Assembly (NCBI GenBank): GCA_019637995.1 | Contig: JAHBUQ010000001.1 | Span: 1,103,589 to 1,167,588 of the forward strand | Reading direction: 5' to 3' | DNA: 64,000 nt | Origin: Ignavibacteriota bacterium | Lineage (GTDB): Bacteria > Bacteroidota > Ignavibacteria > Kapaibacteriales > UBA2268 | Part shown: one piece after another, positions 1 through 64,000 of the stretch | Layout of the letters: the number at the start of each line of letters is the position of its first letter | Numbering within the stretch: position 1 is the first letter of the stretch | Translations under genes and position numbers: made by a program | The notes under the pieces: model-generated | What the model saw: the letters and a program-made list of their open reading frames with translations, nothing else | What the model was told of the DNA's origin: nothing | Database searches by the model: none

Positions 1-1968
1 TTTTGAATAATCATTGACTTTGAAATTATCAAGAGCAAAATTAATATTTTCAATAGCAGTATTCAATCTGGAAAAAATCCATTTATCCGAAAGAGTTAAT
101 TCATCAAAAATTAATATATCATCAGATTTAATATTGAATTCTTCAGAAATTTGGTCTCGTTTCATTATTAGAAATCTGCCTGCATTCCAGATTTTATTAC
201 AGAAATTTCTTCCTATTTCGATTGAAGGAATATCCTGAGTTTCGACATTAACATCCATTCTTACATCCTGACCCAATGGAGACATATAAACCATTGTAAA
301 CCTTACAGCATCAGCTCCGTATTTATCAATCACGTTCAGCGGGTCAGGAGAATTTCCAAGTGATTTGGATAATTTTCTCCCCTGCCCGTCACGAATCAAA
401 CTCGTGAAATAAACATTCTTAAATGGAATCTCATTTTTGAAATGGAGAGTAGCCATTATCATTCTTGCAACCCAGAAAAATATAATATCGGGTGCAGTAA
501 CGAGCAAATCTGAAGGCAAGAATTTACTGAGTAAGGGGCTTTCCTCATTTGTACCGTCTGCAAGCCAACCCATTGTCGTCAGGGGCCATAGCCACGATGA
601 AAACCATGTATCAAGTACATCTTCATCACGTCTTAATGTCACAACGGCATCAAGCCCAAGCTTTTTCCTTGCATCTTCAGGAGAGTTTGCAGCAGTAAAT
701 CTGCCGTCTTCGGTATAATAAACCGGTATTCTGTGTCCCCACCATAATTGACGGGATATGCACCAATCCTTGATATTTGTAAGCCAATGCTCGTAGGTCT
801 TAACCCAATGATTTGGATGGAATTGAATTCTGCCATCCTGAACTGCCTGAAGAGCCTTTTCGGTAAGAGGCTTCATCTTGACAAACCACTGGTCACTTAA
901 ATAGGGCTCAACCGGCTCTCCCCCACGCTGTGAAAAACCAACATTATGGGTATATTCTTCAATTTTCTCTATTAAATCTTTTTCTTTCAATTTATCAACA
1001 ATTTTCTTCCTTGCTTCAAATCTTTCTTGTCCGGCAAATTCACCGGCAAAATCGTTTAAAGTGCCGTCAGGATTTATTGAATTGATTATCTCCAGATTAT
1101 GTCTTTCTCCGACTAAGAAGTCATTTGGGTCATGTGCAGGAGTGATTTTTACGCAACCTGTTCCGAAAGCAGGGTCAGCATATTCATCAGCTATAACCTC
1201 AACAAGTCTTCCACAAAGCGGTACGCGAACTTTACTGCCAATCAGGTGCTTATATCTTTCATCATTTGGATTTACTGCAACAGCGGTATCACCAAATATT
1301 GTTTCAGGTCTGACGGTAGCAACCATCAGATAGCCAGAACCATCTTCATAATAATATCTCATTGTATAGAGATGTTCTTTCACCTCACAAAATTCTACTT
1401 CTTCATCTGAAAGAGCAGTCATTCCCATTGGAGACCAGTTAATAATCCTTTTGCCACGATAAATCAAACCTTCGTCAAAAAGTCTGATGAATACTTCGTT
1501 TACAGCATTACTTGGAGCTTCGTCCATTGTAAAAATGGTTCTGTCCCAGTCAGGCGAAATACCAAGTTTTCTTTTCTGGTCAAGAATAATTCCACCATAT
1601 TTTTCACGCCACTTCCAAATTCGCTCAACAAATTTTTCTCTGCCTAAATCATATCGGCTGAGTCCTTCTTTTCGGAGTTCAGTTTCAAGCCTTGCCTGAG
1701 TAGCAATTCCTGCATGATCAGTTCCAGGAAACCAGCATGATTCAAATCCATCCTGTCTTTTACGTCTGATGTATAAATCCTGTATTGTCAAGTTTAAAAT
1801 ATGTCCGAAATGTAATATACCGGTTATATTCGGAGGTGGCATAAGTATGCTGTATGCAGGATTATCAGACATTTCGTCTGTATTAAACAATCCTTTATTT
1901 ATCCACTCTTCATAAAATTTACTTTCTGAATTTTGTGGTGAATATGCTTTTGGAAATTCTATTGACAT
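1..1968 (-). CDS. valS: Valyl-tRNA synthetase, N-terminal ~655 aa; 3' end lies outside the window
   Basis: Reverse-strand translation from the ATG at 1968-1966 reads MSIEFPKAYSPQNSESKFYEEW...PNITGILHFGHILN (HIGH motif)...GQGRKLSKSLGN (KMSKS motif). The frame stays open to position 1. The plus-strand short ORFs listed at 14-1699 are antisense artefacts. Confidence 0.85.
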   Translation of the reverse strand, partial: MSIEFPKAYSPQNSESKFYEEWINKGLFNTDEMSDNPAYSILMPPPNITGILHFGHILNLTIQDLYIRRKRQDGFESCWFPGTDHAGIATQARLETELRKEGLSRYDLGREKFVERIWKWREKYGGIILDQKRKLGISPDWDRTIFTMDEAPSNAVNEVFIRLFDEGLIYRGKRIINWSPMGMTALSDEEVEFCEVKEHLYTMRYYYEDGSGYLMVATVRPETIFGDTAVAVNPNDERYKHLIGSKVRVPLCGRLVEVIADEYADPAFGTGCVKITPAHDPNDFLVGERHNLEIINSINPDGTLNDFAGEFAGQERFEARKKIVDKLKEKDLIEKIEEYTHNVGFSQRGGEPVEPYLSDQWFVKMKPLTEKALQAVQDGRIQFHPNHWVKTYEHWLTNIKDWCISRQLWWGHRIPVYYTEDGRFTAANSPEDARKKLGLDAVVTLRRDEDVLDTWFSSWLWPLTTMGWLADGTNEESPLLSKFLPSDLLVTAPDIIFFWVARMIMATLHFKNEIPFKNVYFTSLIRDGQGRKLSKSLGNSPDPLNVIDKYGADAVRFTMVYMSPLGQDVRMDVNVETQDIPSIEIGRNFCNKIWNAGRFLIMKRDQISEEFNIKSDDILIFDELTLSDKWIFSRLNTAIENINFALDNFKVNDYSK

Positions 1969-1988
1969 AAATAATCAAACTTTTAGTA

Positions 1989-2015
1989 ATTTTGCAAAAT
2001 AATAATTTGCAAAAT
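1989..2015. promoter_or_regulatory. Two 12-bp palindromes, ATTTTGCAAAAT (perfect, 1989-2000) and AATTTGCAAAAT (2004-2015), with centres 15 bp apart in the divergent valS / S8-protease promoter region. Candidate operator, or Bacteroidetes-type TAnnTTTG -7 elements.
   Basis: Read directly. A third degenerate copy, CTGCAAATT, lies at 2027-2035. The pair sits 21-47 nt upstream of the valS start and about 160 nt upstream of the 2170 gene. Confidence 0.3.
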
Positions 2016-2169
2016 AGCAATATTTCTGCAAATTTCAGCATTATTATGAAAATTTTCTTCAACTAAAATTGTAAATTAAAATTTGAATAATTATTATTCT
2101 CAAATTAAATTTCAACACAATTTCATAATATCCGTCTTAGAAATTAATAATAAAACAACTGAATAACCT

Positions 2170-5100
2170 ATGAAAAATACATTAATTCTGTACATTATAA
2201 TTGGAATGTTATGCGAGATTTCGGCTTTTGGTCAGGAATTTAATTCTTACTTAATTAAGTATAAAGGAAATCCAACAAAACTCAGTAGCGAGCTTTCAAA
2301 AATTGGAATAAATCAAAAACCTGCGATAAATTTCAATGATATGACTAAAAATAAAGATAGCGAAATTTTGCTAAATGCCAATCAAATGGAAGCTATTTCT
2401 GAACTTGGAAGTTTTTATCTGATTCCTGCAGGTGATTTCAGCAAATTGGCAAAAGTATATGAATTGCTTGGCAACGATGAAAATTTTATAAGTTTAGAGC
2501 CAAACTACATATTCAAAATTCATAAAGACGATTTAAAACCGAATGATTCACTTTATAATCAATTATGGTGGATTCAGGCTGTAAATACCGAAAAGGCTTG
2601 GCGAACATCAACAGGCGAGGGCGTCATAATCGGATTGATTGATACAGGAATTGATTTTAATCATCCTGATTTGAAAGACAATTTATGGATTAATTCAAAA
2701 GAAGATTTGAACGGGAACGGTACTTTTGAACCATGGCCACATACAGAGCAGCGTAATGGAGTTTTCGGTGATTTGAATGGCATAGATGATGATGGTAATG
2801 GATTTATTGATGATGTAATAGGATTTGATTTTGTTGACCAGGATTTTGCTAATTTCGGTGACTTTTCAAATCCTGACCCTATACCCGATGACCAAGGTGA
2901 ACACGGTACGCTTGTTGCCGGAGTTATGAGCTCAACACGGAACAATTCAATAGGAATAGCGGGTATTGCTTTTAACTCGAAAATCTTGACAGCCAAAGCA
3001 TTTGATATAACCGGTAATGCAGAGTCTGATGATATTGCAAGAGCTATTGTTTACGCAGTTTTAAACGGTGCTAAAGTCCTGAATTTCAGCTTCGGGGAAA
3101 GGAATGAATCGCCGATAGTACATGACGCTATCAAATTTGCATACTCAATGGGCTGTGTTATGATTTCTTCTTCAGGGAATAATGGCTGGAATAATCAGCA
3201 TTATCCAAGCGACCATCCTGAAGTAATATCAGTCGGTGGCATTGATGAAGGGCTTGTTAGAGCAGGTAGAGCTAACTATGGCTCTATGCTGGATATTGTT
3301 GCACCTTCACAAAATATTCTAACAACTGATGTCGGTGGTGGCTACAAAGTTACAAATGGTACATCACTTGCTGCACCGGCAGTATCTGCTGCGGCGGCAC
3401 TTATTCTTGAAAAAAATCCCAACCTCTCACCTGCCGAAGTTCGTGGAATAATCCAGATGTCAGCCCAAAGAATAAATAATCCCGTTTGGGATGTTTTCTA
3501 TGGTGCAGGAATTCTTGATATAGGAAATGCTGTGATTGCAAGCGGCAGTTCAGTATTTGAAATTAACTATCCAAAAAATGAACAATATATAAATATTTCC
3601 ACAAATCCTGAAATATCAATCACTGGTACAGCTGCATCAAGCTTATTCGAAAGTTTCGATTTAGCAATTGGAGAGGGAATTATGCCTTCTCAATGGGTAG
3701 TTAAAACAGAAAAACAATTTTCTCAGGTAATTGGTAGTGAGCTTGGTACAATCAATTTAGTAGGTTTGAGAAACGGAATTCATACCTTGTCACTCAGAGT
3801 TTATCAAAAAAACACAAATATTATTGAAAGAAGAATATATCTTAACATTACTAACGATAATTCACCTTTAATTGTATCAAGTTTTAATGTCGAAAATGCT
3901 TATTATAACGATAAAAGAGTAGTTATTTTAGGTGCTTCTACAGATAGAAAATGTAACCTCATAGTTAGATATGGAAAGTCCGGTGAAGAACAATTCCGAG
4001 TAACAAGGCAATTTGACTTTAATTCAAGATATCACACAGTAGTCTTGGGGGATGACATCGAGTCTGAAATTGAGTATTCGGCAGAAGCAATATTTTTTAC
4101 AAGTTCAGGAGACAGCACGAAGAGAAATTTCAATTTTATGAAGAAAAATGATGTTTTTAATACTGCAAATTTTGTGAGGAAGAATTATACATTACCAAGA
4201 ACATACTTGCTCAATCAGGTAGAAGACCTTTATAATAACGGCAAAAAGCATCTTGCAATAAATGACCTCAGCGGTTTATTTATAGGTGATGCAGCAATTT
4301 ATGAATTTGATAATAACTCTTTCAAACTTAAGGACACATCCCGTGAAGGTTGGATTGCTGCAGGAATTGGCGATTCAAACGGTGATGGAATTCCTGAAAT
4401 TTTTGGTACATCTGATGGTTTAAGCACCATCAAGCAAGCAAATATTTACGGGAATAATCCTTTTGAAAAGGAATTATACCGGAGTCCTATAGACTCAACC
4501 TTCTGGGCTGAGCAAATATTCGATATAGACGGTGACGGTATTGATGAGCTGATTGGATATAAATTTGATTTAAATTTGCTAAATTATTATGCTGTTTACA
4601 AATTTATAAATGGCAATTACAGATTACTAACACGCGCCATTCTTCCCGGAACTTTAAATCAGGTGGCTTTGTCACGTGGCTCAGCAATAGCTGATTTCGA
4701 CGGCGATGGAAGGTATGAATTAGTCTTTGCAAATACACGAGGACATTTATTCATATATGAATTTAATAATGGCACTTTGAATCTTGAGTTTGTTGACTCT
4801 AATTCTGTGGCAAGCAGTTCTCAATATATAGAAAAGCCTGATATTGACGGCGATGGAAAACCGGAAATTATGCATGCTTATGCCGGAAGTGTTAAATTAT
4901 TTAATGAAAATGAGGTCGGAACGCCACTTTGGACTGTTCGATTGTTACGTTCAACCGCTCCCGACTCTTACGAAAAAGAATTTTGGAGCGATAATATCTA
5001 TGGTGTCAGGTTAGGTGCAACCCGGCAAGGAGTGTTTTTCAGGAATGGAGCCTCTTTCGGCGATCTGAACATGGACGGAAAAGATGAAATCGTACTTTCG

Positions 5101-6471
5101 GCATTCCCAAATTTATATGTTTGGACTTGGGATTCAACAAATAGTAATATGAAGCCATTTTGGTACTATCCAACTACTTTATCGAATACCGCTGTAATTC
5201 ATGATTTTGATGGAAACGGAGTTAATGAAATAGGCATTTCGACATTTTCCAATACATCATTTTTTGAATTTGATGTAAATTTCAACGGTCCTCATTCGCC
5301 AAAGAATTTTGAAGGTTGGGCAGAAAGTCAGACTTCAGCATTTTTTAAATGGGATGAAATTGAAAATGCCGAGGAATATGTTCTGTTTTTTGTGGACAGA
5401 AGTTCAAATCCACCACAGGCAATCGAGCAGGCAAGAACAAGCGGAACTGAAATATTACTTGATGGATTATCTGCAAATTCATACTACGAATTTGTACTGG
5501 CTTGTTATAATTCAAATCTTCCAAACGAAATCAGTGATTTCAGTGAAATAGTCGAAATAATTACTACACCTGAAACCAAACCAAATTCAATTAAGATTTT
5601 GAGCGACGAAAGTATAAATCTAAGCTTATCCGGAAGACTAAGTAGAAACAGTCTTGCGCCTGAATATTTTAGAATTTTTGATTCGGATGGTGTAATTTTT
5701 AGCAACTGCAAATCAGCAATAATAAGCAATGACAGTAATTTGATTCTGACATTTGATAAGAAATTTTTACAAGGCAATTACTCTCTCAGAAACTTTAGAT
5801 TCAGCGATTATTTCAATAATCCTGTTCGGGAAAGCGAAATTATTTTTGAATATTTTGTGCCAATTGAGCAGCCTGAATTATATCTTCTAAGTCTTGAATT
5901 TGCATCTGAGACGCTTCTAAGAATTAAATTTTCAGAAAAAGTTGAAACAACTTCAGCCGAAATTGCAGAAAATTACAAAATGAATCCTATTGGACGAGTT
6001 TTATATGCAGAAGTTGACCAAACTGACAATCAATATGTACTTTTGAATCTCTCACAGGAAATCAGAAATCAGGGAGCTCGAGGCAGAAACTATACTATAA
6101 CTGCAAATAATATTATCGCTGCTTCAGGCAACGAAATGACTAAAGGTGCAGGAAATACACTTGGTTTTGTTATTTCAAAAGACAATTTGAGAGATGTTTT
6201 CATTTATCCAAATCCTATCCGACAATCTGAAAATCCTGAAATATATTTCGCAAATCTGACTAATAGAGCTACGGTTACTATCATGACATTAGACGGATCA
6301 GAATTACTTACTTTAGTAGAAACTGACGGTAATGGCGGTGTCGAATGGGACGGACGTGACAGAAACGGCAACTTACTTCCAACAGGAATTTATCTTTTCA
6401 AGGTTGCCGGAGAAAATTCCGAGGGTTTAAACGTGTTTGAAGAGAAAGGTAAATTTGTAATACTACCATAG
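2170..6471 (+). CDS. Secreted S8 subtilisin-family peptidase, 1433 aa, with FG-GAP/VCBS-like repeats, an FN3-like domain and a T9SS C-terminal sorting domain
   Basis: Signal peptide MKNTLILYIIIGMLCEISAFG. Catalytic Asp (GLIDTGID), His (HGTLVAG) and Ser (GTSLAAP). Repeated DxDGDGxxE(L/I) motifs (DIDGDGIDELIG, DFDGDGRYELVF, DIDGDGKPEIMH, DLNMDGKDEIVLS). The C-terminus ...TGIYLFKVAGENSEGLNVFEEKGKFVILP is T9SS-tail-like. Confidence 0.85.
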   Translation: MKNTLILYIIIGMLCEISAFGQEFNSYLIKYKGNPTKLSSELSKIGINQKPAINFNDMTKNKDSEILLNANQMEAISELGSFYLIPAGDFSKLAKVYELLGNDENFISLEPNYIFKIHKDDLKPNDSLYNQLWWIQAVNTEKAWRTSTGEGVIIGLIDTGIDFNHPDLKDNLWINSKEDLNGNGTFEPWPHTEQRNGVFGDLNGIDDDGNGFIDDVIGFDFVDQDFANFGDFSNPDPIPDDQGEHGTLVAGVMSSTRNNSIGIAGIAFNSKILTAKAFDITGNAESDDIARAIVYAVLNGAKVLNFSFGERNESPIVHDAIKFAYSMGCVMISSSGNNGWNNQHYPSDHPEVISVGGIDEGLVRAGRANYGSMLDIVAPSQNILTTDVGGGYKVTNGTSLAAPAVSAAAALILEKNPNLSPAEVRGIIQMSAQRINNPVWDVFYGAGILDIGNAVIASGSSVFEINYPKNEQYINISTNPEISITGTAASSLFESFDLAIGEGIMPSQWVVKTEKQFSQVIGSELGTINLVGLRNGIHTLSLRVYQKNTNIIERRIYLNITNDNSPLIVSSFNVENAYYNDKRVVILGASTDRKCNLIVRYGKSGEEQFRVTRQFDFNSRYHTVVLGDDIESEIEYSAEAIFFTSSGDSTKRNFNFMKKNDVFNTANFVRKNYTLPRTYLLNQVEDLYNNGKKHLAINDLSGLFIGDAAIYEFDNNSFKLKDTSREGWIAAGIGDSNGDGIPEIFGTSDGLSTIKQANIYGNNPFEKELYRSPIDSTFWAEQIFDIDGDGIDELIGYKFDLNLLNYYAVYKFINGNYRLLTRAILPGTLNQVALSRGSAIADFDGDGRYELVFANTRGHLFIYEFNNGTLNLEFVDSNSVASSSQYIEKPDIDGDGKPEIMHAYAGSVKLFNENEVGTPLWTVRLLRSTAPDSYEKEFWSDNIYGVRLGATRQGVFFRNGASFGDLNMDGKDEIVLSAFPNLYVWTWDSTNSNMKPFWYYPTTLSNTAVIHDFDGNGVNEIGISTFSNTSFFEFDVNFNGPHSPKNFEGWAESQTSAFFKWDEIENAEEYVLFFVDRSSNPPQAIEQARTSGTEILLDGLSANSYYEFVLACYNSNLPNEISDFSEIVEIITTPETKPNSIKILSDESINLSLSGRLSRNSLAPEYFRIFDSDGVIFSNCKSAIISNDSNLILTFDKKFLQGNYSLRNFRFSDYFNNPVRESEIIFEYFVPIEQPELYLLSLEFASETLLRIKFSEKVETTSAEIAENYKMNPIGRVLYAEVDQTDNQYVLLNLSQEIRNQGARGRNYTITANNIIAASGNEMTKGAGNTLGFVISKDNLRDVFIYPNPIRQSENPEIYFANLTNRATVTIMTLDGSELLTLVETDGNGGVEWDGRDRNGNLLPTGIYLFKVAGENSEGLNVFEEKGKFVILP

Positions 6472-6580
6472 TCAAGTCCAAAAATAATGAAGTGAGTTCT
6501 TTTCTTAAATGAATAATCCATTTAAAAAAAGTGTATATCAACAAACCTCTAACCGCTATATCCGGTGGAAAAACCCGATT

Positions 6581-6605
6581 ACAACCAGAGTTGTTTTATT
6601 TATTT
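6581..6605 (+). terminator. Weak rho-independent terminator candidate after the S8 gene (5-bp stem ACAAC/GTTGT followed by TTTATTTATTT)
   Basis: Short AT-rich stem plus a T-tract between convergent genes. Weak. Confidence 0.3.
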
Positions 6606-6644
6606 ACAATGGAATATTATTTTTAAATCAAGAAGACTTCAATC

Positions 6645-9600
6645 CTACTTTATATTTATAATATTCAACATCTCATTTTGATACTTAGATTTTAATAATA
6701 TGAAATAGTTGCCTGAACTGAGATTTCGTAAATTAATTATTACCTCCGAATATTCTCGTCCCGGTCTGATTATACCACTTTCAGAAATAATTCCTGAAAT
6801 ATCAATAACTGAATATTCTACATCAACGTCGCCGGTTGAATTCATCTGAAACTTATAAATGCCATCATTTGCAAGGTCACCCGACTTAATTCTGAACCAT
6901 GGCATCATAATAAATTTACTTAAAGCTACAGTTTCAGCACAGTAATCTGTAAGCTGAAGTTTGCCATTTTGAGTATCAATCATAATATCTTTATCAGTTG
7001 CAATATCAAACACGTCTATTTTGAGTTGCGTATTATCAGGAATTGAAGCCATTACAGTACCCAAAATCTTAAAAATTTCTCCGTTTGATTTGAGCAAATC
7101 TTTGGACTGATTTCCTGATACTGATACTTTTAAAACACCACTTAAGTAATCAAATTCAATTGGACTGTATAAATTATTCTGCCTTACACTCATAGCATTG
7201 GGATAAAAAAGATATTTATCAAAGCTAATTTGAATGTCAATTTGTTCGGCATTAATTCTCTCAATTCCTTCTTTCAGGTTGACGGAAATTTCAATTTGCT
7301 CGCCTGCTACTGCTTCATATTCATTTATGAAAACTAAATTTTCATACTTTTCTTCAAATACTGAGCCTGAAATATCAGCACTAACTGAATCCACACAAAG
7401 AGATGAATATTTTACCAATATTTCACCGCTATAGTCACCAAAATTTCCTGCTATAAATTGAATATCGAACTCAATATGTTTTCCGGAAGAAATCATTTGA
7501 CCAAGAGGACTACCTATAAGAATAAAGTCAATCTCATTGCTTAGACTAATATCATCTATTTTTAAATCAGTCTGACCAACATTATGAATCTCAACTTTCA
7601 AGACAGGTTTCTGTTCTTCCCATTTTGAGCCAAAATCAATCGTTGTTGGTATAATAATTAATTCTGGCTTGATTATTTCTGCCTGGACATTAATCTCGAA
7701 ATTATCCGGACAAACAACTGAATTTAAAACAAATTTACCTGAATAATTACCAACTTCTGAAAACAAATCCGGACTTACTTCAAGTGAAATTTCTGCTTCA
7801 CCTCCTGATTCTATTGTCCATTTTTCTCCGATAATACTAAAAGCAGTATGCCCCTGATAATCAGAAAAAATAATTGTATCAGCTATTGAGCCGCTATTTA
7901 TATATTTTACTGTTATTTGTTGTTTTTCGGAACAGAGTTCTAAATTCCTAAAATCAACATTGTGAATTTTGGGCGCAATATCAGACATTCTAAATTCACC
8001 GGTTAATAAAACCGAAAAGCTCTGCCCATCATCACCTATTGTAACGATATTAAGATTCGTCAAAAATATTCCTTCATTCTGCGGTAAAAATCTTAAACGA
8101 ATTATAAAATCTTCTTCGGGCTGAAGTATAAGTGGTAATTCCGGTAAATTTAATATTGAAAATTCATTAATATCAGGTGAAAACGAAATTGAACTTATGG
8201 TATCAGGCGAAAATCCACGATTCGATATCGTAATATCAAAATATTTTTCTGATTTTTCGCATAAAGTCAAACCAAAATCAGCAGCTTTAGGGTTGACATC
8301 AACAAGTCGGCTAAAGCTGGATAAATCTAAATCAACATAGAATGTTTCAAGACACAAACCATCGGTTTCAATTACTATTCTGCCTTCAAGCTTTGATGCT
8401 GAAAGTGGTGTAAAATTGAATGTAAAATCTGCTCCTTGCTCAGGAAGCAGTACCATCGGAACTCCCGGACTGAAATTATAACTCCAGCCTTGGGGTTCAG
8501 GTTCAACTCTTATACTTTTTACATTTAAATTTATATCGCTTAGAGAATTAATTCTAACTGTTTCAGTCAAAATTTCGCCTGTTTTTACAATGCCTGTTAT
8601 AACCTCAGGAATAATATCGAGCTCATTCGATACTACTCTGCCATTAATTATCAGATATGTTATTTCATCGCATGGCTCAGCTCTAATTGCAATTACTTCC
8701 CTGAATTCACCTTTTTTAAGGGCATTATAAGAAACTCTTATTGAAACTGAATCATTGCCTCTGATTCGGCGATTAATATCTTCAATCGAGACTATCATTT
8801 CGCCGGGAATATCCCTAATGCTTAATATTGCATCGAGGTTTCCGCTATTCTTTAGTCTGACAGTTTGCAACTTAGTCAATCCAAGGCAAATATCACCAAA
8901 GTCAATAAATAATGAATCAATTAGCTCGACTCCGTTTGAATTGCCTGTTAAATTAATAATATATGGATTTTTATTACCGTTTACTTTTGTTGAATCATTA
9001 TTAACAAGAATTATTTGACAATTCTCATTTCCATATTTTTCCGGTGAGTAGGAGATTAAAATCTCTGCAAATTCATTTCTTTGAATTTTTACAGGATATG
9101 AATTTTGATTTATCCATCCAACAATCGAAAAACCACTTAAAGTTGGTTCTAATCTGGCACCATCAATATTGAGAATATCATTGCCAGTGTTATGAATTTT
9201 TATAGTGTCAATGATAGTTTCAAGACATTCGCTTGTAAAATCTGTTTTACCCGAATGACTTATAATTGGTGATACTCCATAAGCTCGAATCGTAATAACT
9301 GTATCTTTATAACAAGGGTCAAGCGTAACTCTGAATTTCGTTTCAAACCAACCGGTATCAGGAAGCTGAATTGCAAATTCAGAGTTTGTAACAGGTTTGG
9401 TAAGCGGATATGGAATTGGTGACATATTTCTGATAAAATTTGTGCCTTCAATTTGTCTGATATCAAGAATTGACTCGCCATCTCCTTCTAAAAACCATGG
9501 TAAAGCAATGATATTCATAGTATTACAAACAACACGGTTTTCAATTATCAAATCATTTTGAGGAAATGCTGTAACTTTACTTACTTTTCCAACCAAATAA

Positions 9601-10865
9601 ATATATTTAATAACTTCCTGAGAAGTTCCTGGATGTACCGTAATTTTCAATCTTGCTAAATGGTCATTCTGATTTTTGGGTGTATATCGAACAGAAATTC
9701 TTGTATCAGAGCAGCCGGGTAAATAGAAAAATTGCTGTGGCGTAATCAGTTCGAAATTACCATCGGAATCATCAATTATTTCAAATTCGGAATATGCTTC
9801 TATAAATGACAGATGTTTAATTAGTAAACTATCAGATTTTGAATCACCAAGGCATAAATCTTTGAAAAATAATGAATCTTTGGTAAAGTCATATTCTGGT
9901 GGCGACAGCTTGTAAACTCCACTACCGACGACATATCCGAGATTTGGATGCACAAACCAGATATCATCAAGATTACCGTCTTGCCGTATTCCACAGTTAC
10001 GAGTTTGCCATGAAAGTCCTCCGTTAGTCGTTTTAAGTACACTTCTTCCATCTCCGCAAGCCCATCCGTTTTGAGCATCAAGCAAATATGTCCCGAACAT
10101 AGCAAATCCTGTCTGATAAACATTCCAGGAATTTCCCATATCTGTAGTAAATCTCATACCACCGTCTCCGCCCTGACCTGAGCAGTTTGTACCGGCATAA
10201 GGAAGTAGAAAAGAAGAACCGCTGTTAGTAATTTCCTCGTGCCAGACATTTGAACCGGTTGATGTAAAAATAGCCCAAGTTCTACCTCCGTCAGTGGTTC
10301 TCCAAAGGTTTCCGCTTGAGACAGCATAGCCTAATCCGTTTGGTTCGAATAGAAGTAAATCTGTTAAGCCTGAATTTGGCTCACTTGCCGTGAACAACGT
10401 CCAGGTCTGTCCTCCATTTTCAGTGCGGTAAAATCTCTGCTGACCTATACAACCACCACCAATAACTAGACCGACATTCTCATTTACAAAATAACAGCCC
10501 CAGTAATCAGCAATTGTTTCAGGAGTGATATTTGACCAGCTTACCCCGCCGTCGGTACTTTTGAAAATGCCTGCCGGACCGGAAGTATAGCCGATAGTTA
10601 GTGTTGGAAAATGTACATGCTCCAGATGATTAGCTCCATTTACTATAGAGCCAGACCACGAATCGCCGGCATTAGTTGTTCTTATAACCATTCCGCTGAA
10701 ACCACAAACCCAACCATAATCAGGATTTGACGGATGAAAATATACATCTAACCAATAGTTAGTCCTGAATGGTGCAGGAATATTTTCAAACTCTTTCCAA
10801 TACTGCGATTTTGCAGAAAAAATTGTAATTAATAACAGAATAAATGTAGTATAAAATCTTTTCAT
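6645..10865 (-). CDS. Large secreted BNR/Ycf48-like beta-propeller protein, 1406 aa, with many Ig-like (DUF1573/ASPM-type) repeats and a T9SS C-terminal domain
   Basis: Signal peptide MKRFYTTFILLLITIFSAKSQ. The N-terminus carries repeated S/TxDGGxxW motifs (STDGGVSWS, TENGGQTWT, TTDGGRTWA, TTDMGNSWN, TTNGGLSWQ). A long series of about 100-aa beta-sandwich-like repeats follows. The tail ...LSSGNYFILLKSKYQNEMLNIINIK resembles a Por secretion tail. Confidence 0.75.
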   Translation of the reverse strand: MKRFYTTFILLLITIFSAKSQYWKEFENIPAPFRTNYWLDVYFHPSNPDYGWVCGFSGMVIRTTNAGDSWSGSIVNGANHLEHVHFPTLTIGYTSGPAGIFKSTDGGVSWSNITPETIADYWGCYFVNENVGLVIGGGCIGQQRFYRTENGGQTWTLFTASEPNSGLTDLLLFEPNGLGYAVSSGNLWRTTDGGRTWAIFTSTGSNVWHEEITNSGSSFLLPYAGTNCSGQGGDGGMRFTTDMGNSWNVYQTGFAMFGTYLLDAQNGWACGDGRSVLKTTNGGLSWQTRNCGIRQDGNLDDIWFVHPNLGYVVGSGVYKLSPPEYDFTKDSLFFKDLCLGDSKSDSLLIKHLSFIEAYSEFEIIDDSDGNFELITPQQFFYLPGCSDTRISVRYTPKNQNDHLARLKITVHPGTSQEVIKYIYLVGKVSKVTAFPQNDLIIENRVVCNTMNIIALPWFLEGDGESILDIRQIEGTNFIRNMSPIPYPLTKPVTNSEFAIQLPDTGWFETKFRVTLDPCYKDTVITIRAYGVSPIISHSGKTDFTSECLETIIDTIKIHNTGNDILNIDGARLEPTLSGFSIVGWINQNSYPVKIQRNEFAEILISYSPEKYGNENCQIILVNNDSTKVNGNKNPYIINLTGNSNGVELIDSLFIDFGDICLGLTKLQTVRLKNSGNLDAILSIRDIPGEMIVSIEDINRRIRGNDSVSIRVSYNALKKGEFREVIAIRAEPCDEITYLIINGRVVSNELDIIPEVITGIVKTGEILTETVRINSLSDINLNVKSIRVEPEPQGWSYNFSPGVPMVLLPEQGADFTFNFTPLSASKLEGRIVIETDGLCLETFYVDLDLSSFSRLVDVNPKAADFGLTLCEKSEKYFDITISNRGFSPDTISSISFSPDINEFSILNLPELPLILQPEEDFIIRLRFLPQNEGIFLTNLNIVTIGDDGQSFSVLLTGEFRMSDIAPKIHNVDFRNLELCSEKQQITVKYINSGSIADTIIFSDYQGHTAFSIIGEKWTIESGGEAEISLEVSPDLFSEVGNYSGKFVLNSVVCPDNFEINVQAEIIKPELIIIPTTIDFGSKWEEQKPVLKVEIHNVGQTDLKIDDISLSNEIDFILIGSPLGQMISSGKHIEFDIQFIAGNFGDYSGEILVKYSSLCVDSVSADISGSVFEEKYENLVFINEYEAVAGEQIEISVNLKEGIERINAEQIDIQISFDKYLFYPNAMSVRQNNLYSPIEFDYLSGVLKVSVSGNQSKDLLKSNGEIFKILGTVMASIPDNTQLKIDVFDIATDKDIMIDTQNGKLQLTDYCAETVALSKFIMMPWFRIKSGDLANDGIYKFQMNSTGDVDVEYSVIDISGIISESGIIRPGREYSEVIINLRNLSSGNYFILLKSKYQNEMLNIINIK

Positions 10866-11290
10866 TGCATTTCCTTTTTATTTTATACTAATTTAATAAA
10901 AAAAAACTTAAAATACAATTATTTTAATTTTATTTAATACAATAAGTTATAATCTCACTTCATTAGCATCACTTAAATATCAAGGATTCCTTAGCTATTT
11001 ACTACCACAGAATACCATATATCTTAAGGCTGTATTCTTCGGAAAATTTAAAAAAAGTGCTTTTTGAGTTTTTTTTCTCTGCCGCATCTAAAATCTATTG
11101 CAATATTTTGAAATTCATCTCTTATACCAATAAAAACTACTCCTTATTGAAGCATCTTCAAAATTGTACCTGTCTTATCCTGAAATAGTTTGACATAAAA
11201 CCGGAGCAAAAGATGTCAAATAAGAAAAAATTTCCAATTTTTTTCGACAGGCTGTGAGAGAATTTTTAAAAAAACAACATTTGAGAAATA

Positions 11291-11332
11291 TTAAAAATCA
11301 AATCCCCCGAGCTTACTTACGAGTCGGGGGAT
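11291..11332 (-). terminator. Rho-independent terminator of the 11349-16199 gene. A 9-bp stem (ATCCCCCGA / TCGGGGGAT) with a 13-nt loop is followed on the minus strand by TTGATTTTT.
   Basis: Perfect GC-rich inverted repeat 17 nt downstream of the stop, followed by a T-tract in the transcribed orientation. Confidence 0.6.
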
Positions 11333-11348
11333 TAGTAAAATATAGAAG

Positions 11349-14300
11349 CTACTTCATGCGAATAATTTTTCTTATGAACCTTTGATTTTCAATATCAATA
11401 ATAACAGTATAATCTCCAATCGCCAAATTAGAGCCATCAAGTGAAATCTTCTTCAAGCCTGATTGAAGGAATCCTTCGTATAAAGTACTAACTTTGGCAC
11501 CTCTGTTATCATAAACACAGATTACGACCTTGCTCTCAGTTTTTAAACTGAACTCCATTGTAAGTACATCTGAAAATGGATTTGGTCTCACAATAATGGA
11601 TAAATCATCATTCATCGTTTCAATATTTGCTTTAGCTATAATTACAGCATCGGTTTTGTAATTCAGCCAAGATTGTGATTCTCCGCTGATAATGTCAGTC
11701 ATTTCGAACAACTCTACATCATTCAATCTACCTGTTTTATTGTCGTAATGCTTTATCCGCAATTCGTTGTTGGCTTTAGCACCATCGCTTCCCGGGGATT
11801 GAGAATTGTTGCCCCAGATTGTAACTATTGCTTTTCCATCAAGGAAAATTCCTGATCCGAGAAGTAAATCAAATTCAGAATAAACACCTATTTCATTGCC
11901 ATCCGGAACATCTGCAAATATAACAAGAGTAGAATTATTTCCGGTATTTGAAATTGCCGGTATTAGAATTTTTGGATGCTTGATTAAACTTTCATCCATA
12001 AGTGCACGCTTCCCTAATGAGTTTTGAGGATAAGTCAGAATAGAATTTTTACTTAAGTAAATCTGATATCCTTGACCCGGTTGCATATTACCAATATTAT
12101 TAATGCCAAACATAGGAAGATATGTGCCACCGGAATTATTTTTTGCGATTACAAGTGCATCATCATCAGTCAATGTAGCCATAGCATCAACAATATTGAG
12201 TGGATTATTGCGAAGGTAGGAAACAATTTTCCAGCCTGACCCCAAAGCTATATTATGGTCTTCCGGAACAACTTCTGTACCGGCAATTACGAGCTCAACC
12301 GACTGAGAAGTGTAAACCTGATAGCCTTCGTAATTATGCCAATTTACTATATTATCAACATCAAATAATGGCAGATATGTTTTTCCGGCATTGTTCTTCA
12401 CTAAGACTATGTTATCTTTAACATCATTCCAAATAGCGGGTATTGAAGAATCATCGGGTGCAATAAAGGATGAAATTAAATTCCATCCTGAATTTAATGT
12501 AATGATTTGTTCGTCACCGGTGCCGGTTGTTAATTCGTACTCAGTTCCATAAGAAGTGCCCAATGAATTTGTGGCATAAGCTCTGTAATAATACTTGGTA
12601 CCTTCGGTCAACCCGGTGATATTACTGACAAAAACACCACCACCAGTACCATCAATGGTTTTATTATCTGTAATATCCGGATTTGGATTATCAGACCAAC
12701 AAACACCTTTACTTGTTACTTCCAAACCACCTTCAGAAGTAACTTCGCCACCAGTTTTAGCTGATGTTGACCTTACATTTGTTGCAATTGTAGTTATAAC
12801 AGCAGGAATATCGGTAATAATTACAGAATAATCTTCCGACTCGCCATAATCGGAATAATCGCAAGGATCTAAGTCAATATTATATACTATTCTTGCTCGT
12901 AATCTTGTTTTACCTAATTCTGCATCATTTGGAATTGTAATGTTCTTCAAAAATGTCTTATTGCCATCTGTGGAATTCAGTATAATCAATTCTTCTGTGT
13001 CGAATTCTTCATTTTGATTATAATCAATCCATACACCAACTTTATCACCATTATATTGAACAGGATTAGTCACTTTGATTTGATATTCAGCTCCTCTGAC
13101 CACAGTAGTTTGAATATGTTTATAGTCAGAATGACCATTTAAAAGACCGCAACCTGATGTATTTGAAATTGTATTAAATTCAAATTTACCAATGTATTCA
13201 TCGCACTCGTCAGTAAATGGGGCACAATAAATATCGGCAATTTCAAACATCCATTTGCCTGAAAATTCGTTTGCCCCTCCGGGCAGATTTGCTTCAACGT
13301 ACCAATAGTACTTTCCAAGCACAGGTGTTTCATCGAATACATACATTGTATCATTTAAATTGATAATATCTTCATCAATAAAATCATAATTATCTGCAAA
13401 ATGCAACTTATATCCTTCTGCATTCTGGAATTGATTCCATTTCAAAACTATATTACTTTGCATTATTGTTGCAAATTCAGGTTGTACAAGGTCAATTTTA
13501 TTAGGTTTATAATTATGCGGTACTGCAAGAGCAGTAATTTCATTATTATTCTTGACATCAGATAGTTTCATAACCGAAGAGTTGTCAAAGTCAAAATATG
13601 AAATCTCGGAATTAAGATTGCTTTCCGAATCATAAAAATAGGAACTTAAATAAAGCATCTCATTATCAAGGTCATATTCCATACTTTGTGCAAAATTATA
13701 ATCTGCATTTAAATCTTTCCAAAATGGGAAATCACCTTCCCATTTATCATATTGAAGAATATTATCATCTTCAATATCAATCATGAATAAATTTCCATCT
13801 TTATCACATGCCAAATTGATGAGTAGCATACCATAATCAAATTCTTGAACTAATTTAACTGATCCCGATTTTGGATTAACAGTATAAAAACTTTGACCAT
13901 TCAGTCCGCCAACAGCCCATATAAGATTAGTTTCCGGGTCATAAGCCAGCCCGTTGACCGGTATATCGAAATTCATCACAATTGTTCTCTGACCATTGGT
14001 AGTGTCGTATGTCACTAATTTTAACGAACCGGTACCATCATCTTCAATACAATACCACTTTCCTTCGAACCAGGTCCCCCCTCTTGCAAAAACAGGTGAT
14101 CGGTCTGCTGTCAAAAAGTTCAAATTAGTAGCGTCATTAATAATAAATGACAAAGGGCTAATTGGATCAGAATCTTGGCTGAATGCATTATAAGCGAATA
14201 CTTTTGGTACTTTGTCAGGGTCAACAATATTAATTTCAAAATTGAATGTACTGTCACCAATAATACCTACATCAGTAGTAAAAGTTAGAGCCAGATTGGC

Positions 14301-16199
14301 TTTGGCAAAAGCCTTATTGATATTGTTTTTTACTTTTACCTTCAATGTATCCAATTTAATGCGTGAGTCTCCTGTGAATGTACAATTTCCGCTGCCGGAT
14401 AGAATATTCAAAATATTCTCTTGTTGAGTAAGTTCGAAACTGACATTAGAAGAACCATAGAGAGGGTTAAAATTATCTGCATGAACTACAATTGATATAT
14501 TTTCATCCGGAGCGTAATTATCCTTGTTGGGAATAAATTCAAAGCCAGCCGGAAGAATTTTCAATTTGTTTGTCATTTTCGCATTTGGAAATTCAAGAGA
14601 TTTTTCAGCATTAATTCTTCCAAATCCCATTAAATTATTGTAATTACCAAGAGGAGATGAAATATCATCAGAATTAGCAAGAAGAATTTCAGTTAATTCA
14701 TCATTAGTATAATCGTAATTATATGATTTCATCAATCCAAGAAGTCCGGCTACCAGTGGTGATGCCATTGAAGTACCCTGCATCACTTCATAACCGTTAT
14801 TCGGCACTGTGCTTAGAATTCGAGCATCACCGAACCAATCACCTCCCGGAGCTGCAACATCCACCCAGGCACCATAGCTTGAATAATATGCTTTTGCGTC
14901 AGACTGAGCTACAGAACCTACTGACAGAACACCTTTGTAATCTGCCGGATATGTTCTTGTATTGTTGCTGTTATTACCGGCAGAGATTACAAGATATGAT
15001 CCTAAAGATTTGACGTAATCAATAACTTCCTGATTAGCTTTTGAATATGAATATCCTCCCCAACTGCAATTAATTATGTCTGCTCCCATTTCTGCAAGGT
15101 AGATAATTCCGCTATATCCGTTAATGATTGAAGTTGAGCCTGAATTATTCCCATTTTTTGTTGGAAGATATTTTACATTCCACGAAATTGATGCTATTCC
15201 GGTACTGTTATTTGTTTTGGCTGCAGCAATTCCTGCTACGTGAGTACCATGTTTATTAGGAATGACCGCTTTTGGATTATTGGCAGCTGTACCATCATCA
15301 GTAACAAAATTCCAACCAATAAGGTCATCAACATAGCCGTTGCCATCATCGTCAATATCATTAAGGTCACCCGGGTCAAGTACCCACTGACCTCCGATAT
15401 ATTCTATAGTAAGACCATCGCCATCAGCATCTTCGCCTAAATTTTGGTATAAATTTTCTACTAAATCATTATGAGTCCAGTCAGTTCCGGAATCGCAAAT
15501 ACCTATCAATACAGTTGTTAAACCATTTTCACCTTTGTGAATATCCCAAGCTGCAGCAGCAGAAATTTTTCCAAGATAAAACTGGTCATTGTATCGTGTA
15601 TCGTTTGGAACAGCAAAAACTCTGTCAATTGGCACAGGTTCAGCATATTCCACAAAATCAAACATGCTGAATTCCTGAATTATATCGTCAATATTTTGTG
15701 AAGGTTCAAAAACAATTCTAAAAATATTTTTTAAATTAGAATTATTAGTTCTATCGGCTGAGTTCAAATATTCAGAATGTTTTTTACTATTAACTTTGAA
15801 TGCCTCTTCAATTCTTATTATACGATATTTTGGAATCAGAATATCAAGTTCCGGATTACCAAAAGATATTGCATAAAGATGCAAATTACTTTCATTTATA
15901 ATATGCGGAATAATGTTATGATACAAAAATTTAACATAAATTTGATTGTCGAAACAATTTGTATCTTTAACTACATTTGAAGTATTTTTTGATTGCTGAG
16001 ATTTGTTTGGCAATGCTGATGACTTCTGTAATATTTCTTCACTTCCGATATCGGATTGATTTTTCATTACAAGTAAATTATCTTTACTTAAGCGTTCTTT
16101 TTCGGACGATTTATTTTCATTTTTTTGAGAATAAACCAGCGTTTCTGAGCATATTGTGAAGAACACGAATAATGCTATAAATCTTATAAAAACAAACAT
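11349..16199 (-). CDS. Secreted S8 subtilisin-family peptidase, 1616 aa, with FN3-like and GEVED-like domains and a T9SS C-terminal domain
   Basis: Signal peptide MFVFIRFIALFVFFTICSETLVYS. Catalytic Asp (GICDSGTDW), His (HGTHVAGIAAA) and Ser (GTSMASPLVAG). A GEVED-like motif (DYGESEDYSV). The tail ...IVRPNPFSDVLTMEFSL...GDYTVIIDIENQRFIRKIIRMK is T9SS-tail-like. Confidence 0.85.
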   Translation of the reverse strand: MFVFIRFIALFVFFTICSETLVYSQKNENKSSEKERLSKDNLLVMKNQSDIGSEEILQKSSALPNKSQQSKNTSNVVKDTNCFDNQIYVKFLYHNIIPHIINESNLHLYAISFGNPELDILIPKYRIIRIEEAFKVNSKKHSEYLNSADRTNNSNLKNIFRIVFEPSQNIDDIIQEFSMFDFVEYAEPVPIDRVFAVPNDTRYNDQFYLGKISAAAAWDIHKGENGLTTVLIGICDSGTDWTHNDLVENLYQNLGEDADGDGLTIEYIGGQWVLDPGDLNDIDDDGNGYVDDLIGWNFVTDDGTAANNPKAVIPNKHGTHVAGIAAAKTNNSTGIASISWNVKYLPTKNGNNSGSTSIINGYSGIIYLAEMGADIINCSWGGYSYSKANQEVIDYVKSLGSYLVISAGNNSNNTRTYPADYKGVLSVGSVAQSDAKAYYSSYGAWVDVAAPGGDWFGDARILSTVPNNGYEVMQGTSMASPLVAGLLGLMKSYNYDYTNDELTEILLANSDDISSPLGNYNNLMGFGRINAEKSLEFPNAKMTNKLKILPAGFEFIPNKDNYAPDENISIVVHADNFNPLYGSSNVSFELTQQENILNILSGSGNCTFTGDSRIKLDTLKVKVKNNINKAFAKANLALTFTTDVGIIGDSTFNFEINIVDPDKVPKVFAYNAFSQDSDPISPLSFIINDATNLNFLTADRSPVFARGGTWFEGKWYCIEDDGTGSLKLVTYDTTNGQRTIVMNFDIPVNGLAYDPETNLIWAVGGLNGQSFYTVNPKSGSVKLVQEFDYGMLLINLACDKDGNLFMIDIEDDNILQYDKWEGDFPFWKDLNADYNFAQSMEYDLDNEMLYLSSYFYDSESNLNSEISYFDFDNSSVMKLSDVKNNNEITALAVPHNYKPNKIDLVQPEFATIMQSNIVLKWNQFQNAEGYKLHFADNYDFIDEDIINLNDTMYVFDETPVLGKYYWYVEANLPGGANEFSGKWMFEIADIYCAPFTDECDEYIGKFEFNTISNTSGCGLLNGHSDYKHIQTTVVRGAEYQIKVTNPVQYNGDKVGVWIDYNQNEEFDTEELIILNSTDGNKTFLKNITIPNDAELGKTRLRARIVYNIDLDPCDYSDYGESEDYSVIITDIPAVITTIATNVRSTSAKTGGEVTSEGGLEVTSKGVCWSDNPNPDITDNKTIDGTGGGVFVSNITGLTEGTKYYYRAYATNSLGTSYGTEYELTTGTGDEQIITLNSGWNLISSFIAPDDSSIPAIWNDVKDNIVLVKNNAGKTYLPLFDVDNIVNWHNYEGYQVYTSQSVELVIAGTEVVPEDHNIALGSGWKIVSYLRNNPLNIVDAMATLTDDDALVIAKNNSGGTYLPMFGINNIGNMQPGQGYQIYLSKNSILTYPQNSLGKRALMDESLIKHPKILIPAISNTGNNSTLVIFADVPDGNEIGVYSEFDLLLGSGIFLDGKAIVTIWGNNSQSPGSDGAKANNELRIKHYDNKTGRLNDVELFEMTDIISGESQSWLNYKTDAVIIAKANIETMNDDLSIIVRPNPFSDVLTMEFSLKTESKVVICVYDNRGAKVSTLYEGFLQSGLKKISLDGSNLAIGDYTVIIDIENQRFIRKIIRMK

Positions 16200-16401
16200 A
16201 ATTTCACCTCAAAATATTGTTAATATCCGATAATTCACAGCAAATCAAAAATACAAATATTTACTCAAAAATCAAATTAATTTTTAATTAAATTAAATTT
16301 TTCTTGTTATTTTTAAATATATTTATAAGTTGATAATTATTTATTAACCGAATAACACATATATAGCGAAAAATATATTGAGATTATTTTAGGAAACCGA
16401 T

Positions 16402-16435
16402 AAAAAAAACAACCACACCTTTGAGGATGTGGTTG
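16402..16435 (-). terminator. Rho-independent terminator candidate after the EF-G2-like gene: stem CAACCACA / TGTGGTTG preceded, in minus sense followed, by an A8/T8 run
   Basis: 8-bp inverted repeat with an adjacent homopolymer run, about 80 nt downstream of the stop at 16516. Confidence 0.55.
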
Positions 16436-16515
16436 CAATAAATATATTAACTAAGAAATTTCGCTTGCTTTTTGATACATTTAGAAAAAATGTAACCGGA
16501 ATAATTAAGCAAAAA

Positions 16516-18645
16516 TTACTCTTCTTCAGTTTGGCTTTTCTTATATGATTCAATAAGCTCAACCTGAACGTTCGGCGGTACTGCCTGATATTCTGCAAAC
16601 TCGGAGCTGTAGGTTGCTCTTGCCTGAGTCATAGAACGTAATCCCTGAGAATATTTATCAAGTTCTGCAAGAGGCATACGAGCTTTAATTTTTTGATACT
16701 TACCTTCAGAGTCAATTCCCAGAATCACACCACGACGTGATGGCAGGTCACTCATTACATCACCGACGAATTCTTCAGGTACTTTTACTTCAACATTATA
16801 AATTGGTTCAAGAATTTTAGGACTTGCCTGAGTAAAATTATCTTTGAATACCATCATACCGGCAGTTTTGAAGGCAGCTTCATTTGAATCAACAGGGTGC
16901 ATTTTACCGTCATAAACAGTTACACGAATGTCGCGAACATAGGAGCCTGTAAGAGGTCCTTCCTGCATTTTGTCCATTACACCTTTGAGGATGGCAGGCA
17001 GGAATCTTTGGTCAATTACACCACCAACGATACAATTTACATATTCAAGACTACCGCCCCAATCAAGAGGATAAATATCTTTTCCTCGAACATTAAAACC
17101 ATCAGGATTAGGCATACCTTCTACCCATGGCTCAATCATCATGTGAACTTCTGCAAATTGACCTGCACCACCTGATTGCTTTTTGTGGCGGTACGAACCT
17201 TGTACTTTTTTCTGAATAGTTTCACGGTAAGGCACACGAGGTTCAATAAATTCAACTTCTACTTTATAGCGATGCTCAAGTCTCCATTTGATAGCACTAA
17301 GATGCAGTTCGCCTTGAGCAAAAATAATGGTTTGGCGTAATTCCTGAGAATGTTCGACTATAATTGTTGGATCTTCGGCGTGCAGAGCATGAAGACCAAC
17401 GCCGACTTTTTCTTCCTCTCCTCTTGTCTTAGGAGCAATAGCAGTACGCACTTTTCCTGTCGGGTATTCAATTGGTAAGAACTTAACATTGAATCCTTTT
17501 TCATGTAGTGTATCTGAGATATTAGTATTCTTCAATTTTACTGTTGCTCCAATATCGCCTGCTGATAATTCAGTTATTTCTTCTCGTTTTTTGCCGGAAA
17601 CAACATAAACGCCTCCAAATCTTTCTGACGAGTTTCTTGATTCATTTACTAAATCAATGCCTGAATGCAATTTGCCTGATTTCACTTTGAAATATGTCAT
17701 ATCTCCAAGTTTCGGATCCGAAAACATTTTAAAGACAAATAATGATACCTTAGCATTTGAATCGCAATCAACTTTTATGCTACCTTCTGCAACAGGCATA
17801 GGAACTTCATTTGGAGCCGGAGAATAATCTGCTACAAAATCAAGAATTGATGAAATTCCTGCTAAAGATTTTGTTGATGTAACAAATACCGGAAATATCT
17901 CGCGCCCTAAGAATGCTTTGCGTAGTCCGGTTAATAGTTGTTCTTCAGTAAGGCTGCCTTCCTCGAAGTAGATATTCATTAAATCTTCATTAGTTTCAGC
18001 AACAGATTCAATTAGTTCATTTCGGATCTCTTCAGCTCTTGAAAGTTCGCTTGAAGGAATATCGCTAATTTCAGGATTTGATGAACCATTAAAAGTTAAT
18101 AATTTTAAAGAAAGAATATCTACAATACTTTTAAAGTTGCTACCTGGATTGAGTGGGTACTGGAATGCTGTTACTTTGTTGCCATACTGTGATTTCAGGT
18201 CATTTATAATATCATCAAATCTGGACTGGTCATTGTCCAATTTATTGATTACATAGAAGACAGGTTTACTTAATTTATTGGCATATGTGAGGGCATTTTC
18301 TGTGCCGACTTCAATACCGCTAACACCGTTAAGGACAACCATAGCTGTATCGCATACATACATCGGAGCAATCATTTCTCCGATATAATCATCATACCCG
18401 GGTGTATCAATTATATTAATTTTTTTATCATTGTGCTCAGCATTAACAACACTGCTGAATACAGAGCATCTTCTTTCGTGCTCAAGCTCATTAAAATCTG
18501 ATACTGTGTTATTATCTTCTATTGTACCTATTCTGCTGATAATACCTGTGTGGTGAAGAATAGCCTCAATCAAAGAAGTCTTACCTGAGCCTGCGTGTCC
18601 GGCAACGGCAAGATTTCTTATACTCCGTGTTTCATACACTTTCAT
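16516..18645 (-). CDS. Elongation factor G paralog (EF-G2-type translational GTPase), 709 aa
   Basis: Full five-domain EF-G architecture. The G1 motif is the non-canonical AGHAGSGKTSL rather than AHIDAGKTT, as seen in EF-G2 paralogs such as the Thermus one. It also has NKLD and the IEPIYNVEVKVPEEFVGDV domain-IV region. Confidence 0.85.
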   Translation of the reverse strand: MKVYETRSIRNLAVAGHAGSGKTSLIEAILHHTGIISRIGTIEDNNTVSDFNELEHERRCSVFSSVVNAEHNDKKINIIDTPGYDDYIGEMIAPMYVCDTAMVVLNGVSGIEVGTENALTYANKLSKPVFYVINKLDNDQSRFDDIINDLKSQYGNKVTAFQYPLNPGSNFKSIVDILSLKLLTFNGSSNPEISDIPSSELSRAEEIRNELIESVAETNEDLMNIYFEEGSLTEEQLLTGLRKAFLGREIFPVFVTSTKSLAGISSILDFVADYSPAPNEVPMPVAEGSIKVDCDSNAKVSLFVFKMFSDPKLGDMTYFKVKSGKLHSGIDLVNESRNSSERFGGVYVVSGKKREEITELSAGDIGATVKLKNTNISDTLHEKGFNVKFLPIEYPTGKVRTAIAPKTRGEEEKVGVGLHALHAEDPTIIVEHSQELRQTIIFAQGELHLSAIKWRLEHRYKVEVEFIEPRVPYRETIQKKVQGSYRHKKQSGGAGQFAEVHMMIEPWVEGMPNPDGFNVRGKDIYPLDWGGSLEYVNCIVGGVIDQRFLPAILKGVMDKMQEGPLTGSYVRDIRVTVYDGKMHPVDSNEAAFKTAGMMVFKDNFTQASPKILEPIYNVEVKVPEEFVGDVMSDLPSRRGVILGIDSEGKYQKIKARMPLAELDKYSQGLRSMTQARATYSSEFAEYQAVPPNVQVELIESYKKSQTEEE

Positions 18646-18785
18646 AACAAATACTCCAATTAAACTTATTTTTTTTTAAATTAGTAATAAAATAAACTCC
18701 AAATTAGGGAATTATTATGAATTATTAAAATTTTTTTTAAAATTTTGATGTTTTTCTGCGTCTTTTATTTAATTTTTGGTGAAAA

Positions 18786-20075
18786 ATGAGTTTTGAACTT
18801 AATAAATCTGTAAAAATAATCAGACACAAATTAAATAATGGTTTAGAAGTAATTATTTTAAATAATCCTAAAGTTCCAATTGTTAGTATGAATTTATCAT
18901 ATAAAGTTGGTTCTAAGGACGAAATAGTTGGTATTCGTGGTTTTGCACATTTGTTTGAGCACCTGATGTTTGAGGGCTCAAAGAATGTACCTAAAGGAGA
19001 ATTTGATAAAATTTGTTCTTCTGCCGGTGGAACAAATAATGCTTACACTACTTACGACTACACCGCTTATACAATGACTTTACCGTCTCACCAGATTGAA
19101 TTAGGTCTATGGCTTGAATCGGATAGAATGTTCTATTCTGAAATTTCTCAATCCGCCCTTGAGACTCAGCAAAAAGTAGTTACAGAAGAAATTCTTCAAA
19201 CCATCGAAAACCAACCTTATGGTAAATGGCGTGAAAATTTGGCAGCTCTTGCTTACTCGCCGGAGTGTTCTTATTCATGGGAAGTTCACGGTAGTAAGGA
19301 GGATGTTGCTAATTCTACGCTTGCAAACGTTCAGAATTTTTTCAACACATACTATAATCCCGAAAATGCCTGTCTAGTTCTTGCAGGTGATTGTCCGCCG
19401 GAAAATACGATGCCTCTCGTCGAAAAATATTTCGGCATTGAAAAAAGTAATGGTAATATCCGAAGGAATATTTTTGTTGAGAATTTCAAGCAAAAAGGTA
19501 AAACTGAAATTACTTATGACAATGTACCACTTCCGGCTGTATTTATTTCTTTTCATTTAGGTGATTTCAAATCCGAAGATATTTATACTGCTGATGTACT
19601 TTCTTATATGATTGGCAATGGACGCAGTTCGGAATTATACAAAAAACTTGTTTACGAAATGCAGATTGCATCTCAGGTAGGTGCTTTTGTTGATAAGCGT
19701 GAACATTGCTCGCTACTTACATTTTACGCAGTGGGCAATAAACCGCTAATCCAAACTGATGAATTGAAAAAGGCTATACTTTTTGAGATTGAAAAAGTTA
19801 AGAAAGGGCTTTTTGATGAAAGTTCACTATTCAAAACCAGAAATCAACTTACCTCTCAGATTGCAAATGAAATACAATATTCTCACGGTTTGGCTGATAT
19901 GATTGGCAATTTTACATTATTCTGGAATAATCCGGAAATGATTTTCGAAGTATTGGGTAAATATAATGCTATCAATAGAGAACACTTGATTGAATTTGCA
20001 GATAAATATCTGGTAGCTGAAGAAGCAATTGAAGTTGTAGTACTACCAAAAGAAATGTCTGACAATGAAATATAG
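18786..20075 (+). CDS. M16-family (pitrilysin/insulinase-like) zinc peptidase, 429 aa
   Basis: Inverted zincin motif HLFEHLMFEG (HxxEH) at residue ~55 and an E-rich downstream region. The length is typical of single-chain M16B. Confidence 0.85.
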   Translation: MSFELNKSVKIIRHKLNNGLEVIILNNPKVPIVSMNLSYKVGSKDEIVGIRGFAHLFEHLMFEGSKNVPKGEFDKICSSAGGTNNAYTTYDYTAYTMTLPSHQIELGLWLESDRMFYSEISQSALETQQKVVTEEILQTIENQPYGKWRENLAALAYSPECSYSWEVHGSKEDVANSTLANVQNFFNTYYNPENACLVLAGDCPPENTMPLVEKYFGIEKSNGNIRRNIFVENFKQKGKTEITYDNVPLPAVFISFHLGDFKSEDIYTADVLSYMIGNGRSSELYKKLVYEMQIASQVGAFVDKREHCSLLTFYAVGNKPLIQTDELKKAILFEIEKVKKGLFDESSLFKTRNQLTSQIANEIQYSHGLADMIGNFTLFWNNPEMIFEVLGKYNAINREHLIEFADKYLVAEEAIEVVVLPKEMSDNEI

Positions 20076-20847
20076 TACTTTGATATTGATTTTAATAATT
20101 TCGATGAACTTTAATTTGCACTCATCAAATTATTCATTCAATGAAAATACTGAAACTGTACTAATAACAACAGCAAGTGTTATGGGACTTGCTGTGCAAA
20201 TGAGCAGAGGTGAGTATGAGCCCCTTACCGAATATAAAATTGAAGAGTTAATGAAAAAAGAATTGCTTGGAATCAATAGATTTGCAGTTCAAAATTACAA
20301 TGACAACACGGCTTTGGTAAGCGATATTTTACTTGGTATTTGCCTTGCGGTTCCTGCAATTCAAATTTTTGACGAAAGAGTAAAACCCGAATGGGGGATT
20401 TACGGATTGATGTATTTAGAAACAGGTATGCTTAGTGTAGGTACAACTCAAATTGTTAAGAATATTTTCCAGCAGCCAAGACCATATATTTATAATCCTG
20501 ATGTTCCAATTGAAATGAAAATGACTAAAGACGCACGCCAATCATTTTTCTCAGGTCATTCTTGTCTTGCATTTGCGGGAATGACTTTTTTCGCTGAATC
20601 CTATTCAAAATATTATCCCGATAATAGCAATCACAATATAATTTGGCTTGGTTCTATGTCACTTGCTGCTACTACTGCACTTCTGAGAGTACTTTCAGGC
20701 AGACATTTTCCGGTTGATATTTTGATAGGTTCTGCGGTTGGATTTGCTGTTGGTAAGATAATTCCTCACTTGCATGAATCCCGAAATGCTCAAATTCCGA
20801 ATGAATTTATAAACAACCGGATAATCGCAATTTCGTTTAATTTATGA
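20065..20847 (+). CDS. PAP2-superfamily phosphatase, 260 aa, with signal peptide
   Basis: PAP2 motifs are KNIFQQPRP (KxxxxxxRP), FFSGHS (PSGH) and SGRHFPVDILIG (SRxxxxxHxxxD). It overlaps the M16 gene by 11 nt. Confidence 0.75.
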   Translation: MKYSTLILILIISMNFNLHSSNYSFNENTETVLITTASVMGLAVQMSRGEYEPLTEYKIEELMKKELLGINRFAVQNYNDNTALVSDILLGICLAVPAIQIFDERVKPEWGIYGLMYLETGMLSVGTTQIVKNIFQQPRPYIYNPDVPIEMKMTKDARQSFFSGHSCLAFAGMTFFAESYSKYYPDNSNHNIIWLGSMSLAATTALLRVLSGRHFPVDILIGSAVGFAVGKIIPHLHESRNAQIPNEFINNRIIAISFNL

Positions 20848-20982
20848 TTTTATATATACTATATTACTCCGTTTAATCAATCTAAATGTTATAAAAATAA
20901 AATAAGTTGCATTTATAAACGATTACATTAAGATATATTTAGTATTTTTGTAATTATTAATTTGACTTAAGAGAAATATTTA

Positions 20983-21963
20983 ATGAGAGCAGTAATTCCT
21001 GTTGCCGGTGTCGGCACTCGACTCAGACCACACACTTACTCATTACCCAAAGTTTTGCTAAATGTAGCAGGTAAGCCGATTCTTGGACATATACTTGATG
21101 CTTTGCTTGAGCAATCAATCAATAAAGCAACGATTATTACAGGCTATATGGGTAAGCTTGTTGAGGAATATGTTAAAGAAAGATATTCGGCAATGGAATT
21201 TGAGTTTGTAGTTCAGGAGCAGCGTCTGGGGCTTGGTCATGCGATATGGATTGGCTCTAAAAGTTACGGAAATGAACCGTTAATGATTATTCTTGGTGAT
21301 ACGATTTTTGATGTTGACCTTGGTTTAGCATTCAAAAGCGGTGTAAATTCAATTGGAGTGAAAGCTGTTGAAGACCCAAGAAGATTTGGAGTCGTTGTAA
21401 AAGGCAGTGACAACAAAATCACAAAATTAATCGAAAAACCTGAAGAACCAATCTCGAAACTTGCTATTGTTGGACTATATAATATTCAGGACACCGAGCT
21501 ACTTACCAACAGTCTGAATGAGTTAATGGATAAAAATATTAGAACCAGAGGTGAATATCAGCTTACAGATGCACTACAGCTTATGATAGATAAGGGAGCT
21601 GATTTTACAACCTTCCCGGTTGAAGGCTGGTACGATTGCGGTAAACCCGAAACATTGCTTTCTACTAACAGGTTTTTATTAGACCACAAGCCTCAATTTC
21701 CAAAATATAAAGATTCCGTTATAATACCTCCTGTTTTTATCTCGGATTCGGCAGTAATTGAAAGGTCTGTTCTTGGTCCTTATGCATCTATTGCCGATGG
21801 TGCTGTAGTTAAAGACAGTATAGTTCGAAATAGCATTGTCAGCTTTAATGCAAAAGTAGTTTCATCACTACTTGAAGAATCAATTATTGGTAATGATGCT
21901 GAAGTAAAAGGTCATTTTCACAAATTAAATGTTGGTGATTCAAGTCAAATTTCAGAAAGTTAA
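20983..21963 (+). CDS. Sugar-phosphate nucleotidyltransferase (RmlA/GlmU-like NTP-transferase with a C-terminal left-handed beta-helix), 326 aa
   Basis: The N-terminal MRAVIPVAGVGTRLRP..LPKVLL matches the G-x-G-T-R-L nucleotide-binding motif. Hexapeptide-like repeats follow from residue ~250. Confidence 0.75.
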   Translation: MRAVIPVAGVGTRLRPHTYSLPKVLLNVAGKPILGHILDALLEQSINKATIITGYMGKLVEEYVKERYSAMEFEFVVQEQRLGLGHAIWIGSKSYGNEPLMIILGDTIFDVDLGLAFKSGVNSIGVKAVEDPRRFGVVVKGSDNKITKLIEKPEEPISKLAIVGLYNIQDTELLTNSLNELMDKNIRTRGEYQLTDALQLMIDKGADFTTFPVEGWYDCGKPETLLSTNRFLLDHKPQFPKYKDSVIIPPVFISDSAVIERSVLGPYASIADGAVVKDSIVRNSIVSFNAKVVSSLLEESIIGNDAEVKGHFHKLNVGDSSQISES

Positions 21964-21998
21964 TTGTTTAATGTTTAATCTTTTAAAGATATACACAA

Positions 21999-23144
21999 AT
22001 GAGTAATAATTCATATTTATTTACTTCTGAATCGGTCTCAGAAGGGCATCCGGATAAAATTTGCGATCAGGTTTCTGACGCAGTATTAGATGCGATGCTG
22101 ACCGATGACCCAAACAGCCGCGTGGCATGTGAATGCTATGCAACTACGGGTATGATTGTAGTGGGCGGCGAAATTAAAACAAATACTTATGTGGACTTGC
22201 AGAGTTTGGTTCGCGGAGTAATCCGTGACATCGGATATGATAAGAACGGTCTTAGATTCGATGCAGATTCAGCAGCAGTTATTAATGTTATCAATCAGCA
22301 GTCAACTGACATTGCAATGGGTGTTGATACCGGCGGTGCGGGTGACCAGGGTATGATGTTCGGTTATGCCAATGTTGAGACTGAAGAGCTTATGCCTGCA
22401 CCAATTATCTATTCACACAAATTAGTAAAACATCTTGCTGATTTGAGAAGACAACCCGGAATTATGGACTATTTAAGACCTGACTCAAAATCACAGGTTA
22501 CAATAGAATATGCTGATTCAGGTGAAATTTTAAGAGTGGATACAGTTGTTATTTCTACTCAACATGACCCTGATGTATCACAAACTCAGATTAAAGAAGA
22601 TGTTATTGAAAATGTAGTTAAAAATATTATACCATCTGAGTATCTTGACAACAATACGAAATATTATGTTAATCCTACAGGTAATTTTGTTATTGGTGGT
22701 CCTCACGGAGATACCGGATTAACAGGAAGAAAAATTATAGTTGATACCTATGGTGGAAGGGCGCCTCACGGCGGTGGAGCTTTCTCGGGTAAAGACTCAA
22801 CAAAAGTTGACCGCTCAGCAGCTTATGCCGCAAGATATTTAGCAAAAAATATCGTTGCCGCCGGACTTGCCAAAGAGTGTACTATTCAGCTTTCTTATGC
22901 TATTGGAATAGCCCAGCCGGTTTCAATACTTGTAAATACACATGGTTCATCACAATTCAGTGACAGATTGCTTGATAAATTTATACTTGAAAATATTGAT
23001 TTATCACCGGCGGGAATCATCGAGAGATTCAATTTAAGAAGACCAATTTTCAGAGCTACTGCTGCCTACGGACATTTTGGAAGAAATGAATTTCCATGGG
23101 AAGCTACTGATATTGTTGATTTATTTAAGAAAAATTTTGCATGA
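21999..23144 (+). CDS. metK: S-adenosylmethionine synthetase
   Basis: Highly conserved MAT signatures: [48 protein letters not shown] and GGGAFSGKD. Confidence 0.95.
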
Positions 23145-23163
23145 TTAATCGGGGAAGTAAATT

Positions 23164-24618
23164 TTGATGCAAAAAAATATAACAGTAGCTTACGGCAATG
23201 GTATCGGACCTGAAATTATGAATGCCACCCTTAGTATTTTAGATGCAGCCGGCTGTAATTTCAAATATGATGTAATTGAGATTGGAGAGAATGTTTATCT
23301 TAGTGGCATAAAATCAGGTATTGCTCCTGAATCCTGGGATATATTACGCCGTAATAAAGTATTCCTTAAATCCCCAATAACTACTCCACAAGGTTCAGGT
23401 TATAAAAGTCTGAATGTTACAATTCGTAAATCAATGGGGTTATTTGCAAGCGTCAGACCCACTGTGGCTTATACTAATGTCATTCATTCACATTTTCCAA
23501 ATATGGATTTAATAGTTGTTCGTGAAAATGAGGAAGATTTATATGCAGGCATCGAACATCAGCAGACAGGCGAAGTTATTCAATGTTTAAAACTTGTATC
23601 AAAACCCGGAACTGAAAAGATTATCCGTTATGCTTTTGAATATGCACGCTCTATGGGTAGAAAGAAAGTTACCTGTATGACAAAAGATAATATTATGAAG
23701 CATACAGATGGTCTTTTTCATAAAATGTTTCTTGAAATTGCTAAAGAATACCCGGAGTTTGAAACCAATCATTTAATAATTGATATTGGTTCAGCTCGTA
23801 TAGCAGATTATCCTGAAAATTTCGATGTCATTGTAACACTTAATCTTTATGGGGATATTATTTCCGATATTGCAGCGGAAGTTGCGGGATCCGTAGGACT
23901 TGCCGGTTCATCAAATATCGGGGATTCTTTTGCAATGTTTGAAGCAATTCATGGCTCGGCACCAGATATAGCAGGCAAAGGTATTGCAAACCCAAGTGGA
24001 CTTATTAATGGTGCCGTGATGATGCTTATGCACCTTGGAATGCCTGATAAAGCAGAGCTCGTTCAGAATGCACTCCTGAAAACTCTCGAAGATGGTTATC
24101 ACACTCCGGATATTTATAAGGAAGCTACTTCAAGAGTTAGAGTTGGTACTGACGAATTTGCTGATGAGATTATCAAAAGACTTGGTAAAAAGCCAATTAT
24201 ATTAAAAGAAGTTAAATTTAATCATGACTTCAAACCAATTCATGTAAAACCTTCTCCTTATATAAAACCGGACAAAGAACTTGACGGGATTGATGTGTTT
24301 CTTGATTGGACTGGTGATGAGCGAAATCCAAATACACTTGGTGATTCTCTTGAAAAAGCTATTGAGAATACGGGATTTAAGCTCAAAATGATAACCAACC
24401 GAGGCGTAAAGGTATATCCTGACGGTTTCCCGGAAACTTTCTGTACAGACCACTGGAGATGTCGTTTCAAAAGAAATAACGATGACTTAAAAATTTCAAA
24501 TAATGATTTACTTGATTTGCAGAAATCAATTGCAAATGCGGGTTTTGATATTATCAAAACTGAAAATTTATATTTAATAAATGGTGAGAGAGCTTATTCT
24601 CTCGGTCAAGGCGAATAA
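23164..24618 (+). CDS. icd: Isocitrate/isopropylmalate dehydrogenase-family enzyme, 484 aa. Most likely isocitrate dehydrogenase; it carries a ~135-aa C-terminal extension of unknown function.
   Basis: Family motifs ITVAYGNGIGPEIM, SLNVTIRKSMGLFASVRP and NLYGDIISDIAAEVAGSVGLAGSSNIG. The catalytic core ends near residue 345. The remaining PIILKEVKFNHDF...LGQGE matches nothing I recognise. Confidence 0.8.
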   Translation: MMQKNITVAYGNGIGPEIMNATLSILDAAGCNFKYDVIEIGENVYLSGIKSGIAPESWDILRRNKVFLKSPITTPQGSGYKSLNVTIRKSMGLFASVRPTVAYTNVIHSHFPNMDLIVVRENEEDLYAGIEHQQTGEVIQCLKLVSKPGTEKIIRYAFEYARSMGRKKVTCMTKDNIMKHTDGLFHKMFLEIAKEYPEFETNHLIIDIGSARIADYPENFDVIVTLNLYGDIISDIAAEVAGSVGLAGSSNIGDSFAMFEAIHGSAPDIAGKGIANPSGLINGAVMMLMHLGMPDKAELVQNALLKTLEDGYHTPDIYKEATSRVRVGTDEFADEIIKRLGKKPIILKEVKFNHDFKPIHVKPSPYIKPDKELDGIDVFLDWTGDERNPNTLGDSLEKAIENTGFKLKMITNRGVKVYPDGFPETFCTDHWRCRFKRNNDDLKISNNDLLDLQKSIANAGFDIIKTENLYLINGERAYSLGQGE

Positions 24619-24651
24619 ATTTTAAAATTATAATTAAAAAGGACTAATATT

Positions 24652-25965
24652 ATGTCAAATATACCCCCAAAAAAAGCAACCGGAAATTTCTCAGAAGTAC
24701 TGGGAAAATATTGCGTAAGAGATATTTCTCTTGCAGAAGAAGGAAGATTACTCATTGAATGGGCTGAAACTAAAATGCCTGTTTTAATGGGATTGAAGCA
24801 AAAATACAGCGAAACTAAGCCTTTCGCAGGTTACAAAATTGCTGGTTGTCTTCACGTAACTAAGGAAACTGCAGTCCTTATCAAAACACTTCAAGCTGCA
24901 GGTGCTGAAGTGCTTTGGTCAGGTTGTAATCCTCTATCAACAAATGATGCAGTTGCTGCTGCTCTTGCTGAAGAAGGCGTACAAATTTACGCATGGTATG
25001 GAAATGGTGAAGATTTCTACTGGTGTATTGAGCGTACAATTGACGCTAAACCACATCTTACTCTTGATGACGGTTGCGACCTTATTGATACAGTTCACGA
25101 AAAATACAAAGAACTTGCTACTTCTCATATTATCGGTGGCTCTGAAGAAACTACTACAGGTGTTCACAGACTTCGCTCACGTGAGGCAGCCGGTCAACTT
25201 CTCTATCCCGTTTATGCAGTAAATGATGCAGAAACAAAATGGGATTTTGATAATGTTTATGGAACAGGTCAATCTACATTAGATGGTATTATCAGAGCTA
25301 CTTCAGTATTGCTTGCAGGTAAGAATTTTGTAGTTGCAGGTCACGGTCACTGCGGTTCAGGTGTTGCAAAACGTGCTAAAGGGATGGGTTCTAATACCAT
25401 TATTACAGAGGTGAAAGCTACAGCCGCTTTAAAAGGTACTCTTGAAGGTCATGAAGTCATGACAATGGATGAAGCAGCTAAAGTTGGTGATATCTTCTGT
25501 ACTGCAACAGGTGTAAAAGATGTTATCCGTAAATGGCATTTTGAATCTATGAAAGATGGGGCTATTATTTGTAACACAGGTCATTATGATGCTGAAATCA
25601 ATATTCCTGAATTAGAAGAAGTTTCGGTAAGCAAGAGAACAATTCGTCCAAATTGCGAAGAATATACTCTGAAAAATGGTAAGAAGATTTTCTTACTTGC
25701 TCAGGGAAGATTGATTAATCTTGCAGCAGCTGAAGGACATCCATCAGAAGTAATGGATATGTCATTTGCCAATCAGTTTATGGCTCACGTTTCACTTATC
25801 GAACGTCATAAAGCAGGCGAAAAAATGCCAATCGCAGTTATGGAAATTCCTGTTGAGCAGGATGAATTTGTTGCTCATACAAAACTTACAATGTCAAATC
25901 TTAAGATTGACACTTTAACTCCGGAGCAACTTGCTTACATCAACGATTATAATGCCGGAACCTGA
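24652..25965 (+). CDS. ahcY: Adenosylhomocysteinase (S-adenosyl-L-homocysteine hydrolase)
   Basis: Conserved SAHH blocks LSTNDAVAAALA, GSEETTTGVHRL, NDAETKWDFDNVYGTGQS and the NAD-binding GHGHCGSGVA. Confidence 0.95.
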   Translation: MSNIPPKKATGNFSEVLGKYCVRDISLAEEGRLLIEWAETKMPVLMGLKQKYSETKPFAGYKIAGCLHVTKETAVLIKTLQAAGAEVLWSGCNPLSTNDAVAAALAEEGVQIYAWYGNGEDFYWCIERTIDAKPHLTLDDGCDLIDTVHEKYKELATSHIIGGSEETTTGVHRLRSREAAGQLLYPVYAVNDAETKWDFDNVYGTGQSTLDGIIRATSVLLAGKNFVVAGHGHCGSGVAKRAKGMGSNTIITEVKATAALKGTLEGHEVMTMDEAAKVGDIFCTATGVKDVIRKWHFESMKDGAIICNTGHYDAEINIPELEEVSVSKRTIRPNCEEYTLKNGKKIFLLAQGRLINLAAAEGHPSEVMDMSFANQFMAHVSLIERHKAGEKMPIAVMEIPVEQDEFVAHTKLTMSNLKIDTLTPEQLAYINDYNAGT

Positions 25966-25992
25966 TTAAATCTGTCAGTTTGTTTTTTAAAT

Positions 25993-26030
25993 CTCCCTTG
26001 CCCATTTATTAGGTAAGGGATTTTTTTTTC
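25993..26030 (+). terminator. Rho-independent terminator after ahcY. An 8-bp stem (CCCTTGCC / GGTAAGGG, with one G-U pair) is followed by T9.
   Basis: Inverted repeat immediately followed by TTTTTTTTT, 28 nt after the ahcY stop. Confidence 0.6.
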
Positions 26031-26120
26031 AAGAATATTCAATTTTTCATTTTAGCAATATTATTTTTTACTCAACTGAAACAAACATTATAAAATTGTG
26101 TCTATGCAATTGAAAAAGAT

Positions 26121-26684
26121 ATGAAAAATTTTAATAAATATAGCGACAACGATTTAATTCAAATAACGGCAAATTCCGGTGAGCCGGAAAAATCTGCGGC
26201 TTTTTCTGAATTGTATAATCGCTATGCAAATAATATTTATCTGTATTGCAGGAAAATTTTCGGTGATGGCACTTTTGCAGAGGATATTTTTCAGGATACT
26301 TTTTTACAACTACTTAAATGTATTGAAAATAAAATATATATTGGAAATGTGCAGGGGTATTTACTTAAAACAGCACGCAATTTATCACTGAATTTCAGGC
26401 GTAACCAAAGAGCTGAAATGGTAGAATTTGATGATTTCAGAGCAAATATTGACGATAACAGCTACGAACTTAAAGAACTTTCCGAAATGATTGATTCTGC
26501 TCTGGAGTTACTGCCTGAAGAGCATAAAGAAGCATTTATACTTCAATCTTATCAGGGACTTAGCTATAGTGAAATTGCAACACTAACCGACGTACCGCTT
26601 TCAACTGTCCGCAACAGAATTGTAAGGGCAAAAGCAAAATTAAGAGAAATTCTGGCTCCAATGATTAAGGAGGAAAAATTATGA
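26121..26684 (+). CDS. ECF-type (sigma-70 family, group 4) RNA polymerase sigma factor, 187 aa. Module 1.
   Basis: Region 2-like FSELYNRYANNIYLYCRKIFGD..AEDIFQDTFLQLL and region 4-like LSYSEIATLTDVPLSTVRNRIVRAKAKLR helix-turn-helix. A candidate TGAAAC-N16-TGTCTA promoter sits at 26077-26104. Confidence 0.85.
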   Translation: MKNFNKYSDNDLIQITANSGEPEKSAAFSELYNRYANNIYLYCRKIFGDGTFAEDIFQDTFLQLLKCIENKIYIGNVQGYLLKTARNLSLNFRRNQRAEMVEFDDFRANIDDNSYELKELSEMIDSALELLPEEHKEAFILQSYQGLSYSEIATLTDVPLSTVRNRIVRAKAKLREILAPMIKEEKL

Positions 26685-27919
26685 AAAATTATGATACATA
26701 CAGCGAGTTGATTTATCTTGTAATTGATGGGGAAGCAAGTGATGCTGAAAGAACTGCTTTCTATTCAGCACTTACCAAAAGCACCGAATTACAAAATGAA
26801 TTTCAAACTGCTATGAAGTTTAACAGAGCGGCTGAGAGTTATCCGAAAAAATCAACTGTTCCGGTGGCAGTTACTGATAAATTATTCAGCAAAGCCGGCT
26901 TGACATATATCCCCAAAGATGCGGCTATAGGTGCTGCAGCCGTTACAAAAGGAGCAATTGTAAAAAGTGGTATCTTTAGTAATGTTATGAGCAACTCAAT
27001 CAGTAAAATTGGCTTTGCTGTTATTGGAATGATCCTTGGTGCCGGAATAATGTATTTACTGAATGATAATTCCGAAATTATCGCTGCCGGAAGTCAGCCC
27101 AATAATATTGACAACAGATTTATCAAATTCGCAGAACCTGAAAAAGCAATTCCAATAATGAGTGCAAATAATGTTGATGAAATTTCATTTACTAAAAGCA
27201 TCAAACGTAACAAAATTGCATCTAATAATTCAGGAAAAATTCTAACAGAGGATGTTGGAATGGAAGATGAAAAATTTGAGAATATTCCTCATCTTAAAGA
27301 TATATCAGAGATATCAAATATTTCAAATAGTAATGAATATTTTCACAATTTGAGTAAATCTAATATTAATTACGAGAGATTTAATAAGATGATTTATGAA
27401 AATAACATCCTGAATAAAAACAACATATTTACATTCTTTGATAATCTGGAAATCTCTTTGGAAAATTCAATTCCGTGGTTTGTTCCTGAAGCATCAGTAT
27501 CACCAAAATCTTATAATAAATTCAACAATTTGGGCTTAAGAGTGTTATTTAAGGCAAATGATTATTTCAGGACCGGAATTTCAATAAATCAGTCCACATT
27601 TTTTGCAGAGTTTATTCAAAGTGAAATGGATGGGAATATTTACAATTATCGAATTCAGCCAAATTTAACAACGGTTTCAAGTGAAATTTTAATTAATTTG
27701 ATAAATTCGGAAGTGTTGGTGCCGTATATTCAGCTTAGTGTGGGAGCTAATCAGGCAGGGATTGTTTTAAGTCCGGCAATGGGTATTGAGTACAATGTTG
27801 TAAATTCTTTATCAATTTATTTCAGTGGTACAATGGATTATTTTAGATTTATACAAAACGACAACTGGTTCGATACTCAAAAATTCAGACTGAATTACGG
27901 TATAAATCTCAAATTTTAA
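26681..27919 (+). CDS. Anti-sigma-like membrane protein, 412 aa. It has a cytoplasmic N-domain, a single TM helix, an N/S/K-rich linker and a C-terminal predicted 8-strand OM beta-barrel-like domain ending in a beta-signal (..YGINLKF). Module 1.
   Basis: The start overlaps the sigma stop (ATGA) and is preceded by AAGGAGGA. The TM segment is IGFAVIGMILGAGIMYLL. The last ~130 aa show 8 alternating-hydrophobic stretches and a terminal Phe with hydrophobics at -2, -4 and -6. Confidence 0.5.
   Translation: MKNYDTYSELIYLVIDGEASDAERTAFYSALTKSTELQNEFQTAMKFNRAAESYPKKSTVPVAVTDKLFSKAGLTYIPKDAAIGAAAVTKGAIVKSGIFSNVMSNSISKIGFAVIGMILGAGIMYLLNDNSEIIAAGSQPNNIDNRFIKFAEPEKAIPIMSANNVDEISFTKSIKRNKIASNNSGKILTEDVGMEDEKFENIPHLKDISEISNISNSNEYFHNLSKSNINYERFNKMIYENNILNKNNIFTFFDNLEISLENSIPWFVPEASVSPKSYNKFNNLGLRVLFKANDYFRTGISINQSTFFAEFIQSEMDGNIYNYRIQPNLTTVSSEILINLINSEVLVPYIQLSVGANQAGIVLSPAMGIEYNVVNSLSIYFSGTMDYFRFIQNDNWFDTQKFRLNYGINLKF
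27138..27265. repeat. 128-bp tract (coding AIPIMSANNVDEISFTKSIKRNKIASNNSGKILTEDVGME) that is ~98% identical at nucleotide level to 31436-31563 in the paralogous anti-sigma gene
   Basis: Side-by-side reading shows three mismatches in 128 nt. The flanking sequence of the two genes is only 20-50% identical at protein level. Confidence 0.7.
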
Positions 27920-27934
27920 TTAGGAGAAATTGCT

Positions 27935-28396
27935 ATGAAATTACTTTTGAAAAGTATATTGCTTTTAATGATAATAATTATTTTCAGTTCTTGCAAAGAT
28001 ATACTTTCTACAGAACCGAGATATGATAAAAAAATCATAACTGAAAATCTATCACCTGCTGATTCACTCAAACTTCTGACCTTACCCGATGTGGACTTAG
28101 GAATTATTAGAGTAAAAGCTATGATTTCAAGGAATATCATTATTGCCAATAATTCTGATTTACACGATATAGAAATATATTCAATTGATAATGATAATAA
28201 AACGGGAATATTTACTTACGGTTTTCCTGAAGGAATGCCATTTGTTATTAAGTCGTCTTCAAGTACTGAACTTTTCCCTGCAATCGAAGTAACATTCATT
28301 GCTGACCCAATTGTACCGGGAATTTTCTATGACACATTATACATAAATCAAAACGAAGAAATGTTTATTCCAATAAGAGTGCAAACAAGATTTTAA
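27935..28396 (+). CDS. Small lipoprotein, 153 aa, with a single Ig-like (DUF1573-like) domain. Module 1.
   Basis: Signal peptide plus lipobox-like IIIFSSC, with AGGAG upstream. The core LPDVDLGIIRVKAM..NNSD resembles the C-terminal domain of the 349-aa lipoprotein in module 2. Confidence 0.6.
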   Translation: MKLLLKSILLLMIIIIFSSCKDILSTEPRYDKKIITENLSPADSLKLLTLPDVDLGIIRVKAMISRNIIIANNSDLHDIEIYSIDNDNKTGIFTYGFPEGMPFVIKSSSSTELFPAIEVTFIADPIVPGIFYDTLYINQNEEMFIPIRVQTRF

Positions 28397-28416
28397 TAAT
28401 AAAAAGGAGTTCTAAA

Positions 28417-30111
28417 ATGAAAAAGTTCACATTGTATTTAGTTGCTTTCTTTGCGATTTCCTCACCGCTTTTAGCGCAAAAGTTTAATCATCCCGAACTA
28501 CAGTCGGATACATTAAGAACATTTGAAAGTAAAAAGAATACTGTCAGCAATATTCAATTCGGTGCAACAAATTATGGGATAAGTAATTGTTATTTCAATT
28601 TCCCTGAATTACGGGGTGTAATTTGGCCCAGAAATAGTGATATTACTTATTCTTTTGGAAGCGGGTTGTGGATTGGCGCTAGTAAATATCATCCTGATTC
28701 AAATAAAACAAGAAACATGGTTCTAATAACATATAACCCGAACTCAGGGAAAAGTTGGGCTGTGCCAGGGAGAATAGAAGACGGAAATGAAGTCAAATAT
28801 GATTTGAAGAAGAAATACAGGACATTTTTAAGTACAGAATACAACACATACACAGGCGAGCCTTTTGATAGTGATTACGAATATAATTGGTCTCACTGGA
28901 TTTCAAACGGAGAGAAAAAGTACAGTCATGGAGTATTTTTAAATGAATACGAACACGAAAATTCAAAGCGAAACCGCGATAATTATCTTAATGGTCCTTT
29001 AATTGTATCCGATGAAGATATTGTAACTACCTTCAAGGATACAGACTTAAACTTTTATGAGGGTGGCTCAGCAAACAGACTGGCACAAGGTTATCCCTTG
29101 AGTTTACAAATGGAATCATCCATTTATTCTTGGAGCGATGATTTAATGAAAGATGTGATAATTCAAAGATATGTAATTGAAAATAAGTCCAATGACACAC
29201 TTAAAGACTGTTGGATTGGGAATTATAATGGTGTTGGGATTGGACTTATTTCAAAGTTTGATAACAAAGAATGGGGGACAAAAGATAGATTGATTTACTA
29301 CGAAGAAGATAAAACATTGAATCTTTTTGTTGCTTGGTCAGAAAATTCTGAGGTCATAAATGGTAAAGGATTTGGTTACTTTGGTGTATCCTTGCTTGAA
29401 ACTCCGGCAGTTGATAGCGATGGCTTTTTGAGAAATGACAAGCTAATATATCAAATGGATGAACAGATTGGATTAAAGTCATTGTATAATTGGCACATCA
29501 AGAATGATCCAAGATACGATGAACAAAGATATGACATATTAACATCAAACCAAATTTACAAGTCAGATGATTATCTTGATGGTGGAAGAGTTATGACATC
29601 TACCGGTCCATTTCACTTTCGTCCGGGAGAAAAGGCATACTTTACTGTATTGATAGCATTTGCACTTCCTGCTAAAGGAGGCGAAGCTGACGGTACAAAA
29701 GAAGATATTGCAGGTATCGGCGGCAAAATCAACAAGGGCGATAATCCAATTAAACAAAGCAACGAATTATCACTTATTGATAAAATCAAATTTGCAAGAG
29801 ATAAATATTATAATGGCTTAGTTACAAAAATATTGGAATCTGAAGTTCGCAGAAATTCAGAATTGAGTGTCTATCCCAACCCCGCTACAGATTTCATTAC
29901 AATTCAATTAAGCAAAAAAGGGCTTCAGCCCTTTGCAGCGACTGGTAAAGTGCAAATATTTGATGCGTTGGGTTTGGAAGTCATATCCACCCCGTCAGCT
30001 GCGCTGACACCCACGGGTGAGGGGAATTTAAGAATTGATGTTTCGCATTTACCAGCAGGAGTTTATTTCATACGTGTTGGTAATAAGGTAGGCAAATTTG
30101 TGAAGAAGTAA
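28417..30111 (+). CDS. Secreted protein of unknown function, 564 aa, with a T9SS C-terminal sorting domain. Module 1 cargo.
   Basis: Signal peptide MKKFTLYLVAFFAISSPLLAQ and AAGGAG upstream. The last ~80 aa, LSVYPNPATDFITIQLS...GVYFIRVGNKVGKFVKK, form a Por secretion tail. Confidence 0.7.
   Translation: MKKFTLYLVAFFAISSPLLAQKFNHPELQSDTLRTFESKKNTVSNIQFGATNYGISNCYFNFPELRGVIWPRNSDITYSFGSGLWIGASKYHPDSNKTRNMVLITYNPNSGKSWAVPGRIEDGNEVKYDLKKKYRTFLSTEYNTYTGEPFDSDYEYNWSHWISNGEKKYSHGVFLNEYEHENSKRNRDNYLNGPLIVSDEDIVTTFKDTDLNFYEGGSANRLAQGYPLSLQMESSIYSWSDDLMKDVIIQRYVIENKSNDTLKDCWIGNYNGVGIGLISKFDNKEWGTKDRLIYYEEDKTLNLFVAWSENSEVINGKGFGYFGVSLLETPAVDSDGFLRNDKLIYQMDEQIGLKSLYNWHIKNDPRYDEQRYDILTSNQIYKSDDYLDGGRVMTSTGPFHFRPGEKAYFTVLIAFALPAKGGEADGTKEDIAGIGGKINKGDNPIKQSNELSLIDKIKFARDKYYNGLVTKILESEVRRNSELSVYPNPATDFITIQLSKKGLQPFAATGKVQIFDALGLEVISTPSAALTPTGEGNLRIDVSHLPAGVYFIRVGNKVGKFVKK
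29872..30111 (+). repeat. T9SS-tail-coding block, ~90% identical at nucleotide level to 35231-35469 at the 3' end of the module-2 cargo gene. It contains an internal perfect hairpin, AAAGGGC-TTCA-GCCCTTT, at 29917-29934.
   Basis: Direct comparison of the two 3' ends. The bodies of the two proteins are unrelated. Confidence 0.7.
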
Positions 30112-30159
30112 ATCTGTTGAATGTTAAATGTTATTGAGTTGAATGTTTAATCCGTCTTC

Positions 30160-30190
30160 GCAACAAAGGGCTTCAGCACTTTGCAATAAG
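30160..30190 (+). repeat. Non-coding relic of the T9SS-tail-coding block (GCAACAAAGGGCTTCAGCACTTTGCAATAAG), about 25 of 28 nt matching 35268-35298
   Basis: It lies 50 nt after the stop of the 28417 gene and matches the SNKELQPFAA-coding segment of the 34132 gene. Confidence 0.5.
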
Positions 30191-30206
30191 ATTAAGTAGC
30201 CAAAAC

Positions 30207-30250
30207 AGATGGACTACACCTCGGAGGTGGAGTCCATCTTGCTTTTTATT
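30207..30250 (+). terminator. Long-stem hairpin terminator. A 15-bp stem (AGATGGACTACACCT / AGGTGGAGTCCATCT, one mismatch) is followed by TGCTTTTTATT. The stem is conserved with the hairpin at 34054-34088.
   Basis: Read directly. T-tract follows. Confidence 0.6.
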
Positions 30251-30509
30251 AATCCCAGAAATCCTTTAATCCGAATAATCTCTGATTCAGAAAATGTTGA
30301 AAAACTATAATTTTAAATATTGAAAATAATTTGTGACTTTTTATTCCTAATTTACGTTAATTATTTATGAAAGTTGTACTTTTATAAAAATTATGAATAC
30401 TGAATAACAAAAATATAGCGATAATGATTTAATTAAAATTATCAGAAGTGGTGAAGGTTACTCAGTTGACTATTCCTTCAACACTCTTTATGAAAGGTAT
30501 TCTGCTAAG

Positions 30510-30989
30510 TTGAATTTATTTTGTGTATTCAAATCAAAAAATCCACTTGATGCTGAGGAAATTTTCGAAGATACCTGGCTCAAGTTTCTTGATAGAATCA
30601 GGCAAGGAAAAATACCTGAATCAGTTCTGTCATATTTATTTGCAATTGCAAGAAATCTTGCGATAGACAGGTATCGTGCTGAAATTTCAAAGAAAACAAT
30701 TACAATTGAGTATCGGGATTATTTGAATTTTGAAGACGACTATAGTCAATTATCAACTGAAAATTTGGTTGATGCTGATGAACTTAAGGAGGTTATTATG
30801 GGCGTTCTTTCAAATATGGACGACATTTACAGCGAAGTTTTTATTATGCAGTGGTTTGGCGGGTTAACTCAAAGGGAAATTTCCGAAACACTGAATATTG
30901 GTTTGTCAGCAGTAAAGATGCGAAGTCATCGTGCCATGAAAGAAGTTATTAAATATGTTAAGCCAATTTATAAGAATTATGATGAGTAG
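30510..30989 (+). CDS. ECF sigma factor paralog, module 2. The 5' end is disrupted by an in-frame TAA at 30405-30407, downstream of an ATG at 30393. The longest intact ORF starts at TTG 30510 and would lack part of region 2.1. Possible pseudogene.
   Basis: The frame 30393-30989 reads MNTE*QKYSDNDLIKIIRSGEGYSVDYSFNTLYERYSAKL-MNLFCVF.... This aligns with the module-1 sigma MKNFNKYSDNDLIQI...FSELYNRYANNIYLY. Region 4 (LTQREISETLNIGLSAVKMRSHRAMKEV) is intact. Confidence 0.6.
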   Translation: MNLFCVFKSKNPLDAEEIFEDTWLKFLDRIRQGKIPESVLSYLFAIARNLAIDRYRAEISKKTITIEYRDYLNFEDDYSQLSTENLVDADELKEVIMGVLSNMDDIYSEVFIMQWFGGLTQREISETLNIGLSAVKMRSHRAMKEVIKYVKPIYKNYDE

Positions 30990-31005
30990 TTCGGAGGATA
31001 TGAAA

Positions 31006-32196
31006 ATGGAAAATATTGATAGATTTACCAAATATTATTCCGGGGAAATGAATCAAATTGAAGAGGAATTATTTTTTTCTGAATTAGCTTTAGATAATTC
31101 AGTCAGAGATGAATTTAAAACTTTTTATATGATAAATAGTTCCTTATCATCAATTGTCAGTTCCTATAAACCAAGTGAAGAAAGTAAAGCCAAGCTTTTC
31201 AGCAAAGCCGGATTGGTTTATTCACCGGCTGCCATAACGGTAGCGGCTCTGACTGCAACAAAAGGCACAATAATCAGTCAGATTGCGACTTATACAATGG
31301 GCAAACTCGGTTTAATTTTGTTTGGTTTAATTATCGGCGCCGGACTGATGTATCTGCTAAATTCTCAACCTGAAAATATTGCTTTAAATAATCAACCGGC
31401 TAATAATGAGGAAAGAATCATTCAAATCTTAGATTCTGAAAAAGCAATTCCAATAATGAGTGCAAATAATGTTGATGAAATTTCATTTACTAAAAGTATC
31501 AAACGTAACAAAATTGCATCTAATAATTCAGGAAAAATTCTAACTGAGGATGTTGGAATGGAGGAGAAAGAAGAACTTCACACCCATAATATACAAATTA
31601 AAAAGTGTCAAATACCTGATGTTCATAATTTTGAAGGAAATATAATTCCAGAATATAAATTAAATTCTGAAATTAAAAATACAGAGTATTATCAAAAAAT
31701 TTCAACAGATTTTAAAGAATTAGGTTTATCAGTTGAAACAAGATACTCTACATACTGGAATATGGTAAATGAAAATGTTCAGCCAAGTGAATTTTCGATT
31801 TTTAATAATATTGATATATTTGTTTATAAAGAAGTCTTGCAAAATTTGCTTCTGGGTGCAGGTGTGCGTCAGGAAACGTTTTATGCTAAATATAACTCTT
31901 TCGAGAATGGACGGGATTTTATATATGAGCAACAACCAAATCTTACAAATTTTGAGTTAGCAATTCGGTATTTCCCATATAATATTGAATTTTTCAAACC
32001 GCTTATTCAACTGAACTTAGGCGGTGGTAACTATGGATTCACATATCGTGGAGCAATTGGAAGTGAAATTAATCTGATAGACAAATTTTCAATATTATTA
32101 ACTATTGATTATGCCACATTCAATTTTTTTCATAAAGACATAAAGAACAATTCGGGTAAAGTTGGAATTAATTACGGAATAAATTATAAATTTTAA
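31006..32196 (+). CDS. Anti-sigma-like membrane protein paralog, module 2. Same architecture as module 1: N-domain, TM helix LGLILFGLIIGAGLMYLL, linker, and an 8-strand beta-barrel-like C-terminus ending ..NYGINYKF.
   Basis: I place the start at ATG 31006, giving MENIDRF.... This is 7 nt after GGAGGA and matches the module-1 MKNYDTY start. The ORF track begins at 30955, inside the sigma gene. Confidence 0.5.
   Translation: MENIDRFTKYYSGEMNQIEEELFFSELALDNSVRDEFKTFYMINSSLSSIVSSYKPSEESKAKLFSKAGLVYSPAAITVAALTATKGTIISQIATYTMGKLGLILFGLIIGAGLMYLLNSQPENIALNNQPANNEERIIQILDSEKAIPIMSANNVDEISFTKSIKRNKIASNNSGKILTEDVGMEEKEELHTHNIQIKKCQIPDVHNFEGNIIPEYKLNSEIKNTEYYQKISTDFKELGLSVETRYSTYWNMVNENVQPSEFSIFNNIDIFVYKEVLQNLLLGAGVRQETFYAKYNSFENGRDFIYEQQPNLTNFELAIRYFPYNIEFFKPLIQLNLGGGNYGFTYRGAIGSEINLIDKFSILLTIDYATFNFFHKDIKNNSGKVGINYGINYKF
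31436..31563. repeat. Partner copy of the 128-bp near-identical tract (see 27138-27265)
   Basis: Same basis as 27138-27265. Confidence 0.7.
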
Positions 32197-32202
32197 ATAA
32201 AT

Positions 32203-32946
32203 TTGGAGAGAACAATGAATACTAAAATCATTTTATCATTAGCATTGCTTTTGCTATTTTTGACATCCTGTGAAGACATTGTCAATTCAGAAAAGAACAT
32301 TAAGAAAACTGGATACTTGTATAATAAGGTTCTTAATAATCAGGAAAAAAACGTATTAATGCCATTGAAAGTTGGTAATATGTGGCTATATGAAGTCAAA
32401 CAATTTGACTCATCCGGTACAATGATTAACGAATATATTGACTCAATCGAAGTCTTAGAGAAAATCAACTTCAGAGGCGAAACATGGTTTAGAGTCAGAA
32501 TGATAGATATGGGTTCTACTTGGAATTCAATTCTGACTAATACAGATAAGGGGCTATATCGTGCAGACGAGAACACCACACTTGATTGTAGATTTATAGT
32601 AGCTCAATATCCTGAGAATCGAAGTCAAATTATTGCCCTTCATGAAGAAAATGTGATGATTATGTATTTTGACGGTCAGAAAGATGTTATTGATACAGTT
32701 ACAACTCAATATTTAATTGAATTAAATGCAAATTATACTGCTTCTTTTAAATCTGCAAATTATCCTGCACGGGAGTATTCTACTTACTGGAGGGCATTAG
32801 AGTTGGTTGATAGTAAAACTTTGCATAAAGTTGATGTTTTTGTTCCAAACATAGGTCTTTTTGAGCATAAACGCTACCGCTTTGCCGGAGGCAGAAGGTA
32901 TGTTGAAACCCACTATAAATTAGTAGCAACTAATTTAATAAAATAA
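32203..32946 (+). CDS. Lipoprotein, 247 aa, paralog of the N-terminal domain of the next gene. Module 2.
   Basis: Lipobox FLTSCED. The leader TAAATAAATTTGGAGA is identical to that of the next gene. Shared blocks include CEDIVNSEKNIKKT/CDDIVNSDSNIKKT and MPLKVGNMWLYEV/MPLKVGYKWLYSV. Confidence 0.6.
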   Translation: MERTMNTKIILSLALLLLFLTSCEDIVNSEKNIKKTGYLYNKVLNNQEKNVLMPLKVGNMWLYEVKQFDSSGTMINEYIDSIEVLEKINFRGETWFRVRMIDMGSTWNSILTNTDKGLYRADENTTLDCRFIVAQYPENRSQIIALHEENVMIMYFDGQKDVIDTVTTQYLIELNANYTASFKSANYPAREYSTYWRALELVDSKTLHKVDVFVPNIGLFEHKRYRFAGGRRYVETHYKLVATNLIK

Positions 32947-32965
32947 ATAAATTTGGAGAAACATT

Positions 32966-34015
32966 ATGAAATCGAAAGTTATATTAATGCTAATCACAGT
33001 GCTTGTTATTATAACAGCTTGCGATGATATTGTCAATTCCGACAGTAACATCAAGAAAACGTCGCTTGATTATAGTAAGGTACTTGATAATCAGGAAACA
33101 GGTGTCATAATGCCACTGAAGGTGGGTTATAAGTGGCTGTATTCAGTTGATAAAGTAAATGAAGAAAATGTCGCAATTAGTAATCGTATTGATTCTATTG
33201 TCGTTCTGCGTGAAGTAATGTTGGAAAATGAAAAATGGTTTGAAGTATATTTCCCAATGTTTTCAAGAGATTACAATGTCCTGATGACCAATACCGAAAA
33301 AGGTTTGATGATTCATTGCGAGCAATGCTTGGAAAAGAAATTTCTTTGGGCAGAATATCCACAAAATGGCAGTCTTTTCTATAGCGGAAGGAAATTAATT
33401 CAGTTGAAAGATTCCCAAGGAAATGTAATTGGTCAAGATTATGTACCATTAGGCAAAGAGTCGCAGAGTTCCGGTGTTAGTTTACAAAATGGAAAAAGCT
33501 TTTCAACGGTAAATTATGTCTGTTATGCAATCAATCAAAACAAAATGCAAAAAGAAGTTTTCCTTGGAGATGAGCATTTCTCTCCGGATTTTGGTTTAGT
33601 TGCCGGATTTACTAAAGCGTTAGATGGAATGCTTGGAGAGCAGTATGAGTATTTAGAGTTTTCTAATATTAGCGAAGTAAATCAATGTATTTATGAAGAA
33701 ACCATCAACCTTGGCGACATACAAATTGGAAAGGTTCATTCATTCACAAAAGAAATAACAAATACCACTGACAAAACTTATAGTTTGAAAGGAATAGCAA
33801 TAATACCGGCTACTGAAATTATCAGCTTCGGAAAAATTACACCTACAATGCACGACTGGCTTAACTTCCCAATCAGACAAAATCAAAAGCTTTCTATTGA
33901 AATTAAAGTTACACCAGACAAATTAGGAGATTTCTCTACATCAGTAATGATATTTCATTCAGAAATGCATAATTGTTTTTATAGAATTTATATTAACGGT
34001 ACTTGTGTAGAGTAG
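32966..34015 (+). CDS. Lipoprotein, 349 aa: N-domain paralogous to the 32203 gene plus a C-terminal Ig-like domain related to the 27935 lipoprotein. Module 2.
   Basis: Lipobox IITACDD. The C-terminal INLGDIQIGKVHSFTKEITNTTD... is DUF1573-like. Confidence 0.6.
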   Translation: MKSKVILMLITVLVIITACDDIVNSDSNIKKTSLDYSKVLDNQETGVIMPLKVGYKWLYSVDKVNEENVAISNRIDSIVVLREVMLENEKWFEVYFPMFSRDYNVLMTNTEKGLMIHCEQCLEKKFLWAEYPQNGSLFYSGRKLIQLKDSQGNVIGQDYVPLGKESQSSGVSLQNGKSFSTVNYVCYAINQNKMQKEVFLGDEHFSPDFGLVAGFTKALDGMLGEQYEYLEFSNISEVNQCIYEETINLGDIQIGKVHSFTKEITNTTDKTYSLKGIAIIPATEIISFGKITPTMHDWLNFPIRQNQKLSIEIKVTPDKLGDFSTSVMIFHSEMHNCFYRIYINGTCVE

Positions 34016-34053
34016 GAAATTAGATATAATCTGTATCGCAGATTTAGTCAAGC

Positions 34054-34088
34054 CAGATGGACTCCACTTACAAAGTGGAGTCCATCTG
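34054..34088. repeat. Perfect 15-bp-stem hairpin (CAGATGGACTCCACT-TACAA-AGTGGAGTCCATCTG). The stem sequence is shared with 30207-30239. No clear T-tract follows, so this may be a REP-like element or a terminator.
   Basis: Read directly. It lies between the second lipoprotein gene and the cargo gene of module 2. Confidence 0.45.
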
Positions 34089-34131
34089 AAAATCAAATAT
34101 TTTATTTAGTAATTATATAATTGGAGAAAAA

Positions 34132-35469
34132 ATGAAAACCAAAATTTTATTGCTTTGTTTATTTGTTATGATTTATAGCGAAAGTTCTTCCCAGCTTATA
34201 AAATGGGATACGTTAACAACCGACTTTGATTATTTCAACAGACAACATTTCCATACTATAAATGAAACAAGAGAATACATATATTCTTTCAATTTAGGTT
34301 CCATCGTTAATAATCTATTAGTTATTTCAGAGTATGATATTTACAAAAAAGATTTCTCAGAACAAATCTCATTCAAATTAGATCAGATGTATAATCCAAA
34401 TGAATACCGTCCTAATGATTGCATTATGACTGAAAACAACATTATTTATGTAGTTGCTGATTCAGGATATATTTTTCAAAAAAATATTTTTAACAAAGAA
34501 TGGACTTCAAGAAAAATTATTGAAGAAAGTGCTTTGATTTACAATATTGCTTTCAAGGATTCTTTATTTGGTATTATTTCAAATTATCCGGATTATGAAA
34601 ACCTGATACCTGAGCTGCATTATACTGAAGATGGAGGAAATAATTGGTCAAAATTTGAAAATCAAATTGAGAACGAAAAGCCATTTTTAATTACAAGTTT
34701 TAGATTTTTTCAGGATACAATGATTGTAATTACTTATGAACCGGAAACAAAAAATCGAAAGATATATTTCAGTTTTAACTCGGGATATAATTGGGATTAT
34801 ATCAATGAATTCCCAAAATTTAGTTCATTAGAAAGACATAATAGTATTTATTTCAAAAATGGAAAGTTATGGGTTGCTTCGATAAGGTCAGAGGAATTTG
34901 TTTTTTCTGATAATTTTGGTCTAACATGGACGAAAGTAAATGAAGTTAATTCTAATGAAGGGATTCGGGGTATCAGGAATATAACTTTTAAAGATAATTT
35001 AAATGAAGGTTTTGCACTAAATCCATACGGTGTTTATTATACTACAGATGGTTTAAACTGGGAATTTGACAGAAATCATGAAGATAAGCAACTAGAAAAA
35101 TTGAACTTAACGCAATTCAATTACAAAGATGAAATTTATCTTATACAAGATAGCGCTGCATTAAAATATGATGGTCTGATTACTTCAATTAAACAAAATG
35201 ATGTTTCAAAAATTGGAGGCATGAGCGTTCATCCCAACCCCGCTACAGATTTCATCACAATTCAATTAAGCAACAAAGAGCTTCAGCCCTTTGCAGCAGA
35301 AGAAAAAGTGCAGATATTTGATGCGTTGGGTTTGGAAGTCATATCCACCCCGTCAGCTGCGCTGACACCCACGGGTGAGGGGAATTTAAGAATTGATGTT
35401 TCGCATTTACCAGCAGGAGTGTATTTCATTCGCATTGGTGAGCAAGTGAGTATGTTTGTAAAGCACTAG
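34132..35469 (+). CDS. Secreted BNR/beta-propeller-like protein, 445 aa, with a T9SS C-terminal sorting domain. Module 2 cargo.
   Basis: Signal peptide MKTKILLLCLFVMIYSESSSQ. BNR-like motifs YTEDGGNNWS, SDNFGLTWTK and YTTDGLNWE. The tail MSVHPNPATDFITIQLS...GVYFIRIGEQVSMFVKH is ~90% identical to that of the 28417 gene. Confidence 0.7.
   Translation: MKTKILLLCLFVMIYSESSSQLIKWDTLTTDFDYFNRQHFHTINETREYIYSFNLGSIVNNLLVISEYDIYKKDFSEQISFKLDQMYNPNEYRPNDCIMTENNIIYVVADSGYIFQKNIFNKEWTSRKIIEESALIYNIAFKDSLFGIISNYPDYENLIPELHYTEDGGNNWSKFENQIENEKPFLITSFRFFQDTMIVITYEPETKNRKIYFSFNSGYNWDYINEFPKFSSLERHNSIYFKNGKLWVASIRSEEFVFSDNFGLTWTKVNEVNSNEGIRGIRNITFKDNLNEGFALNPYGVYYTTDGLNWEFDRNHEDKQLEKLNLTQFNYKDEIYLIQDSAALKYDGLITSIKQNDVSKIGGMSVHPNPATDFITIQLSNKELQPFAAEEKVQIFDALGLEVISTPSAALTPTGEGNLRIDVSHLPAGVYFIRIGEQVSMFVKH
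35231..35469 (+). repeat. Partner copy of the T9SS-tail-coding block (see 29872-30111)
   Basis: Same basis as 29872-30111. Confidence 0.7.
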
Positions 35470-35481
35470 AATATTAAGAGT

Positions 35482-35509
35482 TGTCCGACACTTCCGTAAG
35501 TGTCGGACA
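35482..35509. terminator. Bidirectional terminator candidate between convergent genes. A 12-bp stem (TGTCCGACACTT / AAGTGTCGGACA) has a 4-nt loop.
   Basis: Perfect inverted repeat between the stops at 35469 (+) and 35531 (-). Confidence 0.5.
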
Positions 35510-35530
35510 TCTTGAATTGCAATATTTATC

Positions 35531-37621
35531 CTACTTCAGATTCTTATCAAGGAATTTAAATAATTTATCACTCCAGATTATAAATTCCTGTGGCTTTCCA
35601 ATAAAATGATTCTCATCAGGAAAGATGCAAATTTCAGCAGGAATGCCTTGAGCACGAGCTGCTGTGAAAGCTTCAAGACTTTGAGTATAAGGCACGCGGA
35701 AATCTTTCATCCCTGTAGAAATAAATATCGGGCTATCCCAGTTTTTTACATAATTGTGAGGTGAGAATTTTTCAAACTGTGCTCTATGTTTGGTATCCCA
35801 GTAAGGACCACCAAATTCCCAATTTGGGAAAAACAGCTCTTCAGTAGCACCATATTTACTGATAAGATTAAACACTCCGCAATGCGAAACAAATGCAGAG
35901 AACCTCTTGTTATGGTGACCTGCAAGCCAGAATGCCGCATAACCTCCGGCACTTGCACCCATCGCTGCTCTGCCGTCGAGCTTTACAAAAGGCTCTTGTG
36001 AGAACTGGTCAGTTGCGGCAAGGAGGTCATTCATAGGCATACCGCCCCAGTCAAGACTTATTGAATCGTTCCAAGCCTGACCGAAACCGGGTACACCACG
36101 CCTGTTAGCTGCAAGCATAATATATCCCTGAGATGCAAATAGAAACTGATTCCAGCGATAGTGGAAATTAGGAGAAATCATACTTTGCGGACCGCCCTGA
36201 CAGTATGTAACTACAGGATACTTTTTATTGGGGTCAAAGTTGGGAGGATAAATAATCCAAGAATGGATTTTCTTGCCGTCATTAGCAGTAAACCAACGTT
36301 CTTCGACCTTTACTTTGTTGATTTTTTCGTATAATTTTTTATTTTCATCTGTAATTTGATTCATGTTACCGGACTCAATATCCATAGAATATATATCAAG
36401 AGGTTCAGTAAAACTTTGCTTTCCGAAAACAAGTGTCTTACCGTCATTAGTGATATTAAGACCACTGCCTATCTTATGTATGCCCTCGGTTACGATTTTC
36501 CAGTTGCCTTCGAGGTCTAAATGAAAAATCTGAACTGTACCCTGATTTCCGGCTACTAAATAAAAGGATTTGCTGTCCGGAGTCCAAACAAATTCTTCCA
36601 CCCATTGATCTAAAGTTTTTGATATTTCAGTAATTATTCCATCCAGACGATTATAGACCATAAGCCTGATTCTGTCTGATTCAAAGCCCGGACGTTCCTG
36701 ACTAACGAATGCGATTAAATTTCCATCTGGTGAATATTTAGGGTTTTTGTCGTAACCAAGCATACCTTCAGTTATATTTTTGGTTGTTCCGTTTTCAATA
36801 TCATATAAATATATATCTGAATTGGTACTCCATGGATAATCGGAGACTTTTTTGGATGTATAAGCAATTTCTTTTTCATCAGGTGAAATGTCATATTCTT
36901 CTGCACCTCCAAAAGGTTTGAGTGGAGATTCATATTTTTCACCCTCCATAATGTCTTTAGGCTCACCGCCTTCAACAGGAGCCACAAAAATATGGCTTAC
37001 CATCTCGTCATTCCACTCATCCCAATGTCTGATATGCAAATCATCATAGAAATGCATATTTGCTTTGTCAAATTTCGGATACTGATCTTTCAGAGATTCA
37101 TAAGCCTTGATTTCACTTGCGAATACGAATGTTCCGGGTACTCCGGCATGCACGAAATTACTTACACCATTTTCCACATTTGTGAATTTCTTAGGAGTAC
37201 CCTTAGGAAAATCCATAATATAAATCTGTGGAGAGCCGTCAACTGTTGTTATAAATGCTAACTTATTATCACTAATAAATCTTGCATTAAACTCCGGAGC
37301 CGTGTTATTTGTAAGTTGAATTTTCTCGCTTCCGTCAATTTTAACAGCAAATAAATCGCTATATAGTTTGTTATCAGCTATTGATGGAGTCGAAAGTCGG
37401 TAAACTAACCATTGTCCATCGGGAGAAAGAGTAAAGTCGCTAACCCTTTTGGTTGTATATAGGTCTGTGGCGCTAAAATCTCTTGTTTCAAAATTGGTTT
37501 GATTCAAACTGAAGTCAATATCGCTTTTTACAGCTGTAGTTTCCTGAGTTTTTTCTTCAGAGCAGGACATAATCATAAGCAATAATCCAGTCAAAATAAT
37601 TGCTGAAATTTTATTTAACAT
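35531..37621 (-). CDS. S9-family serine peptidase (prolyl oligopeptidase / dipeptidyl-peptidase-like), 696 aa, with an N-terminal beta-propeller; lipoprotein or signal peptide
   Basis: Nucleophile motif GASAGGYAAF (GxSxGG). Catalytic Asp/His region CIFPDENHF. N-terminal repeated WD/TolB-like blades. Signal with Cys (LLLMIMSCSE). Confidence 0.85.
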   Translation of the reverse strand: MLNKISAIILTGLLLMIMSCSEEKTQETTAVKSDIDFSLNQTNFETRDFSATDLYTTKRVSDFTLSPDGQWLVYRLSTPSIADNKLYSDLFAVKIDGSEKIQLTNNTAPEFNARFISDNKLAFITTVDGSPQIYIMDFPKGTPKKFTNVENGVSNFVHAGVPGTFVFASEIKAYESLKDQYPKFDKANMHFYDDLHIRHWDEWNDEMVSHIFVAPVEGGEPKDIMEGEKYESPLKPFGGAEEYDISPDEKEIAYTSKKVSDYPWSTNSDIYLYDIENGTTKNITEGMLGYDKNPKYSPDGNLIAFVSQERPGFESDRIRLMVYNRLDGIITEISKTLDQWVEEFVWTPDSKSFYLVAGNQGTVQIFHLDLEGNWKIVTEGIHKIGSGLNITNDGKTLVFGKQSFTEPLDIYSMDIESGNMNQITDENKKLYEKINKVKVEERWFTANDGKKIHSWIIYPPNFDPNKKYPVVTYCQGGPQSMISPNFHYRWNQFLFASQGYIMLAANRRGVPGFGQAWNDSISLDWGGMPMNDLLAATDQFSQEPFVKLDGRAAMGASAGGYAAFWLAGHHNKRFSAFVSHCGVFNLISKYGATEELFFPNWEFGGPYWDTKHRAQFEKFSPHNYVKNWDSPIFISTGMKDFRVPYTQSLEAFTAARAQGIPAEICIFPDENHFIGKPQEFIIWSDKLFKFLDKNLK

Positions 37622-37755
37622 AATTTCCTCAAAAATATTATTTTTAAAAATGTTTGTAACAATCTACTAAAATAATAAAAAATTATTAATATAAATAAAA
37701 TACACAGTATTTATTTTGGATTTGAAATTACGCGATTGGTAAATTCAAAAAAAAA

Positions 37756-38658
37756 TCACTTCTTTTTTATCTTAATATTAGATAATGCCCCATCAATTTG
37801 AAAATCAATCTTATTAACATTATCATAATAATTTTTAGTAACAAAAATACCGGAACTGTTTTTTGTAAAATTCTCAAATGAAGTCTTGCTTAATGCAAAA
37901 TCCCCTTGAACTGAACAGCCTGCATCTTCTGGTACAGTAATGTCAAGAGTAGCAGCACCACAATTTATATTTACTTTAGTCATCGGCAGATGAGCTCCAA
38001 GCTTTAATCCGGCATTAGTGGCACCTGCGTCAATATTCAGATTTGGGACTTTCAACTCTTCCAAATCCAGTTTAATTTTTGATGCTCCGGCACTGATATC
38101 AATATCCCATTCCAAATCTTCTAAAATCTCAATTTTAGTATATCTTGACTGGTTATTAGTACCCTCACTACCTGCAAGACTGTAATTTAATACAACAAGT
38201 GAATCATTAGGGCGGTCAATTGTAACATCACAAAATACAGATGAAGAATTCACTTCGTATAAATAATCCATAGTATTTGAAATGACAAAACTACCAGCTC
38301 CACCAGAAAAATTGAGTACACCCTTCGTTACTTTTTCATCAAGTATCTCATGATTGCTGTTGCAATCACTCTTTGCAGAATTGATATCAATATTATTTCC
38401 AAGCTCACTCAAATAACTAAAACCGCTTGTAAACATTGCTACTATAAGCAATGAAAGTAAAAGACCCGACAGTGAAAGAATTATATTTTTTACAATGAGT
38501 GGAATTTTTAGAAGTGATAAGCCCCATATTATCAAAAGAAGTGGCCACCAGTCAATTACTTCGCTGAAACTAACGCGAAATGCACCGAAATTATTTGATA
38601 AGATAAAAATTCCAAGAAAAATTAGAAATGAGCCCCAGAAAAAAAGACTGCTTTTCAT
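37756..38658 (-). CDS. LiaF-like / DUF4097 (head GIN-type beta-helix) membrane protein, 300 aa
   Basis: Three N-terminal TM helices, then a repetitive beta-helix-like C-domain (IDISAGASKIKLDL..NIDAGATNAGLKLG..NINCGAATLDITV). The start overlaps the pspC stop by 4 nt. Confidence 0.6.
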   Translation of the reverse strand: MKSSLFFWGSFLIFLGIFILSNNFGAFRVSFSEVIDWWPLLLIIWGLSLLKIPLIVKNIILSLSGLLLSLLIVAMFTSGFSYLSELGNNIDINSAKSDCNSNHEILDEKVTKGVLNFSGGAGSFVISNTMDYLYEVNSSSVFCDVTIDRPNDSLVVLNYSLAGSEGTNNQSRYTKIEILEDLEWDIDISAGASKIKLDLEELKVPNLNIDAGATNAGLKLGAHLPMTKVNINCGAATLDITVPEDAGCSVQGDFALSKTSFENFTKNSSGIFVTKNYYDNVNKIDFQIDGALSNIKIKKK

Positions 38659-39089
38659 AATACACCTCCATTTTTCTTGCTTGCTTTGTAGATAATGTAA
38701 GCTCCAAATCCTACAAGTATGAGGGGCCAGATGTAGCTTAAATCAATTTGAGGTATAAATCTTTTTAATAAAAACAACATTCCGAATGCTATTAATATGG
38801 AGCCGCCAATTATCCTTCTTTGATTTTGCCTCGCTTCGTATATGATTTTCTCAACTTCCGGTACTTCAGCTTTAACATCTTCAGAGAACTCAACACCTTC
38901 GATATCATCACTAAGAGGAACAAAAATCCATAATGCAATATAAACAATAAGGCTAAGCCCCCAAGCAAATAACGATACAATAAATATAACCCTTATAATT
39001 ACAGGGTCAACATCAAAATACTCTCCTAATCCACCGGCTACACCACCTATGAATTTATTCCTGCCGGACCTGTATAATTGCTTTGTCAT
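38655..39089 (-). CDS. pspC: PspC-domain protein (phage-shock/envelope-stress family), about 144 aa
   Basis: Canonical PspC domain MTKQLYRSGRNKFIGGVAGGLGEYFDVDPVIIRVIFIV. I place the start at the internal ATG (39089), preceded by AAAGGTG. The ORF track starts at 39158. Confidence 0.75.
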   Translation of the reverse strand: MTKQLYRSGRNKFIGGVAGGLGEYFDVDPVIIRVIFIVSLFAWGLSLIVYIALWIFVPLSDDIEGVEFSEDVKAEVPEVEKIIYEARQNQRRIIGGSILIAFGMLFLLKRFIPQIDLSYIWPLILVGFGAYIIYKASKKNGGVL

Positions 39090-39229
39090 TTCAGCACCTT
39101 TTAATTTAATTGTATTTGTTTTATTTAATATTACGCTGTGGTTATTTACAAGTTTCAAAGATAATATTTTTTTTCTTTTTTTATAGAAAATTATTTACAT
39201 GTTTACCGTCTTTATTTATTTTAATCAAA

Positions 39230-39937
39230 ATGGAAGCTAAATTTACTTATCTATTGCTGAATTTGTTTACAATTTCATATCCATTGGCTCAGAGTTTCGA
39301 ATGGAGACTGACATATTATAAAAGCTGGTATGCTCTATTTCCTGCGATGCTACTAACAGGCATTTTTTTCATTGTTTGGGATGTTCTGAAAACCTGGTAT
39401 GGAGTATGGTCATTTAATCCTGAGTATTTAATCGGAATAAATATCATAAATCTTCCTTTAGAAGAATGGCTGTTTTTTGTCACAGTTCCTTATGCTTGTG
39501 TATTTATCTATGAAGTTATGAATTATTATGTAAAAAAAGATGTTTTTGGCAATATTTCAAAGCAAATTTCTTTAATTCTCGGTATTTTTATTTTAGTAAG
39601 CGGGCTTCTGAACAATGATAAGGCATATACTTTTGTTATGTTTTCGTTACAGGGAATTTATTTAATTTTGATGTCCTTATATTTCAAGCCCAAATGGTTT
39701 GGCAGGTTTTTTCTTGCCTATCTTGTATCTCTTATTCCTTTTGGATTAGTAAACGGCATCCTGACTGCTCTTCCAGTAGTAATTTACAATAATGCTGAGA
39801 ATCTTGGAATCAGACTTTACACAATCCCTATCGAGGACACCATGTACAGTATGATGCTTATGATGATGAATATTCATTTATACGAATTTTTCAAAAGCAA
39901 GTCACTAAAAAAACATCTTAGAATTAATTCATATTGA
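39230..39937 (+). CDS. Lycopene-cyclase-domain protein (fused CrtYc/CrtYd-type, two tandem domains), 235 aa
   Basis: Two repeats, each with three TM helices and a P-x-E-E/D-x-hydrophobic motif (LPLEEWLFFVTVPY; IPIEDTMYSMM). I use ATG 39230 (MEAKFTYLL). The ORF track start at 39110 overlaps pspC. Confidence 0.55.
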   Translation: MEAKFTYLLLNLFTISYPLAQSFEWRLTYYKSWYALFPAMLLTGIFFIVWDVLKTWYGVWSFNPEYLIGINIINLPLEEWLFFVTVPYACVFIYEVMNYYVKKDVFGNISKQISLILGIFILVSGLLNNDKAYTFVMFSLQGIYLILMSLYFKPKWFGRFFLAYLVSLIPFGLVNGILTALPVVIYNNAENLGIRLYTIPIEDTMYSMMLMMMNIHLYEFFKSKSLKKHLRINSY

Positions 39938-39995
39938 AAAGCCCCCAAATAATTGGAGGCTTTTCTGAAATCATAATTTCAAAACAAGAAACAGA

Positions 39996-40955
39996 CTATC
40001 CCTTAATTGCTTTCACTTTTTCGGTTAATTTTGGTAATATATCGAATATATCACCTACTAAACCATAGTCAGCAACTTTGAAAATCGGTGCATCTTTGTC
40101 TTTATTTACTGCAAAAATTATTTTCGAGCTTGACATACCTGCAAGATGCTGAACTGCACCGGAAATACCGCATGCAACATATAATGTTGGAGATACAGTT
40201 TTACCTGTCTGACCTACCTGCTCAGAATGTGGTCTCCAGCCGGCATCAACAACTGCACGTGAAGCACCTACAGCACCGCCAAGAGCAGAAGCAAGATTTT
40301 CGATCAGATGATAATTTTCAGGTCCTTTGAGTGCTCTACCACCTGAAACTACAATGTCAGCTTCAAGAACGTCGAGCTTGCCTTCATTTCGGAGAATATT
40401 TGTAACCTTAACTTTTGCTTCAGCAGTTGAAGTTTCTGCATTTATGCTTTCAACATTCATACCTGAAACAGGATTTTTCACCGAAGTAAATACGTTAGGT
40501 CTTAATGATAATACTTTGTTTGATGTATTAAACATAGATGTAATTATTGCTTTTCCTGCGTAAACAGGCTTTTGTACACTAATTTCCCCATTTTCAATTT
40601 TTATGCCAACAACATCTGCGACATATCCTGCACCTATACCTACTGAAACTCGCGGTGCTAATTCAAGTCCTGTCGCATTAGCTGAGAACAGCACTGTATC
40701 GAATCCTTTTGATTTGATAACACGATTTAAAATGGAGGCATGTTGGGATGAAGAATAACTTGAATCACCATCAAAATTAACGAGTATAGCATTTTTCAAT
40801 CCATATTCTTCTGCTGTTTTTGCTTGTTCGGCAGTTCCACCGATTAAAATCCCCGTAACATCATCGCCAATTAATGATGCCGCAGAAATAAGCTCATAAG
40901 AAACTCTTTTAAGAGAACTTTTGTTAGGTTCGAGATAAACTAAAATTTTGCTCAT
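39996..40955 (-). CDS. etfA: Electron transfer flavoprotein alpha subunit
   Basis: N-terminal MSKILVYLEP, the FAD-binding C-terminal LYVACGISGAVQHLAGMSSSKIIFAVNKDKDAPIF, and a length of 319 aa. Confidence 0.9.
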   Translation of the reverse strand: MSKILVYLEPNKSSLKRVSYELISAASLIGDDVTGILIGGTAEQAKTAEEYGLKNAILVNFDGDSSYSSSQHASILNRVIKSKGFDTVLFSANATGLELAPRVSVGIGAGYVADVVGIKIENGEISVQKPVYAGKAIITSMFNTSNKVLSLRPNVFTSVKNPVSGMNVESINAETSTAEAKVKVTNILRNEGKLDVLEADIVVSGGRALKGPENYHLIENLASALGGAVGASRAVVDAGWRPHSEQVGQTGKTVSPTLYVACGISGAVQHLAGMSSSKIIFAVNKDKDAPIFKVADYGLVGDIFDILPKLTEKVKAIKG

Positions 40956-40989
40956 AATTTATATATTTCCTTTTTACTTATTTACTTAA

Positions 40990-41733
40990 TTATATTACTT
41001 TAGCATCTTCTTGGAGACTGCGAATAATTTCGGCAATATCGGCATCTGAATCTCCTAAAATTTTACCGACTCTTTGTTTGCTTGGAAGTTCCATACCTAT
41101 AACAGAAACAGTAGATTCAACCGATTTGGCATCAATTTCATCAATAGGTTTCTTTTTAGCTTTCATAATATCGGGCAATTTTGGATAGCGTGGTTCATTA
41201 AGTCCTTTCTGGCAACTTATCAGGCATGGCAATGTAGCTTCAACTGCTTCTTTACCGCCTTCTATATCACGCTCCGCTTTTACTTCATTTCCAATAACTT
41301 CAAGCTTTGAGACAACTGAAATCGAAGGAATATCAAGCAGACCTGCAACCATAGAAGGAACTTGGAATGAATCAAAATCAACACTTTGGCGACCTGCAAA
41401 TATTATATCATAAGATACTGTTTTTGCATATTCTGCAAGATTGAAAGCAGTCTGATATGAATCCAGATTTTCACCTTTAATAAATACCGCATTATCAGCG
41501 CCCATTGCAAGTGCTGTTCTCAGGATTTCACTTGATTCAGCGGAACCTACTGTAACTGCTGTAACTGTACCGCCATTTTTTTCTCTAAGTCTTAGTCCTT
41601 CTTCAAGTGCAAATTCATCATAAGGATTTAGAATGTACTTAACACCTTTGCTATCAATGTTTTTACCGTCAACACCAACAAAAATTTTGGTCGCTGTATC
41701 GGGTACTCTTGATACAAATACAAGAATATTCAT
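40990..41733 (-). CDS. etfB: Electron transfer flavoprotein beta subunit
   Basis: MNILVFVSRVPDTATKI...; length 247 aa; sits immediately upstream of etfA. Confidence 0.9.
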   Translation of the reverse strand: MNILVFVSRVPDTATKIFVGVDGKNIDSKGVKYILNPYDEFALEEGLRLREKNGGTVTAVTVGSAESSEILRTALAMGADNAVFIKGENLDSYQTAFNLAEYAKTVSYDIIFAGRQSVDFDSFQVPSMVAGLLDIPSISVVSKLEVIGNEVKAERDIEGGKEAVEATLPCLISCQKGLNEPRYPKLPDIMKAKKKPIDEIDAKSVESTVSVIGMELPSKQRVGKILGDSDADIAEIIRSLQEDAKVI

Positions 41734-41880
41734 TAAATTACTCCGATTTTAGAATCTAAATAAAATATTGTTTATATAATAATTAAAGTTAAACGAATTT
41801 ATAGTTAATTATTTTATTTTCTCACAATTTTCTTAAATTATCAAAAATATATCAGGGTAGTCAGTTGTTGATATTTGTTA

Positions 41881-41923
41881 ATGATATAAATACATCTCGT
41901 CAGTTGTTATTACTGACGAGATG
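41881..41923 (-). terminator. Hairpin (12-bp perfect stem CATCTCGTCAGT / ACTGACGAGATG, 7-nt loop) between the PaaZ-like gene and etfB. Terminator or attenuator candidate.
   Basis: Perfect inverted repeat 28 nt after the 41951 stop. In minus sense it is followed by TATTTATATCAT. Confidence 0.5.
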
Positions 41924-41950
41924 ACATACAATCACAAACAAATTCAAAAA

Positions 41951-43990
41951 TTAGATTTTCTTTGCTACAAGAGTAAGTATCGTTGCTTGGGTTACGAGCT
42001 CATTATTTTGATTAAAGACTTCGACATCCCATTTCACAACGCCATGAGGCGGCATTCCTTCTTTATCTTCTTTAGCTGTTTTTTCGAGTACAGTCAAATT
42101 TACTCTGATTGTATCACCGACATAAACCGGCTGGGTAAACCGAAGTTCGTCTATCCCATAATTTGCAAGTACAGGACCTTTCTTTGGGTCAACAAACAGA
42201 CCGGCAGCAGCCGACATGACAAAATATCCATGTGCCACCCTGCTTGTGAAAAAAGTTCCTTCAAGAGAGGTTACATCGGTATGTGCATAGAAATTATCGC
42301 CGCTTACTCCTGTAAAATTAACAATATCAGTTTCAGTTACTGTTCTGCCATGAGTTGATAAAGTATCTCCAATTTCCAGCTCTTCAAAATATTTACGGAA
42401 CGGATGTATGACATCTTCCCTACGCTCGGCACCCTTCTGCCACCTGTTACTAATTTTTGTTATGGTTGTTGGATGTCCCTGAATTGCAGTTCTCTGCATA
42501 TAATGCGTAACAGACCTGATGCCTCCAAGCTCTTCACCACCGCCAGCTCTGCCGGGACCTCCATGTACAAGATGTGGCATAGGCGAGCCGTGACCGGTAG
42601 ATTCCTTTGCACAATCCTTATTTATAATAATAAGCCTTCCGTGATATGAAGCAGTTCCGAAGAAAAGCTCTTTAGCTACATCATTATCGGCAGTAAAAAT
42701 TGAGCCTACAAGACTTCCCTGACCTTTCTTTGCCAGTATTGCGGCTTCTTCAGTTGTTTTATAAGGAATAATTGTGCTGACAGGTCCAAATGCTTCAATA
42801 TCATGGACTTCGTTTGCTGTGAAGGGATTATTACAATATAACAATGTAGCAGGGAAGAATGCTCCGTCTTCAGCATTTCCACCTACAATATCGTAGCTGT
42901 CGAGAGAACCGCTGACTAGTTCACAGCTGCGCATCAGCTCTTCTACTTTTGAACGAACTTCTTTAACTTGGGGCTTCCCTGCGAGTGGTCCCATTCTGAC
43001 ATTTTCTATATCCGGATTACCTATAATATTTTTGGCAAGTCTTGATTTCAGTGCATTTATGACCGGTTCGACCATATTTTCAGGAACAATTGCCCTACGA
43101 ATTGCAGTACATTTCTGCCCTGCTTTGACAGTCATTTCCCTAACAATTTCCTTAATATAAAGGTCAAATTCTTCTTTATCTGGTGTTACATCTATTCCAA
43201 GAATTGAGCAGTTCAATGAATCTGCTTCCATATTAAATCTTACAGAATTTTCCAAAAATGCCGGACTTGATTTCAGCATTTTGCCTGTAACTGCCGAGCC
43301 TGTAAATGTTACAACATCCTGGCATGTAACATGCTCCAGTAAATCACCGGCACTGCCTGTAATGAGCTGCAATGCACCTTCCGGGAGGATTTTTGAAACA
43401 ATAATTTCTTTCACCATAAGTTCTGTCAGATAAGCAGTAAGTGATGCCGGTTTAACAATTGCAGGTAAACCTGCAAGAAGGGAAGGTGAAATTTTCTCAA
43501 GCATTCCCCAGATTGGGAAATTAAATGCATTGATATGAATAGCTGCCCCTTCAAGCGGAACGCAGATATGATGTCCAATAAAAGTTCCTTTTTTGGATAT
43601 TACCTCAGCATTTCCCTCCAATAGAAACGGCTCGTCCGGTAATTCCCGTCTACCTTTGCTTGCGTAAGTAAATAGAGTACCAATTCCTCCCTCGATATCA
43701 ATCCAAGAGTCAGTCCTTGTAGCACCTGTGGCTTTCGATAGTTCATAGAATATTTCTTTTTTGCTTAACAAATGCTGTGCTAATGCCTTAAGCATTCTTG
43801 CTCTTTCGTGGAATGTCATTTTCCTTAAAGTTGGACTTCCTACCTCGCGGGCATACCTTAGCATATCCTTAAAATCAACGCCTTTACTTGATATTTCACC
43901 GATTGGCTCACCGGTTACAGCATGAAATAGCATAGTACCGCTTCCTTCACCCTCTATCCATTGACCGCTTGCATAGCTCTTTAATTTCAT
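41951..43990 (-). CDS. Bifunctional aldehyde dehydrogenase / MaoC-like (R)-specific enoyl-CoA hydratase (PaaZ-like), 679 aa
   Basis: N-terminal ALDH-superfamily domain (…GAAIHINAFNFPIWG…) and C-terminal hotdog/MaoC domain (…HGYFVMSAAAGLFVD…GDTIRVNLTVLEK…). Size and domain order match PaaZ. Confidence 0.7.
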   Translation of the reverse strand: MKLKSYASGQWIEGEGSGTMLFHAVTGEPIGEISSKGVDFKDMLRYAREVGSPTLRKMTFHERARMLKALAQHLLSKKEIFYELSKATGATRTDSWIDIEGGIGTLFTYASKGRRELPDEPFLLEGNAEVISKKGTFIGHHICVPLEGAAIHINAFNFPIWGMLEKISPSLLAGLPAIVKPASLTAYLTELMVKEIIVSKILPEGALQLITGSAGDLLEHVTCQDVVTFTGSAVTGKMLKSSPAFLENSVRFNMEADSLNCSILGIDVTPDKEEFDLYIKEIVREMTVKAGQKCTAIRRAIVPENMVEPVINALKSRLAKNIIGNPDIENVRMGPLAGKPQVKEVRSKVEELMRSCELVSGSLDSYDIVGGNAEDGAFFPATLLYCNNPFTANEVHDIEAFGPVSTIIPYKTTEEAAILAKKGQGSLVGSIFTADNDVAKELFFGTASYHGRLIIINKDCAKESTGHGSPMPHLVHGGPGRAGGGEELGGIRSVTHYMQRTAIQGHPTTITKISNRWQKGAERREDVIHPFRKYFEELEIGDTLSTHGRTVTETDIVNFTGVSGDNFYAHTDVTSLEGTFFTSRVAHGYFVMSAAAGLFVDPKKGPVLANYGIDELRFTQPVYVGDTIRVNLTVLEKTAKEDKEGMPPHGVVKWDVEVFNQNNELVTQATILTLVAKKI

Positions 43991-44302
43991 TTGAAATCCT
44001 AATTTTTTTTATTTGACAGAATTGATATTAATAAATTAACGTTGAAATATGAAAAGTGTTGTTAATTTTTTTGAGTTGATTAGGTGTAGTGTGTTGTGGT
44101 TAGAGTTTGAGAATTGAATAATATTGTTTTGAGACAAATTTACAGAAAATGTTATCATCAGGATACTAAAATCACAAATATGAAATCTTAAAATATCATG
44201 GACATTTCATTATGAAATATTTATCTAATGACACAATACTACTTCTGTGCTAAGTCGAAGTGTGACACTTTAATATAATATTTAACAAGTTGCCGGTTTC
44301 AA

Positions 44303-45910
44303 TTACATTCTGAAAATACCAAATCTTGGTTCAGGAATTTCCCGATTTAGTGACATAGATATTCCAAGAGCTATTGCATTTCTTGTGTCGAGCGGGTCAA
44401 TGATTCCATCGTCCCATAGTCTTGCAGTACTGTAGTATGGGCTTGCTTCTTGCTCATATTGCCGAAGAATAGGTTCCTGAATCATACGAATGTCTTCATC
44501 AGTTAGTTTCACACCAGTTTTTTCCAACTGTTTGATTTTGACAGTAGAAAGAACATTTGCTGCCTGCTCGCCGCCCATAACAGAGATTCTGCTATTTGGG
44601 TACATAAATAATAAACGAGGTTTGTATCCTCTGCCACACATAGCATAATTACCTGCACCATAAGATCCGCCGACTATAACAGTAAATTTCGGCACCTGTG
44701 CATTAGCAACAGCGTGAACAAGTTTAGCTCCATCGCGTGCAATGCCTCCATGTTCATATTTTTTCCCAACTATAAATCCTGTTATATTTTGTAAAAATAG
44801 TAATGGGATTTTTCTCATAGAGCATAATTCGATAAAATGGGCTCCTTTTAGACTTGACTCTGAGAAAAGAACACCGTTATTAGCAATAATTCCTACCGGA
44901 TACCCTTTAATTCTTGCAAATCCGGTAATTAAGGTCTTGCCATATTCAGCTTTGAACTGCTGAAATCTACTTCCATCAACAAGTCTGGCAATCACTTCCA
45001 TCATATCAAATTGTTGGCGGAGATTTGCAGGGAGAATGCCATAAATTTCTTTCGGGTCATAGAATGGCTCTTCAGGGATTTCAATATCAAGTTCAAATTT
45101 TCTTTTTTTGTCGAAATTTTCAACAATATTCCGAACGATTTCAAGAGCGTGCATATCATTTTGGGCATAATGGTCTGAAACGCCTGAAATCTTGCAATGT
45201 ACATCAGCACCTCCAAGTTCTTCATCTGTAACTATTTCTCCGGTTGCAGCCTTAACAAGTGGCGGTCCTCCGATAAATATTGTCGCCTGATTTCTGACCA
45301 TAATAGTTTCGTCGCTCATTGCCGGAACATAAGCTCCACCTGCTGTGCAGGAACCCATCACACAAGCAATCTGAGGAATTCCTTCGGCTGACATCTGAGC
45401 CTGATTATAAAATATATTTCCAAAATGCTCTTTATCGGCGAATGTATCGGATTGATATGGCAGAAAAATTCCGCCTGAATCCACGAGATATATGCAAGGG
45501 AGCTTGTTTTCAAGAGCTACAGTCTGAGCTCTTATGTGTTTTTTGATTGTCATCGGGAAATATGTACCACCCTTGACTGTGGCATCATTGGCGACAATCA
45601 TACATTCCCTGCCTTTGATTACACCAATACCGGTAATCACACCGGCAGATGGAGCATCGCCATCATACATATCGTAAGCAGCAAGTGAATTAAGCTCAAG
45701 AAATGGAGTATTTTCATCGCAAAGATTGGCAATTCTGTCGCGTACTAATAATTTACCTCTGTCTGTGTGGCGTTTACGGGCAATTTCCGGACCTCCAAGC
45801 CTGACCTTATCGAGAGTTTCTTTAAGCTGTGAAGTAAGTTTTATCAAATTTTCATGGTTTTCTTTAAATTCAGGCGATTTTGTATTTAATTTTGAATTAA
45901 TTCTGTACAT
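44303..45910 (-). CDS. Acyl-CoA carboxylase carboxyltransferase (beta) subunit, 535 aa; methylcrotonyl-CoA or propionyl-CoA carboxylase beta-like
   Basis: Two carboxyltransferase half-domains: …[30 protein letters not shown]… and …[29 protein letters not shown]…[16 protein letters not shown]…. Confidence 0.85.
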
Positions 45911-46270
45911 TCAAAAAGCTCCGGAAATTTCATAAATAAAAATTCTAAAACGTATTGATTAAAAAAACATTTTCGTTTTCATTAAAACCTTCTGTGATTT
46001 AAAAATATTGAAAAAATAAAAAAAAACTATATTATATAGACATTATACATTTAAAATTTTGTTTATTAATCAAAATTTACTAATTTTAAGAGTTATAAAT
46101 GTGTAAATATGAATATTGTGTTAAAATTTTTGCATTTAGATTACTTGTTATCGTAAAATCATAGAAAATTTTATACCAATTTCATTTTAGAAAAATAATT
46201 TGTAACTTTTTTTGTAAATAATGTGTTATATAATAATATTTTTGTTAATCTTTTTAATGGAGTTTTTTTC

Positions 46271-48790
46271 ATGAAATCTATAAATACAAAATTAGGTATC
46301 AGCCTATTTTTATTTGCTTTTTTGTTGCTTGTTGGCACAAACGATGCTTTAGCAATAAAAAGAGTATTAATTGAACAACAAACCGGTGCTTGGTGCGGTT
46401 GGTGTCCGGATGGTTCTGTAAGAATGGACCAAATAATTGACCAGAATCCTGACAGAGTTATTGGGGTCAAATGGCACAATGGTGATGCTATGACAATTAC
46501 CGAACAATCACAGTTTGCTCAGACTTTTGGTATAACCGGTTATCCTACAGGAACTGTTGACAGAAAACCATACAATGGTAGGATTGCATTAAATAGAGGT
46601 GACTGGGCTGCAGCAGTAAATGCAAATTTGAATTCACCAAATGTAGCTGATGTATCAGTGCAATACGATTTAGATCCTACAACTAAGAAAATAACAGCTA
46701 CTGTTACAGGCAAAGCTCTTGTAAACGAAACCCGTCAATTAGCATTAAATCTATATATCATTGAAGATTTTTGCTCCGGTACCGGAAACCAGTGGGACCA
46801 AAGAAACTATATGTCAGGAAATGCAAGTTTTGTTGGACATCCTTACTATTCCAAACCTGACCCAGTTACAAACTATCAGCACATGAAAGTTGTTCGTAAA
46901 GTTTTAGGTGGTGTTTATGGTAGCACAAAAAATGTACCTGCTACATTAAATAACGGACAGGAGTTTTCTGAAACTTTCACTTACAATGTTGAACCTTCAT
47001 GGAATACTGACAATCTTTATGTTGTTGGTGTAATTCAGGCGTTTGTTACTTCAGGACAAAGTTTAACTGATGCTCAAATTATCAATGCAATAGAAGTTGG
47101 TAGAAAAGAAGTCCTAATTACAGAAGTTAATGTTGCTGAGCCTCACAAGATGATTGACCCGGGTCAGACCATGAAGAGACAAATCGAATTGCAAAATCCA
47201 CAGGATTTCCAAATTTCTGTAAATTTAGCAATATCAGGTACTGTACCTAATGGCTGGGAACTTACTTTCCCATCTTCAGTAAATATTCCTGCTAAAGGCA
47301 AAGTTAGTGTAGAAGCTACAGTTGTTGCACCAACAGGTACACCAAGTTTTGCAGAATTCAAATTCACAGCAACTCCTAAGAAATTTGCTGAATACAATTC
47401 TGCTCCTTCAGCAGGTGGATTTACTTCACTTACCAGCAATACTAAATTTATTTATTACACAGGTTCTAATGGTAATTCAGCTGCTTTCACCAGTACTATG
47501 AACGGAATGAACGAATATATTAAAGATTTCGCATTTGTTCCTTTTGGTGCAGATGTTATTGATGCCTACAAACCTGCATATTTCGATGTAATATTCATTT
47601 CATCTAATTTATCAGGTGCTTCAGGATTGTTTTCAGGCGTATCAGGTGCAAGTGTAGCTACTTTCAATGCTGTTACTCAGGCAATCAATGCAGGCAAGAA
47701 AGTTGTAATCAGTTCAGATTACGATTTATCTTATGCATTAAGCAATAATGGCACCCAGCAAGCAAGAGATTTTTATAGTTTTCTTGGTGTTGAAGGTGGC
47801 GAATATGTATTCCGTCGTCAGTTTAGTAATGGTCAGTGGGGAAATCAATTGTTCAATTTCCCTGTTAAAGGAGTTAATGGCGATGTAATTAGTAATGGTA
47901 TGAGCTTCACAGGTAATCAATATAACCAAGCTACAAATCCGTATTTTGTTTACTTAACAGATGTATTGCGAGTTAAAGCAGGTTCTTTTGGTGTACCATT
48001 CCTTATCATGGATGATGATCAATCCAGAATTGGCGGCATCCGTTTTGAAAAAGGTGAATCTAAATATATTTATATGAGTGTTGGTTTCGAAGCTTTAGTC
48101 CCTGCAGACAGAGCAATGTTAATTGACAAAATTATGAAATGGTTCAAAACTGAAACTGCTCCCGATGGTCCAAAAGTGGCAGTTAATACCAAAACCCTTG
48201 ATTTCGGTACTGTTGACACAGACCAGTCAAAAGATATGACAATTACATTATCAAATACAGGCGACCAGGCTCTTACTGTTTACAGCATTGTGAAAACCGG
48301 AGATAGTAAAAAAGCATTCACAATTGTATCAGGTGATAATGTGAAGTCAGTAGCTGCAGGTGAAAGTGTAGATGTATTGGTTAAATTTGAACCAAAAGAT
48401 GCAGATAACTATTCAGGTGTAATAACATTTACAACTGATGGTAAAAACGAGCAAACAACTTCTGTTAATCTTAGTGGCAGAGGAAATCCGGCAGGTAGTG
48501 TGGCTTATGGCACTACTCCAAACGGAGCTCTGACAATGTCAATGACACCTAATCCGGTAGTTGATAATTCTCAGTTCAACTATACGATCAGTAGCGATGA
48601 ATCAAGAAATGTAAGAATTTATGTAATGGACTTAGCAGGCAAGGTTATAACTGAACTTGTAAATTCAAGTCTTTCAGCAGGTACTTATAATATGAATTTC
48701 TCAGCTACAAATTATGTAAGCGGTACTTATTTCATTATGGCAGAAGTTGATGGCTCAAAAGCACAAATTCCTGTTGTAATTACTAAGTAA
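46271..48790 (+). CDS. Secreted protein, about 839 aa, with an N-terminal CxxC (WCGWC) thioredoxin-like motif, Ig-like DUF1573-type domains and a T9SS C-terminal sorting domain
   Basis: I place the start at ATG 46271 (MKSINTKLGISLFLFAFLLLVGTNDALA signal). The motif reads QTGAWCGWCPDG. The Ig-like part includes KTLDFGTVDTDQSKDMTITLSNTGDQALTV. The tail is MSMTPNPVVDNSQFNYTI...GTYFIMAEVDGSKAQIPVVITK. Confidence 0.65.
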   Translation: MKSINTKLGISLFLFAFLLLVGTNDALAIKRVLIEQQTGAWCGWCPDGSVRMDQIIDQNPDRVIGVKWHNGDAMTITEQSQFAQTFGITGYPTGTVDRKPYNGRIALNRGDWAAAVNANLNSPNVADVSVQYDLDPTTKKITATVTGKALVNETRQLALNLYIIEDFCSGTGNQWDQRNYMSGNASFVGHPYYSKPDPVTNYQHMKVVRKVLGGVYGSTKNVPATLNNGQEFSETFTYNVEPSWNTDNLYVVGVIQAFVTSGQSLTDAQIINAIEVGRKEVLITEVNVAEPHKMIDPGQTMKRQIELQNPQDFQISVNLAISGTVPNGWELTFPSSVNIPAKGKVSVEATVVAPTGTPSFAEFKFTATPKKFAEYNSAPSAGGFTSLTSNTKFIYYTGSNGNSAAFTSTMNGMNEYIKDFAFVPFGADVIDAYKPAYFDVIFISSNLSGASGLFSGVSGASVATFNAVTQAINAGKKVVISSDYDLSYALSNNGTQQARDFYSFLGVEGGEYVFRRQFSNGQWGNQLFNFPVKGVNGDVISNGMSFTGNQYNQATNPYFVYLTDVLRVKAGSFGVPFLIMDDDQSRIGGIRFEKGESKYIYMSVGFEALVPADRAMLIDKIMKWFKTETAPDGPKVAVNTKTLDFGTVDTDQSKDMTITLSNTGDQALTVYSIVKTGDSKKAFTIVSGDNVKSVAAGESVDVLVKFEPKDADNYSGVITFTTDGKNEQTTSVNLSGRGNPAGSVAYGTTPNGALTMSMTPNPVVDNSQFNYTISSDESRNVRIYVMDLAGKVITELVNSSLSAGTYNMNFSATNYVSGTYFIMAEVDGSKAQIPVVITK

Positions 48791-49007
48791 ACTATTACTT
48801 TTTGACTAAATATGACAGCCGGAATAGGTTATATTTCGGCTGTTTTAATAAAAAAGAATATGAAATTGGTAACTTATGCCCTAAGATAATGAATTAGTCA
48901 TAATCTTAGGATGCAAGTTAAACGAAATATTGATTTTATTCGACTATAAATTTATATATATTATTGAAAACAAGAAATTTTTCAAATTAGTTTAAGGAGT
49001 AATTATA

Positions 49008-51194
49008 ATGAAAAGCAAATTTTTACTGATATTAACTACCTTGTTAGTCAGTTTGATGATGTTGCCACAAGGACTTTTCAGTCAGGAGAAGTATTACATC
49101 ATTTTCGATAATTTCGAAGACCAAATCGGTAACGATGGAGTCCAGATAACTAACTTATTTGATTTATGTTACTGGGATCCATTGAGGACTGATGTATTAT
49201 TAGGCAAATATGCAGAGAAAAAGCCTTTTAATGCTCTTACATTTGCACAGAAAGAAATTACCGAATATGATGTTGCAATCTTTGTAATGGGTACTACCAA
49301 TCATCTCGGTACATCAGTTGATGGTATCAAAGTCCTTGATAAGATTAAAATGATGGTTAATGCCAATAAAGGAGTTTTAATCATCGGCACTAATGTTGTT
49401 CCCGAAGCATTCAAACCGGGCGGTGATGCTCAGGCAAGGGCATGGCTAACTGAATGGCTTGGAATTGACAATGTCAGGATTTTGGGTCACGTTCAGGGAA
49501 ACACAATTTATGGTATGCGGGTTGATGGTGTGGAAGGCGACCCGATTTCCCGCGGCTTCCAGAAACAATGTAACCGCCAGTTTGCTGAAAACAACCCCGA
49601 GCTTCGCGGACCTATTCGCTATTACAGTGGCACTCCTTTTTTTGAGATCAAAGGTGGCAAAAATGCTAAAGGATTTGACTTCATTAAGGAAGCAGCAGAC
49701 CAAAATATAACTGAAACCTGGATAACCGGCGCAAGAGCTGAACAAGGCAAAGCAAGAGTAGCACTTTGGACTACTAATTTTGATATTGCTTCTACATACC
49801 ACACAAACAGATTTTACAATGCAATGACTTGGGCAGTTCGTTGGATGGTTAGCGACGTACCTCATCCGGAAGGTTTCCTGACTATAGAAGATGAAACTGT
49901 TGATTTCGGTATTGTAGAGCCTAATCAGTCCGGCTATATGCAGGCAGTCTTCATGAATACCGGTCGCCAGAAACTTACTGTTTCAAAATTTGAAATTGCA
50001 GGCGACGAGCCTGATGGCAGCTTCAGAATTACCGAAGGCGGTGAAGGGATTACTATGAATCCTGGTGACGTACATATCGTTAATTTGCAGTTCTCCCCAA
50101 AAGAACAGAGACTATACGAAGATTATTTGATTATTGAATCTGATGCTTATAACGGCACAATCGAAGCTAAATTAATCGGACAGGGCGGCGAGCAGGTATT
50201 CAATGGACCAAGACTTCAGCTATCTTCACTTCCCATTGATTTCGGAACAGTTCCTTTTGGGCAGTATTCCGATAAGAATATTGCCATTTCAAATATCGGA
50301 AATGTAGCAATGGTTGTCGAAACTGTAACATTCGAAGAAGACGCAGGCAAAAGATTTACTTTCGCAGAAATAGTAAAAACTCCAATGACTGTACCTCCGG
50401 GTGAAACTCAATATGTAAAAATCAGATTTACATCAGCTGATGAAGAATCCGGAAATTACGCAGGTAAAATCAATGTTACTTCAAATGCATTGAATAATTT
50501 AGGAAAAGGTTCACTTGAATTGAAAGCACGTGCTGCTGGATTATCAACTAACTCAGGATTATCATTGTCTTCAACATCAATTGATTTTGGTGAAGTCGAA
50601 GTAACTGATGATGATGTTCAAACATTGAAAATTTCGAATATCGGTTCAAATGTACTTAGAATTTTCAGCATTACATGGGACTCAAAGTCAGGTGGTGAAA
50701 ATTTAGCTCAGTTCTCATTTATAGATAATACAAATGTAACTAAACCTACAATTGAAGTTCAACCCGGTGAATCTCATGATTTAAAAATTAAGTTTGCTCC
50801 TCAGGCAGGCAAAGACTATGCAGCAATTATTCAAATGCTTACAAACGACCCTGTAGATGAAGGGCTTGTCGAAGTACCTGTTGCCGGAAAAGGCAAAATT
50901 CCTGCAAGTGTAAAAGATGGTATAGCAAAAATTCAGGGATTAAATGTAAAAATCAGTCCAAATCCTGTGACTGACAATAGCTCTGTAGAATATACACTTG
51001 ATGTTTCAGGAAATCTTGAAATGTCAATTATTGACCAAACCGGTAGAAAAGTATCTGACATTTATAATCAATTCACAAATGAAGGATTATATATGAAAGA
51101 ACTTTCAGCAGGAAATCTTGCAAATGGTGTATATTTCCTATCAGTTAAATTTAATGGACAAACTGTTCAGATGCCATTTGTTATAAGCAAATAA
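49008..51194 (+). CDS. Secreted protein, 728 aa, with three or more Ig-like DUF1573-type domains and a T9SS C-terminal sorting domain. Architectural paralog of the 46271 gene.
   Basis: Signal peptide. Repeated xIDFGxVxxGQ...ISNxGNxxLxV units. The tail is ISPNPVTDNSSVEYTLD...GVYFLSVKFNGQTVQMPFVISK. AAGGAG lies upstream. Confidence 0.65.
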   Translation: MKSKFLLILTTLLVSLMMLPQGLFSQEKYYIIFDNFEDQIGNDGVQITNLFDLCYWDPLRTDVLLGKYAEKKPFNALTFAQKEITEYDVAIFVMGTTNHLGTSVDGIKVLDKIKMMVNANKGVLIIGTNVVPEAFKPGGDAQARAWLTEWLGIDNVRILGHVQGNTIYGMRVDGVEGDPISRGFQKQCNRQFAENNPELRGPIRYYSGTPFFEIKGGKNAKGFDFIKEAADQNITETWITGARAEQGKARVALWTTNFDIASTYHTNRFYNAMTWAVRWMVSDVPHPEGFLTIEDETVDFGIVEPNQSGYMQAVFMNTGRQKLTVSKFEIAGDEPDGSFRITEGGEGITMNPGDVHIVNLQFSPKEQRLYEDYLIIESDAYNGTIEAKLIGQGGEQVFNGPRLQLSSLPIDFGTVPFGQYSDKNIAISNIGNVAMVVETVTFEEDAGKRFTFAEIVKTPMTVPPGETQYVKIRFTSADEESGNYAGKINVTSNALNNLGKGSLELKARAAGLSTNSGLSLSSTSIDFGEVEVTDDDVQTLKISNIGSNVLRIFSITWDSKSGGENLAQFSFIDNTNVTKPTIEVQPGESHDLKIKFAPQAGKDYAAIIQMLTNDPVDEGLVEVPVAGKGKIPASVKDGIAKIQGLNVKISPNPVTDNSSVEYTLDVSGNLEMSIIDQTGRKVSDIYNQFTNEGLYMKELSAGNLANGVYFLSVKFNGQTVQMPFVISK

Positions 51195-51252
51195 TACTAT
51201 ATTCATCTTAAGAAAATGGCTGTTAATTTTCACATTAACAGCCATTTTTATT

Positions 51253-51975
51253 TTAGTTTTTCTTTCTTGACTTTGTCATTTCCTGCCCTTTATTGATTGC
51301 TTCCATTGCGGCAATTGCAAGGCGATTTTCGAGCTTCCCGAATTTCTTACGGTAGTCTTCTCGACTTCTGTTAATGACATCTAAAGCCACATCTTTTCCA
51401 TAAGTATGGGTTATGATGCATTTTTGATTGATTTGTCCGGGCATATCCTTGTAAGTTAGGAAATAATGTTTCAGACGGGTAATAAGAGCAGTAGGAACGT
51501 CATCAATATTTTTCCAATCAGCATATACTTCATCTTGCCTCAGAACAGCAATGATTTTATCATCAGCTTCATCGCCGTCAATCATCCTGAATCCACCAAT
51601 TGGACGGCATTGAAGCAGCAAATTACTATGAACGATATTTCTTTCGGTAAGAACACAAATATCAAGTGGGTCACCATCGCCTAAAATATCAGTACGGTTA
51701 TTGCTCTGATTGCAAAGCTCAGCAACCTTCCTGCCGCAATATGTCTGAGGCACAAAGCCGTAAGGAGCCGGGATTATACTTGAAAATTTCTGTGGGCGGT
51801 CAAGTTTAAGGTAACCTGTCTCTTTGTCAATCTCGTATTTTAAAGTATCTGATGGCAGTACTTCAATAAATGCGGTAATTATTTCAGGTGCATCCGGTCC
51901 GATATTTATACCGTGCCAAGGGTGCGACTTGAATCTAAGTGCGGCTAATTGCCAAAATTCATGTAATGATTCCAA
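51253..51975 (-). CDS. ppa: Inorganic pyrophosphatase (family I), 240 aa, with a ~60-aa C-terminal extension
   Basis: Family I signatures PEIITAFIEV..KYEID, DGDPLDICVL and IDGDEADDKIIAV. Confidence 0.85.
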   Translation of the reverse strand: MESLHEFWQLAALRFKSHPWHGINIGPDAPEIITAFIEVLPSDTLKYEIDKETGYLKLDRPQKFSSIIPAPYGFVPQTYCGRKVAELCNQSNNRTDILGDGDPLDICVLTERNIVHSNLLLQCRPIGGFRMIDGDEADDKIIAVLRQDEVYADWKNIDDVPTALITRLKHYFLTYKDMPGQINQKCIITHTYGKDVALDVINRSREDYRKKFGKLENRLAIAAMEAINKGQEMTKSRKKN

Positions 51976-52198
51976 CTTTTTTTCTCAGTTAACATTTTTA
52001 AAAAAGCAAATTTACAAAATTTTCTTATCATTACATAGATATTTTTGAGTTTATAATGCTAAATTGAATTTTTGTTAAGTTTTAAATGATACAATACATT
52101 AAAATGAATAATGTATCGAAACTTCTTTTTCAAACATTATTACAATTTTCAAGCAGAAATATCTTAATATAAAAAATCAATAAACAATAAAACCAAAA

Positions 52199-52690
52199 TT
52201 ACTTAGTAATATCTGTTAAGCGGTCTGCACTGAATTTTCCTGCTGTTACGGTTATCACTTCACCTGTTTTATCATTTGAAAATGTTCCTGAAAATGTTCC
52301 TTTAACTTTTGATTTGACCTGACCATAATCAGTAATTTTTAGGATTCCGGAGCCATTGTCAGACCTAAAATCCTGGTCACCAAATATCAACCTTATATAT
52401 GTTTCATCAGTAAGTTGATAATCGCCCGGAGTATTTCCATTAATAACAATCGCTATCGCACTACCTATGTGTGGTTCTTTTATTGCTGTCAGCGATATGG
52501 TTGTAGTATTATTATAGGTGTGATTCCTGGCTTGAGTATACTGGTATAAGACTTCACCTCTGGAAGAATTAATAGAATTTACATTATCAGTTGCCGGATT
52601 TGCAGCAGTTGGAGTCTGACTGCTACCACTGCATGATGTAATAAAAAAGAATATAGAAATTGTCAAAAAAGTTGTGATTATTCTCAACAT
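52199..52690 (-). CDS. Small lipoprotein of unknown function, 163 aa
   Basis: Signal peptide plus lipobox ITSCSGSS. No recognisable domain. Confidence 0.5.
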   Translation of the reverse strand: MLRIITTFLTISIFFFITSCSGSSQTPTAANPATDNVNSINSSRGEVLYQYTQARNHTYNNTTTISLTAIKEPHIGSAIAIVINGNTPGDYQLTDETYIRLIFGDQDFRSDNGSGILKITDYGQVKSKVKGTFSGTFSNDKTGEVITVTAGKFSADRLTDITK

Positions 52691-52958
52691 AATTGTTCCA
52701 ATTAATTTGTAAATAAAAATTATAGTAAAAACAAAATTGTAAAAAAATAAAATTTAAAATAAAACAATTTTATTATTGCTAATTATTTTTTAAATACGTA
52801 TTGAATTATTATTTAGTTTTGTTTTATATTTGATGATTGATTAAATCTCAAATAAAATAAATATTTTAGAATAAAATCCGACATTTTTTGTTAAATTAGA
52901 AATTTTTAATTATTTTTGCATTTACTAATTGTCCTATTTTAAAAAAAGTTGGTGATTT

Positions 52959-54503
52959 ATGACAGCATTTGAAAATATGGTTCCTCTCAGTTTCCAAAAC
53001 CCTGAGGAAATTCAAAAACAAAAAGAAGCTCTGGCTTTTGTCAGAGAGCAACTCGGAAAGGAATATCCAAACATAATCGGCGGCGAAGAAATTTATACTG
53101 ATAAGAAAACTGTATCTTACAATCCCGCAAGAAAAACCGAAGTGGTCGGTACTTTCCAAAAAGGAGTAATGAACCACGCTGAAGATGCAATCCAAGCTGC
53201 AGCAAAAGCATTTGAAACTTGGAAATACACTCCTGCTGAAGAACGTGCTTCCTATTTATTCAAAGCAGCAGAAATTATGCGTCAGCGTCGTTTTGAAATC
53301 AACGCATGGATGATAACCGAAGCCGGCAAGAATTTTGCTGAAGCTGATGCCGATACTTGCGAAGCAATTGATTTTATGGAATTTTATGCCCGCGAAGCAA
53401 TACGCTACGGACAGATGCAGCCACTTACCCCATATCCGGGCGAAAAGAATGAATATTTCTATATTCCACTTGGTGTAGGTGTATGTATTCCACCTTGGAA
53501 TTTCCCGTTTGCAATTATGGCTGGTATTAGCTCAGCAGGATTTGTAGCTGGCAATACAGTAGTATTGAAACCATCATCTGAAACTCCTATGATGGCATGG
53601 CTCTTTGCAGATATTATGCGTCAGACAGGTCTTCCGTCGGGCGTTCTAAACTTCTTTGTAGCCAGTGGTGCTGAAGCAGGCGACCACCTTGTTGACCACC
53701 ATTTGACAAGATTCATCTCTTTTACCGGCTCAATGGAAGTTGGTTTAAGAATTATTGAACGTGCTGCTAAAACTAATCCGGGTCAAATATGGATTAAACG
53801 TGTAATTGCTGAAATGGGTGGCAAAGATGCTATCGTTGTTGATTCAGAAGCTGATGTTGATTCTGCTGTAGCCGGAACAGTAGCTTCTGCGTTCGGTTTT
53901 CAGGGACAGAAATGCTCAGCATGCTCACGCGTAATAGTTGATACAGCAATCTATGATGAATTTGTTGAAAAAGTTCAGAAAGAAGTTGAAAAAATTCAGG
54001 TTGGTGAACCGGCAGATAACTACCGTATGGGTCCGGTTATCAGCCCTAAAGCTGAAAAAACTATCCTCGAATACATCGAAATTGGTAAAGGCGAAGGCAG
54101 ATTAATAAACGGTGGCTCAAAAATAGCAGAAATGGACGGATATTTCATTCAGCCGACAGTATTTGCAGACATTGATGAAAATGCCCGTATTGCTCAGGAA
54201 GAAATTTTCGGTCCGGTTCTTGCGATTGTTAAAGCTCGTGATTATGACCACGCTCTTGATATTGCAAACGGTACAATTTATGGTTTAACCGGTGCAGTTT
54301 ATACTAATAATGAGGCAAAAATCGAACGCGCTAAACGTGAATTCCATTGCGGTAATTTATATATCAACCGTAAGTGTACGGGCGCTCTCGTGGACGTACA
54401 TCCATTTGGTGGATTTAACATGAGCGGTACAGATTCAAAAGCAGGTAGCCGTGATTATTTAATGCTCTTCTTACAGGGTAAATCTGTAGCTACAAAAATA
54501 TAA
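52959..54503 (+). CDS. pruA: L-glutamate gamma-semialdehyde (1-pyrroline-5-carboxylate) dehydrogenase, 514 aa
   Basis: ALDH superfamily member with a RocA/PruA-like N-terminus (PEEIQKQKEALAFVREQLGKEYPNIIGGEEIYTD), the catalytic Cys region GQKCSACSRVIV and the Glu motif AEMGGKDA. Confidence 0.85.
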   Translation: MTAFENMVPLSFQNPEEIQKQKEALAFVREQLGKEYPNIIGGEEIYTDKKTVSYNPARKTEVVGTFQKGVMNHAEDAIQAAAKAFETWKYTPAEERASYLFKAAEIMRQRRFEINAWMITEAGKNFAEADADTCEAIDFMEFYAREAIRYGQMQPLTPYPGEKNEYFYIPLGVGVCIPPWNFPFAIMAGISSAGFVAGNTVVLKPSSETPMMAWLFADIMRQTGLPSGVLNFFVASGAEAGDHLVDHHLTRFISFTGSMEVGLRIIERAAKTNPGQIWIKRVIAEMGGKDAIVVDSEADVDSAVAGTVASAFGFQGQKCSACSRVIVDTAIYDEFVEKVQKEVEKIQVGEPADNYRMGPVISPKAEKTILEYIEIGKGEGRLINGGSKIAEMDGYFIQPTVFADIDENARIAQEEIFGPVLAIVKARDYDHALDIANGTIYGLTGAVYTNNEAKIERAKREFHCGNLYINRKCTGALVDVHPFGGFNMSGTDSKAGSRDYLMLFLQGKSVATKI

Positions 54504-54527
54504 AAAAATATAATATTTTTTAATACA

Positions 54528-54559
54528 AGTCCGTCATTCACAATGTCGGGCTTTTTTTT
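54528..54559 (+). terminator. Weak terminator candidate after pruA: imperfect hairpin (…TCCGTCA…TGTCGGG) plus T8
   Basis: The T-run GGGCTTTTTTTT is clear. The stem is imperfect. Confidence 0.3.
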
Positions 54560-54795
54560 AAAAATAAATTAAATTATAGTGTAACTTTTTATTCATGTAA
54601 CTAAATTTATTCTGAATTTAATTGATTTGAATATAGTTTGATTTAAAAATATGCTTAAAATTATGTCTTGTTGATAAAAAAAAGTAGTTTTATATAATTT
54701 TTTTTCACATATTTGTATTTGTATTTTAGTACAATTGCAAAATTGTTTTTAATTTAGACAAGAATTTTTATAAACTTAAATTTTACGGAGACTCT

Positions 54796-55101
54796 ATGAA
54801 GTTATCAAAAGTTGCAACTGCAATCGGAATGAGCTCTATTATGATGTTTTCAGCGATGTCTTTTACAGGTTGTACACCTAAGATTACTGATGACCAGCTT
54901 GCTCGTTTGCAGGAACTACGTAAACAGGAACGCCAGATAAGTGCAGATATTTCCACCAGACAAAGCGAAATATCTAAAATTGAAGGCGAAATAAAGGCAC
55001 GCCAAGCAGAACTTAACGACTGCAGCAAAGATAAGGATTTTATCATCCAGAAATTAGCTCAGTGGCCTAATGTTTGGCCTGATTATACTCCATCTAAATA
55101 A
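54796..55101 (+). CDS. Small coiled-coil lipoprotein, 101 aa
   Basis: Lipobox FTGCTP. Heptad-rich LARLQELRKQERQISADISTRQSEISKIEGEIKARQAELNDC. Confidence 0.5.
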   Translation: MKLSKVATAIGMSSIMMFSAMSFTGCTPKITDDQLARLQELRKQERQISADISTRQSEISKIEGEIKARQAELNDCSKDKDFIIQKLAQWPNVWPDYTPSK

Positions 55102-55136
55102 CACTATGTGAAACAAATCAATTAAAATGAGGAATC

Positions 55137-55919
55137 ATGAAAAATCTATTTAATATCCTATTGTTATCGCTGTTAGTGCTTGGAGTTGCGTGTCAGCAAC
55201 CTGTATTGCCACCTGACAGTAAACCTGATACTGAACTTACTAAAGGTGAAGCTGATTTAAGAATTCAAAAATTCGAAGCAAGCGTTAAAGCTCTTCAAGC
55301 AAGACTTGATGAATTAAATAAAAAATCTGCAGATACAAAAAACAATCTTGATGATGTCAATAAACAACTTGTTGATTGTCAGGCTGAAATTTTAAGACTT
55401 ATTGGTGCCACTCAGGCTGATGTTGACGCTTACCGCCAAAGACTTGGTGTTCTTGAAGGTAAAGTACGTGCAATGCAGAAACTATCCGAAGCAGTTCTAT
55501 TAGAAAGACAAGCTGATGTAGTTGCACTTGAAAATGAATTAAATGAACTTCGTGCTAGTAAAATCTCTTTAATTCCGGAATTCTACAATAAAATTATTGC
55601 TCTTGCAAAAGATATTCGTGGTCTGTACAGAGAAAAGAAAATCACAACTTACACAGTTGGTACTTGGGCTGAAAACCGTGACTGTTTGTGGAATATTGCA
55701 GGTAAGATTGATATCTATTCAGATCCATTTATGTGGCCAAAGATTTGGCAGGGTAATACTGACCAGATTCGCAATCCTGACATAATTTTCCCTGGTCAGG
55801 TTCTTCAGATTCCTGCTAAAGGACCTAAATCCAGTGACGAGCTCAAAGCAGAACGTAAATACTGGAGAATGAAGAAAGAAGCACAAGCTGAAAACGCTCA
55901 AGCAGGCGGAGTTCAGTAA
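55137..55919 (+). CDS. Coiled-coil lipoprotein with a C-terminal LysM peptidoglycan-binding domain, 260 aa
   Basis: Lipobox LGVACQQ. Long coiled coil. LysM reads DCLWNIAGKIDIYSDPFMWPKIWQGNTDQIRNPDIIFPGQVLQIP. Confidence 0.65.
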   Translation: MKNLFNILLLSLLVLGVACQQPVLPPDSKPDTELTKGEADLRIQKFEASVKALQARLDELNKKSADTKNNLDDVNKQLVDCQAEILRLIGATQADVDAYRQRLGVLEGKVRAMQKLSEAVLLERQADVVALENELNELRASKISLIPEFYNKIIALAKDIRGLYREKKITTYTVGTWAENRDCLWNIAGKIDIYSDPFMWPKIWQGNTDQIRNPDIIFPGQVLQIPAKGPKSSDELKAERKYWRMKKEAQAENAQAGGVQ

Positions 55920-55946
55920 TCTTCCTGAACCTGAGATAGTATATTT

Positions 55947-55986
55947 GAAGCCCTGCTCCATATTTGGAAGTAGGGCTTTTTATTTA
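55947..55986 (+). terminator. Rho-independent terminator after the LysM lipoprotein gene: stem GAAGCCCT / AGGGCTT plus TTTTTATTT
   Basis: Inverted repeat with a T-tract, 28 nt after the stop. Confidence 0.5.
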
Positions 55987-56003
55987 TAAATATAAAATAA
56001 TCT

Positions 56004-57014
56004 ATGGAATTATTAGAAAAGAAAATTGCATTTGATAATGTGGAGCTGTTAACACTTTTCGGCTCTAATGACACACATCTGAATCTTATAGAAAATCGTT
56101 TCAAAGCTGGTATCATAGTCAGAGGTAATATCATAACACTCAAAGGACCTCAGGAAGATATCCTCAAAATTGAAAAAATTTTCGAGGAAATGCTTTATAT
56201 GATTAAACGCAATAAGAACATTTCTGAAGATGATGTTAAGACTGTAATAGAACTAATTGACGGTAATCATAGTAAATTAGATCCAAAGAAAGACAACAAA
56301 TCAATCAATCAAATCATTTTTCAGGGCGTCAAAGATTCAATAAGAATTCGCAATCCTAAACAGCTTGATTATTTAAATAAAGTTGAGGAGAATGACTTGG
56401 TATTTGCGATTGGTCCTGCCGGAACCGGTAAGACCTTTCTTGCAGTAGCAATGGCTTTGGCAGCCCTTAGAAATAACGAGGTCTCAAGGATTATTTTATC
56501 CAGACCGGCTGTAGAAGCCGGAGAATCTTTAGGTTTTTTGCCGGGAGATTTACAGGAAAAAATTGACCCTTATCTCCGCCCTCTTACAGATGCTATGCAC
56601 TATATGATTTCTCCTGAAAAAGTAAAGACTCTTATGGAGAGAAATATCATAGAAATCACTCCTCTTGCATATATGAGGGGAAGAACTCTCAGTAATTCAT
56701 TTATCATTTTGGACGAAGCACAAAATGCTACGACAATGCAGATGAAAATGTTTTTAACCAGATTGGGTGTTAACTCCAAAGCAATTATAACAGGAGATAT
56801 TACACAGATAGATTTACCTCTGAAAAAACTCTCCGGACTGATAGATGCAAACAGAATTCTTCAAAATATTAAAGGCATAGAATTTGTATATTTTGATAAC
56901 AAAGATGTTGTTCGTCATCGTTTGGTAGCAGATATTGTCAAAGCTTATGAGAAAGATGACTCAAGCACTAAAGAAGTTACAAAACAAAAAATAAAAGATA
57001 ATAATAAACAATAG
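56004..57014 (+). CDS. phoH: PhoH-like ATPase (PhoH/YbeZ family), 336 aa
   Basis: Walker A GPAGTGKTFLAVAMA and Walker B IILDEAQN. An N-terminal KH-like extension is present. Confidence 0.9.
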   Translation: MELLEKKIAFDNVELLTLFGSNDTHLNLIENRFKAGIIVRGNIITLKGPQEDILKIEKIFEEMLYMIKRNKNISEDDVKTVIELIDGNHSKLDPKKDNKSINQIIFQGVKDSIRIRNPKQLDYLNKVEENDLVFAIGPAGTGKTFLAVAMALAALRNNEVSRIILSRPAVEAGESLGFLPGDLQEKIDPYLRPLTDAMHYMISPEKVKTLMERNIIEITPLAYMRGRTLSNSFIILDEAQNATTMQMKMFLTRLGVNSKAIITGDITQIDLPLKKLSGLIDANRILQNIKGIEFVYFDNKDVVRHRLVADIVKAYEKDDSSTKEVTKQKIKDNNKQ

Positions 57015-57020
57015 TTACAT

Positions 57021-57785
57021 ATGGAACTGTTTAAGATAGGATTTCTAACCATAACGATGTTTGATTTGCTCGATATTTTTATCGTAGCAACTCTGTTTTA
57101 TTATCTTTACAGAGCATTAAAAAATACTGTTGCTGTTCAGATTTTATTTGGTATGGTCATAATTATCGCTTTACAGTTTATAACAGAGGCATCTAATTTT
57201 CGCTCATTAAATTGGATTTTGCGTACAATATCAGATGTTTGGCTTCTTGCATTTGTAATACTTTTTCAACCGGAATTACGAAAATTACTTCTTATAATTA
57301 CAAGAAGTCCAATTTTCAAATTATTCGTTAAACCAAAAATTTCTGAATCCTTAGATGAAATTGTAGATACAATCAAGGAACTGTCAGCTAAGCATATTGG
57401 TGCATTGTTAGTCTTTACACGCTCACAGAATGTACAGATGACAGTTGATACCGGAGTTCCTATGCAGGCTGCAATTTCAAAAGAATTACTAATGTCAATT
57501 TTTAATACAAAATCACCTCTTCATGACGGAGCTGTAATAATCAATAACGACATAATTCTTGCTGCTCGTTGTGTTTTGCCTTTGACCTCGGTCACAAAAT
57601 ACGGCTCAAAAAATTTAGGTACCAGACACAGAGCCGGACTAGGATTGTCAGAACAAGTTGATACTTTAGTAATTATTGTTTCTGAAGAAACAGGTGGTGT
57701 AACAGTGGCTGATGGCGGCGAACTTATAATCAATATCCCTGATGACCAACTTTTCAGTATAATTAGCTCCAGATTATATGACTAA
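57021..57785 (+). CDS. cdaA: Diadenylate cyclase (c-di-AMP synthase, CdaA-type), 254 aa
   Basis: Three N-terminal TM helices. DAC domain with HIGALLVF..., DGAVIINN and TRHRAGLGLSEQ motifs. Confidence 0.85.
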   Translation: MELFKIGFLTITMFDLLDIFIVATLFYYLYRALKNTVAVQILFGMVIIIALQFITEASNFRSLNWILRTISDVWLLAFVILFQPELRKLLLIITRSPIFKLFVKPKISESLDEIVDTIKELSAKHIGALLVFTRSQNVQMTVDTGVPMQAAISKELLMSIFNTKSPLHDGAVIINNDIILAARCVLPLTSVTKYGSKNLGTRHRAGLGLSEQVDTLVIIVSEETGGVTVADGGELIINIPDDQLFSIISSRLYD

Positions 57786-58443
57786 TGAAATTATAAATAA
57801 TTTTCTAAAACTAAATCCGCAGAAAAGAGAATTTTTGGTTAGCAGTTTGCGAAACAAAGGCATCTCAGAACTTACTTTATCTGCCCTAAATTCAATACCA
57901 AGAGAGTATTTCTTAAAAAAGTCTCTTTGGGATGAGGCTTATGATGACAAAGCTTTGCCAATTGATTTCAATCAAACAATATCTCAACCAGCAACTGTTG
58001 GTTTAATGACTGACTTGCTTGAAATTGAAGAAGGCTCCAAAGTTCTTGAAATTGGTACTGGAAGCTGCTATCAGGCGCTGATATTATCCTATTTAGGTGC
58101 AGAAGTATTTACTGTTGAAAGAATAGAAAATTTAAAAATCAATATTGAACAAACCTTTAAAGATTTTCCTTATAAATTCAACTATTTCTTTGGCGATGGA
58201 ACATCTGGACTTGTTGAATACGCTCCTTACGATAGAATAATTGTTACAGCCGGCTCGCCGGAAATACCGACAACATTACTTAATCAGCTTAAAATCGAAG
58301 GTATAATAGTGATTCCTGTCGGTGATAAAAATGGACAAACCATGAAAAAAGTCATCAAATTATCGAAAGATCAATATGATGTCAGCCAACATGGCGAATT
58401 TCGTTTTGTTCCTTTATTGGGATTGCATGGCTGGAGTTATTAA
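57778..58443 (+). CDS. pcm: Protein-L-isoaspartate O-methyltransferase
   Basis: ISQPATVGLM and the SAM-binding VLEIGTGSCYQALILSYLG; 221 aa. Overlaps cdaA by 8 nt. Confidence 0.9.
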   Translation: MTNEIINNFLKLNPQKREFLVSSLRNKGISELTLSALNSIPREYFLKKSLWDEAYDDKALPIDFNQTISQPATVGLMTDLLEIEEGSKVLEIGTGSCYQALILSYLGAEVFTVERIENLKINIEQTFKDFPYKFNYFFGDGTSGLVEYAPYDRIIVTAGSPEIPTTLLNQLKIEGIIVIPVGDKNGQTMKKVIKLSKDQYDVSQHGEFRFVPLLGLHGWSY

Positions 58444-58462
58444 TCACAAATTTGAACAGAAT

Positions 58463-59392
58463 ATGAAAAGACTTATAGATTCTCTTACAATGTCGGATAT
58501 TTACACTTTGTCAATGCTGCTTCTCTATACACTCTTGGCAGTTATCTTCTTCAACAATATAGGACATTCACTTTATCTTATTATTGGAAATATTGCTATT
58601 ATTTCATTTGTTGTTTATATTTCTTTAATCACAAAAAGATTCAGCAATAATGAGAAGTTTATGCTCTTCCGACGGGTATATATAGCACCGGTAGTTTTTG
58701 TAATTTATTCCCAGATTCATAATTACATACCGATTATCAATCCTGAATTGTACGATTTGACGTTGATTGAATGGGACAAGTTTTTATTCGGTGTTAATCC
58801 TACAGAATGGATATATGCAATTGCATATCCTCCACTTACTGAATATCTTCAATTCAGCTATATGCTTTATTTTGTTATGCCGATAGTTCATGGTGTCGAA
58901 CTTCACTTCAGGAAAGAAAATGCAAGTTTAGGAATTTTTGCTCGCAATATATTATTTGCTTTTTATCTTTCTTATTTGCTGTATTTCTTTATGCCTGCAA
59001 TAGGACCGAGATTTTTTATTCACGATTTTGCCACATTAAGCCTTGAGCTGCCCGGACTATTGCTTACTGAATTTTTCCGAAGCATAGTAAATAATGGTGG
59101 TGGAATTCCAATAGGTGCTGTTAATCCGGCTGATTTTGTAAATAGAGACTGCATGCCAAGTGGTCATACAATGATAACACTGGTAAACGTATATTTTGTT
59201 TTTAAGAATAAATCAAAATTTCGAATCCCAATATTCATTTTTTCAATGAGTTTGATTTTTGCAACAATCTATTTGAGATATCATTATGTTGTCGATATTA
59301 TAGCAGGAGTTATTTTTGCGTATATTTCAATTAAAATTGAGCCCATTATAAGAAAATTCGTTAAGGAAATACTTGGTTTTAAGAGCGCTTAA
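58463..59392 (+). CDS. PAP2-superfamily integral membrane protein (lipid phosphatase / phosphotransferase-like), about 309 aa
   Basis: Six or more TM helices. PAP2 motifs CMPSGHTM and LRYHYVVDIIAG. I use ATG 58463 (MKRLIDSLTM). The ORF track start at 58376 overlaps pcm. Confidence 0.6.
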   Translation: MKRLIDSLTMSDIYTLSMLLLYTLLAVIFFNNIGHSLYLIIGNIAIISFVVYISLITKRFSNNEKFMLFRRVYIAPVVFVIYSQIHNYIPIINPELYDLTLIEWDKFLFGVNPTEWIYAIAYPPLTEYLQFSYMLYFVMPIVHGVELHFRKENASLGIFARNILFAFYLSYLLYFFMPAIGPRFFIHDFATLSLELPGLLLTEFFRSIVNNGGGIPIGAVNPADFVNRDCMPSGHTMITLVNVYFVFKNKSKFRIPIFIFSMSLIFATIYLRYHYVVDIIAGVIFAYISIKIEPIIRKFVKEILGFKSA

Positions 59393-59400
59393 CCTTAATA

Positions 59401-59889
59401 TCACTCCATAAATAGAAACGGTTTCCATGATTCTTCAAGTTTACCTATGTGCTGTTTAAGAAAAACAATATGATTTGGCTTTCTTGGCTTTGATAATAAA
59501 GGCATCCCTGCTTCTTCAGGAGTTCGGTTGCCTTTTTTATTATTACAACGTACACAAGCAGTTATAAGATTTTCCCATGACTCAACACCACCTCTTGACC
59601 TTGGAATAATATGGTCAATAGTCATTTCGATACTATTCTTATTGCAATACTGGCAGCGATTACCATCACGTTTAATAACATTTTTACGGGACAGTTCCAC
59701 ATTTTTTAATGGAATTTTTACATAAGTCATTAGTTTAATGACACTTGGATATGGAAAATAATTATTGATTGTCCTGATAGTTCTGTTTTTTCTTTCTACA
59801 ACCATCTCCGCTTTGAAAAGAAGCAAAAGCACAATTGCTTTTCTGACCGAACAAAGACTTACAGGCTCATAACTTTGATTTAATACCAA
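59401..59889 (-). CDS. HNH endonuclease (McrA/COG1403-like stand-alone HNH), 162 aa
   Basis: HNH core CQYCNKNSIEMTIDHIIPRSRGGVESWENLITACVRCNNKKGN and the conserved N-terminal (K)VLVLNQSYEPVSL. The start is TTG. The frame stays open upstream to a TAA near 60030 without a canonical start. Confidence 0.85.
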   Translation of the reverse strand: MVLNQSYEPVSLCSVRKAIVLLLLFKAEMVVERKNRTIRTINNYFPYPSVIKLMTYVKIPLKNVELSRKNVIKRDGNRCQYCNKNSIEMTIDHIIPRSRGGVESWENLITACVRCNNKKGNRTPEEAGMPLLSKPRKPNHIVFLKQHIGKLEESWKPFLFME

Positions 59890-60133
59890 AACCTTACCAC
59901 CTAACCCCGTTGATTCTTTGATTAACGGTTCACTTCGAGGCTCTAAGTACTCATATTCACTTCTTAAAAAACTGAAAACTGGCTCCTTTATTTTAACTGT
60001 AATTAAGTCGTTACAAATGCTTAATTTATTTTATCTAAAATAATATTTAAATAAAAATTTTTGATGTATTATCAATTAATTTCAAGTTAAGCAATAATTA
60101 TTTATGAAGTTTTCATATATGATATGTTTTAAT

Positions 60134-60169
60134 CAGCTATCAACCTGATAGCTAATTATAGCTATCAGG
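60134..60169. repeat. Three 8-bp half-sites AGCTATCA / TGATAGCT / AGCTATCA (arranged forward, reverse, forward with spacers of 3 and 6), allowing two mutually exclusive hairpins. Candidate operator or RNA switch.
   Basis: CAGCTATCAACCTGATAGCTAATTATAGCTATCAGG, read directly. It lies about 245 nt upstream of the HNH start and about 115 nt downstream of the MNT stop. Confidence 0.4.
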
Positions 60170-60213
60170 TGGGTGAAATTATTATCAGGAGATTTGGAAG
60201 AATATAATATTTA

Positions 60214-60264
60214 TCCTACCTCACCACCACTACCTGCTCCCTAAGCAGTGTCCAGGGTGTTACC
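60214..60264 (-). repeat. Orphan copy (about 80% nucleotide identity) of the 3' coding end of the 60697 gene. On the minus strand it reads LNCGKVTPWTLLREQVVVVR*, compared with the in-gene GIYTIHLTAPWTLLREQVVVVR*.
   Basis: A direct repeat of about 50 bp flanks the MNT gene. This copy is preceded by an in-frame TAA, so it is non-coding or only a 23-aa remnant. Confidence 0.6.
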
Positions 60265-60283
60265 TTGCCGCAATTAAGACACA

Positions 60284-60643
60284 CTAATTATTTTTTATTG
60301 AGATTTCAATGCCATTTTGTTTTACATTTTGAATAACAGGCGATATTTTATCATTAATAAATCTTTTTAATCCTACGGGATATGGTTCGATTTTATAATT
60401 TGATTTTGCTGTTAATTTCCAAATTATACCAAGATATTTATCTCTATCCTCATCAAATTCCGGAGCTACAAGCATTAAATCTATGTCACTATCTGCATTT
60501 TCAGTTCCATTTGCATAACTTCCATAAAGTAATACTTTAGAAAGATTTATACTATTGTTATTCAAATCAGATATATACTCTTGAATCATTTTTATAATAG
60601 ACTCTTTAACCATTGTAGTAATTCCTCTGTTTCTTATTAGCAA
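60284..60643 (-). CDS. Minimal nucleotidyltransferase (MNT, Pol-beta superfamily), 119 aa; antitoxin-like of HEPN/MNT pairs, with no HEPN partner found
   Basis: GS motif LLYGSYANGTENADSDIDLMLV (hG[GS] ... DhDhhh). Small size. Confidence 0.75.
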   Translation of the reverse strand: MLIRNRGITTMVKESIIKMIQEYISDLNNNSINLSKVLLYGSYANGTENADSDIDLMLVAPEFDEDRDKYLGIIWKLTAKSNYKIEPYPVGLKRFINDKISPVIQNVKQNGIEISIKNN

Positions 60644-60694
60644 TCAGTTACTCATATTTTTAAACGAATAAGTTCCATATTATTATACAACATC

Positions 60695-60745
60695 TCCTAC
60701 CTCACCACAACCACCTGCTCTCTAAGCAACGTCCAGGGGGCTGTT
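60695..60745 (-). repeat. In-gene copy of the tail-coding repeat, the true 3' end of the 60697 gene. Partner of 60214-60264.
   Basis: Same basis as 60214-60264. Confidence 0.6.
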
Positions 60746-63700
60746 AAGTGGATTGTATAAATGCCATTGCCCAGATTTTGTGTGTTAATGTTGTAGTCTT
60801 TTTGCTCGAATGTTTTGTCGGATTTTGTAAATTCTGTGCGATACACTTCACGACCCTGAACATCAAATATTACAAGGCGGAAGCTGCCATCCTCCTGCGT
60901 ACCGATGTTGACTTTCAACTCTCCGCCAGAAGGATTAGGTGAAACAGACATGCGTGTTGGGGCGAACTGCTGTATCCCACGAATTGGCACCTGACATAAG
61001 GAATCCAGTGTCAGTGAGCCGTCGCGGGTAGTAATAGAAAGCGATGCTTCACTTTCGATAAATTCAATATGAATTGGGGTGGTCATTCTTGGTGAAAATA
61101 ATACATCACCTTTCAGATGGAAAAGTACAGTTTCTGTGCTTGTAATTTCTGGGAAAGTATTCTCAATGACCATACTTTCATAATTACCATCAGGGGTTTT
61201 ACTTAGAATTTGAGCGTCAGGACTTGATACGTTGTAGTATAATTCAGGTAAATATCGTAAATTGAGTTTATATTTCTTGCCACTTATTTGTGCTCCAATA
61301 TCTGTATCTGCAAATATTGGAATTTCATAACCTTTTATTCCAACTTCAGAAGTGTGATGATTTGCCCAAATTGTCATTAATCGGCTGACATCTGCTTTAA
61401 GCGCAATTTTGATTGAATCTTCACAATCACCAAGTCTAAAATATACAGTCATTTCATCGGCATATTCGCCTATTATTTCAGATGAAAATGATATATTAAT
61501 CAATCCTTTTTCATTTTTGGAGATTGCTTTAGTAAATGATAAAATGCTGAAATTTGATGTAAGAGTTTTTACTTCTGAAATTTCAATTTCTTCACTTCTA
61601 TTCAAAATTTCAAAATTAATATTCTTGATTTCCCCCGGTTTTAATTTGCCAAAATCTATTACCGTTAAGTATTCAAGTTCGGGGATTACCCTTTCACCTA
61701 TTATTTCGACATCAAAATTTCTTTCAGAGCCATCAATCATCAGTTTAGCCCGGACTTTTGCGAAATTCTGAGATTTCACTTTGTCTTGTGGTAAATACCG
61801 CACTGCAACAGCTATATATTTCCCTGACACCAATTCAATAGGTAATGTTAAAACATCCACGAATTCAAAACTACCATCATTTTCTATAAACGAAAAACCA
61901 GTTACCTGAACAGGCGAATTTCCTGTATTATAGATGCGGAGACTATCAATAAGTTCTTCGCACCAAGGCACTTTTCCAAAGTCTATTCCGGTTATTTCAG
62001 CTTTTGAGGAATCAAACTTGCAAACCAAATTACTTGTTAAATCCGGTGAACATCTGCCACTGAAAATAAACTCTATATCAGTATTGATTTCACCTGTTAT
62101 TGATGATGATAACTCTAATTCAATTTCTATTTCCTGCATTGAGGGAATTTCAATCGGAAGTGCTGTTGCTAATGTTACTCTGTTATCACCAATTATAATA
62201 TTATTTAGTGTGAAATTATCTCTTGTATTATTTCTGATTGTAAGCACAGTATCGTATAATACGTTCAGATTTCTGATACCCATAACAATATCATTTACTG
62301 AAATATCAATCTCTGCATATTCGCCTTTGAGAGGACAGTTTAGTGTCTTTTCAGATGTAATAATTTCTAATATTGCAGATTTATTACCATAAGGAGCAAG
62401 CGGTTTGTACTCTATAACAAATTTTGCGGGGTTACCTCTGATAAGAATTTCACCATCATTTGGCTTTTCAAGAATAGTGAAGTTATCTGCATTTAAACCG
62501 ATTATTTGAGATGAATTATATGTCAAAGGCAAGTTGGTTACATTTTCAATCGTTATAGTATCTGTTTTATTCTCACAAAAATACAAATAGCCGTAGTCAA
62601 GTGAATCTGCATTAATTACTATACTTTCTGTTACACCCTTACCTTTGATGATTACCTCAAGTGTGTCAGGACAGCCCGTTCCGGCATAAATTTTATATTT
62701 GTACTCAAATGTTCCGGCAACTGTTGGAGTAAACTCTATCGTATAATCAAGGTATTCACCGCCTTTTATGAAATTGCTCGTTTGTTCAGGTGAAATCTGT
62801 TTGAATGGTGCTGGTAAATCTTTTATTGCTTGTATCCATGAAGCAACATCACCGTTATTGTAAATTCTGAATATACCGGATGCTGTATTATTAATCAGTA
62901 TTGTTCCCAAATCCCAGACCAAATCTGTTTCAATTATCACGGCTTTGGTTACTCCGCTAAACTCTACAGTATGGCTGAAATCTGAAATACTATTCTGCTT
63001 AAATACTACACTACCTGTATGAGTTTTATGCTGCTTGGGTGCGAAGATAATAGTAAATTCCTTCTTTTCACCCGCCTGAAGTGTGAATGCTTCATTTGGT
63101 ACTATTCTGTATCCTTCTCCTGTCAAGTGCGGTGGCTCAAATTCCATTTGTGAGTGCCATTCGTTGCTAACTTCTACCTTGAACAATGTCTCGTGGTTTA
63201 CGCATATTGTATCACTGATTTGTATTTTGGTTGGTGTTACACTCACAAGTTTGCTGTCGTCAAGCTTAAAACGGAACGTAATCAGGTCATAAAGTGCATT
63301 TGTACTCAATTTCGGATCTATGGTATTCCAATCAGGAAGAATATGTGTATATGATTCTATTGGATAAAAATCATCAAGAGCATATTTACTGCTGTCCTGC
63401 ATATAGGTCATTTCATCCACATTTGAAACAAAGTAGTCTAAGTAAAGTTCATGATTGAATATGCGAGAACTCTTAATTTCAAATAGTTGAAATTTTCTTG
63501 TTTTTTCATGGAGATTATCATATTTTATATAAAGAGCCGCTGTATCCTGCCAGATGACATCACCATCCGGTGACATTTTTGTTACCACAAGCCGCCTGGA
63601 TGTGGGGTGTGAGCGGTACTCCATTGAATCTATAAATCTCTGTATAAATATATTACCTATGCTGTCTAAACTCATTATCAGCTCCGTACCGGTATTCATT

Positions 63701-64000
63701 GTTGTATTAAAGTGAACTGTTGTGTTATGATGTATATTATCATTCATTTCTAAATAAGGATATTGAATCTGCTCCCTTAGGAATAAGTCAAAATAAGATT
63801 CCAATTCACCGTTTTCATTAAAACGTGTATAACTACTACCAGAGGTTGCCCTCAAATTACTAATTGTATAATTATCAGGAAATTTAAGGAACTGACTTAG
63901 CCATAAAAGTTTTCCTGTGCTATCGAATTTCATAAGACAGGGTTGCCCCTTATCAGGATTCGGATTATATGGATTAACCTTAATTCTGTCTTTGTACTTT
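60697..64000 (-). CDS. Very large secreted protein with many Ig-like (DUF1573/ASPM-type) repeats and a T9SS C-terminal sorting domain. Partial: the N-terminus lies beyond the window end.
   Basis: The frame is open past position 64000, reading ...KYKDRIKVNPYNPNPDKGQPCLMKFDS.... Repeated xIDFGxV...N.GN..L.I units. The tail is MSVSPNPSGGELKVNIG...GIYTIHLTAPWTLLREQVVVVR. Confidence 0.7.
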   Translation of the reverse strand, partial: KYKDRIKVNPYNPNPDKGQPCLMKFDSTGKLLWLSQFLKFPDNYTISNLRATSGSSYTRFNENGELESYFDLFLREQIQYPYLEMNDNIHHNTTVHFNTTMNTGTELIMSLDSIGNIFIQRFIDSMEYRSHPTSRRLVVTKMSPDGDVIWQDTAALYIKYDNLHEKTRKFQLFEIKSSRIFNHELYLDYFVSNVDEMTYMQDSSKYALDDFYPIESYTHILPDWNTIDPKLSTNALYDLITFRFKLDDSKLVSVTPTKIQISDTICVNHETLFKVEVSNEWHSQMEFEPPHLTGEGYRIVPNEAFTLQAGEKKEFTIIFAPKQHKTHTGSVVFKQNSISDFSHTVEFSGVTKAVIIETDLVWDLGTILINNTASGIFRIYNNGDVASWIQAIKDLPAPFKQISPEQTSNFIKGGEYLDYTIEFTPTVAGTFEYKYKIYAGTGCPDTLEVIIKGKGVTESIVINADSLDYGYLYFCENKTDTITIENVTNLPLTYNSSQIIGLNADNFTILEKPNDGEILIRGNPAKFVIEYKPLAPYGNKSAILEIITSEKTLNCPLKGEYAEIDISVNDIVMGIRNLNVLYDTVLTIRNNTRDNFTLNNIIIGDNRVTLATALPIEIPSMQEIEIELELSSSITGEINTDIEFIFSGRCSPDLTSNLVCKFDSSKAEITGIDFGKVPWCEELIDSLRIYNTGNSPVQVTGFSFIENDGSFEFVDVLTLPIELVSGKYIAVAVRYLPQDKVKSQNFAKVRAKLMIDGSERNFDVEIIGERVIPELEYLTVIDFGKLKPGEIKNINFEILNRSEEIEISEVKTLTSNFSILSFTKAISKNEKGLINISFSSEIIGEYADEMTVYFRLGDCEDSIKIALKADVSRLMTIWANHHTSEVGIKGYEIPIFADTDIGAQISGKKYKLNLRYLPELYYNVSSPDAQILSKTPDGNYESMVIENTFPEITSTETVLFHLKGDVLFSPRMTTPIHIEFIESEASLSITTRDGSLTLDSLCQVPIRGIQQFAPTRMSVSPNPSGGELKVNIGTQEDGSFRLVIFDVQGREVYRTEFTKSDKTFEQKDYNINTQNLGNGIYTIHLTAPWTLLREQVVVVR

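Follow-up and report, generated by a model that had tools for sequence, protein, structure and literature searches.

Two genes of a Candidatus Kapabacteria MAG probably code for dual membrane-spanning (Dma-type) anti-sigma factors that work by the mechanism proposed below, in which one polypeptide would link a cytoplasmic ECF sigma factor to a β-barrel in the outer membrane. Computation showed how the domains are arranged and folded, that the genes are coupled, and that promoter, β-signal and synteny are conserved. In the NCBI taxonomy the host group, Kapaibacteriia, is equivalent to Eximiradiia, a class of Bacteroidota.

Two sigma/anti-sigma cassettes

The window (the whole stretch of DNA analysed, 64 kb) contains two anti-sigma ORFs, at 26681–27919 (412 aa) and 31006–32196 (396 aa). 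For the latter we used the start at ATG 31006, as in NCBI, where the protein is identical to KIT33_01755; the ORF list begins the same frame at 30955. The proteins share 38% identity (E 5e-70) and are thus paralogs, and family HMMs run over the window revealed no paralogs besides these two. Immediately 5′ of each lies an ECF sigma gene with Sigma70_r2 and Sigma70_r4 domains, and in every homolog locus examined an ECF sigma gene was found directly upstream. A preliminary description, made from the letters of the DNA and its ORFs, had already pointed to the two ORFs, their paralogy, their common layout and their direct coupling to an ECF sigma gene, each of which was borne out. The genes and sites of the two cassettes are as follows.

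26078–26103, forward strand: promoter of the ECF type for cassette 1, GAAACAAAC-N11-GTGTCT, located 43 nt before the ATG of sigma 1
26121–26684, forward strand: ECF sigma factor 1, 187 aa (Pfam Sigma70_r2 2e-11, Sigma70_r4_2 4e-16)
26681–27919, forward strand: anti-sigma 1, 412 aa
27935–28396, forward strand: putative small lipoprotein of 153 aa with lipobox FSSC, starting 15 nt beyond anti-sigma 1
28417–30111, forward strand: protein secreted by the type IX secretion system (T9SS), 564 aa, end of cassette 1 (Por_Secre_tail 3.6e-13)
30394–30989, forward strand: ECF sigma factor 2, intact ORF only from TTG 30510 (159 aa)
31006–32196, forward strand: anti-sigma 2, 396 aa, same layout as anti-sigma 1, C-terminus NYGINYKF
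32203–32946, forward strand: lipoprotein downstream of anti-sigma 2, predicted from sequence, lipobox LTSC
32966–34015, forward strand: predicted lipoprotein, 349 aa, lipobox ITAC, weak Ig-like (DUF1573/HYDIN-type) C-domain
34132–35469, forward strand: T9SS-secreted protein, 445 aa, end of cassette 2 (Por_Secre_tail 8.7e-12)

The promoter sequence of cassette 1 occurs a single time in the window (0.00 matches expected by chance), and a search of the window for further ECF promoter sites that might belong to a regulon returned the autoregulatory site only. Nine of 10 fetched loci (5 independent loci) carry the promoter motif once, just 5′ of their sigma gene. In NCBIfam, sigma 1 scored 94 bits against TIGR02937, over the cut-off of that model, and its best match was the Bacteroides-type TIGR02985 (110 bits, under the cut-off of 126). 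The sigma-1 stop and the anti-sigma 1 start overlap by 4 nt (ATGA), and the short intergenic gaps suggest that the 153-aa lipoprotein gene, whose product gave no match in a Pfam search, is co-transcribed with the genes upstream. An ortholog of the 564-aa T9SS protein, 49% identical, occupies the equivalent place after the P0010 pair.

In cassette 2, an in-frame TAA (30406–30408) stands as codon 5 behind the ancestral start of sigma 2 (ATG 30394), and an identical copy of the sequence with this stop is found in a second assembly (GCA_026129425.1). A motif search upstream of the gene revealed no GAAAC...GTGTCT promoter. Because of the codon-5 stop and the missing promoter motif, the second sigma/anti-sigma pair may be non-functional. 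Further downstream, the lipoprotein with the LTSC lipobox is paralogous in its N-terminal part to the next gene (32966–34015; repeat families D3 and D5), whose 349-aa product has a 55% identical ortholog in the equivalent place after the P0014 pair. The 445-aa T9SS protein also matched Sortilin-Vps10 at 3.8e-6, under the Pfam threshold.

Architecture and extent of the family

To describe the protein layout we rely on an AlphaFold2 model of anti-sigma 1 built with 150 homologs and on alignments of the family. The parts of the two proteins are listed below.

26681–26905, forward strand: anti-sigma 1 predicted cytoplasmic anti-sigma domain, aa 1–75, four helices, no zinc ligands
27002–27070, forward strand: anti-sigma 1 single predicted inner-membrane helix, aa 108–130, signal-anchor, N-terminus inside
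27071–27445, forward strand: anti-sigma 1 disordered tether rich in N/S/K/I, predicted periplasmic, aa 131–255
27446–27916, forward strand: anti-sigma 1 predicted eight-stranded outer-membrane β-barrel, aa 256–412; strands 256–268, 284–291, 296–314, 320–339, 346–356, 360–372, 377–392 and 395–411
27893–27916, forward strand: anti-sigma 1 C-terminal β-signal NYGINLKF (family pattern N-Y-G-[ILV]-[NS]-[YF]-[KN]-[FL])
about the first 70 aa from 31006, forward strand: anti-sigma 2 anti-sigma domain, by alignment with its paralog
31306–31362, forward strand: anti-sigma 2 helix, aa 101–119
31723–32193, forward strand: anti-sigma 2 barrel, aa 240–396

The N-terminal domain was modelled with a pLDDT of ~95 and has the helical fold of an anti-sigma domain of ~70 residues. 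In the family alignment, no His or Cys occupies the positions that would match an H-x3-C-x2-C zinc motif, and the consensus reads LF..L...ELR.EF. A sequence search of the PDB placed RsiW, DdvA and RseA within the top 7 matches (E 0.14–0.6). The zf-HC2 model matched 8 of 38 N-domains at E≤1, none above the gathering score, and gave at best 14.8 bits with the window protein (cut-off 22.2); RseA_N reached a best E of 5.8e-5 in the family, again under its gathering score, and no family member exceeded the gathering score of PF13490 or PF03872. One family member carries the NCBI name 'anti-sigma factor family protein'. The four-helix fold, together with RsiW, DdvA and RseA among the top PDB matches, supports the earlier description of this region as anti-sigma-like.

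The hydrophobic stretches IGFAVIGMILGAGIMYLL and LGLILFGLIIGAGLMYLL begin at about residue 110 in anti-sigma 1 and about residue 101 in anti-sigma 2, respectively. Exactly one hydrophobic 19-mer was found in 148 of 150 homologs, in agreement with the single helix proposed previously. The helix lies ~90–110 residues from the N-terminus, behind the folded four-helix domain, and the net charge flanking it in the homologs is +2.2 before and −0.56 after. A cleaved signal peptide, raised in the preliminary description as an alternative, was rejected, as the hydrophobic segment is internal and shows a positive-inside charge bias; its position and flanking charges therefore indicate a membrane anchor in the N-in orientation. 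Residues 131–246 of the following tether were modelled without secondary structure (pLDDT ~45–55). Linker lengths across the family have a median of 126 aa (range 102–248, interquartile range 121–135); the linker sequence is poorly conserved although the length is tightly constrained. The low-complexity linker described earlier is thus present, at ~125–128 aa rather than ~150.

The C-terminal domain was modelled as a closed, eight-stranded, up-and-down barrel with pLDDT values of 94–99, and all of the top 50 Foldseek matches in the PDB were outer-membrane barrels, natural or designed; the structure check suggested with the original proposal of a barrel has therefore come out in its favour. The number of strands had been given correctly, but the domain measures ~157 aa instead of ~130, strand 1 (256–268) had been missed and the long β3–β4 hairpin had been divided differently than in the model. 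Within the strands, the halves nearer the periplasm have hydrophobic residues in alternation with conserved polar residues, which we read as facing inward, and the predicted extracellular loop 1 and β3–β4 hairpin are strongly conserved in the family. PF13505 (OMP_b-brl) was the sole recurrent Pfam match of the domain, in 16 of 120 members (best E 1.1e-3) and, weakly, in 6 of 25 members of a smaller sample; the two window proteins did not match it, and no member exceeded its gathering score. PF13568 matched none of 25 members at E≤1 and none of 120 at E≤0.1. A profile of the domain retrieved nothing from the PDB sequences even at E 10, so that matches came from fold comparison alone.

Both window proteins end in a β-signal (NYGINLKF and NYGINYKF), as had been recognized before, and the C-terminal pattern polar-x-G-x-x-[aromatic/hydrophobic]-x-[aromatic/hydrophobic] fits 137 of 164 homologs, with Gly at −6 in 160 of the 164. 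Surveyed for a terminal aromatic, a check also named at the outset, 140 of the 164 end in F, Y or W (133, 6 and 1, respectively; 85%), a result in favour of the proposed barrel, and 23 in Leu (14%), a point against it.

Searching with the C-domain profile yielded 1185 cluster representatives at 50% identity, and nearly all of the top 150 share the same layout, a pattern far beyond chance. None of the members reached the Pfam gathering threshold of any OMP or anti-sigma family, NCBIfam contains no model for anti-sigma 1 or anti-sigma 2, and the clusters are annotated 'hypothetical' almost throughout. A homologous-protein search returned 29 proteins with the full-length profile and zero with the C-domain profile, and a contig scan with a narrow peptide pattern returned 4 loci. 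Two family members sit in MAGs labelled Chloroflexota and Hyphomicrobiales; these labels are probably binning errors and not occurrences of the family outside Bacteroidota.

Proposed mechanism and alternative readings

We suggest that the zinc-less four-helix N-domain would keep the ECF sigma factor, encoded on the same transcript, at the inner membrane on its cytoplasmic side, and that the signal-anchor helix, N-terminus inside, would remain in this membrane. The disordered tether of ~125 residues would cross the periplasm, and the C-terminal 157 residues would form an OmpX/NspA/OmpA-like eight-stranded barrel, with the canonical C-terminal β-signal directing its BAM-mediated insertion into the outer membrane. 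A disturbance of the outer membrane or cell surface could then be relayed by proteolysis of the tether and membrane anchor; candidates are a ligand bound at loop 1 and the β3–β4 hairpin, both conserved and extracellular in this reading, damage to the barrel or failure of its assembly. The freed sigma factor would transcribe its own operon, including the downstream lipoprotein and T9SS-cargo genes, from the GAAAC-N-GTGTCT promoter. That the protein binds sigma and resides in both membranes, as well as the proteolytic relay, its trigger and the set of genes controlled, is proposed mainly by analogy with Dma1, for which experiments demonstrated binding to sigma, the presence of the full-length protein in membranes and that of C-terminal fragments in OMVs (PMC10927553).

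The same architecture might instead reflect a precursor that is always cleaved, so that the barrel is freed as an ordinary outer-membrane protein, the N-terminal part acts as a separate short anti-sigma factor and the polypeptide never bridges both membranes, the fusion serving only co-expression or export. The OMV fraction of Dma1 holds C-terminal fragments only, its full-length form is gone in stationary phase, and the low-complexity linker of the window proteins is likely to be protease-sensitive. However, doubly tagged full-length Dma1 was found in total membranes, no signal-peptidase-like site after the helix is conserved in the family alignment, and the linker, never shorter than 102 aa, is constrained in length despite its poor sequence conservation and therefore fits a spanning function; we consider obligatory cleavage quite improbable. 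We also regard as very unlikely a conventional single-pass anti-sigma factor in which the C-terminal barrel is a soluble, periplasmic, eight-stranded ligand-binding domain (avidin-, lipocalin- or YceI-like) that never enters the outer membrane. Finally, the N-domain could have no anti-sigma role, and the protein would then be an envelope tether or structural protein (resembling a TonB or OmpA-type linker) that happens to lie beside a sigma gene. The anti-sigma family matches, all sub-threshold, speak for this view, and the four-helix fold and the identity of the top PDB matches speak for an anti-sigma domain; we consider the structural reading very unlikely.

A further possibility is that the Kapabacteria clade arose as an independent, convergent fusion of a class I anti-sigma domain with an unrelated small barrel, used as a self-reporting assembly sensor. 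Upon BAM or outer-membrane failure, the unassembled C-terminus (Y-K-F, similar to the peptides from OMP C-termini by which DegS is activated) would trigger cleavage of the protein's own tether. Although unlikely in our estimate, such a sensor would unite the role of RseA and the OMP stress signal in one polypeptide, and would switch on lipoprotein and T9SS-cargo cassettes that remodel the surface.

Comparison with known systems

[quoted passage not shown] Dma2 is a characterised protein of the same kind (PMC13088901, 2026), and Reo of B. fragilis and M0N98_03760 of P. vulgatus are earlier cases (PMC9308784, 2022), so that only the remark on novelty in the preliminary description, which knew of no such characterised anti-sigma factor, is wrong. 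Because the design was published in 2022–2024, the envelope-spanning topology is not new and the concept is unchanged. What is new is modest: a large clade without a Pfam match, in conserved cassettes with lipoproteins and T9SS cargo. The design known from gut Bacteroides thus extends to Kapabacteria, an environmental class of Bacteroidota, in a large family (1185 clusters at 50% identity) overlooked by current domain libraries. Tight linker lengths, an almost invariant β-signal, a conserved loop and hairpin, a recognisable cognate promoter and conserved downstream lipoprotein and T9SS-cargo genes make this family useful for studying assembly and sensing.

We set the clade beside Dma1, Dma2 and Dma3 by architecture and published descriptions. 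[quoted passage not shown] Its N-terminal cytoplasmic region binds sigma, a role proposed for the N-domain here. A lipoprotein gene lies beside the pair in both systems, NigD2 for Dma1 and unrelated lipoproteins here. Dma1 is annotated with PF13568 (OMP_b-brl_2), whereas the window clade never matches PF13568 and matches PF13505 weakly; PF13568 is a property of Dma1, and the definition of the Dma family rests on architecture. Dma1 is also larger (~55 kDa, compared with ~46–47 kDa), and its first 40 aa suffice for sigma binding, whereas the window protein has an RsiW-like four-helix domain of ~75 aa and ~105 aa preceding the helix. Dma1 comes from gut Bacteroidales and the window proteins from environmental Kapabacteria, in which the downstream genes, unlike those of Dma1, encode T9SS cargo and non-NigD lipoproteins. 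The cognate sigma factors of Dma proteins (Das1 for Dma1) belong to ECF group 21; in NCBIfam, the best match of sigma 1, TIGR02985, is below its cut-off. Dma3 (BT_2778), too, is a regulator that spans the envelope and has an outer-membrane barrel at its end, but it carries its sigma factor as an N-terminal fusion, whereas sigma and anti-sigma are separate genes here.

In FecA–FecR–FecI, a surface or outer-membrane signal also reaches an ECF sigma factor via a single-pass inner-membrane anti-sigma factor, but the receptor, a 22-stranded TonB-dependent barrel, and the anti-sigma factor are separate proteins; Pfam revealed no FecR, DUF4974 or TonB-dependent receptor domains in the anti-sigma proteins or cassette genes. 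RseA of the RseA/DegS/RseP sigma-E pathway of E. coli is similarly a single-pass inner-membrane protein with a zinc-less class I anti-sigma domain, and exposed C-termini of OMPs (Y-x-F), which resemble the Y-K-F end of the window protein, set the pathway off. RseA differs in lacking a barrel and in having a small, RseB-binding periplasmic domain, and the OMP C-terminal signal is supplied by other proteins. Last, NspA, OmpX/Ail, the N-domains of OmpA and OprF, PagL and OmpW are made with a cleavable signal peptide and are free outer-membrane proteins, whereas the window barrel, with no such peptide, forms the C-terminal part of a regulator anchored in the inner membrane.

Two pairs of sigma and predicted anti-sigma genes and their family

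Each of the two predicted anti-sigma genes in the window is preceded by a gene for an ECF sigma factor carrying Sigma70_r2 and r4 domains, and at the first pair the sigma-1 stop codon overlaps the anti-sigma 1 start codon in the sequence ATGA. The features are as follows.

26078-26103: promoter motif GAAACAAAC-N11-GTGTCT, 43 nt 5′ of the sigma-1 start codon
26681-27919, + strand: anti-sigma 1 ORF, 412 aa, identical to hypothetical protein KIT33_01735 of a Candidatus Kapabacteria MAG
31006-32196, + strand: anti-sigma 2 ORF, 396 aa from NCBI's ATG, identical to hypothetical protein KIT33_01755 of the same MAG

The preliminary description had read a hydrophobic stretch and a C-terminus from each ORF, and in each ORF both are present; the C-termini are NYGINLKF and NYGINYKF. 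The proteins are paralogs (38% identity, E 5e-70), neither of which has an above-threshold match in Pfam or NCBIfam, and a search with family HMMs found no third paralog in the window. Full-length relatives numbered only 25 in a word-indexed search; when the C-terminal 160 aa were used for an exhaustive HMM search, 1185 representatives of 50% identity clusters were found at E<=1e-3, 622 of them reaching E<=1e-10 and 221 reaching E<=1e-30. The best 150 of these 1185 are nearly all 370–430 aa long, with the C-domain at the extreme C-terminus of the protein; a few are shorter, most of them without an initial Met, and these appear to be truncated by contig ends. Two distant members, P0010 and P0164, are encoded on a single 4.49 Mb chromosome (OW818654.1, locus L001), which has at least two members in all. 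It therefore seems common for a genome to have several paralogs, and this may account for the many clusters.

Named members come from Kapabacteria or Kapaibacterium, from 'Bacteroidota bacterium' and from one 'Ignavibacteriae' MAG, and one cluster already bears the NCBI name 'anti-sigma factor family protein'. Kapaibacteriia (class Eximiradiia) sit inside the phylum Bacteroidota in NCBI taxonomy. Contigs from MAGs assigned to Chloroflexota and Hyphomicrobiales (loci L006 and L009) also encode family members, again with the sigma gene upstream, and L009 has the promoter motif as well. Binning errors are the probable explanation for these assignments; should they be correct, the family would reach beyond Bacteroidota.

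All homologous loci examined have an ECF sigma gene immediately upstream of the family gene, in the same orientation. The promoter motif occurs once in the window (chance expectation 0.00) and exactly once, upstream of sigma, in nine of ten fetched loci, which amount to five independent loci. A GAAAC -35 element and such spacing are typical of ECF promoters, and because the motif has both, the sigma-1 operon is probably autoregulated. Upstream of sigma-2 the motif is absent. The ancestral sigma-2 ATG at 30394, which aligns with the sigma-1 N-terminus (…KYSDNDLI…), is followed by an in-frame TAA at codon 5 (30406-30408), and the intact ORF starts only at a TTG at 30510, with the first part of region 2 missing; the start-region sequence is identical in a second assembly. 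Sigma-2 may be a decaying or truncated gene whose partner, anti-sigma 2, is still intact.

Predicted architecture of the anti-sigma proteins

AlphaFold2 already gave a confident, all-beta C-domain with 25 sequences, and the model improved with 150. In the latter, anti-sigma 1 comprises an N-domain at pLDDT ~95 (helices 4-16, 21-33, 35-53 and 62-71), a helix at 108-130, a structureless segment at 131-246 (pLDDT ~45-55) and a C-domain at 256-411 (pLDDT 94-99). A Foldseek search of the PDB with the C-domain returned outer-membrane barrels, natural or designed, in all of the top 50 places.

Foldseek matches of the C-domain (match; Foldseek value; fit)
Legionella porin III; 17.0; -
NspA; 15.7; 2.7 Å, 132 of 155
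OprF N-domain; 15.6; 2.0 Å, 116 of 135
Designed 8-stranded transmembrane barrel; 15.5; 1.8 Å, 112 of 120
PagL, OmpA, OmpW, Thermus thermophilus outer-membrane protein (3dzm), CarO; 13.2-15.5; -

DSSP assigned ten strands, of which 309-314 and 320-325 are polar and prolong strands 3 and 4, and the model is best read as eight membrane strands with a protruding beta3–beta4 hairpin, as in OmpX or NspA. In the periplasm-proximal strand halves of the 150-sequence family alignment, hydrophobic positions alternate with conserved polar or charged ones, a pattern that we read as hydrophobic positions facing outward and polar ones inward. Conservation in the whole protein is highest in loop 1 (W-N-x-P-x-E…S-K-F-N-N) and the hairpin (R-Q-E-T-F…Y-x-Y-E-Q-Q-P-N-L-T), both predicted to lie on the extracellular side in the inferred topology. 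The last eight residues follow the pattern N-Y-G-[ILV]-[NS]-[YF]-[KN]-[FL], with Gly at -6 in 160 and Tyr at -7 in 154 of 164 sequences. The C-terminal consensus polar-x-G-x-x-(aromatic/hydrophobic)-x-(aromatic/hydrophobic), which is the signal that BAM recognises, was matched by 137/164.

Exactly one strongly hydrophobic 19-mer is found in 148 of the 150 full-length members, at about residues 88-114, with a mean net charge of +2.2 over the 15 residues before it and -0.56 over the 15 after. The segment from helix to barrel is rich in N/S/I/K and poorly conserved in sequence (median 126 aa, interquartile range 121-135, minimum 102). The preliminary description had named three alternatives to its envelope-spanning reading: a C-domain forming a soluble beta-sandwich without barrel closure, homologs without a terminal aromatic residue, and a helix that is a cleaved signal peptide. 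On all three, the results favoured the envelope-spanning reading. Of the 164 sequences, 133 end in F, 23 in L, 6 in Y and 1 in W.

For a profile of 38 N-domains, RsiW ranked first in the PDB in a nearly full-length match (E 0.14, below threshold), and the seven best matches also included DdvA and RseA. Likewise below threshold, zf-HC2 was matched by 8 of the 38, and RseA_N gave 5.8e-5 in one member; zinc ligands are absent from the N-domain in the family sequences. These matches are consistent with an anti-sigma N-domain.

Cassette composition and probable local rearrangements

The downstream cassette genes follow at gaps of 15-20 nt, and conservation between genomes extends to them. Comparison with the equivalently placed gene of another genome gives 49% identity for the T9SS-secreted protein of cassette 1 (564 aa), and the cassette 2 lipoprotein of 349 aa shares 55% identity with its counterpart. 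From this gene order and conservation we therefore distinguish two cassette types. In one, sigma and anti-sigma are followed by a small lipoprotein and T9SS cargo; in the other, by one or two further genes, among them one for a conserved lipoprotein of ~350 aa (the window has two lipoprotein genes here), ending in a T9SS-cargo gene in the window and in locus L004.

A 127-nt block (27138-27264 and 31436-31562), encoding EKAIPIMSANNVDEISFTKSIKRNKIASNNSGKILTEDVGME in both linkers, has only 2 differences inside otherwise divergent linker regions, its flanks being ~55-60% identical, and looks like a recent gene conversion. Because P0002, the closest relative of paralog 1, is without the block and P0004, a relative of paralog 2, has a similar one, transfer was probably from paralog 2 to paralog 1. 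The two cargo proteins, otherwise unrelated, have C-terminal T9SS sorting domains (29809-30108 and 35167-35466) with 82% identity over 300 nt, which suggests recent exchange or duplication of these domains. Both of their coding sequences contain the 26-nt palindromic piece GCAACAAAGGGCTTCAGCACTTTGCA (29912-29937 and 35270-35295), and an intergenic copy after cassette 1 (30160-30185) looks like the remnant of a further sorting domain. Two similar stem-loops, GATGGACTNCAC…GTGGAGTCCATC, each ahead of a T-rich stretch, lie after cassette 1 (30197-30239) and between the second lipoprotein and the T9SS-cargo gene of cassette 2 (34045-34087), and may be terminators or attenuators. The tandem lipoprotein genes 32203-32946 and 32966-34015 are a local duplication; they share a similar N-terminal part that takes in the signal/lipobox region and the conserved segment …MPLKVGxxWLY… (repeat families D3 and D5). 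Near both cassettes, two adjoining genes on the - strand (37756-39158) have PspC and LiaF/LiaI-like transmembrane domains and make up a putative second envelope-stress module.

Comparison with Dma proteins

The architecture deduced from raw sequence in the preliminary description is correct; its statement that no such anti-sigma factor had been characterised was out of date, since the Dma family was named by Pardue et al. (PNAS 2024, PMC10927553). This envelope-spanning topology is already described: before Dma was named, P. vulgatus M0N98_03760 (PMC9308784) and Reo of B. fragilis had been proposed to be built alike, and Dma2 was characterised in 2026 (PMC13088901). In Dma1 (BT_4721), the N-terminal region pulled down the ECF21 sigma Das1, and an inner-membrane helix and long disordered region precede an eight-stranded C-terminal barrel annotated OMP_b-brl_2; the full-length protein with both tags was found in total membranes, and outer-membrane vesicles held only C-terminal fragments (PMC10927553). 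Pardue et al. found Dma1-3 only in Bacteroidota, and defined the family by architecture (PMC10927553).

The mechanism of the present clade, localisation and signalling steps included, we infer by analogy. The window proteins agree with Dma in every architectural feature tested, and their host lies within Bacteroidota. Unlike Dma1, the members of the Kapabacteria clade searched had no PF13568 match, and the window proteins have a full RsiW-like N-domain, whereas the first 40 aa suffice for Das1 binding in Dma1. They also differ from Dma in coming from Kapabacteria and in their associated genes, which encode T9SS cargo and lipoproteins not of NigD type. The clade may be a divergent homologous subfamily or an independent fusion, and it is possibly a fourth Dma subfamily.

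Follow-up and report, generated by a model that had tools for sequence, protein, structure and literature searches.

Ectopic (interlocus) gene conversion occurs between bacterial paralogs, among them tufA/tufB, the rRNA operons and surface-protein gene families, and mosaic genes arise by inter-strain homologous recombination, as in the pneumococcal pbp genes and the neisserial surface proteins. [quoted passage not shown] For anti-sigma factors of the Dma type, release by proteolysis near the inner membrane has been proposed (PMC10927553). The 64-kb window analyzed here, by which we mean the whole stretch of DNA, comes from a Candidatus Kapabacteria bacterium, whose class is placed by NCBI taxonomy in the same phylum, Bacteroidota, and it carries two modules that resemble the Dma systems. 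Like them, the anti-sigma genes of the window lie directly downstream of an ECF sigma gene, and their products have a predicted N-terminal cytoplasmic helical domain followed by one TM helix, a long, predicted disordered periplasmic region and a predicted small C-terminal barrel of the OmpA/OmpX type. Unlike Dma, the window proteins are shorter (∼400 aa), their family matches OMP_b-brl only below threshold and OMP_b-brl_2 not at all, and the two modules stand in tandem, each with lipoproteins and a T9SS-secreted protein downstream in place of NigD-like genes. It is thus plausible, on the grounds of architecture, that both paralogs belong to the Dma family. The sequence-only reading had called the two proteins anti-sigma factors by inference, and the architecture supports that label.

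The sigma and anti-sigma genes of both modules are on the forward strand. Module 1 begins with ECF sigma factor 1 (26121 to 26684), the presumed cognate of paralog 1, which matches Pfam Sigma70_r2 and r4_2 and scores 93.8 bits against the NCBIfam sigma70-ECF model; the best subfamily match of the sigma, Sig70_bacteroi1, falls below its cut-off in NCBIfam. Its stop codon overlaps the start of paralog 1 as ATGA. Paralog 1 (P0001, KIT33_01735; 26681 to 27919) encodes a 412-aa Dma-like anti-sigma protein composed of an ASD of type A, a TM helix, a disordered linker and a β-barrel of type alpha. In module 2, paralog 2 (P0009, KIT33_01755; 31006 to 32196) encodes a 396-aa Dma-like anti-sigma protein with an ASD of type B, a TM helix, a linker and a β-barrel of type beta. 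The list of open reading frames begins this gene at 30955, and we took 31006 as its start. Upstream lies ECF sigma factor 2 (30393 to 30989), which contains an in-frame TAA at 30405 to 30407. After this TAA, the first canonical start is a TTG at 30510, and initiation there would cost the protein the beginning of region 2. An ECF sigma gene is found upstream of and co-oriented with the anti-sigma gene in both window modules and also in the related loci L001 to L005 and L016.

To describe the proteins we used AlphaFold2 with an alignment of 25 family members as input; residue ranges are those of paralog 1. The model predicts an N-terminal three-helix domain at residues 4 to 52 (pLDDT ∼80), a membrane helix at 101 to 127 and a β-barrel at 256 to 411 (pLDDT 75–95) in which DSSP recognizes 10 strand segments; residues 128 to 248 are predicted with a pLDDT of ∼30 and almost no secondary structure. 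When searched against the PDB with Foldseek, the barrel matched the OmpA transmembrane domain (E 3.8e-6) as well as NspA, Ail, OmpW and OmpX (E up to 1e-3). At the sequence level, neither anti-sigma protein had a significant Pfam or NCBIfam match, and a PDB sequence search with the family profile returned nothing meaningful. Below threshold, the Pfam matches across the 25 family members were to OMP_b-brl (7/25), zf-HC2 (7/25) and RseA_N (one member), and in the family alignment the proteins end in …YGIN-x-K-F/L. Paralog 1 itself matches zf-HC2 and OMP_b-brl weakly. The profile recovers 1,665 representatives at 50% identity (E ≤ 1e-3), nearly all of them full length and unnamed, and a Pfam search of ten of these representatives gave no match.

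Within these two genes, the sequence-only reading had pointed to a 128-bp tract that is nearly identical, with three mismatches, between otherwise diverged paralogs. Direct comparison within the window confirmed this: positions 27138 to 27265 in paralog 1 and 31436 to 31563 in paralog 2 are identical at 125 of 128 nucleotides. The two copies are direct repeats on the same (forward) strand, 4,298 bp apart. Both are in frame, and each encodes the peptide EKAIPIMSANNVDEISFTKSIKRNKIASNNSGKILTEDVGME, which corresponds to residues 153 to 195 of paralog 1 and thereby to the membrane-proximal part of the ∼120-residue predicted disordered periplasmic linker. The mismatches are C/T at 27199/31497 (AGC/AGT, Ser), A/T at 27247/31545 (ACA/ACT, Thr) and A/G at 27265/31563 (GAA/GAG, Glu), all of them synonymous changes at third codon positions, and they leave exact runs of 61, 47 and 17 nt. 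Bounded by mismatches, the block in paralog 1 spans 27138 to 27264, hence a tract length of 127 to 128 bp.

Outside the tract the two paralogs share ∼49% of their nucleotides (51.7% on the 5′ side and 46.4% on the 3′ side). At the protein level, flank identity is 10 to 60% in 20-codon windows and 38% over the whole proteins, so the earlier figure of 20 to 50% was essentially right. A sliding-window comparison of the two paralogs, as the sequence-only reading had proposed, showed that the edges of the tract are sharp: in a codon-aware alignment, nucleotide identity climbs from 0.4–0.6 to 0.92–0.98 across the tract and returns to 0.4–0.6 within ∼20 codons on either side. If every position matched with the flank identity of 0.486, at least 125 matches in 128 positions would arise with a binomial probability of 3e-35. 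The same reading had also proposed a comparison of synonymous sites, under which equal divergence inside and outside the tract would have spoken against a recent exchange. What we found is a Nei-Gojobori dS of 0.12 in the tract versus 1.71 in the 5′ flank and 2.07 in the 3′ flank, with 37 of the 40 codons that specify the same amino acid being identical in the tract. Since silent sites have been homogenized too, constraint on the protein alone does not explain the tract.

Identity at silent sites could also arise if an element acting at the nucleotide level, such as a structured RNA, an internal promoter or a protein-binding DNA site, held the sequence constant. That identity is the sole support for such an element, which we consider very improbable. 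The embedded RNA suggested earlier did not hold up, as folding of the tract was no better than that of controls (z of −0.77 on the forward and −0.17 on the reverse strand relative to shuffles) and Rfam returned no match at E ≤ 1 over positions 26000 to 33000. The internal promoter fared no better. No sigma-70-like site was found in the tract, and the promoter-like density of the region is below that of shuffled sequences. A candidate ECF promoter, TGAAAC-N15-GTGTCTATGC, is conserved upstream of sigma factor 1 and its orthologs; the corresponding ECF-like motif, searched as TGAAAC-N15-GTGTC, is absent from the tract. Likewise, we found no alternative frame or overlapping small ORF spanning the tract. 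Lastly, the only external copy of the tract, that of L001, carries 13 substitutions within it and the other relatives lack the tract, which argues against any element that would keep these nucleotides constant.

We next consider how widely the tract is distributed. A 59-mer of the tract occurs twice in the 64-kb window with up to 3 mismatches allowed, and a self-comparison of the window revealed three internal similarities, namely the tract, a patch in the T9SS sorting domains and a pair of lipoprotein paralogs. Two full-protein searches covering 5.8 billion proteins identified P0001, P0009 and P0004, the protein of L001, as the only carriers of the peptide. An exact 26-mer of the tract had no match in genome and metagenome contig collections, which contain neither this MAG nor L001. 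A scan for the family in genomes found 8 loci, without a tandem pair or a converted tract in any of them, and the scan of metagenomes found one short, distant contig. A dispersed repeat, IS or MITE was considered and rejected, with two copies in the 64-kb window and three proteins among 5.8e9; the search for further copies that had been suggested from the sequence therefore turned up, within the window, just these two, and a repeat present at many loci was not seen.

A different kind of explanation is that the tract was created by the assembler, threading one paralog through k-mers of the other. The source of the sequence is indeed a MAG, and with 61 nt the longest exact run is of a length used for assembly k-mers. 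Nevertheless, the copies differ at three sites, so the assembler did not collapse them; another assembly in the databases, GCA_026129425.1, agrees at 100% identity over 21,191 bp; and the independent contig L001 shows that natural hybrids of these genes exist. Moreover, even a misassembly would have required, at both junctions, reads linking the paralog 1 flanks with the tract. We regard an artifact as extremely unlikely.

Comparison with relatives of the two modules places the tract in a wider pattern of exchange. Module 1 has an ortholog along its entire length in L002 (P0002), with 79% identity over 26063 to 29907. L001 (P0004) is a natural hybrid: its sigma factor and the first ∼65 codons of its anti-sigma gene follow module 1 (up to 96%), and from the conserved FSKAGL motif on it follows paralog 2 and the gene downstream of it, with 90% identity overall and 100% over codons 195 to 260. 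At the FSKAGL motif, the 14-mer TTCAGCAAAGCCGG is common to all four sequences. L003 and L004 (P0006), which come from sister samples, match L001 at 98% identity as far as codon ∼74 and at 97% beyond codon ∼238; the 494-bp middle, comprising the pre-TM segment, TM helix and linker, cannot be aligned between L001 and L003. Judged from these sequences, the 494-bp difference is a cassette replacement between near-identical strains. The opposite hybrid is seen in L016 (P0008), where a sigma factor of the sigma 2 type (84% at the amino acid level) and a type-B N-terminus are joined to a downstream half of the module 1 kind, including the barrel type, the lipoprotein (55%) and the T9SS cargo (62%). 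In both L016 and L017, sigma 2-type fragments that are 84 to 92% identical lie upstream of genes with an ASD of type B.

Consequently, all four combinations of sigma plus ASD with barrel plus downstream genes are represented, by window modules 1 and 2, L001/L003 and L016. Among the recombinants, each type of sigma factor is always accompanied by its own N-terminal type, with breakpoints that fall midway along the anti-sigma gene. The nearest neighbor of P0001 accordingly changes from segment to segment: it is P0004/P0006 for the N-terminus, P0003 for the pre-TM segment and TM helix, P0009 for the tract (93%) and P0002 for the C-terminus. For P0009, the flanks are nearest to P0004, whereas the tract pairs P0001 with P0009. 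From these alignments, the middle of the gene (pre-TM segment, TM helix and linker) behaves as a recombination joint across the family. This mosaicism resembles that of pbp and neisserial genes in its segment-wise nearest neighbors, blocks of identity and cassette swaps between near-identical strains. It differs in that the units re-assort a regulatory half with a sensor/target half, and we know of no drug or immune selection acting on the units exchanged here.

The scale of exchange can be read from L001 and paralog 2, which share exact runs of 54, 203 and 95 nt in a background that is ∼10 to 12% diverged. The 54- and 203-nt runs lie immediately on either side of the tract center, and all 13 mismatches between L001 and paralog 2 within the 350 nt from 31413 to 31762 sit inside the tract. 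Such islands in a diverged background indicate that patches of 50 to 200 nt are the usual grain of exchange here. Together with the cassette swaps between 98% identical strains, they also lend some credit to a history in which both paralogs took the patch independently from a third, circulating allele through inter-strain recombination, because inter-lineage patches evidently occur. However, that history requires the same boundaries to have arisen twice, where a single event would otherwise do. Furthermore, the two copies in the same genome are 97.7% identical as against 90% to the sole external copy, in L001, and no third carrier was found among 5.8e9 proteins. Acquisition from a third allele is therefore quite improbable.

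We conclude with high confidence that the tract arose when the tandem paralogs underwent ectopic gene conversion, recently and over a short distance, within the family-wide recombination joint. Recent conversion between the tandem modules was the explanation favored from the sequence alone, and it is borne out by the homogenized silent sites, the sharp edges, the restriction to two copies, the mosaic relatives and a second homogenized patch in the same modules. Like conversion of the tufA/tufB type, this event has left a sharp, near-identical block that includes silent sites, on the order of 10^2 bp, in direct repeats a few kb apart. Unlike those cases, the flanks here are only ∼50% identical in nucleotides, with no obvious homology for priming, and the patch lies in a disordered-linker segment rather than in a conserved core. 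We saw no sign of programmed variation, be it silent cassettes or a dedicated recombinase.

The second patch covers the C-terminal T9SS sorting domains of the two cargo proteins, at 29863 to 30069 (cargo protein 1) and 35221 to 35427 (cargo protein 2), both on the forward strand. These copies are 92.8% identical, with an exact run of 107 nt at 29956 to 30062, and their dS is 0.157 versus 1.12 in the 54 nt immediately upstream. For the remaining N-terminal parts, tblastn found no match of the two cargo proteins to each other. By its sequence divergence, this patch is an independent event of an age similar to that of the tract, and it links both modules.

As for direction, the tract in paralog 2 (31436 to 31563) is contiguous with flanks that are 93 to 100% common to L001, and in L001 a tract with 90% identity is likewise contiguous with these paralog 2-type flanks. 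Since this 90% fits the background divergence, the tract would already have been part of the paralog 2-type cassette when L001 and the window lineage split. The tract type is thus probably native to the paralog 2 cassette, which makes transfer from paralog 2 to paralog 1 the simplest history consistent with the sequences. L001 has the paralog 1 base at two of the three mismatched sites, so it is paralog 2 that has mutated since the exchange. The finding that 13 of 13 mismatches lie inside the tract could also fit a subsequent exchange in the reverse sense, with paralog 1 converting paralog 2, or a change in L001. In the tract, L002 is ∼55% identical to paralog 1, and its whole linker is comparably diverged. 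For this reason we rejected L002 as a polarizer of the exchange, and the lack of the tract in L002 and P0003, the nearest relatives of paralog 1, whose linkers are diverged from end to end, says little about direction.

Mechanistically, the tract would be the footprint of non-reciprocal short recombination between two tandem paralogs on the same strand. Homology outside the patch is today ∼50% at the nucleotide level, and microhomology is confined to its two edges. The 5′ edge holds E-x-x-[IY]-P-x-M-[ST]-S, a semi-conserved motif that 14 of the 25 family members carry ∼25 to 30 residues past the TM helix, and the 3′ edge holds a purine-rich run coding for acidic residues. Without extended homology in the flanks, classical RecA-dependent conversion would be inefficient, and the motif at one edge and the purine-rich run at the other suggest microhomology-primed exchange or template switching. 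We infer that short conserved motifs may have primed either template switching or a short-patch conversion of the RecA type that produced the patch, and that the disordered linker would tolerate such replacement. The middle of the gene acts as the joint at which the sigma/ASD half and the barrel/downstream half re-assort. Searching the literature, we found no specific account of gene conversion in anti-sigma paralogs.

While conversion accounts for how the two copies became identical, selection may bear on why the converted allele was kept. The three differences in the tract are all synonymous, for which P = 0.008 under neutrality (P = 0.04 if two of two are counted), a hint that the role of the peptide may go beyond that of a purely neutral spacer. 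The sequence-only reading had proposed a binding epitope shared with a common partner; by itself this does not account for the identity at silent sites, and it would matter solely as a reason for retention of the converted allele. In that form, the exchanged patch would be retained as a shared short linear motif, either for cleavage or docking by a site-1 protease or for binding of a common periplasmic partner, and both anti-sigma factors would answer to the same trigger. Besides the synonymous changes, it is favored by the motif [IY]-P-x-M-[ST]-S, which the tract contains at its 5′ end and which recurs in 14 of 25 family members, and by the release through proteolysis near the inner membrane that has been proposed for Dma-type factors (PMC10927553). 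However, three substitutions are a tiny sample, the region is predicted to be disordered (pLDDT ∼30), and past the short motif most of the peptide is unique to three proteins. In addition, the L001 version of the peptide has 7 residue differences and a dN/dS of ∼0.27, similar to that of the flanks. On balance, retention as a shared motif appears rather unlikely, and conversion suffices without it.

A broader proposal, which we offer as a long shot, is that the TM helix and linker are an evolved joint for rewiring sets of sigma factor, barrel and target, with the shared 42-residue juxtamembrane peptide selected as a common input motif that couples both modules. If this were true, the tract would represent concerted evolution of a signaling motif and not a neutral patch.

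Taken together, the phenomenon behind the tract is an ordinary, known process in an uncommon gene family. Viewed alone, the tract shows gene conversion in textbook form and alters little; its context has some value. [quoted passage not shown] For annotators, it follows that orthology in this family is to be assigned per segment and not per gene, and the natural chimeras could guide domain swaps that address how the signal passes across the envelope.

When we compared module 1 (26121-30111) and module 2 (30393-35469) with the related loci L001, L003 and L016, we found that the modules are divisible into two halves, one comprising the sigma factor and the N-terminal type of the anti-sigma protein, and the other comprising the barrel type together with the downstream lipoprotein and T9SS cargo genes. 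All four combinations of these halves are found in nature. The breakpoints of the half-swaps lie in the middle of the anti-sigma gene, in the portion coding for the TM helix and linker. Loci L001 and L003 are 97-98% identical to one another, except for a single 494-bp cassette that cannot be aligned. Alignment of L001 (2484-3852) with the region of anti-sigma paralog 2 (31198-32565) yielded islands of exact identity of 54, 203 and 95 nt against a background that is ~10-12% diverged, and the mismatches that separate the first two islands (13 of 13) fall within the 128-nt tract shared by the two anti-sigma paralogs.

Nucleotide comparison also revealed a second homogenised patch joining modules 1 and 2, at 29863-30069 and 35221-35427, with 92.8% identity, a dS of 0.157 and an exact run of 107 nt at 29956-30062. 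In each module the patch encodes the C-terminal T9SS sorting domain of a cargo protein, and the two proteins (564 and 445 aa) are otherwise unrelated. Separately, a 26-nt palindromic piece, GCAAMAAAGRGCTTCAGCMCTTTGCA, occurs in three copies, one within each sorting-domain coding region (29912-29937 and 35270-35295) and one in the intergenic region 3′ of cargo gene 1 (30160-30185); it may be the leftover of a sorting-domain fragment, or it may be due to chance.

Upstream of sigma 1, ~20-45 nt from its start, we identified TGAAAC-N15-GTGTCTATGC (26077-26106), a candidate autoregulated ECF-type promoter of this gene. The element is kept nearly base for base in L001, L002, L003 and L005, and a search upstream of sigma 2 did not find it there. 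The sigma 2 gene itself carries an in-frame TAA at 30405-30407 following the ATG at 30393 (MNTE*QKYSDNDL...), and gene callers place its start at TTG 30510, by which the beginning of region 2 is lost. Given this 30393-30513 segment, the gene may be a pseudogene or use an unusual start, or the stop may come from a sequencing error. C-terminal fragments of the sigma 2 type that look intact are present at L016 and L017.

Downstream of anti-sigma paralog 2 are two tandem lipoprotein paralogs (32203-32946 and 32966-34015), which share 42% aa identity across ~160 N-terminal residues and 73% nt identity between 32194-32391 and 32944-33142; neither had a significant match in Pfam. Related GC-rich hairpins (CAGATGGACTMCAC ... 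GTGGAGTCCATCT), one of which scores as terminator-like, lie 3′ of the last gene of module 1 (30197-30240) and 3′ of the module 2 lipoprotein genes (34045-34088). An AT-rich repeat unit, TTAATCC..GAAATCC..TTAATCC..GATTCAGA, is located upstream of sigma 2 (30245-30303). Multi-copy intergenic repeats related to this unit flank the homologous module at L005 (5781-6442, 11406-11574 and 14139-14408), and a different short tandem repeat, ..ATGTAACG.., lies upstream of the L002 sigma gene.

Lastly, a profile built from alignment A1 of the family of anti-sigma paralog 1 (P0001) retrieved 1,665 cluster representatives (clustered at 50% identity), of which 464 had E<=1e-30. Nearly all representatives are full length (370-490 aa). 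None of 10 sampled members matched Pfam, and the P0001 family is thus a sizeable one that is without annotation.

Follow-up and report, generated by a model that had tools for sequence, protein, structure and literature searches.

Short-tract gene conversion as the probable source of a nearly identical T9SS sorting tail on two unrelated cargo genes of an Ignavibacteriota bacterium

Two otherwise unrelated cargo genes of an Ignavibacteriota bacterium end in nearly identical T9SS sorting tails, and gene conversion probably accounts for this shared tail within a genome-wide, mosaic tail subfamily with palindromic loops. The T9SS C-terminal domain (CTD) is usually regarded as a slowly diverging protein signal that is inherited together with its cargo, and the tail is thought to be cut off after secretion. 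The DNA under study, hereafter the window, is a stretch of 64,000 nt from a MAG (GCA_019637995.1, JAHBUQ010000001.1, positions 1,103,589-1,167,588 of the forward strand; GTDB lineage Bacteria; Bacteroidota; Ignavibacteria; Kapaibacteriales; UBA2268). It contains two tandem ECF-sigma modules and two cargo genes, arranged as follows:

26121-28396, + strand: upstream genes of module 1 (ECF sigma, anti-sigma-like protein, small lipoprotein)
26121-26684, + strand: ECF sigma gene of module 1
26681-27919, + strand: anti-sigma-like protein of module 1, 412 aa
27935-28396, + strand: small lipoprotein of module 1
28417-30111, + strand: cargo gene 1, 564 aa, MBX3042947.1
30408-34015, + strand: module 2 (ECF sigma, anti-sigma-like protein, two lipoproteins)
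30408/30510-30989, + strand: ECF sigma gene of module 2
30955-32196, + strand: anti-sigma-like protein of module 2, 413 aa
32203-32946 and 32966-34015, + strand: the two lipoproteins of module 2, which are paralogues
34132-35469, + strand: cargo gene 2, 445 aa, MBX3042952.1, a BNR/Sortilin-like propeller with a type A CTD

Cargo 1 belongs to a conserved family of ~550-aa proteins, usually encoded downstream of an ECF sigma gene and a gene for a ~405-aa protein. Hydrophobic N-termini are visible in the translated cargo proteins. No convincing promoter motif common to sigma 1, sigma 2 and cargo 2 emerged from their upstream regions, and a promoter scan did no better than chance.

Both cargos carry a type A T9SS sorting domain at their extreme C-terminus. 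Residues 485-564 of cargo 1 score 50.1 bits against PF18962 (cut-off 27) and 40.9 bits against TIGR04183 (cut-off 23), and the C-terminus of cargo 2 scores 45.6 and 34.2 bits against the same profiles. The AF2 model of the cargo 1 tail is a beta-sandwich of seven strands (pLDDT 79), which Foldseek matches to the solved CTDs 8glk_D (TM 0.64/0.73), 8gl6_D and 8gl8_D, and to the RgpB CTD 7pq4. While these scores, the terminal position and the fold agree with type A domains in general, both tails belong to a lineage-specific subfamily that ends in ...G-K-V-x-K-F-V-K-M ("...KFVKM") and adds two expanded, palindrome-coded loops; plain type A members (L003-L005, P0013 and P0027) have neither the expanded loops nor palindromic inserts. 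The features on which the comparison of the two tails relies are:

29866-30108, + strand: type A T9SS C-terminal domain of cargo 1 (aa 485-564; PF18962 E 3.6e-13; TIGR04183 above cut-off)
29872-30075, + strand: high-identity tract, cargo 1 copy (partner of 35230-35433; 93% nt)
29956-30062, + strand: 107-nt identical run (= 35314-35420), the putative core of the most recent conversion (permutation p <= 5e-5)
35230-35433, + strand: high-identity tract, cargo 2 copy (loop-1 module at 35275-35292 with one stem mismatch)

A sequence-only reading of this DNA had put the last ~240 nt of the genes starting at 28417 and 34132 at about 90% identity and the remainder of the two proteins as unrelated, and both statements hold. 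The last 240 nt (80 aa) are ~88-89% identical in nucleotides and 86% in amino acids, rising to 93% at both levels over the 68 codons of the tract, which aligns without gaps at an offset of 5358, and the copies differ at 14 of 204 tract positions and at 29 of 243 over the whole domain. By BLASTP, cargo 1 and cargo 2 match only over their C-terminal 99 aa (E 5e-47), all other segments giving E > 3. A candidate extension of this homology 5' of the tail (YNGL/YDGL motifs; repeat D1, beginning at 29809) was rejected; each motif is conserved among the orthologues of its own cargo family and hence native to it, so that the homology of the tails begins at ~29866.

The identity extends to synonymous sites. 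Tail dS is 0.07 over 29947-30065 and 0.16 over 29872-30075, versus ~1.7 in the other homologous tail codons, and the 107-nt run was evaluated by permuting the 29 mismatches across the 243 aligned nt. Recombination, already proposed as the source of the tail identity, is thus supported by synonymous sites that are nearly unchanged within the tract and saturated outside it. Identity falls within the tail at ~30063-30075, yet homology runs on to the stop codon, the last 33 nt of both tails being homologous but diverged to saturation. Since homology continues past the drop in identity, both genes would already have had a tail of the subfamily when a short tract of it was overwritten. Breakpoints were to be looked for at the tail boundary: the 5' edge does fall where the domain begins, a point at which homology stops anyway and a non-homologous junction is possible, but the 3' edge lies inside the tail. 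Moreover, dS within the tract stays above zero and an island of 10 divergent nt (29937-29946) splits it, which calls for at least two events or a third donor. Relatives in the same genome share differing segments with both window copies and give no polarity to the exchange.

Such likeness is not a general property of the tails of this genome. Six further T9SS-type tails in the window are 16-36% identical in amino acids and ~50-58% in nucleotides to the shared pair and to one another, and unrelated T9SS tails of the same genome have a nucleotide identity of 0.50-0.54 to the window tails. The three dispersed subfamily tails compared at the nucleotide level (P0130, P0131 and P0134) reach 71-78%, with common identical runs of 26-53 nt. 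The nucleotide comparison named beforehand as the refuting test therefore found the tails unequally alike, with 88-89% for the pair, 71-78% for these three subfamily members and ~50% for the others. The closest orthologues of the two cargos, P0009 and P0129, have different tails.

A second tract with the same signature lies in the anti-sigma-like genes:

27138-27270, + strand: putative second conversion tract, copy in anti-sigma-like gene 1 (partner of 31436-31568; 130 nt with at most 3 mismatches)
31436-31568, + strand: putative second conversion tract, copy in anti-sigma-like gene 2

Here dS is 0.12, versus 2.2 over the remainder of the gene, and the sigma genes are saturated. Purifying selection fails to explain the 43-aa identical patch encoded by this tract, because the orthologue on L166 has not kept it. 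Low dS inside, clustered identical sites and discordance with the rest of the gene all characterise the tracts, whose identical runs of 107 nt and 61 nt each have p <= 5e-5 by permutation. Both tracts are therefore likely products of short-tract gene conversion, and we infer that conversion, not selection, made the tail identity.

According to this model, the tails are nearly identical on unrelated cargo because short DNA stretches were copied between the genes. The starting point would be two ancient, unrelated T9SS cargo genes, each already carrying a type A tail of one subfamily. Non-reciprocal, short-tract homologous recombination between direct copies 5.4 kb apart would have overwritten ~200 nt of one tail, the latest event involving ~110-130 nt, and the same process would have copied ~130 nt from the anti-sigma-like gene of one tandem module into that of the other. 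The window pair would then be a local extreme of a concerted evolution in which unrelated cargo and orphan ORFs of the subfamily share mosaic segments. On a longer time scale, a conserved cargo family changes its tails, tail class having switched at least 11 times in the tree of 108 cargo-1 homologues, which also supports recombination. The tail itself consists of conserved strand-coding segments parted by two palindrome-encoded loops, the 7-bp hairpin being a decayed copy of one loop module and the copy in the spacer behind cargo 1 a third copy, of the module alone.

The subfamily extends well beyond the two modules. The same MAG holds at least seven more of its tails, five on other proteins (P0130, P0131, P0133, P0134 and P0135), which comprise a serine hydrolase, a 479-aa protein, a 411-aa protein, a BNR-like protein and a short ORF annotated as metalloprotease, and two as orphan ORFs (P0002 and P0007). 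The check proposed earlier, for other cargo genes with this exact tail, leads to these members of the subfamily, at 71-78% nucleotide identity in the three compared as DNA. Tail-only identity between neighbouring same-strand T9SS genes recurs in many related contigs: at no fewer than 11 loci, adjoining tails have an identity of 76-95%, against 50-56% for the 270 nt that precede them. Mosaics also occur, L088 having a common 3' 190 nt with differing loop-1 modules and L001 a common 5' 90 nt with loop 2 replaced. The idea that the tail is mostly an orphan ORF was rejected, as an exhaustive HMMER search returned mostly 400-800-aa cargo with orphans in a minority. Several apparent orphan tails in the comparison of related contigs are ORFs truncated at contig ends. 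A word-indexed protein search with the tail had only 78-116-aa proteins among its matches, a biased outcome since the window's own two proteins were missing from them.

The two expanded surface loops of this subfamily are encoded by palindromes of many families, and a copy of one of the window's palindromes lies outside the coding sequence:

29917-29934, + strand: loop-1 palindromic module of cargo 1, AAAGGGCTTCAGCCCTTT, coding for KGLQPF, in the low-confidence model loop 22-33
29994-30008, + strand: loop-2 palindrome, GTCAGC-TGC-GCTGAC, part of STPSAALTP, flanked by CCCC and GGGG, in model loop 50-59
30160-30185, + strand: non-coding copy of the loop-1 module, GCAACAAAGGGCTTCAGCACTTTGCA, 49 nt past the stop codon, oriented as in the tails
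30207-30249, + strand: terminator hairpin after cargo 1, with a T-run (-13.8 kcal/mol, z -6.5), of the same family as 34054-34088
34054-34088, + strand: 16-bp perfect hairpin in the gap between module 2 and cargo 2, a strong terminator hairpin

The 7-bp hairpin AAAGGGC/GCCCTTT, described previously as perfect in the shared block, is perfect in tail 1 only, where 29917-29934 forms an 18-nt palindrome; tail 2 and the spacer copy have one mismatch in the same stem pair. This module is a degenerated version of the palindrome GCAACAAAGGGC-TTCC-GCCCTTTGTTGC of L081/L082, which has 12-bp arms. As a DNA hairpin it is weak (-7, -3 and -5.1 kcal/mol in tail 1, tail 2 and the spacer, respectively). Around the loop-2 palindrome, 53 nt are also present in the P0134 tail on another contig. 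Among metagenome contigs picked for similarity to the window tail, 41% of 106 class-I tails contain a perfect stem of at least 8 bp, versus 5% of shuffles, 5% of upstream coding DNA and 8% of other CTDs, and each of the 43 placeable hairpins falls in one of the two loops, for which the model has low pLDDT. In alignment A6, 85.7% of cells are paired (31-48% in slid controls), 5 of 12 stem pairs changed on both sides, and none of 500 shuffles matches the observed score. The loop palindromes thus stay palindromic via compensatory changes, and we infer that they are passenger or hot-spot DNA elements without a role in the protein.

The sequence-only reading had also placed a third, degenerate piece of the block at 30160-30190. 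A copy is present, but its homology spans only 26 nt (24/26 identity to each tail), and it is shorter than had been proposed because its flanks are not significantly similar to the tail (shuffle p 0.2-0.97). The 21-mer AAAGGGCTTCAGCCCTTTGCA, searched with up to 3 mismatches, has three matches only, at 29917, 30165 and 35275 (one mismatch in each of the latter two), and 100 shuffles gave none. A longer degenerate tail, and with it a relic of the whole block, was accordingly rejected, the palindromic module being all that is present. The spacer copy could be what is left of a further tail that has decayed, or the module could have been copied there independently. Neither this copy nor the 29917 hairpin qualifies as an intrinsic terminator: the sense strand lacks a T-run, the scan picks up the hairpin on the minus strand alone, and the true terminator lies at 30207-30249.

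Within the sequences searched, the KGLQPFA module was seen only in tails, degenerate tails and one window spacer; other palindrome families occur as both intergenic hairpins and loop inserts, such as that of 34054-34088, which is a loop-1 insert in the L113 and L116 tails and a terminator in L001. Tentatively, the Kapabacteria/Ignavibacteriota tail subfamily could represent a recombining, semi-mobile DNA family with conserved strand-coding segments and, between them, interchangeable, structure-constrained palindromic modules as insertion or recombination hot spots, which would lead to tails being homogenised, swapped between cargo and left as orphans, and whose modules would double as intergenic terminator-like hairpins. 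The window hairpins give no sign of current activity within the window, where neither terminal repeats nor duplications at the module edges are visible, and a scan of 27 window proteins, all encoded outside 39996-59392, turned up no transposase domain. A window-wide family of GC-rich hairpins was rejected (16 hairpins versus ~10 expected).

A recent transfer of the whole tail, gained by duplication and fusion or derived in both genes from a mobile tail-coding element, is an unlikely alternative, even though several observations in relatives would suit it. In a tree of 108 cargo-1 homologues, tail class changes at least 11 times, and tails are richer in GC than their cargo. Complete or degenerate orphan tails lie directly 3' of cargo genes, in frame past the stop codon in L108 and 260 nt past it in L083, where two orphan copies begin with the same 110 nt, a non-coding palindrome included. 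A recent whole-tail transfer fits poorly with the window pair, however, because the last 33 nt are homologous but saturated. The equivalent tract inside the anti-sigma genes and the lack of terminal repeats in the window, and of a transposase among the proteins scanned there, also speak against it, and the earlier proposal of a cassette onto which cargo genes are swapped finds no support, since identity ends inside the tail.

The same reading had suggested a module-specific tail recognised by a module-specific partner, in which case selection for recognition by a partner of the sigma/anti-sigma module would keep the tails identical. The two most alike tails found do sit in adjacent modules, but this explanation is very improbable: the identity reaches synonymous sites, the 16-bp terminator hairpin parts cargo 2 from module 2, and the sole homologue found for cargo 2 lies in an array without sigma genes. 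The subfamily also occurs on unrelated cargo genome-wide (at least five other proteins and two orphans), and the orthologous module of L166 has a tail without these loop sequences. Selection on RNA or DNA structure, rather than recombination, is also highly unlikely to keep the copies alike. The compensatory changes in the palindromic modules and the prediction of both hairpins by RNA folding are consistent with it, but the hairpins amount to ~35 of 204 nt, the fold of the whole tail barely beats shuffles (z = -1.66), no Rfam family matches 29600-30500 at E <= 1, and a window-wide scan shows no strong hairpin in the anti-sigma tract, which is AT-rich and bears the same signature. Finally, a collapsed or chimeric repeat is very unlikely even for a MAG whose second assembly has a contig starting just upstream of P0134, because the MBX... 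and MCW... accession series of NCBI give both proteins the same sequence, while the copies differ at the positions counted above and have unique flanks.

Recombining sequence in T9SS cargo has a precedent in Porphyromonas gingivalis, where rgpA, kgp and hagA have identical repeats within and between cargo genes and recombination and gene conversion have been invoked (PMC5266723). The shared part is there a large adhesin region of related virulence genes, whereas in our case it is the ~80-aa sorting signal itself, on unrelated cargo, genome-wide and in tracts of 110-200 nt. The loop modules resemble Rickettsia palindromic elements (RPE), small palindromic repeats inserted in frame at structurally permissive sites of coding genes (PMC10969869), and REP-like palindromes occur downstream of genes in Caldithrix (PMC5317091). 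With RPE, MITE, REP and SPRITE families they share in-frame palindromes, some families also being intergenic terminator-like hairpins; compensatory pairing and presence/absence or replacement at homologous sites (L088, L001) were found as well. Nevertheless, the modules are 18-35 nt long versus ~150 bp, and many families compete here for two loop positions of one domain. The window shows no terminal inverted repeats with target duplication, and the proteins scanned in it include no cognate transposase such as RAYT or IS200-IS605 TnpA; mobility is putative. The literature searched for palindromes or gene conversion in T9SS tails yielded nothing specific. In the silent-cassette recombination of Neisseria pilE/pilS, promoterless partial copies lie beside mosaic expressed copies. 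Orphan tails, as partial and promoterless copies, may similarly coexist with expressed mosaic tails; unlike in Neisseria, there is no sign that the orphans donate or that variation is selected.

In one lineage, then, a T9SS signal evolves in concert over unrelated cargo and is repeatedly replaced on a conserved cargo family, and the palindromic DNA of its two loops is maintained at the level of nucleic-acid structure, not of peptide. If general, this would be a way for new proteins to acquire a secretion signal or to renew one, and tail similarity would be no guide to cargo relatedness or operon membership. The two CTD loops would be parts that tolerate arbitrary sequence, useful for the engineering of T9SS secretion tags, and the family would show that recurrent in-frame palindromes in coding DNA are not confined to Rickettsia.

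The shared tail lies in a region of two tandem paralogous modules on the plus strand of the window (35% G+C). The two T9SS cargo proteins, MBX3042947.1 (cargo 1) and MBX3042952.1 (cargo 2), are encoded on one 1,513,516-bp contig of a metagenome-assembled Kapabacteria/Ignavibacteriota genome (MAG) and recur unchanged under a second accession series. The region comprises:

26121-26684, +, ECF sigma factor of module 1
26681-27919, +, anti-sigma-like protein of module 1 (412 aa)
27935-28396, +, small lipoprotein of module 1
28417-30111, +, T9SS cargo 1, in module 1
30207-30249, +, terminator of module 1, 3' of cargo 1
30408/30510-30989, +, ECF sigma factor of module 2
30955-32196, +, anti-sigma-like protein of module 2 (413 aa)
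32203-34015, +, two paralogous lipoproteins of module 2
34054-34088, +, 16-bp terminator hairpin closing module 2
34132-35469, +, T9SS cargo 2, beyond that hairpin

Between modules, the sigma proteins are 31% and the anti-sigma-like proteins 38% identical. The latter (26681-27919, 30955-32196) have no Pfam or NCBIfam match; each has an anti-sigma-like region at the N-terminus, together with a hydrophobic segment and a C-terminal portion whose end, ...NYGINxKF, is similar to the terminus of an outer-membrane beta-barrel, and the family is conserved beside ECF sigma and cargo-1 genes (L166, from another genome). The terminator hairpins (30197-30239 and 34045-34087) share homology (79%), and their inner stems differ by a compensatory change (CACCT...AGGTG versus CACTT...AAGTG).

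As the sequence-only reading had recognized, the cargo tails are near-identical: 29872-30075 and 35230-35433 share 93% identity without gaps (longest identical run, 107 nt), the last 240 nt share 88%, and the proteins, described there as otherwise unrelated, indeed show no similarity outside the tail. Each tail is a T9SS C-terminal domain (CTD) of type A. AlphaFold models the window tail (pLDDT 79) as a seven-stranded sandwich that matches the RgpB CTD as well as substrate CTDs in solved structures of T9SS translocon complexes. General conservation of T9SS tails does not account for the pair in the window, where six other T9SS-type tails stand at background identity. Large T9SS substrates are abundant there (2170-16199, 46223-51194, 60697-63933), including two S8 subtilases with FG-GAP or GEVED domains and several HYDIN/ASH-type Ig-repeat proteins, all with tails unrelated to that of the pair.

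The recombination proposed behind the shared tail is supported by the contrast in dS within the tails: 0.07 over 29947-30065 and 0.16 over 29872-30075, versus ~1.7 in their other homologous codons. Identity drops inside the tail, at ~30063-30075, and homology (G-x-x-V-x-x-F-V-K) reaches the stop codon. A second tract pairs 27138-27270 with 31436-31568 in the anti-sigma-like genes, where 130 nt with at most three mismatches encode 43 identical amino acids (dS 0.12 versus a saturated 2.2 elsewhere in the genes, whose remainder is 34% identical). An orthologue from another genome conserves this patch poorly, and protein-level constraint therefore does not explain its identity. Together these features are the signature of short-tract gene conversion, here between diverged direct repeats that lie 4.3 and 5.4 kb from each other. 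The tail tract is interrupted by a 10-nt divergent island (29937-29946) directly 3' of the loop-1 palindrome at 29917-29934, which suggests more than one event. On L166 the anti-sigma-like orthologue is similar to copy 1 over its N-terminal half and to copy 2 over its C-terminal half, which points to a chimeric history. We infer that the identity of the window pair was caused by gene conversion inside a genome-wide, mosaic tail subfamily.

It had also been suggested that a module-specific partner could recognise the tail, an idea left unsupported by the occurrence of the same subfamily on other cargo across the MAG and by a cargo-2 homologue without sigma genes. Cargo 1 belongs to a conserved ~550-aa family (129 homologues), one of which, in a complete genome, follows the same kind of sigma and 405-aa genes. 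Cargo 2 has one homologue, which sits among BNR-like T9SS genes arrayed in tandem without sigma genes. That array (L165, 1-11329) comprises six complete BNR/Sortilin-like T9SS genes and one cut at the locus edge, is broken by one gene without domain match, and adjoins a prophage-like region (RusA, DNA polymerase III beta, N6 methylase). The nearest orthologues of both cargos end in different tails. Among cargo-1 homologues, 28/108 carry the "...KFVKM" tail of the window subfamily and 80/108 another class, with at least 11 tail-class switches on the cargo tree of these 108 versus ~25 with shuffled labels; on an evolutionary timescale, tails have therefore been replaced.

An exhaustive HMMER search with the tail yielded 195 representatives at E <= 1e-10, on host proteins of 88-3735 aa. 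Five of the best matches and two orphan ORFs come from the same MAG, the carriers being a serine hydrolase, a 479-aa protein, a 411-aa protein, a BNR-like protein and a short ORF annotated as a metalloprotease. In nucleotide comparisons the window pair reaches 0.89; the three dispersed same-genome tails readable as DNA (P0130, P0131, P0134) score 0.71-0.78 against the window tails (0.85-0.87 over aligned columns, identical runs of 26-53 nt), and unrelated tails of the genome 0.50-0.54. The segment KVQIFDMLGIEVISTPSAALTPTGEGNLRIDVSHLPAGVYFIRIG is the same in P0133 and P0134, which are located three genes from each other and differ in loop 1. On related contigs, at least 11 neighbouring same-strand gene pairs have tails 76-95% identical, versus 50-56% for the 270 nt upstream.

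KFVKM-subfamily tails are GC-richer than adjacent upstream cargo-coding DNA (+4.5 points, p = 7.5e-5, 91 related tails; in the window 45-46% versus 35% and 28%), and CTDs of other types show the reverse trend (-4.4 points). This richness could stem from the GC-rich palindromes, from biased conversion or from a foreign origin.

A degenerate copy of the block had been reported in the spacer after cargo 1. A copy is present at 30160-30185, oriented like the tail copies, but the match is confined to the module, with no signal in the flanking sequence. The window contains three occurrences of the 21-mer around the hairpin, versus zero expected. Related contigs carry whole or degenerate extra tails right behind cargo genes, in frame after a stop codon in L108 and 260 nt past the stop in L083. 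The spacer copy may be all that is left of an extra tail that has decayed, or the module may have been copied independently. In L108, a 790-aa cargo gene with an other-class T9SS tail (1034-3406) is followed by a complete KFVKM-subfamily orphan tail (3407-3688), a single stop codon separating two same-frame sorting domains. The 5.7-kb contig L083 holds two degenerate orphan tails (1460-1830, minus strand, and 5243-5537) with a near-identical 110-nt prefix, including a large non-coding palindrome GTCACACTGAGCG...CGCTCAATGTGAC, followed by a diverged middle and a 3' end that matches again.

The searchable library yielded no paper on concerted evolution of T9SS tails or on palindromes within them. 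The nearest analogues are recombination among P. gingivalis rgpA, kgp and hagA (PMC5266723), in-frame Rickettsia palindromic elements (PMC10969869) and REP-like palindromes of Caldithrix (PMC5317091). No transposase was detected among the window proteins scanned, nor any Rfam match for the tail region, and the whole-tail RNA fold gave z = -1.66.

In KFVKM-subfamily tails from metagenomes and genomes, loop 1 (between strands 2 and 3) and loop 2 (between strands 4 and 5), both low-confidence loops of the AlphaFold model, are encoded by perfect palindromes of many unrelated families, with arms of 6-16 bp. On contigs picked by similarity to the window tail, 41% of 106 such tails contain a stem that pairs perfectly over 8 bp or more (10 bp or more in 22%), versus 5% of shuffles, 5% of the same genes' 270 nt upstream and 8% of other CTDs. 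All 43 placeable hairpins fall within the loops (30 in loop 1, 13 in loop 2). The perfect hairpin claimed for the block holds in tail 1 and is imperfect in tail 2 and the spacer copy; all three copies are weak hairpins, and the module is a decayed form of the 12-bp-arm palindrome of L081/L082. Its palindrome family shows both-sided change in 5/12 stem pairs and pairing in 85.7% of cells (0/500 shuffles as high; slid controls 31-48%), pairing being retained as peptides differ (KGLQPFA, KVLQHFA, NNGLQPIV). The L123 contig carries a 305-nt tandem repeat (470-1020; 1.8 copies, 93% identical) with TCTCTCCTTAGCAAGGAGAGA hairpins, also found in L103, adjoining an orphan tail. Tails are mosaic around palindromic modules (L088, L001, P0002 versus P0007), and some palindrome families double as loop inserts and intergenic hairpins: that of the window terminators (30207-30239, 34054-34088) recurs as an insert in loop 1 of L113 and L116 and serves as a terminator in L001, and the hairpin 3' of an L083 orphan tail is loop 2 of L001 and P0006. 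Within the shared-tail finding, the surprise lies in these palindromic loop modules.

Follow-up and report, generated by a model that had tools for sequence, protein, structure and literature searches.

RpoE/RseA of E. coli (1OR7) and SigW/RsiW of B. subtilis (5WUQ) are the closest described systems to the locus considered here, which lies in a 64,000-nucleotide stretch of DNA from an Ignavibacteriota bacterium (the window). The window contains two adjacent ECF modules, and the sigma gene of the second (sigma-2) shares several features with rpoE and sigW: the same two domains, Sigma70_r2 and Sigma70_r4_2, within about 195 aa, the gene of a membrane protein immediately 3', and an ECF-type motif of its own upstream (-35 xxGTGAC, 17-nt spacer, -10 CGTT). 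Its sequence identity to the solved ECF sigma factors is low (E = 5e-9 at best), while its N-terminal helices align with those of E. coli sigma-E in 1OR7 and of SigW in 5WUQ. Unlike RpoE and SigW, sigma-2 is interrupted by a stop at codon 5, and the product of the gene that follows, a putative anti-sigma factor, has no Pfam or NCBIfam match.

Much closer relatives are found among other Kapabacteria and Ignavibacteriota MAGs. Their orthologous sigma-2-type genes (proteins P0001, P0019, P0020 and P0003-P0013; loci L001 and L004-L010) are 42–84 % identical at the protein level and have in common with the window gene the start, the promoter motif and the type of N-terminal domain of the downstream anti-sigma protein. 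In contrast to the window gene, they are all uninterrupted. Our preferred reading, to which we assign a probability of roughly three in four, is that the window gene is a very young pseudogene or a severe hypomorph, whose function would be lost or nearly lost. The features on which the argument draws are collected in the table below.

Features of the module-2 sigma gene and its surroundings (positions in the window)
Feature	Position	Strand	Evidence or remark
sigma-1, paralogous module-1 ECF sigma, intact	26121..26684	+	31 % identity to sigma-2
Intrinsic-terminator-like hairpin and T-run	30207..30250	+	terminator scan; between p564 (module 1) and the sigma-2 promoter
ECF-type promoter motif of the sigma-2 gene, predicted	30332..30360	+	-35 TGTGAC 30332-30337, 17-nt spacer, -10 CGTTAA 30355-30360
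Ancestral ATG start of the sigma-2 gene	30393..30395	+	aligned M in all 13 homologues; ATG in L001 and L010
Nonsense codon TAA, codon 5	30405..30407	+	mutated base 30407, T to A relative to TAT (Tyr)
Rest of the sigma-2 frame, sigma-2 and sigma-4 domains	30408..30989	+	193 intact codons and TAG
Near-cognate in-frame codons ATT 30432, ATT 30438, ATC 30441	30432..30443	+	sequence reading; hypothetical restart sites
Publicly annotated truncated CDS, 159 aa, TTG start	30510..30989	+	MBX3042948.1 / MCW5883675.1
as2, putative cognate anti-sigma gene	31000..32196	+	GGAGG Shine-Dalgarno, intact frame
p247, p349 and p445, downstream module-2 genes	32203..35469	+	ORF list; all intact

Direct reading of the window bears out the preliminary description of this gene: the ATG is followed by AAT ACT GAA and then by TAA, beyond which the same frame stays open. 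It reads CAA AAA TAT AGC GAT AAT GAT TTA ATT ..., that is QKYSDNDLIKIIRSGEG...FNTLYERYSAKL, and continues as QKYSDNDLIKIIRSGEGYSVDYSFNTLYERYSAKLNLFC... up to the TAG at 30987-30989. Residues 6-39 of the sigma-2 frame include YSDNDLIK and SGEGYSVDYSFNTLYER. As described earlier, the frame beyond the stop also aligns with the N-terminus of the module-1 sigma factor; the alignment of the read-through product with that protein begins at KYSDNDLI and extends over 188 aa with 31 % identity (E = 3e-24). The first in-frame ATG, GTG or TTG past the stop is indeed TTG 30510, but it is codon 40 counted from ATG 30393, and a start there removes 39 residues rather than the approximately 35 first given. At 35 % G+C, a stretch of 193 open codons has a chance probability of ~6e-7. 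This value, the homology that the 34 codons from the TAA to the TTG show to the N-terminus of every relative, and an N-terminal dN/dS of 0.08–0.12 together indicate that the open frame is more than a product of chance.

The ancestral state of codon 5 can be read from the orthologues. A protein search yielded 13 clear homologues of 193–198 aa, in addition to P0002, the public 159-aa annotation of the same locus, which is 99 % identical over 82 % of the query. In the alignment, all 13 homologues begin with a methionine that is aligned to ATG 30393, and the conserved motif KYSDxEL(I/L) comes after it. None of the 13 starts at the equivalent of 30510, although it had been considered that relatives might naturally do so. 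The closest cluster (P0001, P0019 and P0020, 83–84 % identical) reads MNTEYQKYSD, and the DNA of L001 and L010 begins with ATG AAT ACT GAA TAT. Codon 5 is TAT (Tyr) in L001, L010 and P0020, and encodes F, Y, M or S in more distant homologues. Over ATGAATACTGAATA[A/T]CAAAAATATAGCGA, the window and the L001 DNA are identical except at 30407, which is A in the window and T in L001. Since the closest relatives have TAT at codon 5, the stop is to be read as a single T-to-A transversion at 30407 that turned Tyr5 (TAT) into TAA. A premature stop thus stands where the orthologues have a sense codon, as expected of a pseudogene. A protein-based scan of metagenome contigs gave no relative above 49 %, and an exact-pattern scan for ATGAATACTGAANNNCAAAAATATAGCGA in metagenome and genome contig collections gave no match.

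The protein encoded beyond the stop carries the domains of its family. In the 193-aa post-TAA translation, Sigma70_r2 (PF04542) is matched at residues 27-91 (E = 2.6e-9; 37.2 bits, cut-off 24), over profile positions 1-67 of 71. Sigma70_r4_2 (PF08281) is matched at residues 130-179 with 33.4 bits (cut-off 25.7), and PF04545 reaches 32.1 bits (cut-off 24.1). The score with TIGR02937 is 71.2 bits (cut-off 42.9); the complete sigma-2 has 198 aa and no regions 1.1 or 3. By these profiles, the gene is a genuine ECF (group 4) sigma gene. The AF2 model of the 193-aa translation (mean pLDDT 80.5) predicts a sigma-2 domain of helices 5-13, 18-43, 46-65 and 73-94, a disordered linker at 96-121 and then the sigma-4 domain.

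On this model, the consequences of a start at TTG 30510 would be severe. The codon corresponds to model residue 35, and helix 5-13 is lost together with 17 of the 26 residues of helix 18-43. The conserved F..LY.RYS.KLN motif falls within the lost part, and the Pfam r2 match of the 159-aa product begins at profile position 18 of 71. The model therefore agrees with the earlier proposal that such a start deletes region 2.1, as helix 1 and most of helix 2 (region 2.1) are gone. Region 2.1 of sigma-70 was reportedly found by Lesley and Burgess in 1989 to be needed for core binding. The 159-aa product is thus predicted to be unlikely to fold or to bind core RNA polymerase. Its translation would not be favoured either: the TTG is preceded by nothing more Shine-Dalgarno-like than a weak AAAGG, 12 nt upstream, while about half of the genes in the window have a clear Shine-Dalgarno sequence.

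The coding sequence bears the marks of long-standing purifying selection. Nei-Gojobori dN/dS is 0.089 between the window sigma-2 and L010 and 0.072 between the window and L001, with dS about 1.0–1.3, in comparison to 0.062 between the intact relatives L010 and L001. The dN/dS value quoted above for the 39 N-terminal codons alone shows that this stretch has been protein-coding and under purifying selection, and the constraint appears to have held through almost the whole divergence (dS about 1). No second stop and no frameshift is seen in the sigma-2 frame, which has kept the family residue at each of the 30 invariant positions of alignment A3. The absence of any other lesion and the low dN/dS indicate that the mutation is recent. 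Relaxed selection is not detectable by dN/dS, which is expected if the event is very recent but also fits a gene that is still functional. A decomposition of the pairwise distances places omega at ~0.085 on the window branch and at 0.05–0.11 on the sister branches. If an ancestral omega of 0.05 is assumed, the lowest sister-branch value, the neutral period covers at most a few percent of the window branch; with an ancestral omega of 0.085 or more, it is not measurable.

Relative rates were also compared. With P0001, 12 amino-acid changes are specific to the window and 2 to the sister; with L010, the figures are 7 and 3. These figures carry little weight, as the control genes p153, p564 and the C-terminus of as1 are paralogous, not orthologous, to those of L010. 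A codon-parsimony count, which gave 22 non-synonymous and 27 synonymous changes for the window branch and 2 and 40, respectively, for the sister branches, was rejected as biased because the method requires identical codons in both sisters and thereby drops saturated synonymous sites (dS about 1).

Taken as a very young pseudogene, the locus has a simple history. The ancestral module-2 gene would have been a normal ECF (group 4) sigma gene in which codon 5 changed from TAT to TAA. Ribosomes starting at ATG 30393 would now make a 4-residue peptide, and a restart at TTG 30510, ~100 nt downstream and with its poor Shine-Dalgarno sequence, would give a protein without helix 1 and most of helix 2. 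No canonical in-frame start that keeps the conserved domains exists before TTG 30510. With sigma-2 dead, its positive feedback could presumably not fire, and the module-2 operon (as2, p247, p349 and perhaps p445) would stay uninduced at a basal level. The preliminary description had put forward a recent pseudogene as one of its options, and this option is supported: the three nearest relatives have a Tyr codon, the homologues start at the equivalent of 30393, and there is no decay. Other young nonsense pseudogenes in bacteria likewise combine a single substitution with intact orthologues and no secondary decay, and are likewise often mis-annotated; here, the gene caller took the next start and produced a truncated "protein". 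In comparison to them, the window lesion is unusually near the start (codon 5), which leaves a restart formally possible. The lesion itself is an ordinary nonsense mutation that needs no new mechanism.

A sequencing error had been considered as an alternative and is now largely excluded. The 159-aa protein is encoded on three contigs, namely the 1.5-Mb NCBI contig, JAHCIB010000002.1 (GCA_026129425.1, L002) and a Logan contig of SRR35197330 (L003), and two NCBI protein accessions, MBX3042948.1 and MCW5883675.1, exist for the locus. Both L002 (6,480 bp) and L003 (1,497 bp) carry the TAA and match the window at 100 %. The run SRR35197330 consists of Illumina NovaSeq reads from an alkaline anammox reactor in Taiwan and was published in November 2025 (PMC12697185). 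These data are independent of the earlier MAG depositions, and the run was deposited in 2025, years after the MAG protein records. All copies are 100 % identical over 1.5–6.5 kb and are perhaps not fully independent, but the three assemblies come from different pipelines and the lesion is a substitution, not a homopolymer indel. Since an artefact is very unlikely to yield the same substitution from different assemblers and different data, there is little chance that the TAA was created by sequencing, assembly or consensus building and that the organism truly has TAT. In at least two independent data sets, the consensus for this Kapabacteria population is TAA and, from the comparison of assemblies, the mutation itself is almost certainly real. 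Were the TAA decoded instead, by programmed read-through, a suppressor tRNA or a reassigned code, the protein could be made in full, and some leakiness is conceivable since the TAA-C context occurs in just 1 of the 20 genuine TAA stops of the window. TAA is, however, the commonest true stop (20 of the 38 long ORFs in the window), the stop is not conserved in the orthologues, which carry TAT or other sense codons, and the window contains no tRNA gene; these observations do not support read-through or reassignment. Nor does any other long gene of the window need read-through of a TAA, the long ORFs being uninterrupted under table 11. We regard decoding as the most improbable of the explanations discussed.

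Two further alternatives accept the stop as a stop but let sigma-2 work without its first residues. Initiation at a near-cognate codon (ATT 30432, ATT 30438 or ATC 30441), either by ribosomes that have terminated at the TAA or independently of such termination, would yield, at a reduced level, a sigma factor that lacks only 13–16 N-terminal residues and keeps helix 2 and region 2.1. The three codons, the only in-frame near-cognate ones before TTG 30510, lie 25–36 nt past the stop, and a stop only 4 codons from the start is a classic restart situation, as known from early nonsense mutations in lacI and rIIB. The remaining gene and the whole operon are intact, and the first 25 residues are the least conserved of the family, KYSDxEL excepted. 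On the other hand, there is neither an ATG, GTG or TTG nor a Shine-Dalgarno sequence near these codons, most of helix 1 would still be lost, including the conserved D10 and L13, and no relative in the 13-homologue alignment uses such a start. In E. coli, initiation at ATT or ATC reaches at most about 1 % of the ATG level. A sigma-2 that still works in this way seems unlikely to us, though its chance is not negligible. A naturally shortened but functional sigma factor made from TTG 30510 is far less probable. It is the form annotated by NCBI, it still scores 67.5 bits with TIGR02937 (cut-off 42.9), and the AAAGG mentioned above could serve its translation. However, this form has no counterpart among the sigma-2-type homologues, none of the 13 starting there. 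The 78 sigma-1-type homologues are likewise nearly all 172–219 aa long, the sole shorter ones being two partial matches of 122 and 141 aa on contigs of ~1 kb. In addition, the 39 codons that it would lack have been kept under the strong constraint described above, and its sigma-2 domain of four helices would be without its first helix and most of its second (17 of 26 residues).

It was suggested earlier that module 2 might come under the control of sigma-1 in the absence of its own sigma factor, a proposal that the promoters do not support. Each of the eight orthologous loci (L001, L004-L010) has TGT(G/A/T)AC-N17-CGT(T/C) upstream of the start and at one and the same distance from it, and the TGTGAC-N17-CGTT-type motif has a single intergenic copy in the window, with no further sigma-2-type copy upstream of p247, p349 or p445. 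It looks like the sigma-2 gene's own autoregulatory ECF-type promoter, and it is intact. The motif of sigma-1, TGAAAC-N17-GTCT at 26077-26103, is of another kind and is kept in the orthologues L011 and L012. Given two different motifs, each conserved in its orthologues, and the terminator-like hairpin between the modules, cross-regulation by sigma-1, at the promoter or by read-through, is not supported. The hairpin after p564 (30206-30244) also has an 85 % identical inverted copy on the opposite strand at 34050-34088, in the gap between p349 and p445. The repeat could be either a terminator present twice or an REP-like element, and because of it p445 may be transcribed as a unit of its own.

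Downstream of the sigma gene, the longest ORF of as2 begins at ATG 30955 and overlaps the sigma gene (30955-31006). Judging by the GGAGG at 30993-30997 and by the public call (position 3497 of L002, window 31006), translation begins instead at ATG 31000 or 31006. The N-terminal ~80 aa of as2 are identical to the L010 anti-sigma protein at 54 of 80 positions, as against 22 of 78 for as1. Position and co-variation with the sigma type suggest that as2 may act as an anti-sigma factor, and an N-terminus that goes with the sigma type across genomes would fit a sigma-binding domain. Among the remaining genes of the module, p445 has a Pfam Por_Secre_tail match, that is a T9SS sorting tail. The putative anti-sigma proteins of both modules, as1 (26681-27919) and as2 (31000-32196; 398 aa), are about 400 aa long and match no Pfam or NCBIfam model. 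In each, an N-terminal domain and a single hydrophobic segment are joined to a conserved C-terminal domain, the end of which reads NYGI(N/S)xK(F/L). These proteins form an uncharacterised family that is common in Kapabacteria and Ignavibacteriota.

The ECF modules of this group (26121-30111 and 30393-35469 in the window; L004-L012, L021 and L023 elsewhere) are mosaics of sigma/anti-sigma "heads" and cargo "tails". In seven loci (L004-L010), sigma-2-type genes head an anti-sigma gene, p153 and p564; in the window, sigma-2 heads p247, p349 and p445, and p153 and p564 follow sigma-1. Sigma-1-type genes are found with p247/p349-like cargo in L012 and L021, with p564-like cargo in L011, and with p153 and p564 in L023. 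The first ~80 aa of the anti-sigma proteins go with the sigma type, and the last ~150 aa with another lineage (as1 and L010 share 92 of 147 residues). These patterns point to repeated recombination of heads and tails, with the exchange taking place inside the anti-sigma gene. The window was also considered as the one case in which modules 1 and 2 had traded their anti-sigma C-termini and cargo reciprocally, but its uniqueness had to be rejected: L023, whose sigma-1 is 84 % identical, has the same sigma-1/as1/p153/p564 order and L021 combines a sigma-1 with a p247-like gene, so that shuffling is recurrent.

Traces of exchange are also seen between the two modules of the window. A mid-gene tract of 135 bp (as1 27138-27272, as2 31436-31569) is 97 % identical, with 36 of 37 aa in common. 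The wider tract (27038-27272 and 31336-31569) is 82 % identical over 235 bp, in genes that are otherwise about 30 % identical. The tract probably reflects a recent gene conversion or recombination at the domain junction. The T9SS C-terminal sorting domains of p564 (29864-30081) and p445 (35222-35439) have 92 % nucleotide identity, the other parts of the two proteins being unrelated. This likeness suggests a conversion or exchange at the level of the domain.

For annotation, the practical consequence of the pseudogene reading concerns the two public records, in which the 159-aa product is labelled "RNA polymerase sigma factor" and carries no pseudogene flag. This annotation is almost certainly a gene-calling artefact, the stump of a gene broken at codon 5, and both records need to be flagged as a pseudogene with an internal stop. 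As an observation on the population, contigs of different assemblies, that of the 2025 Taiwanese anammox reactor among them, match the window at 100 % over 6.5 kb and 1.5 kb, an agreement suggesting that the Kapabacteria population of such reactors is near-clonal. It is tempting but doubtful to go further and to see the TAA allele not as neutral decay but as fixed and perhaps adaptive, turning down one ECF module in a near-clonal lineage that occurs in separate anammox reactors. The T9SS-exported surface proteins would then be silenced, or would trickle through by a restart at ATT 30432-30441, in a family whose heads and tails recombine inside the anti-sigma gene. The case opens no long-standing question; it is a small example of the loss of a regulatory gene in an uncultured lineage. 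What it suggests is the very recent loss, or near-loss, of one ECF module from an adjacent pair that controls T9SS-sorted proteins in a Kapabacteria strain found in anammox reactors.
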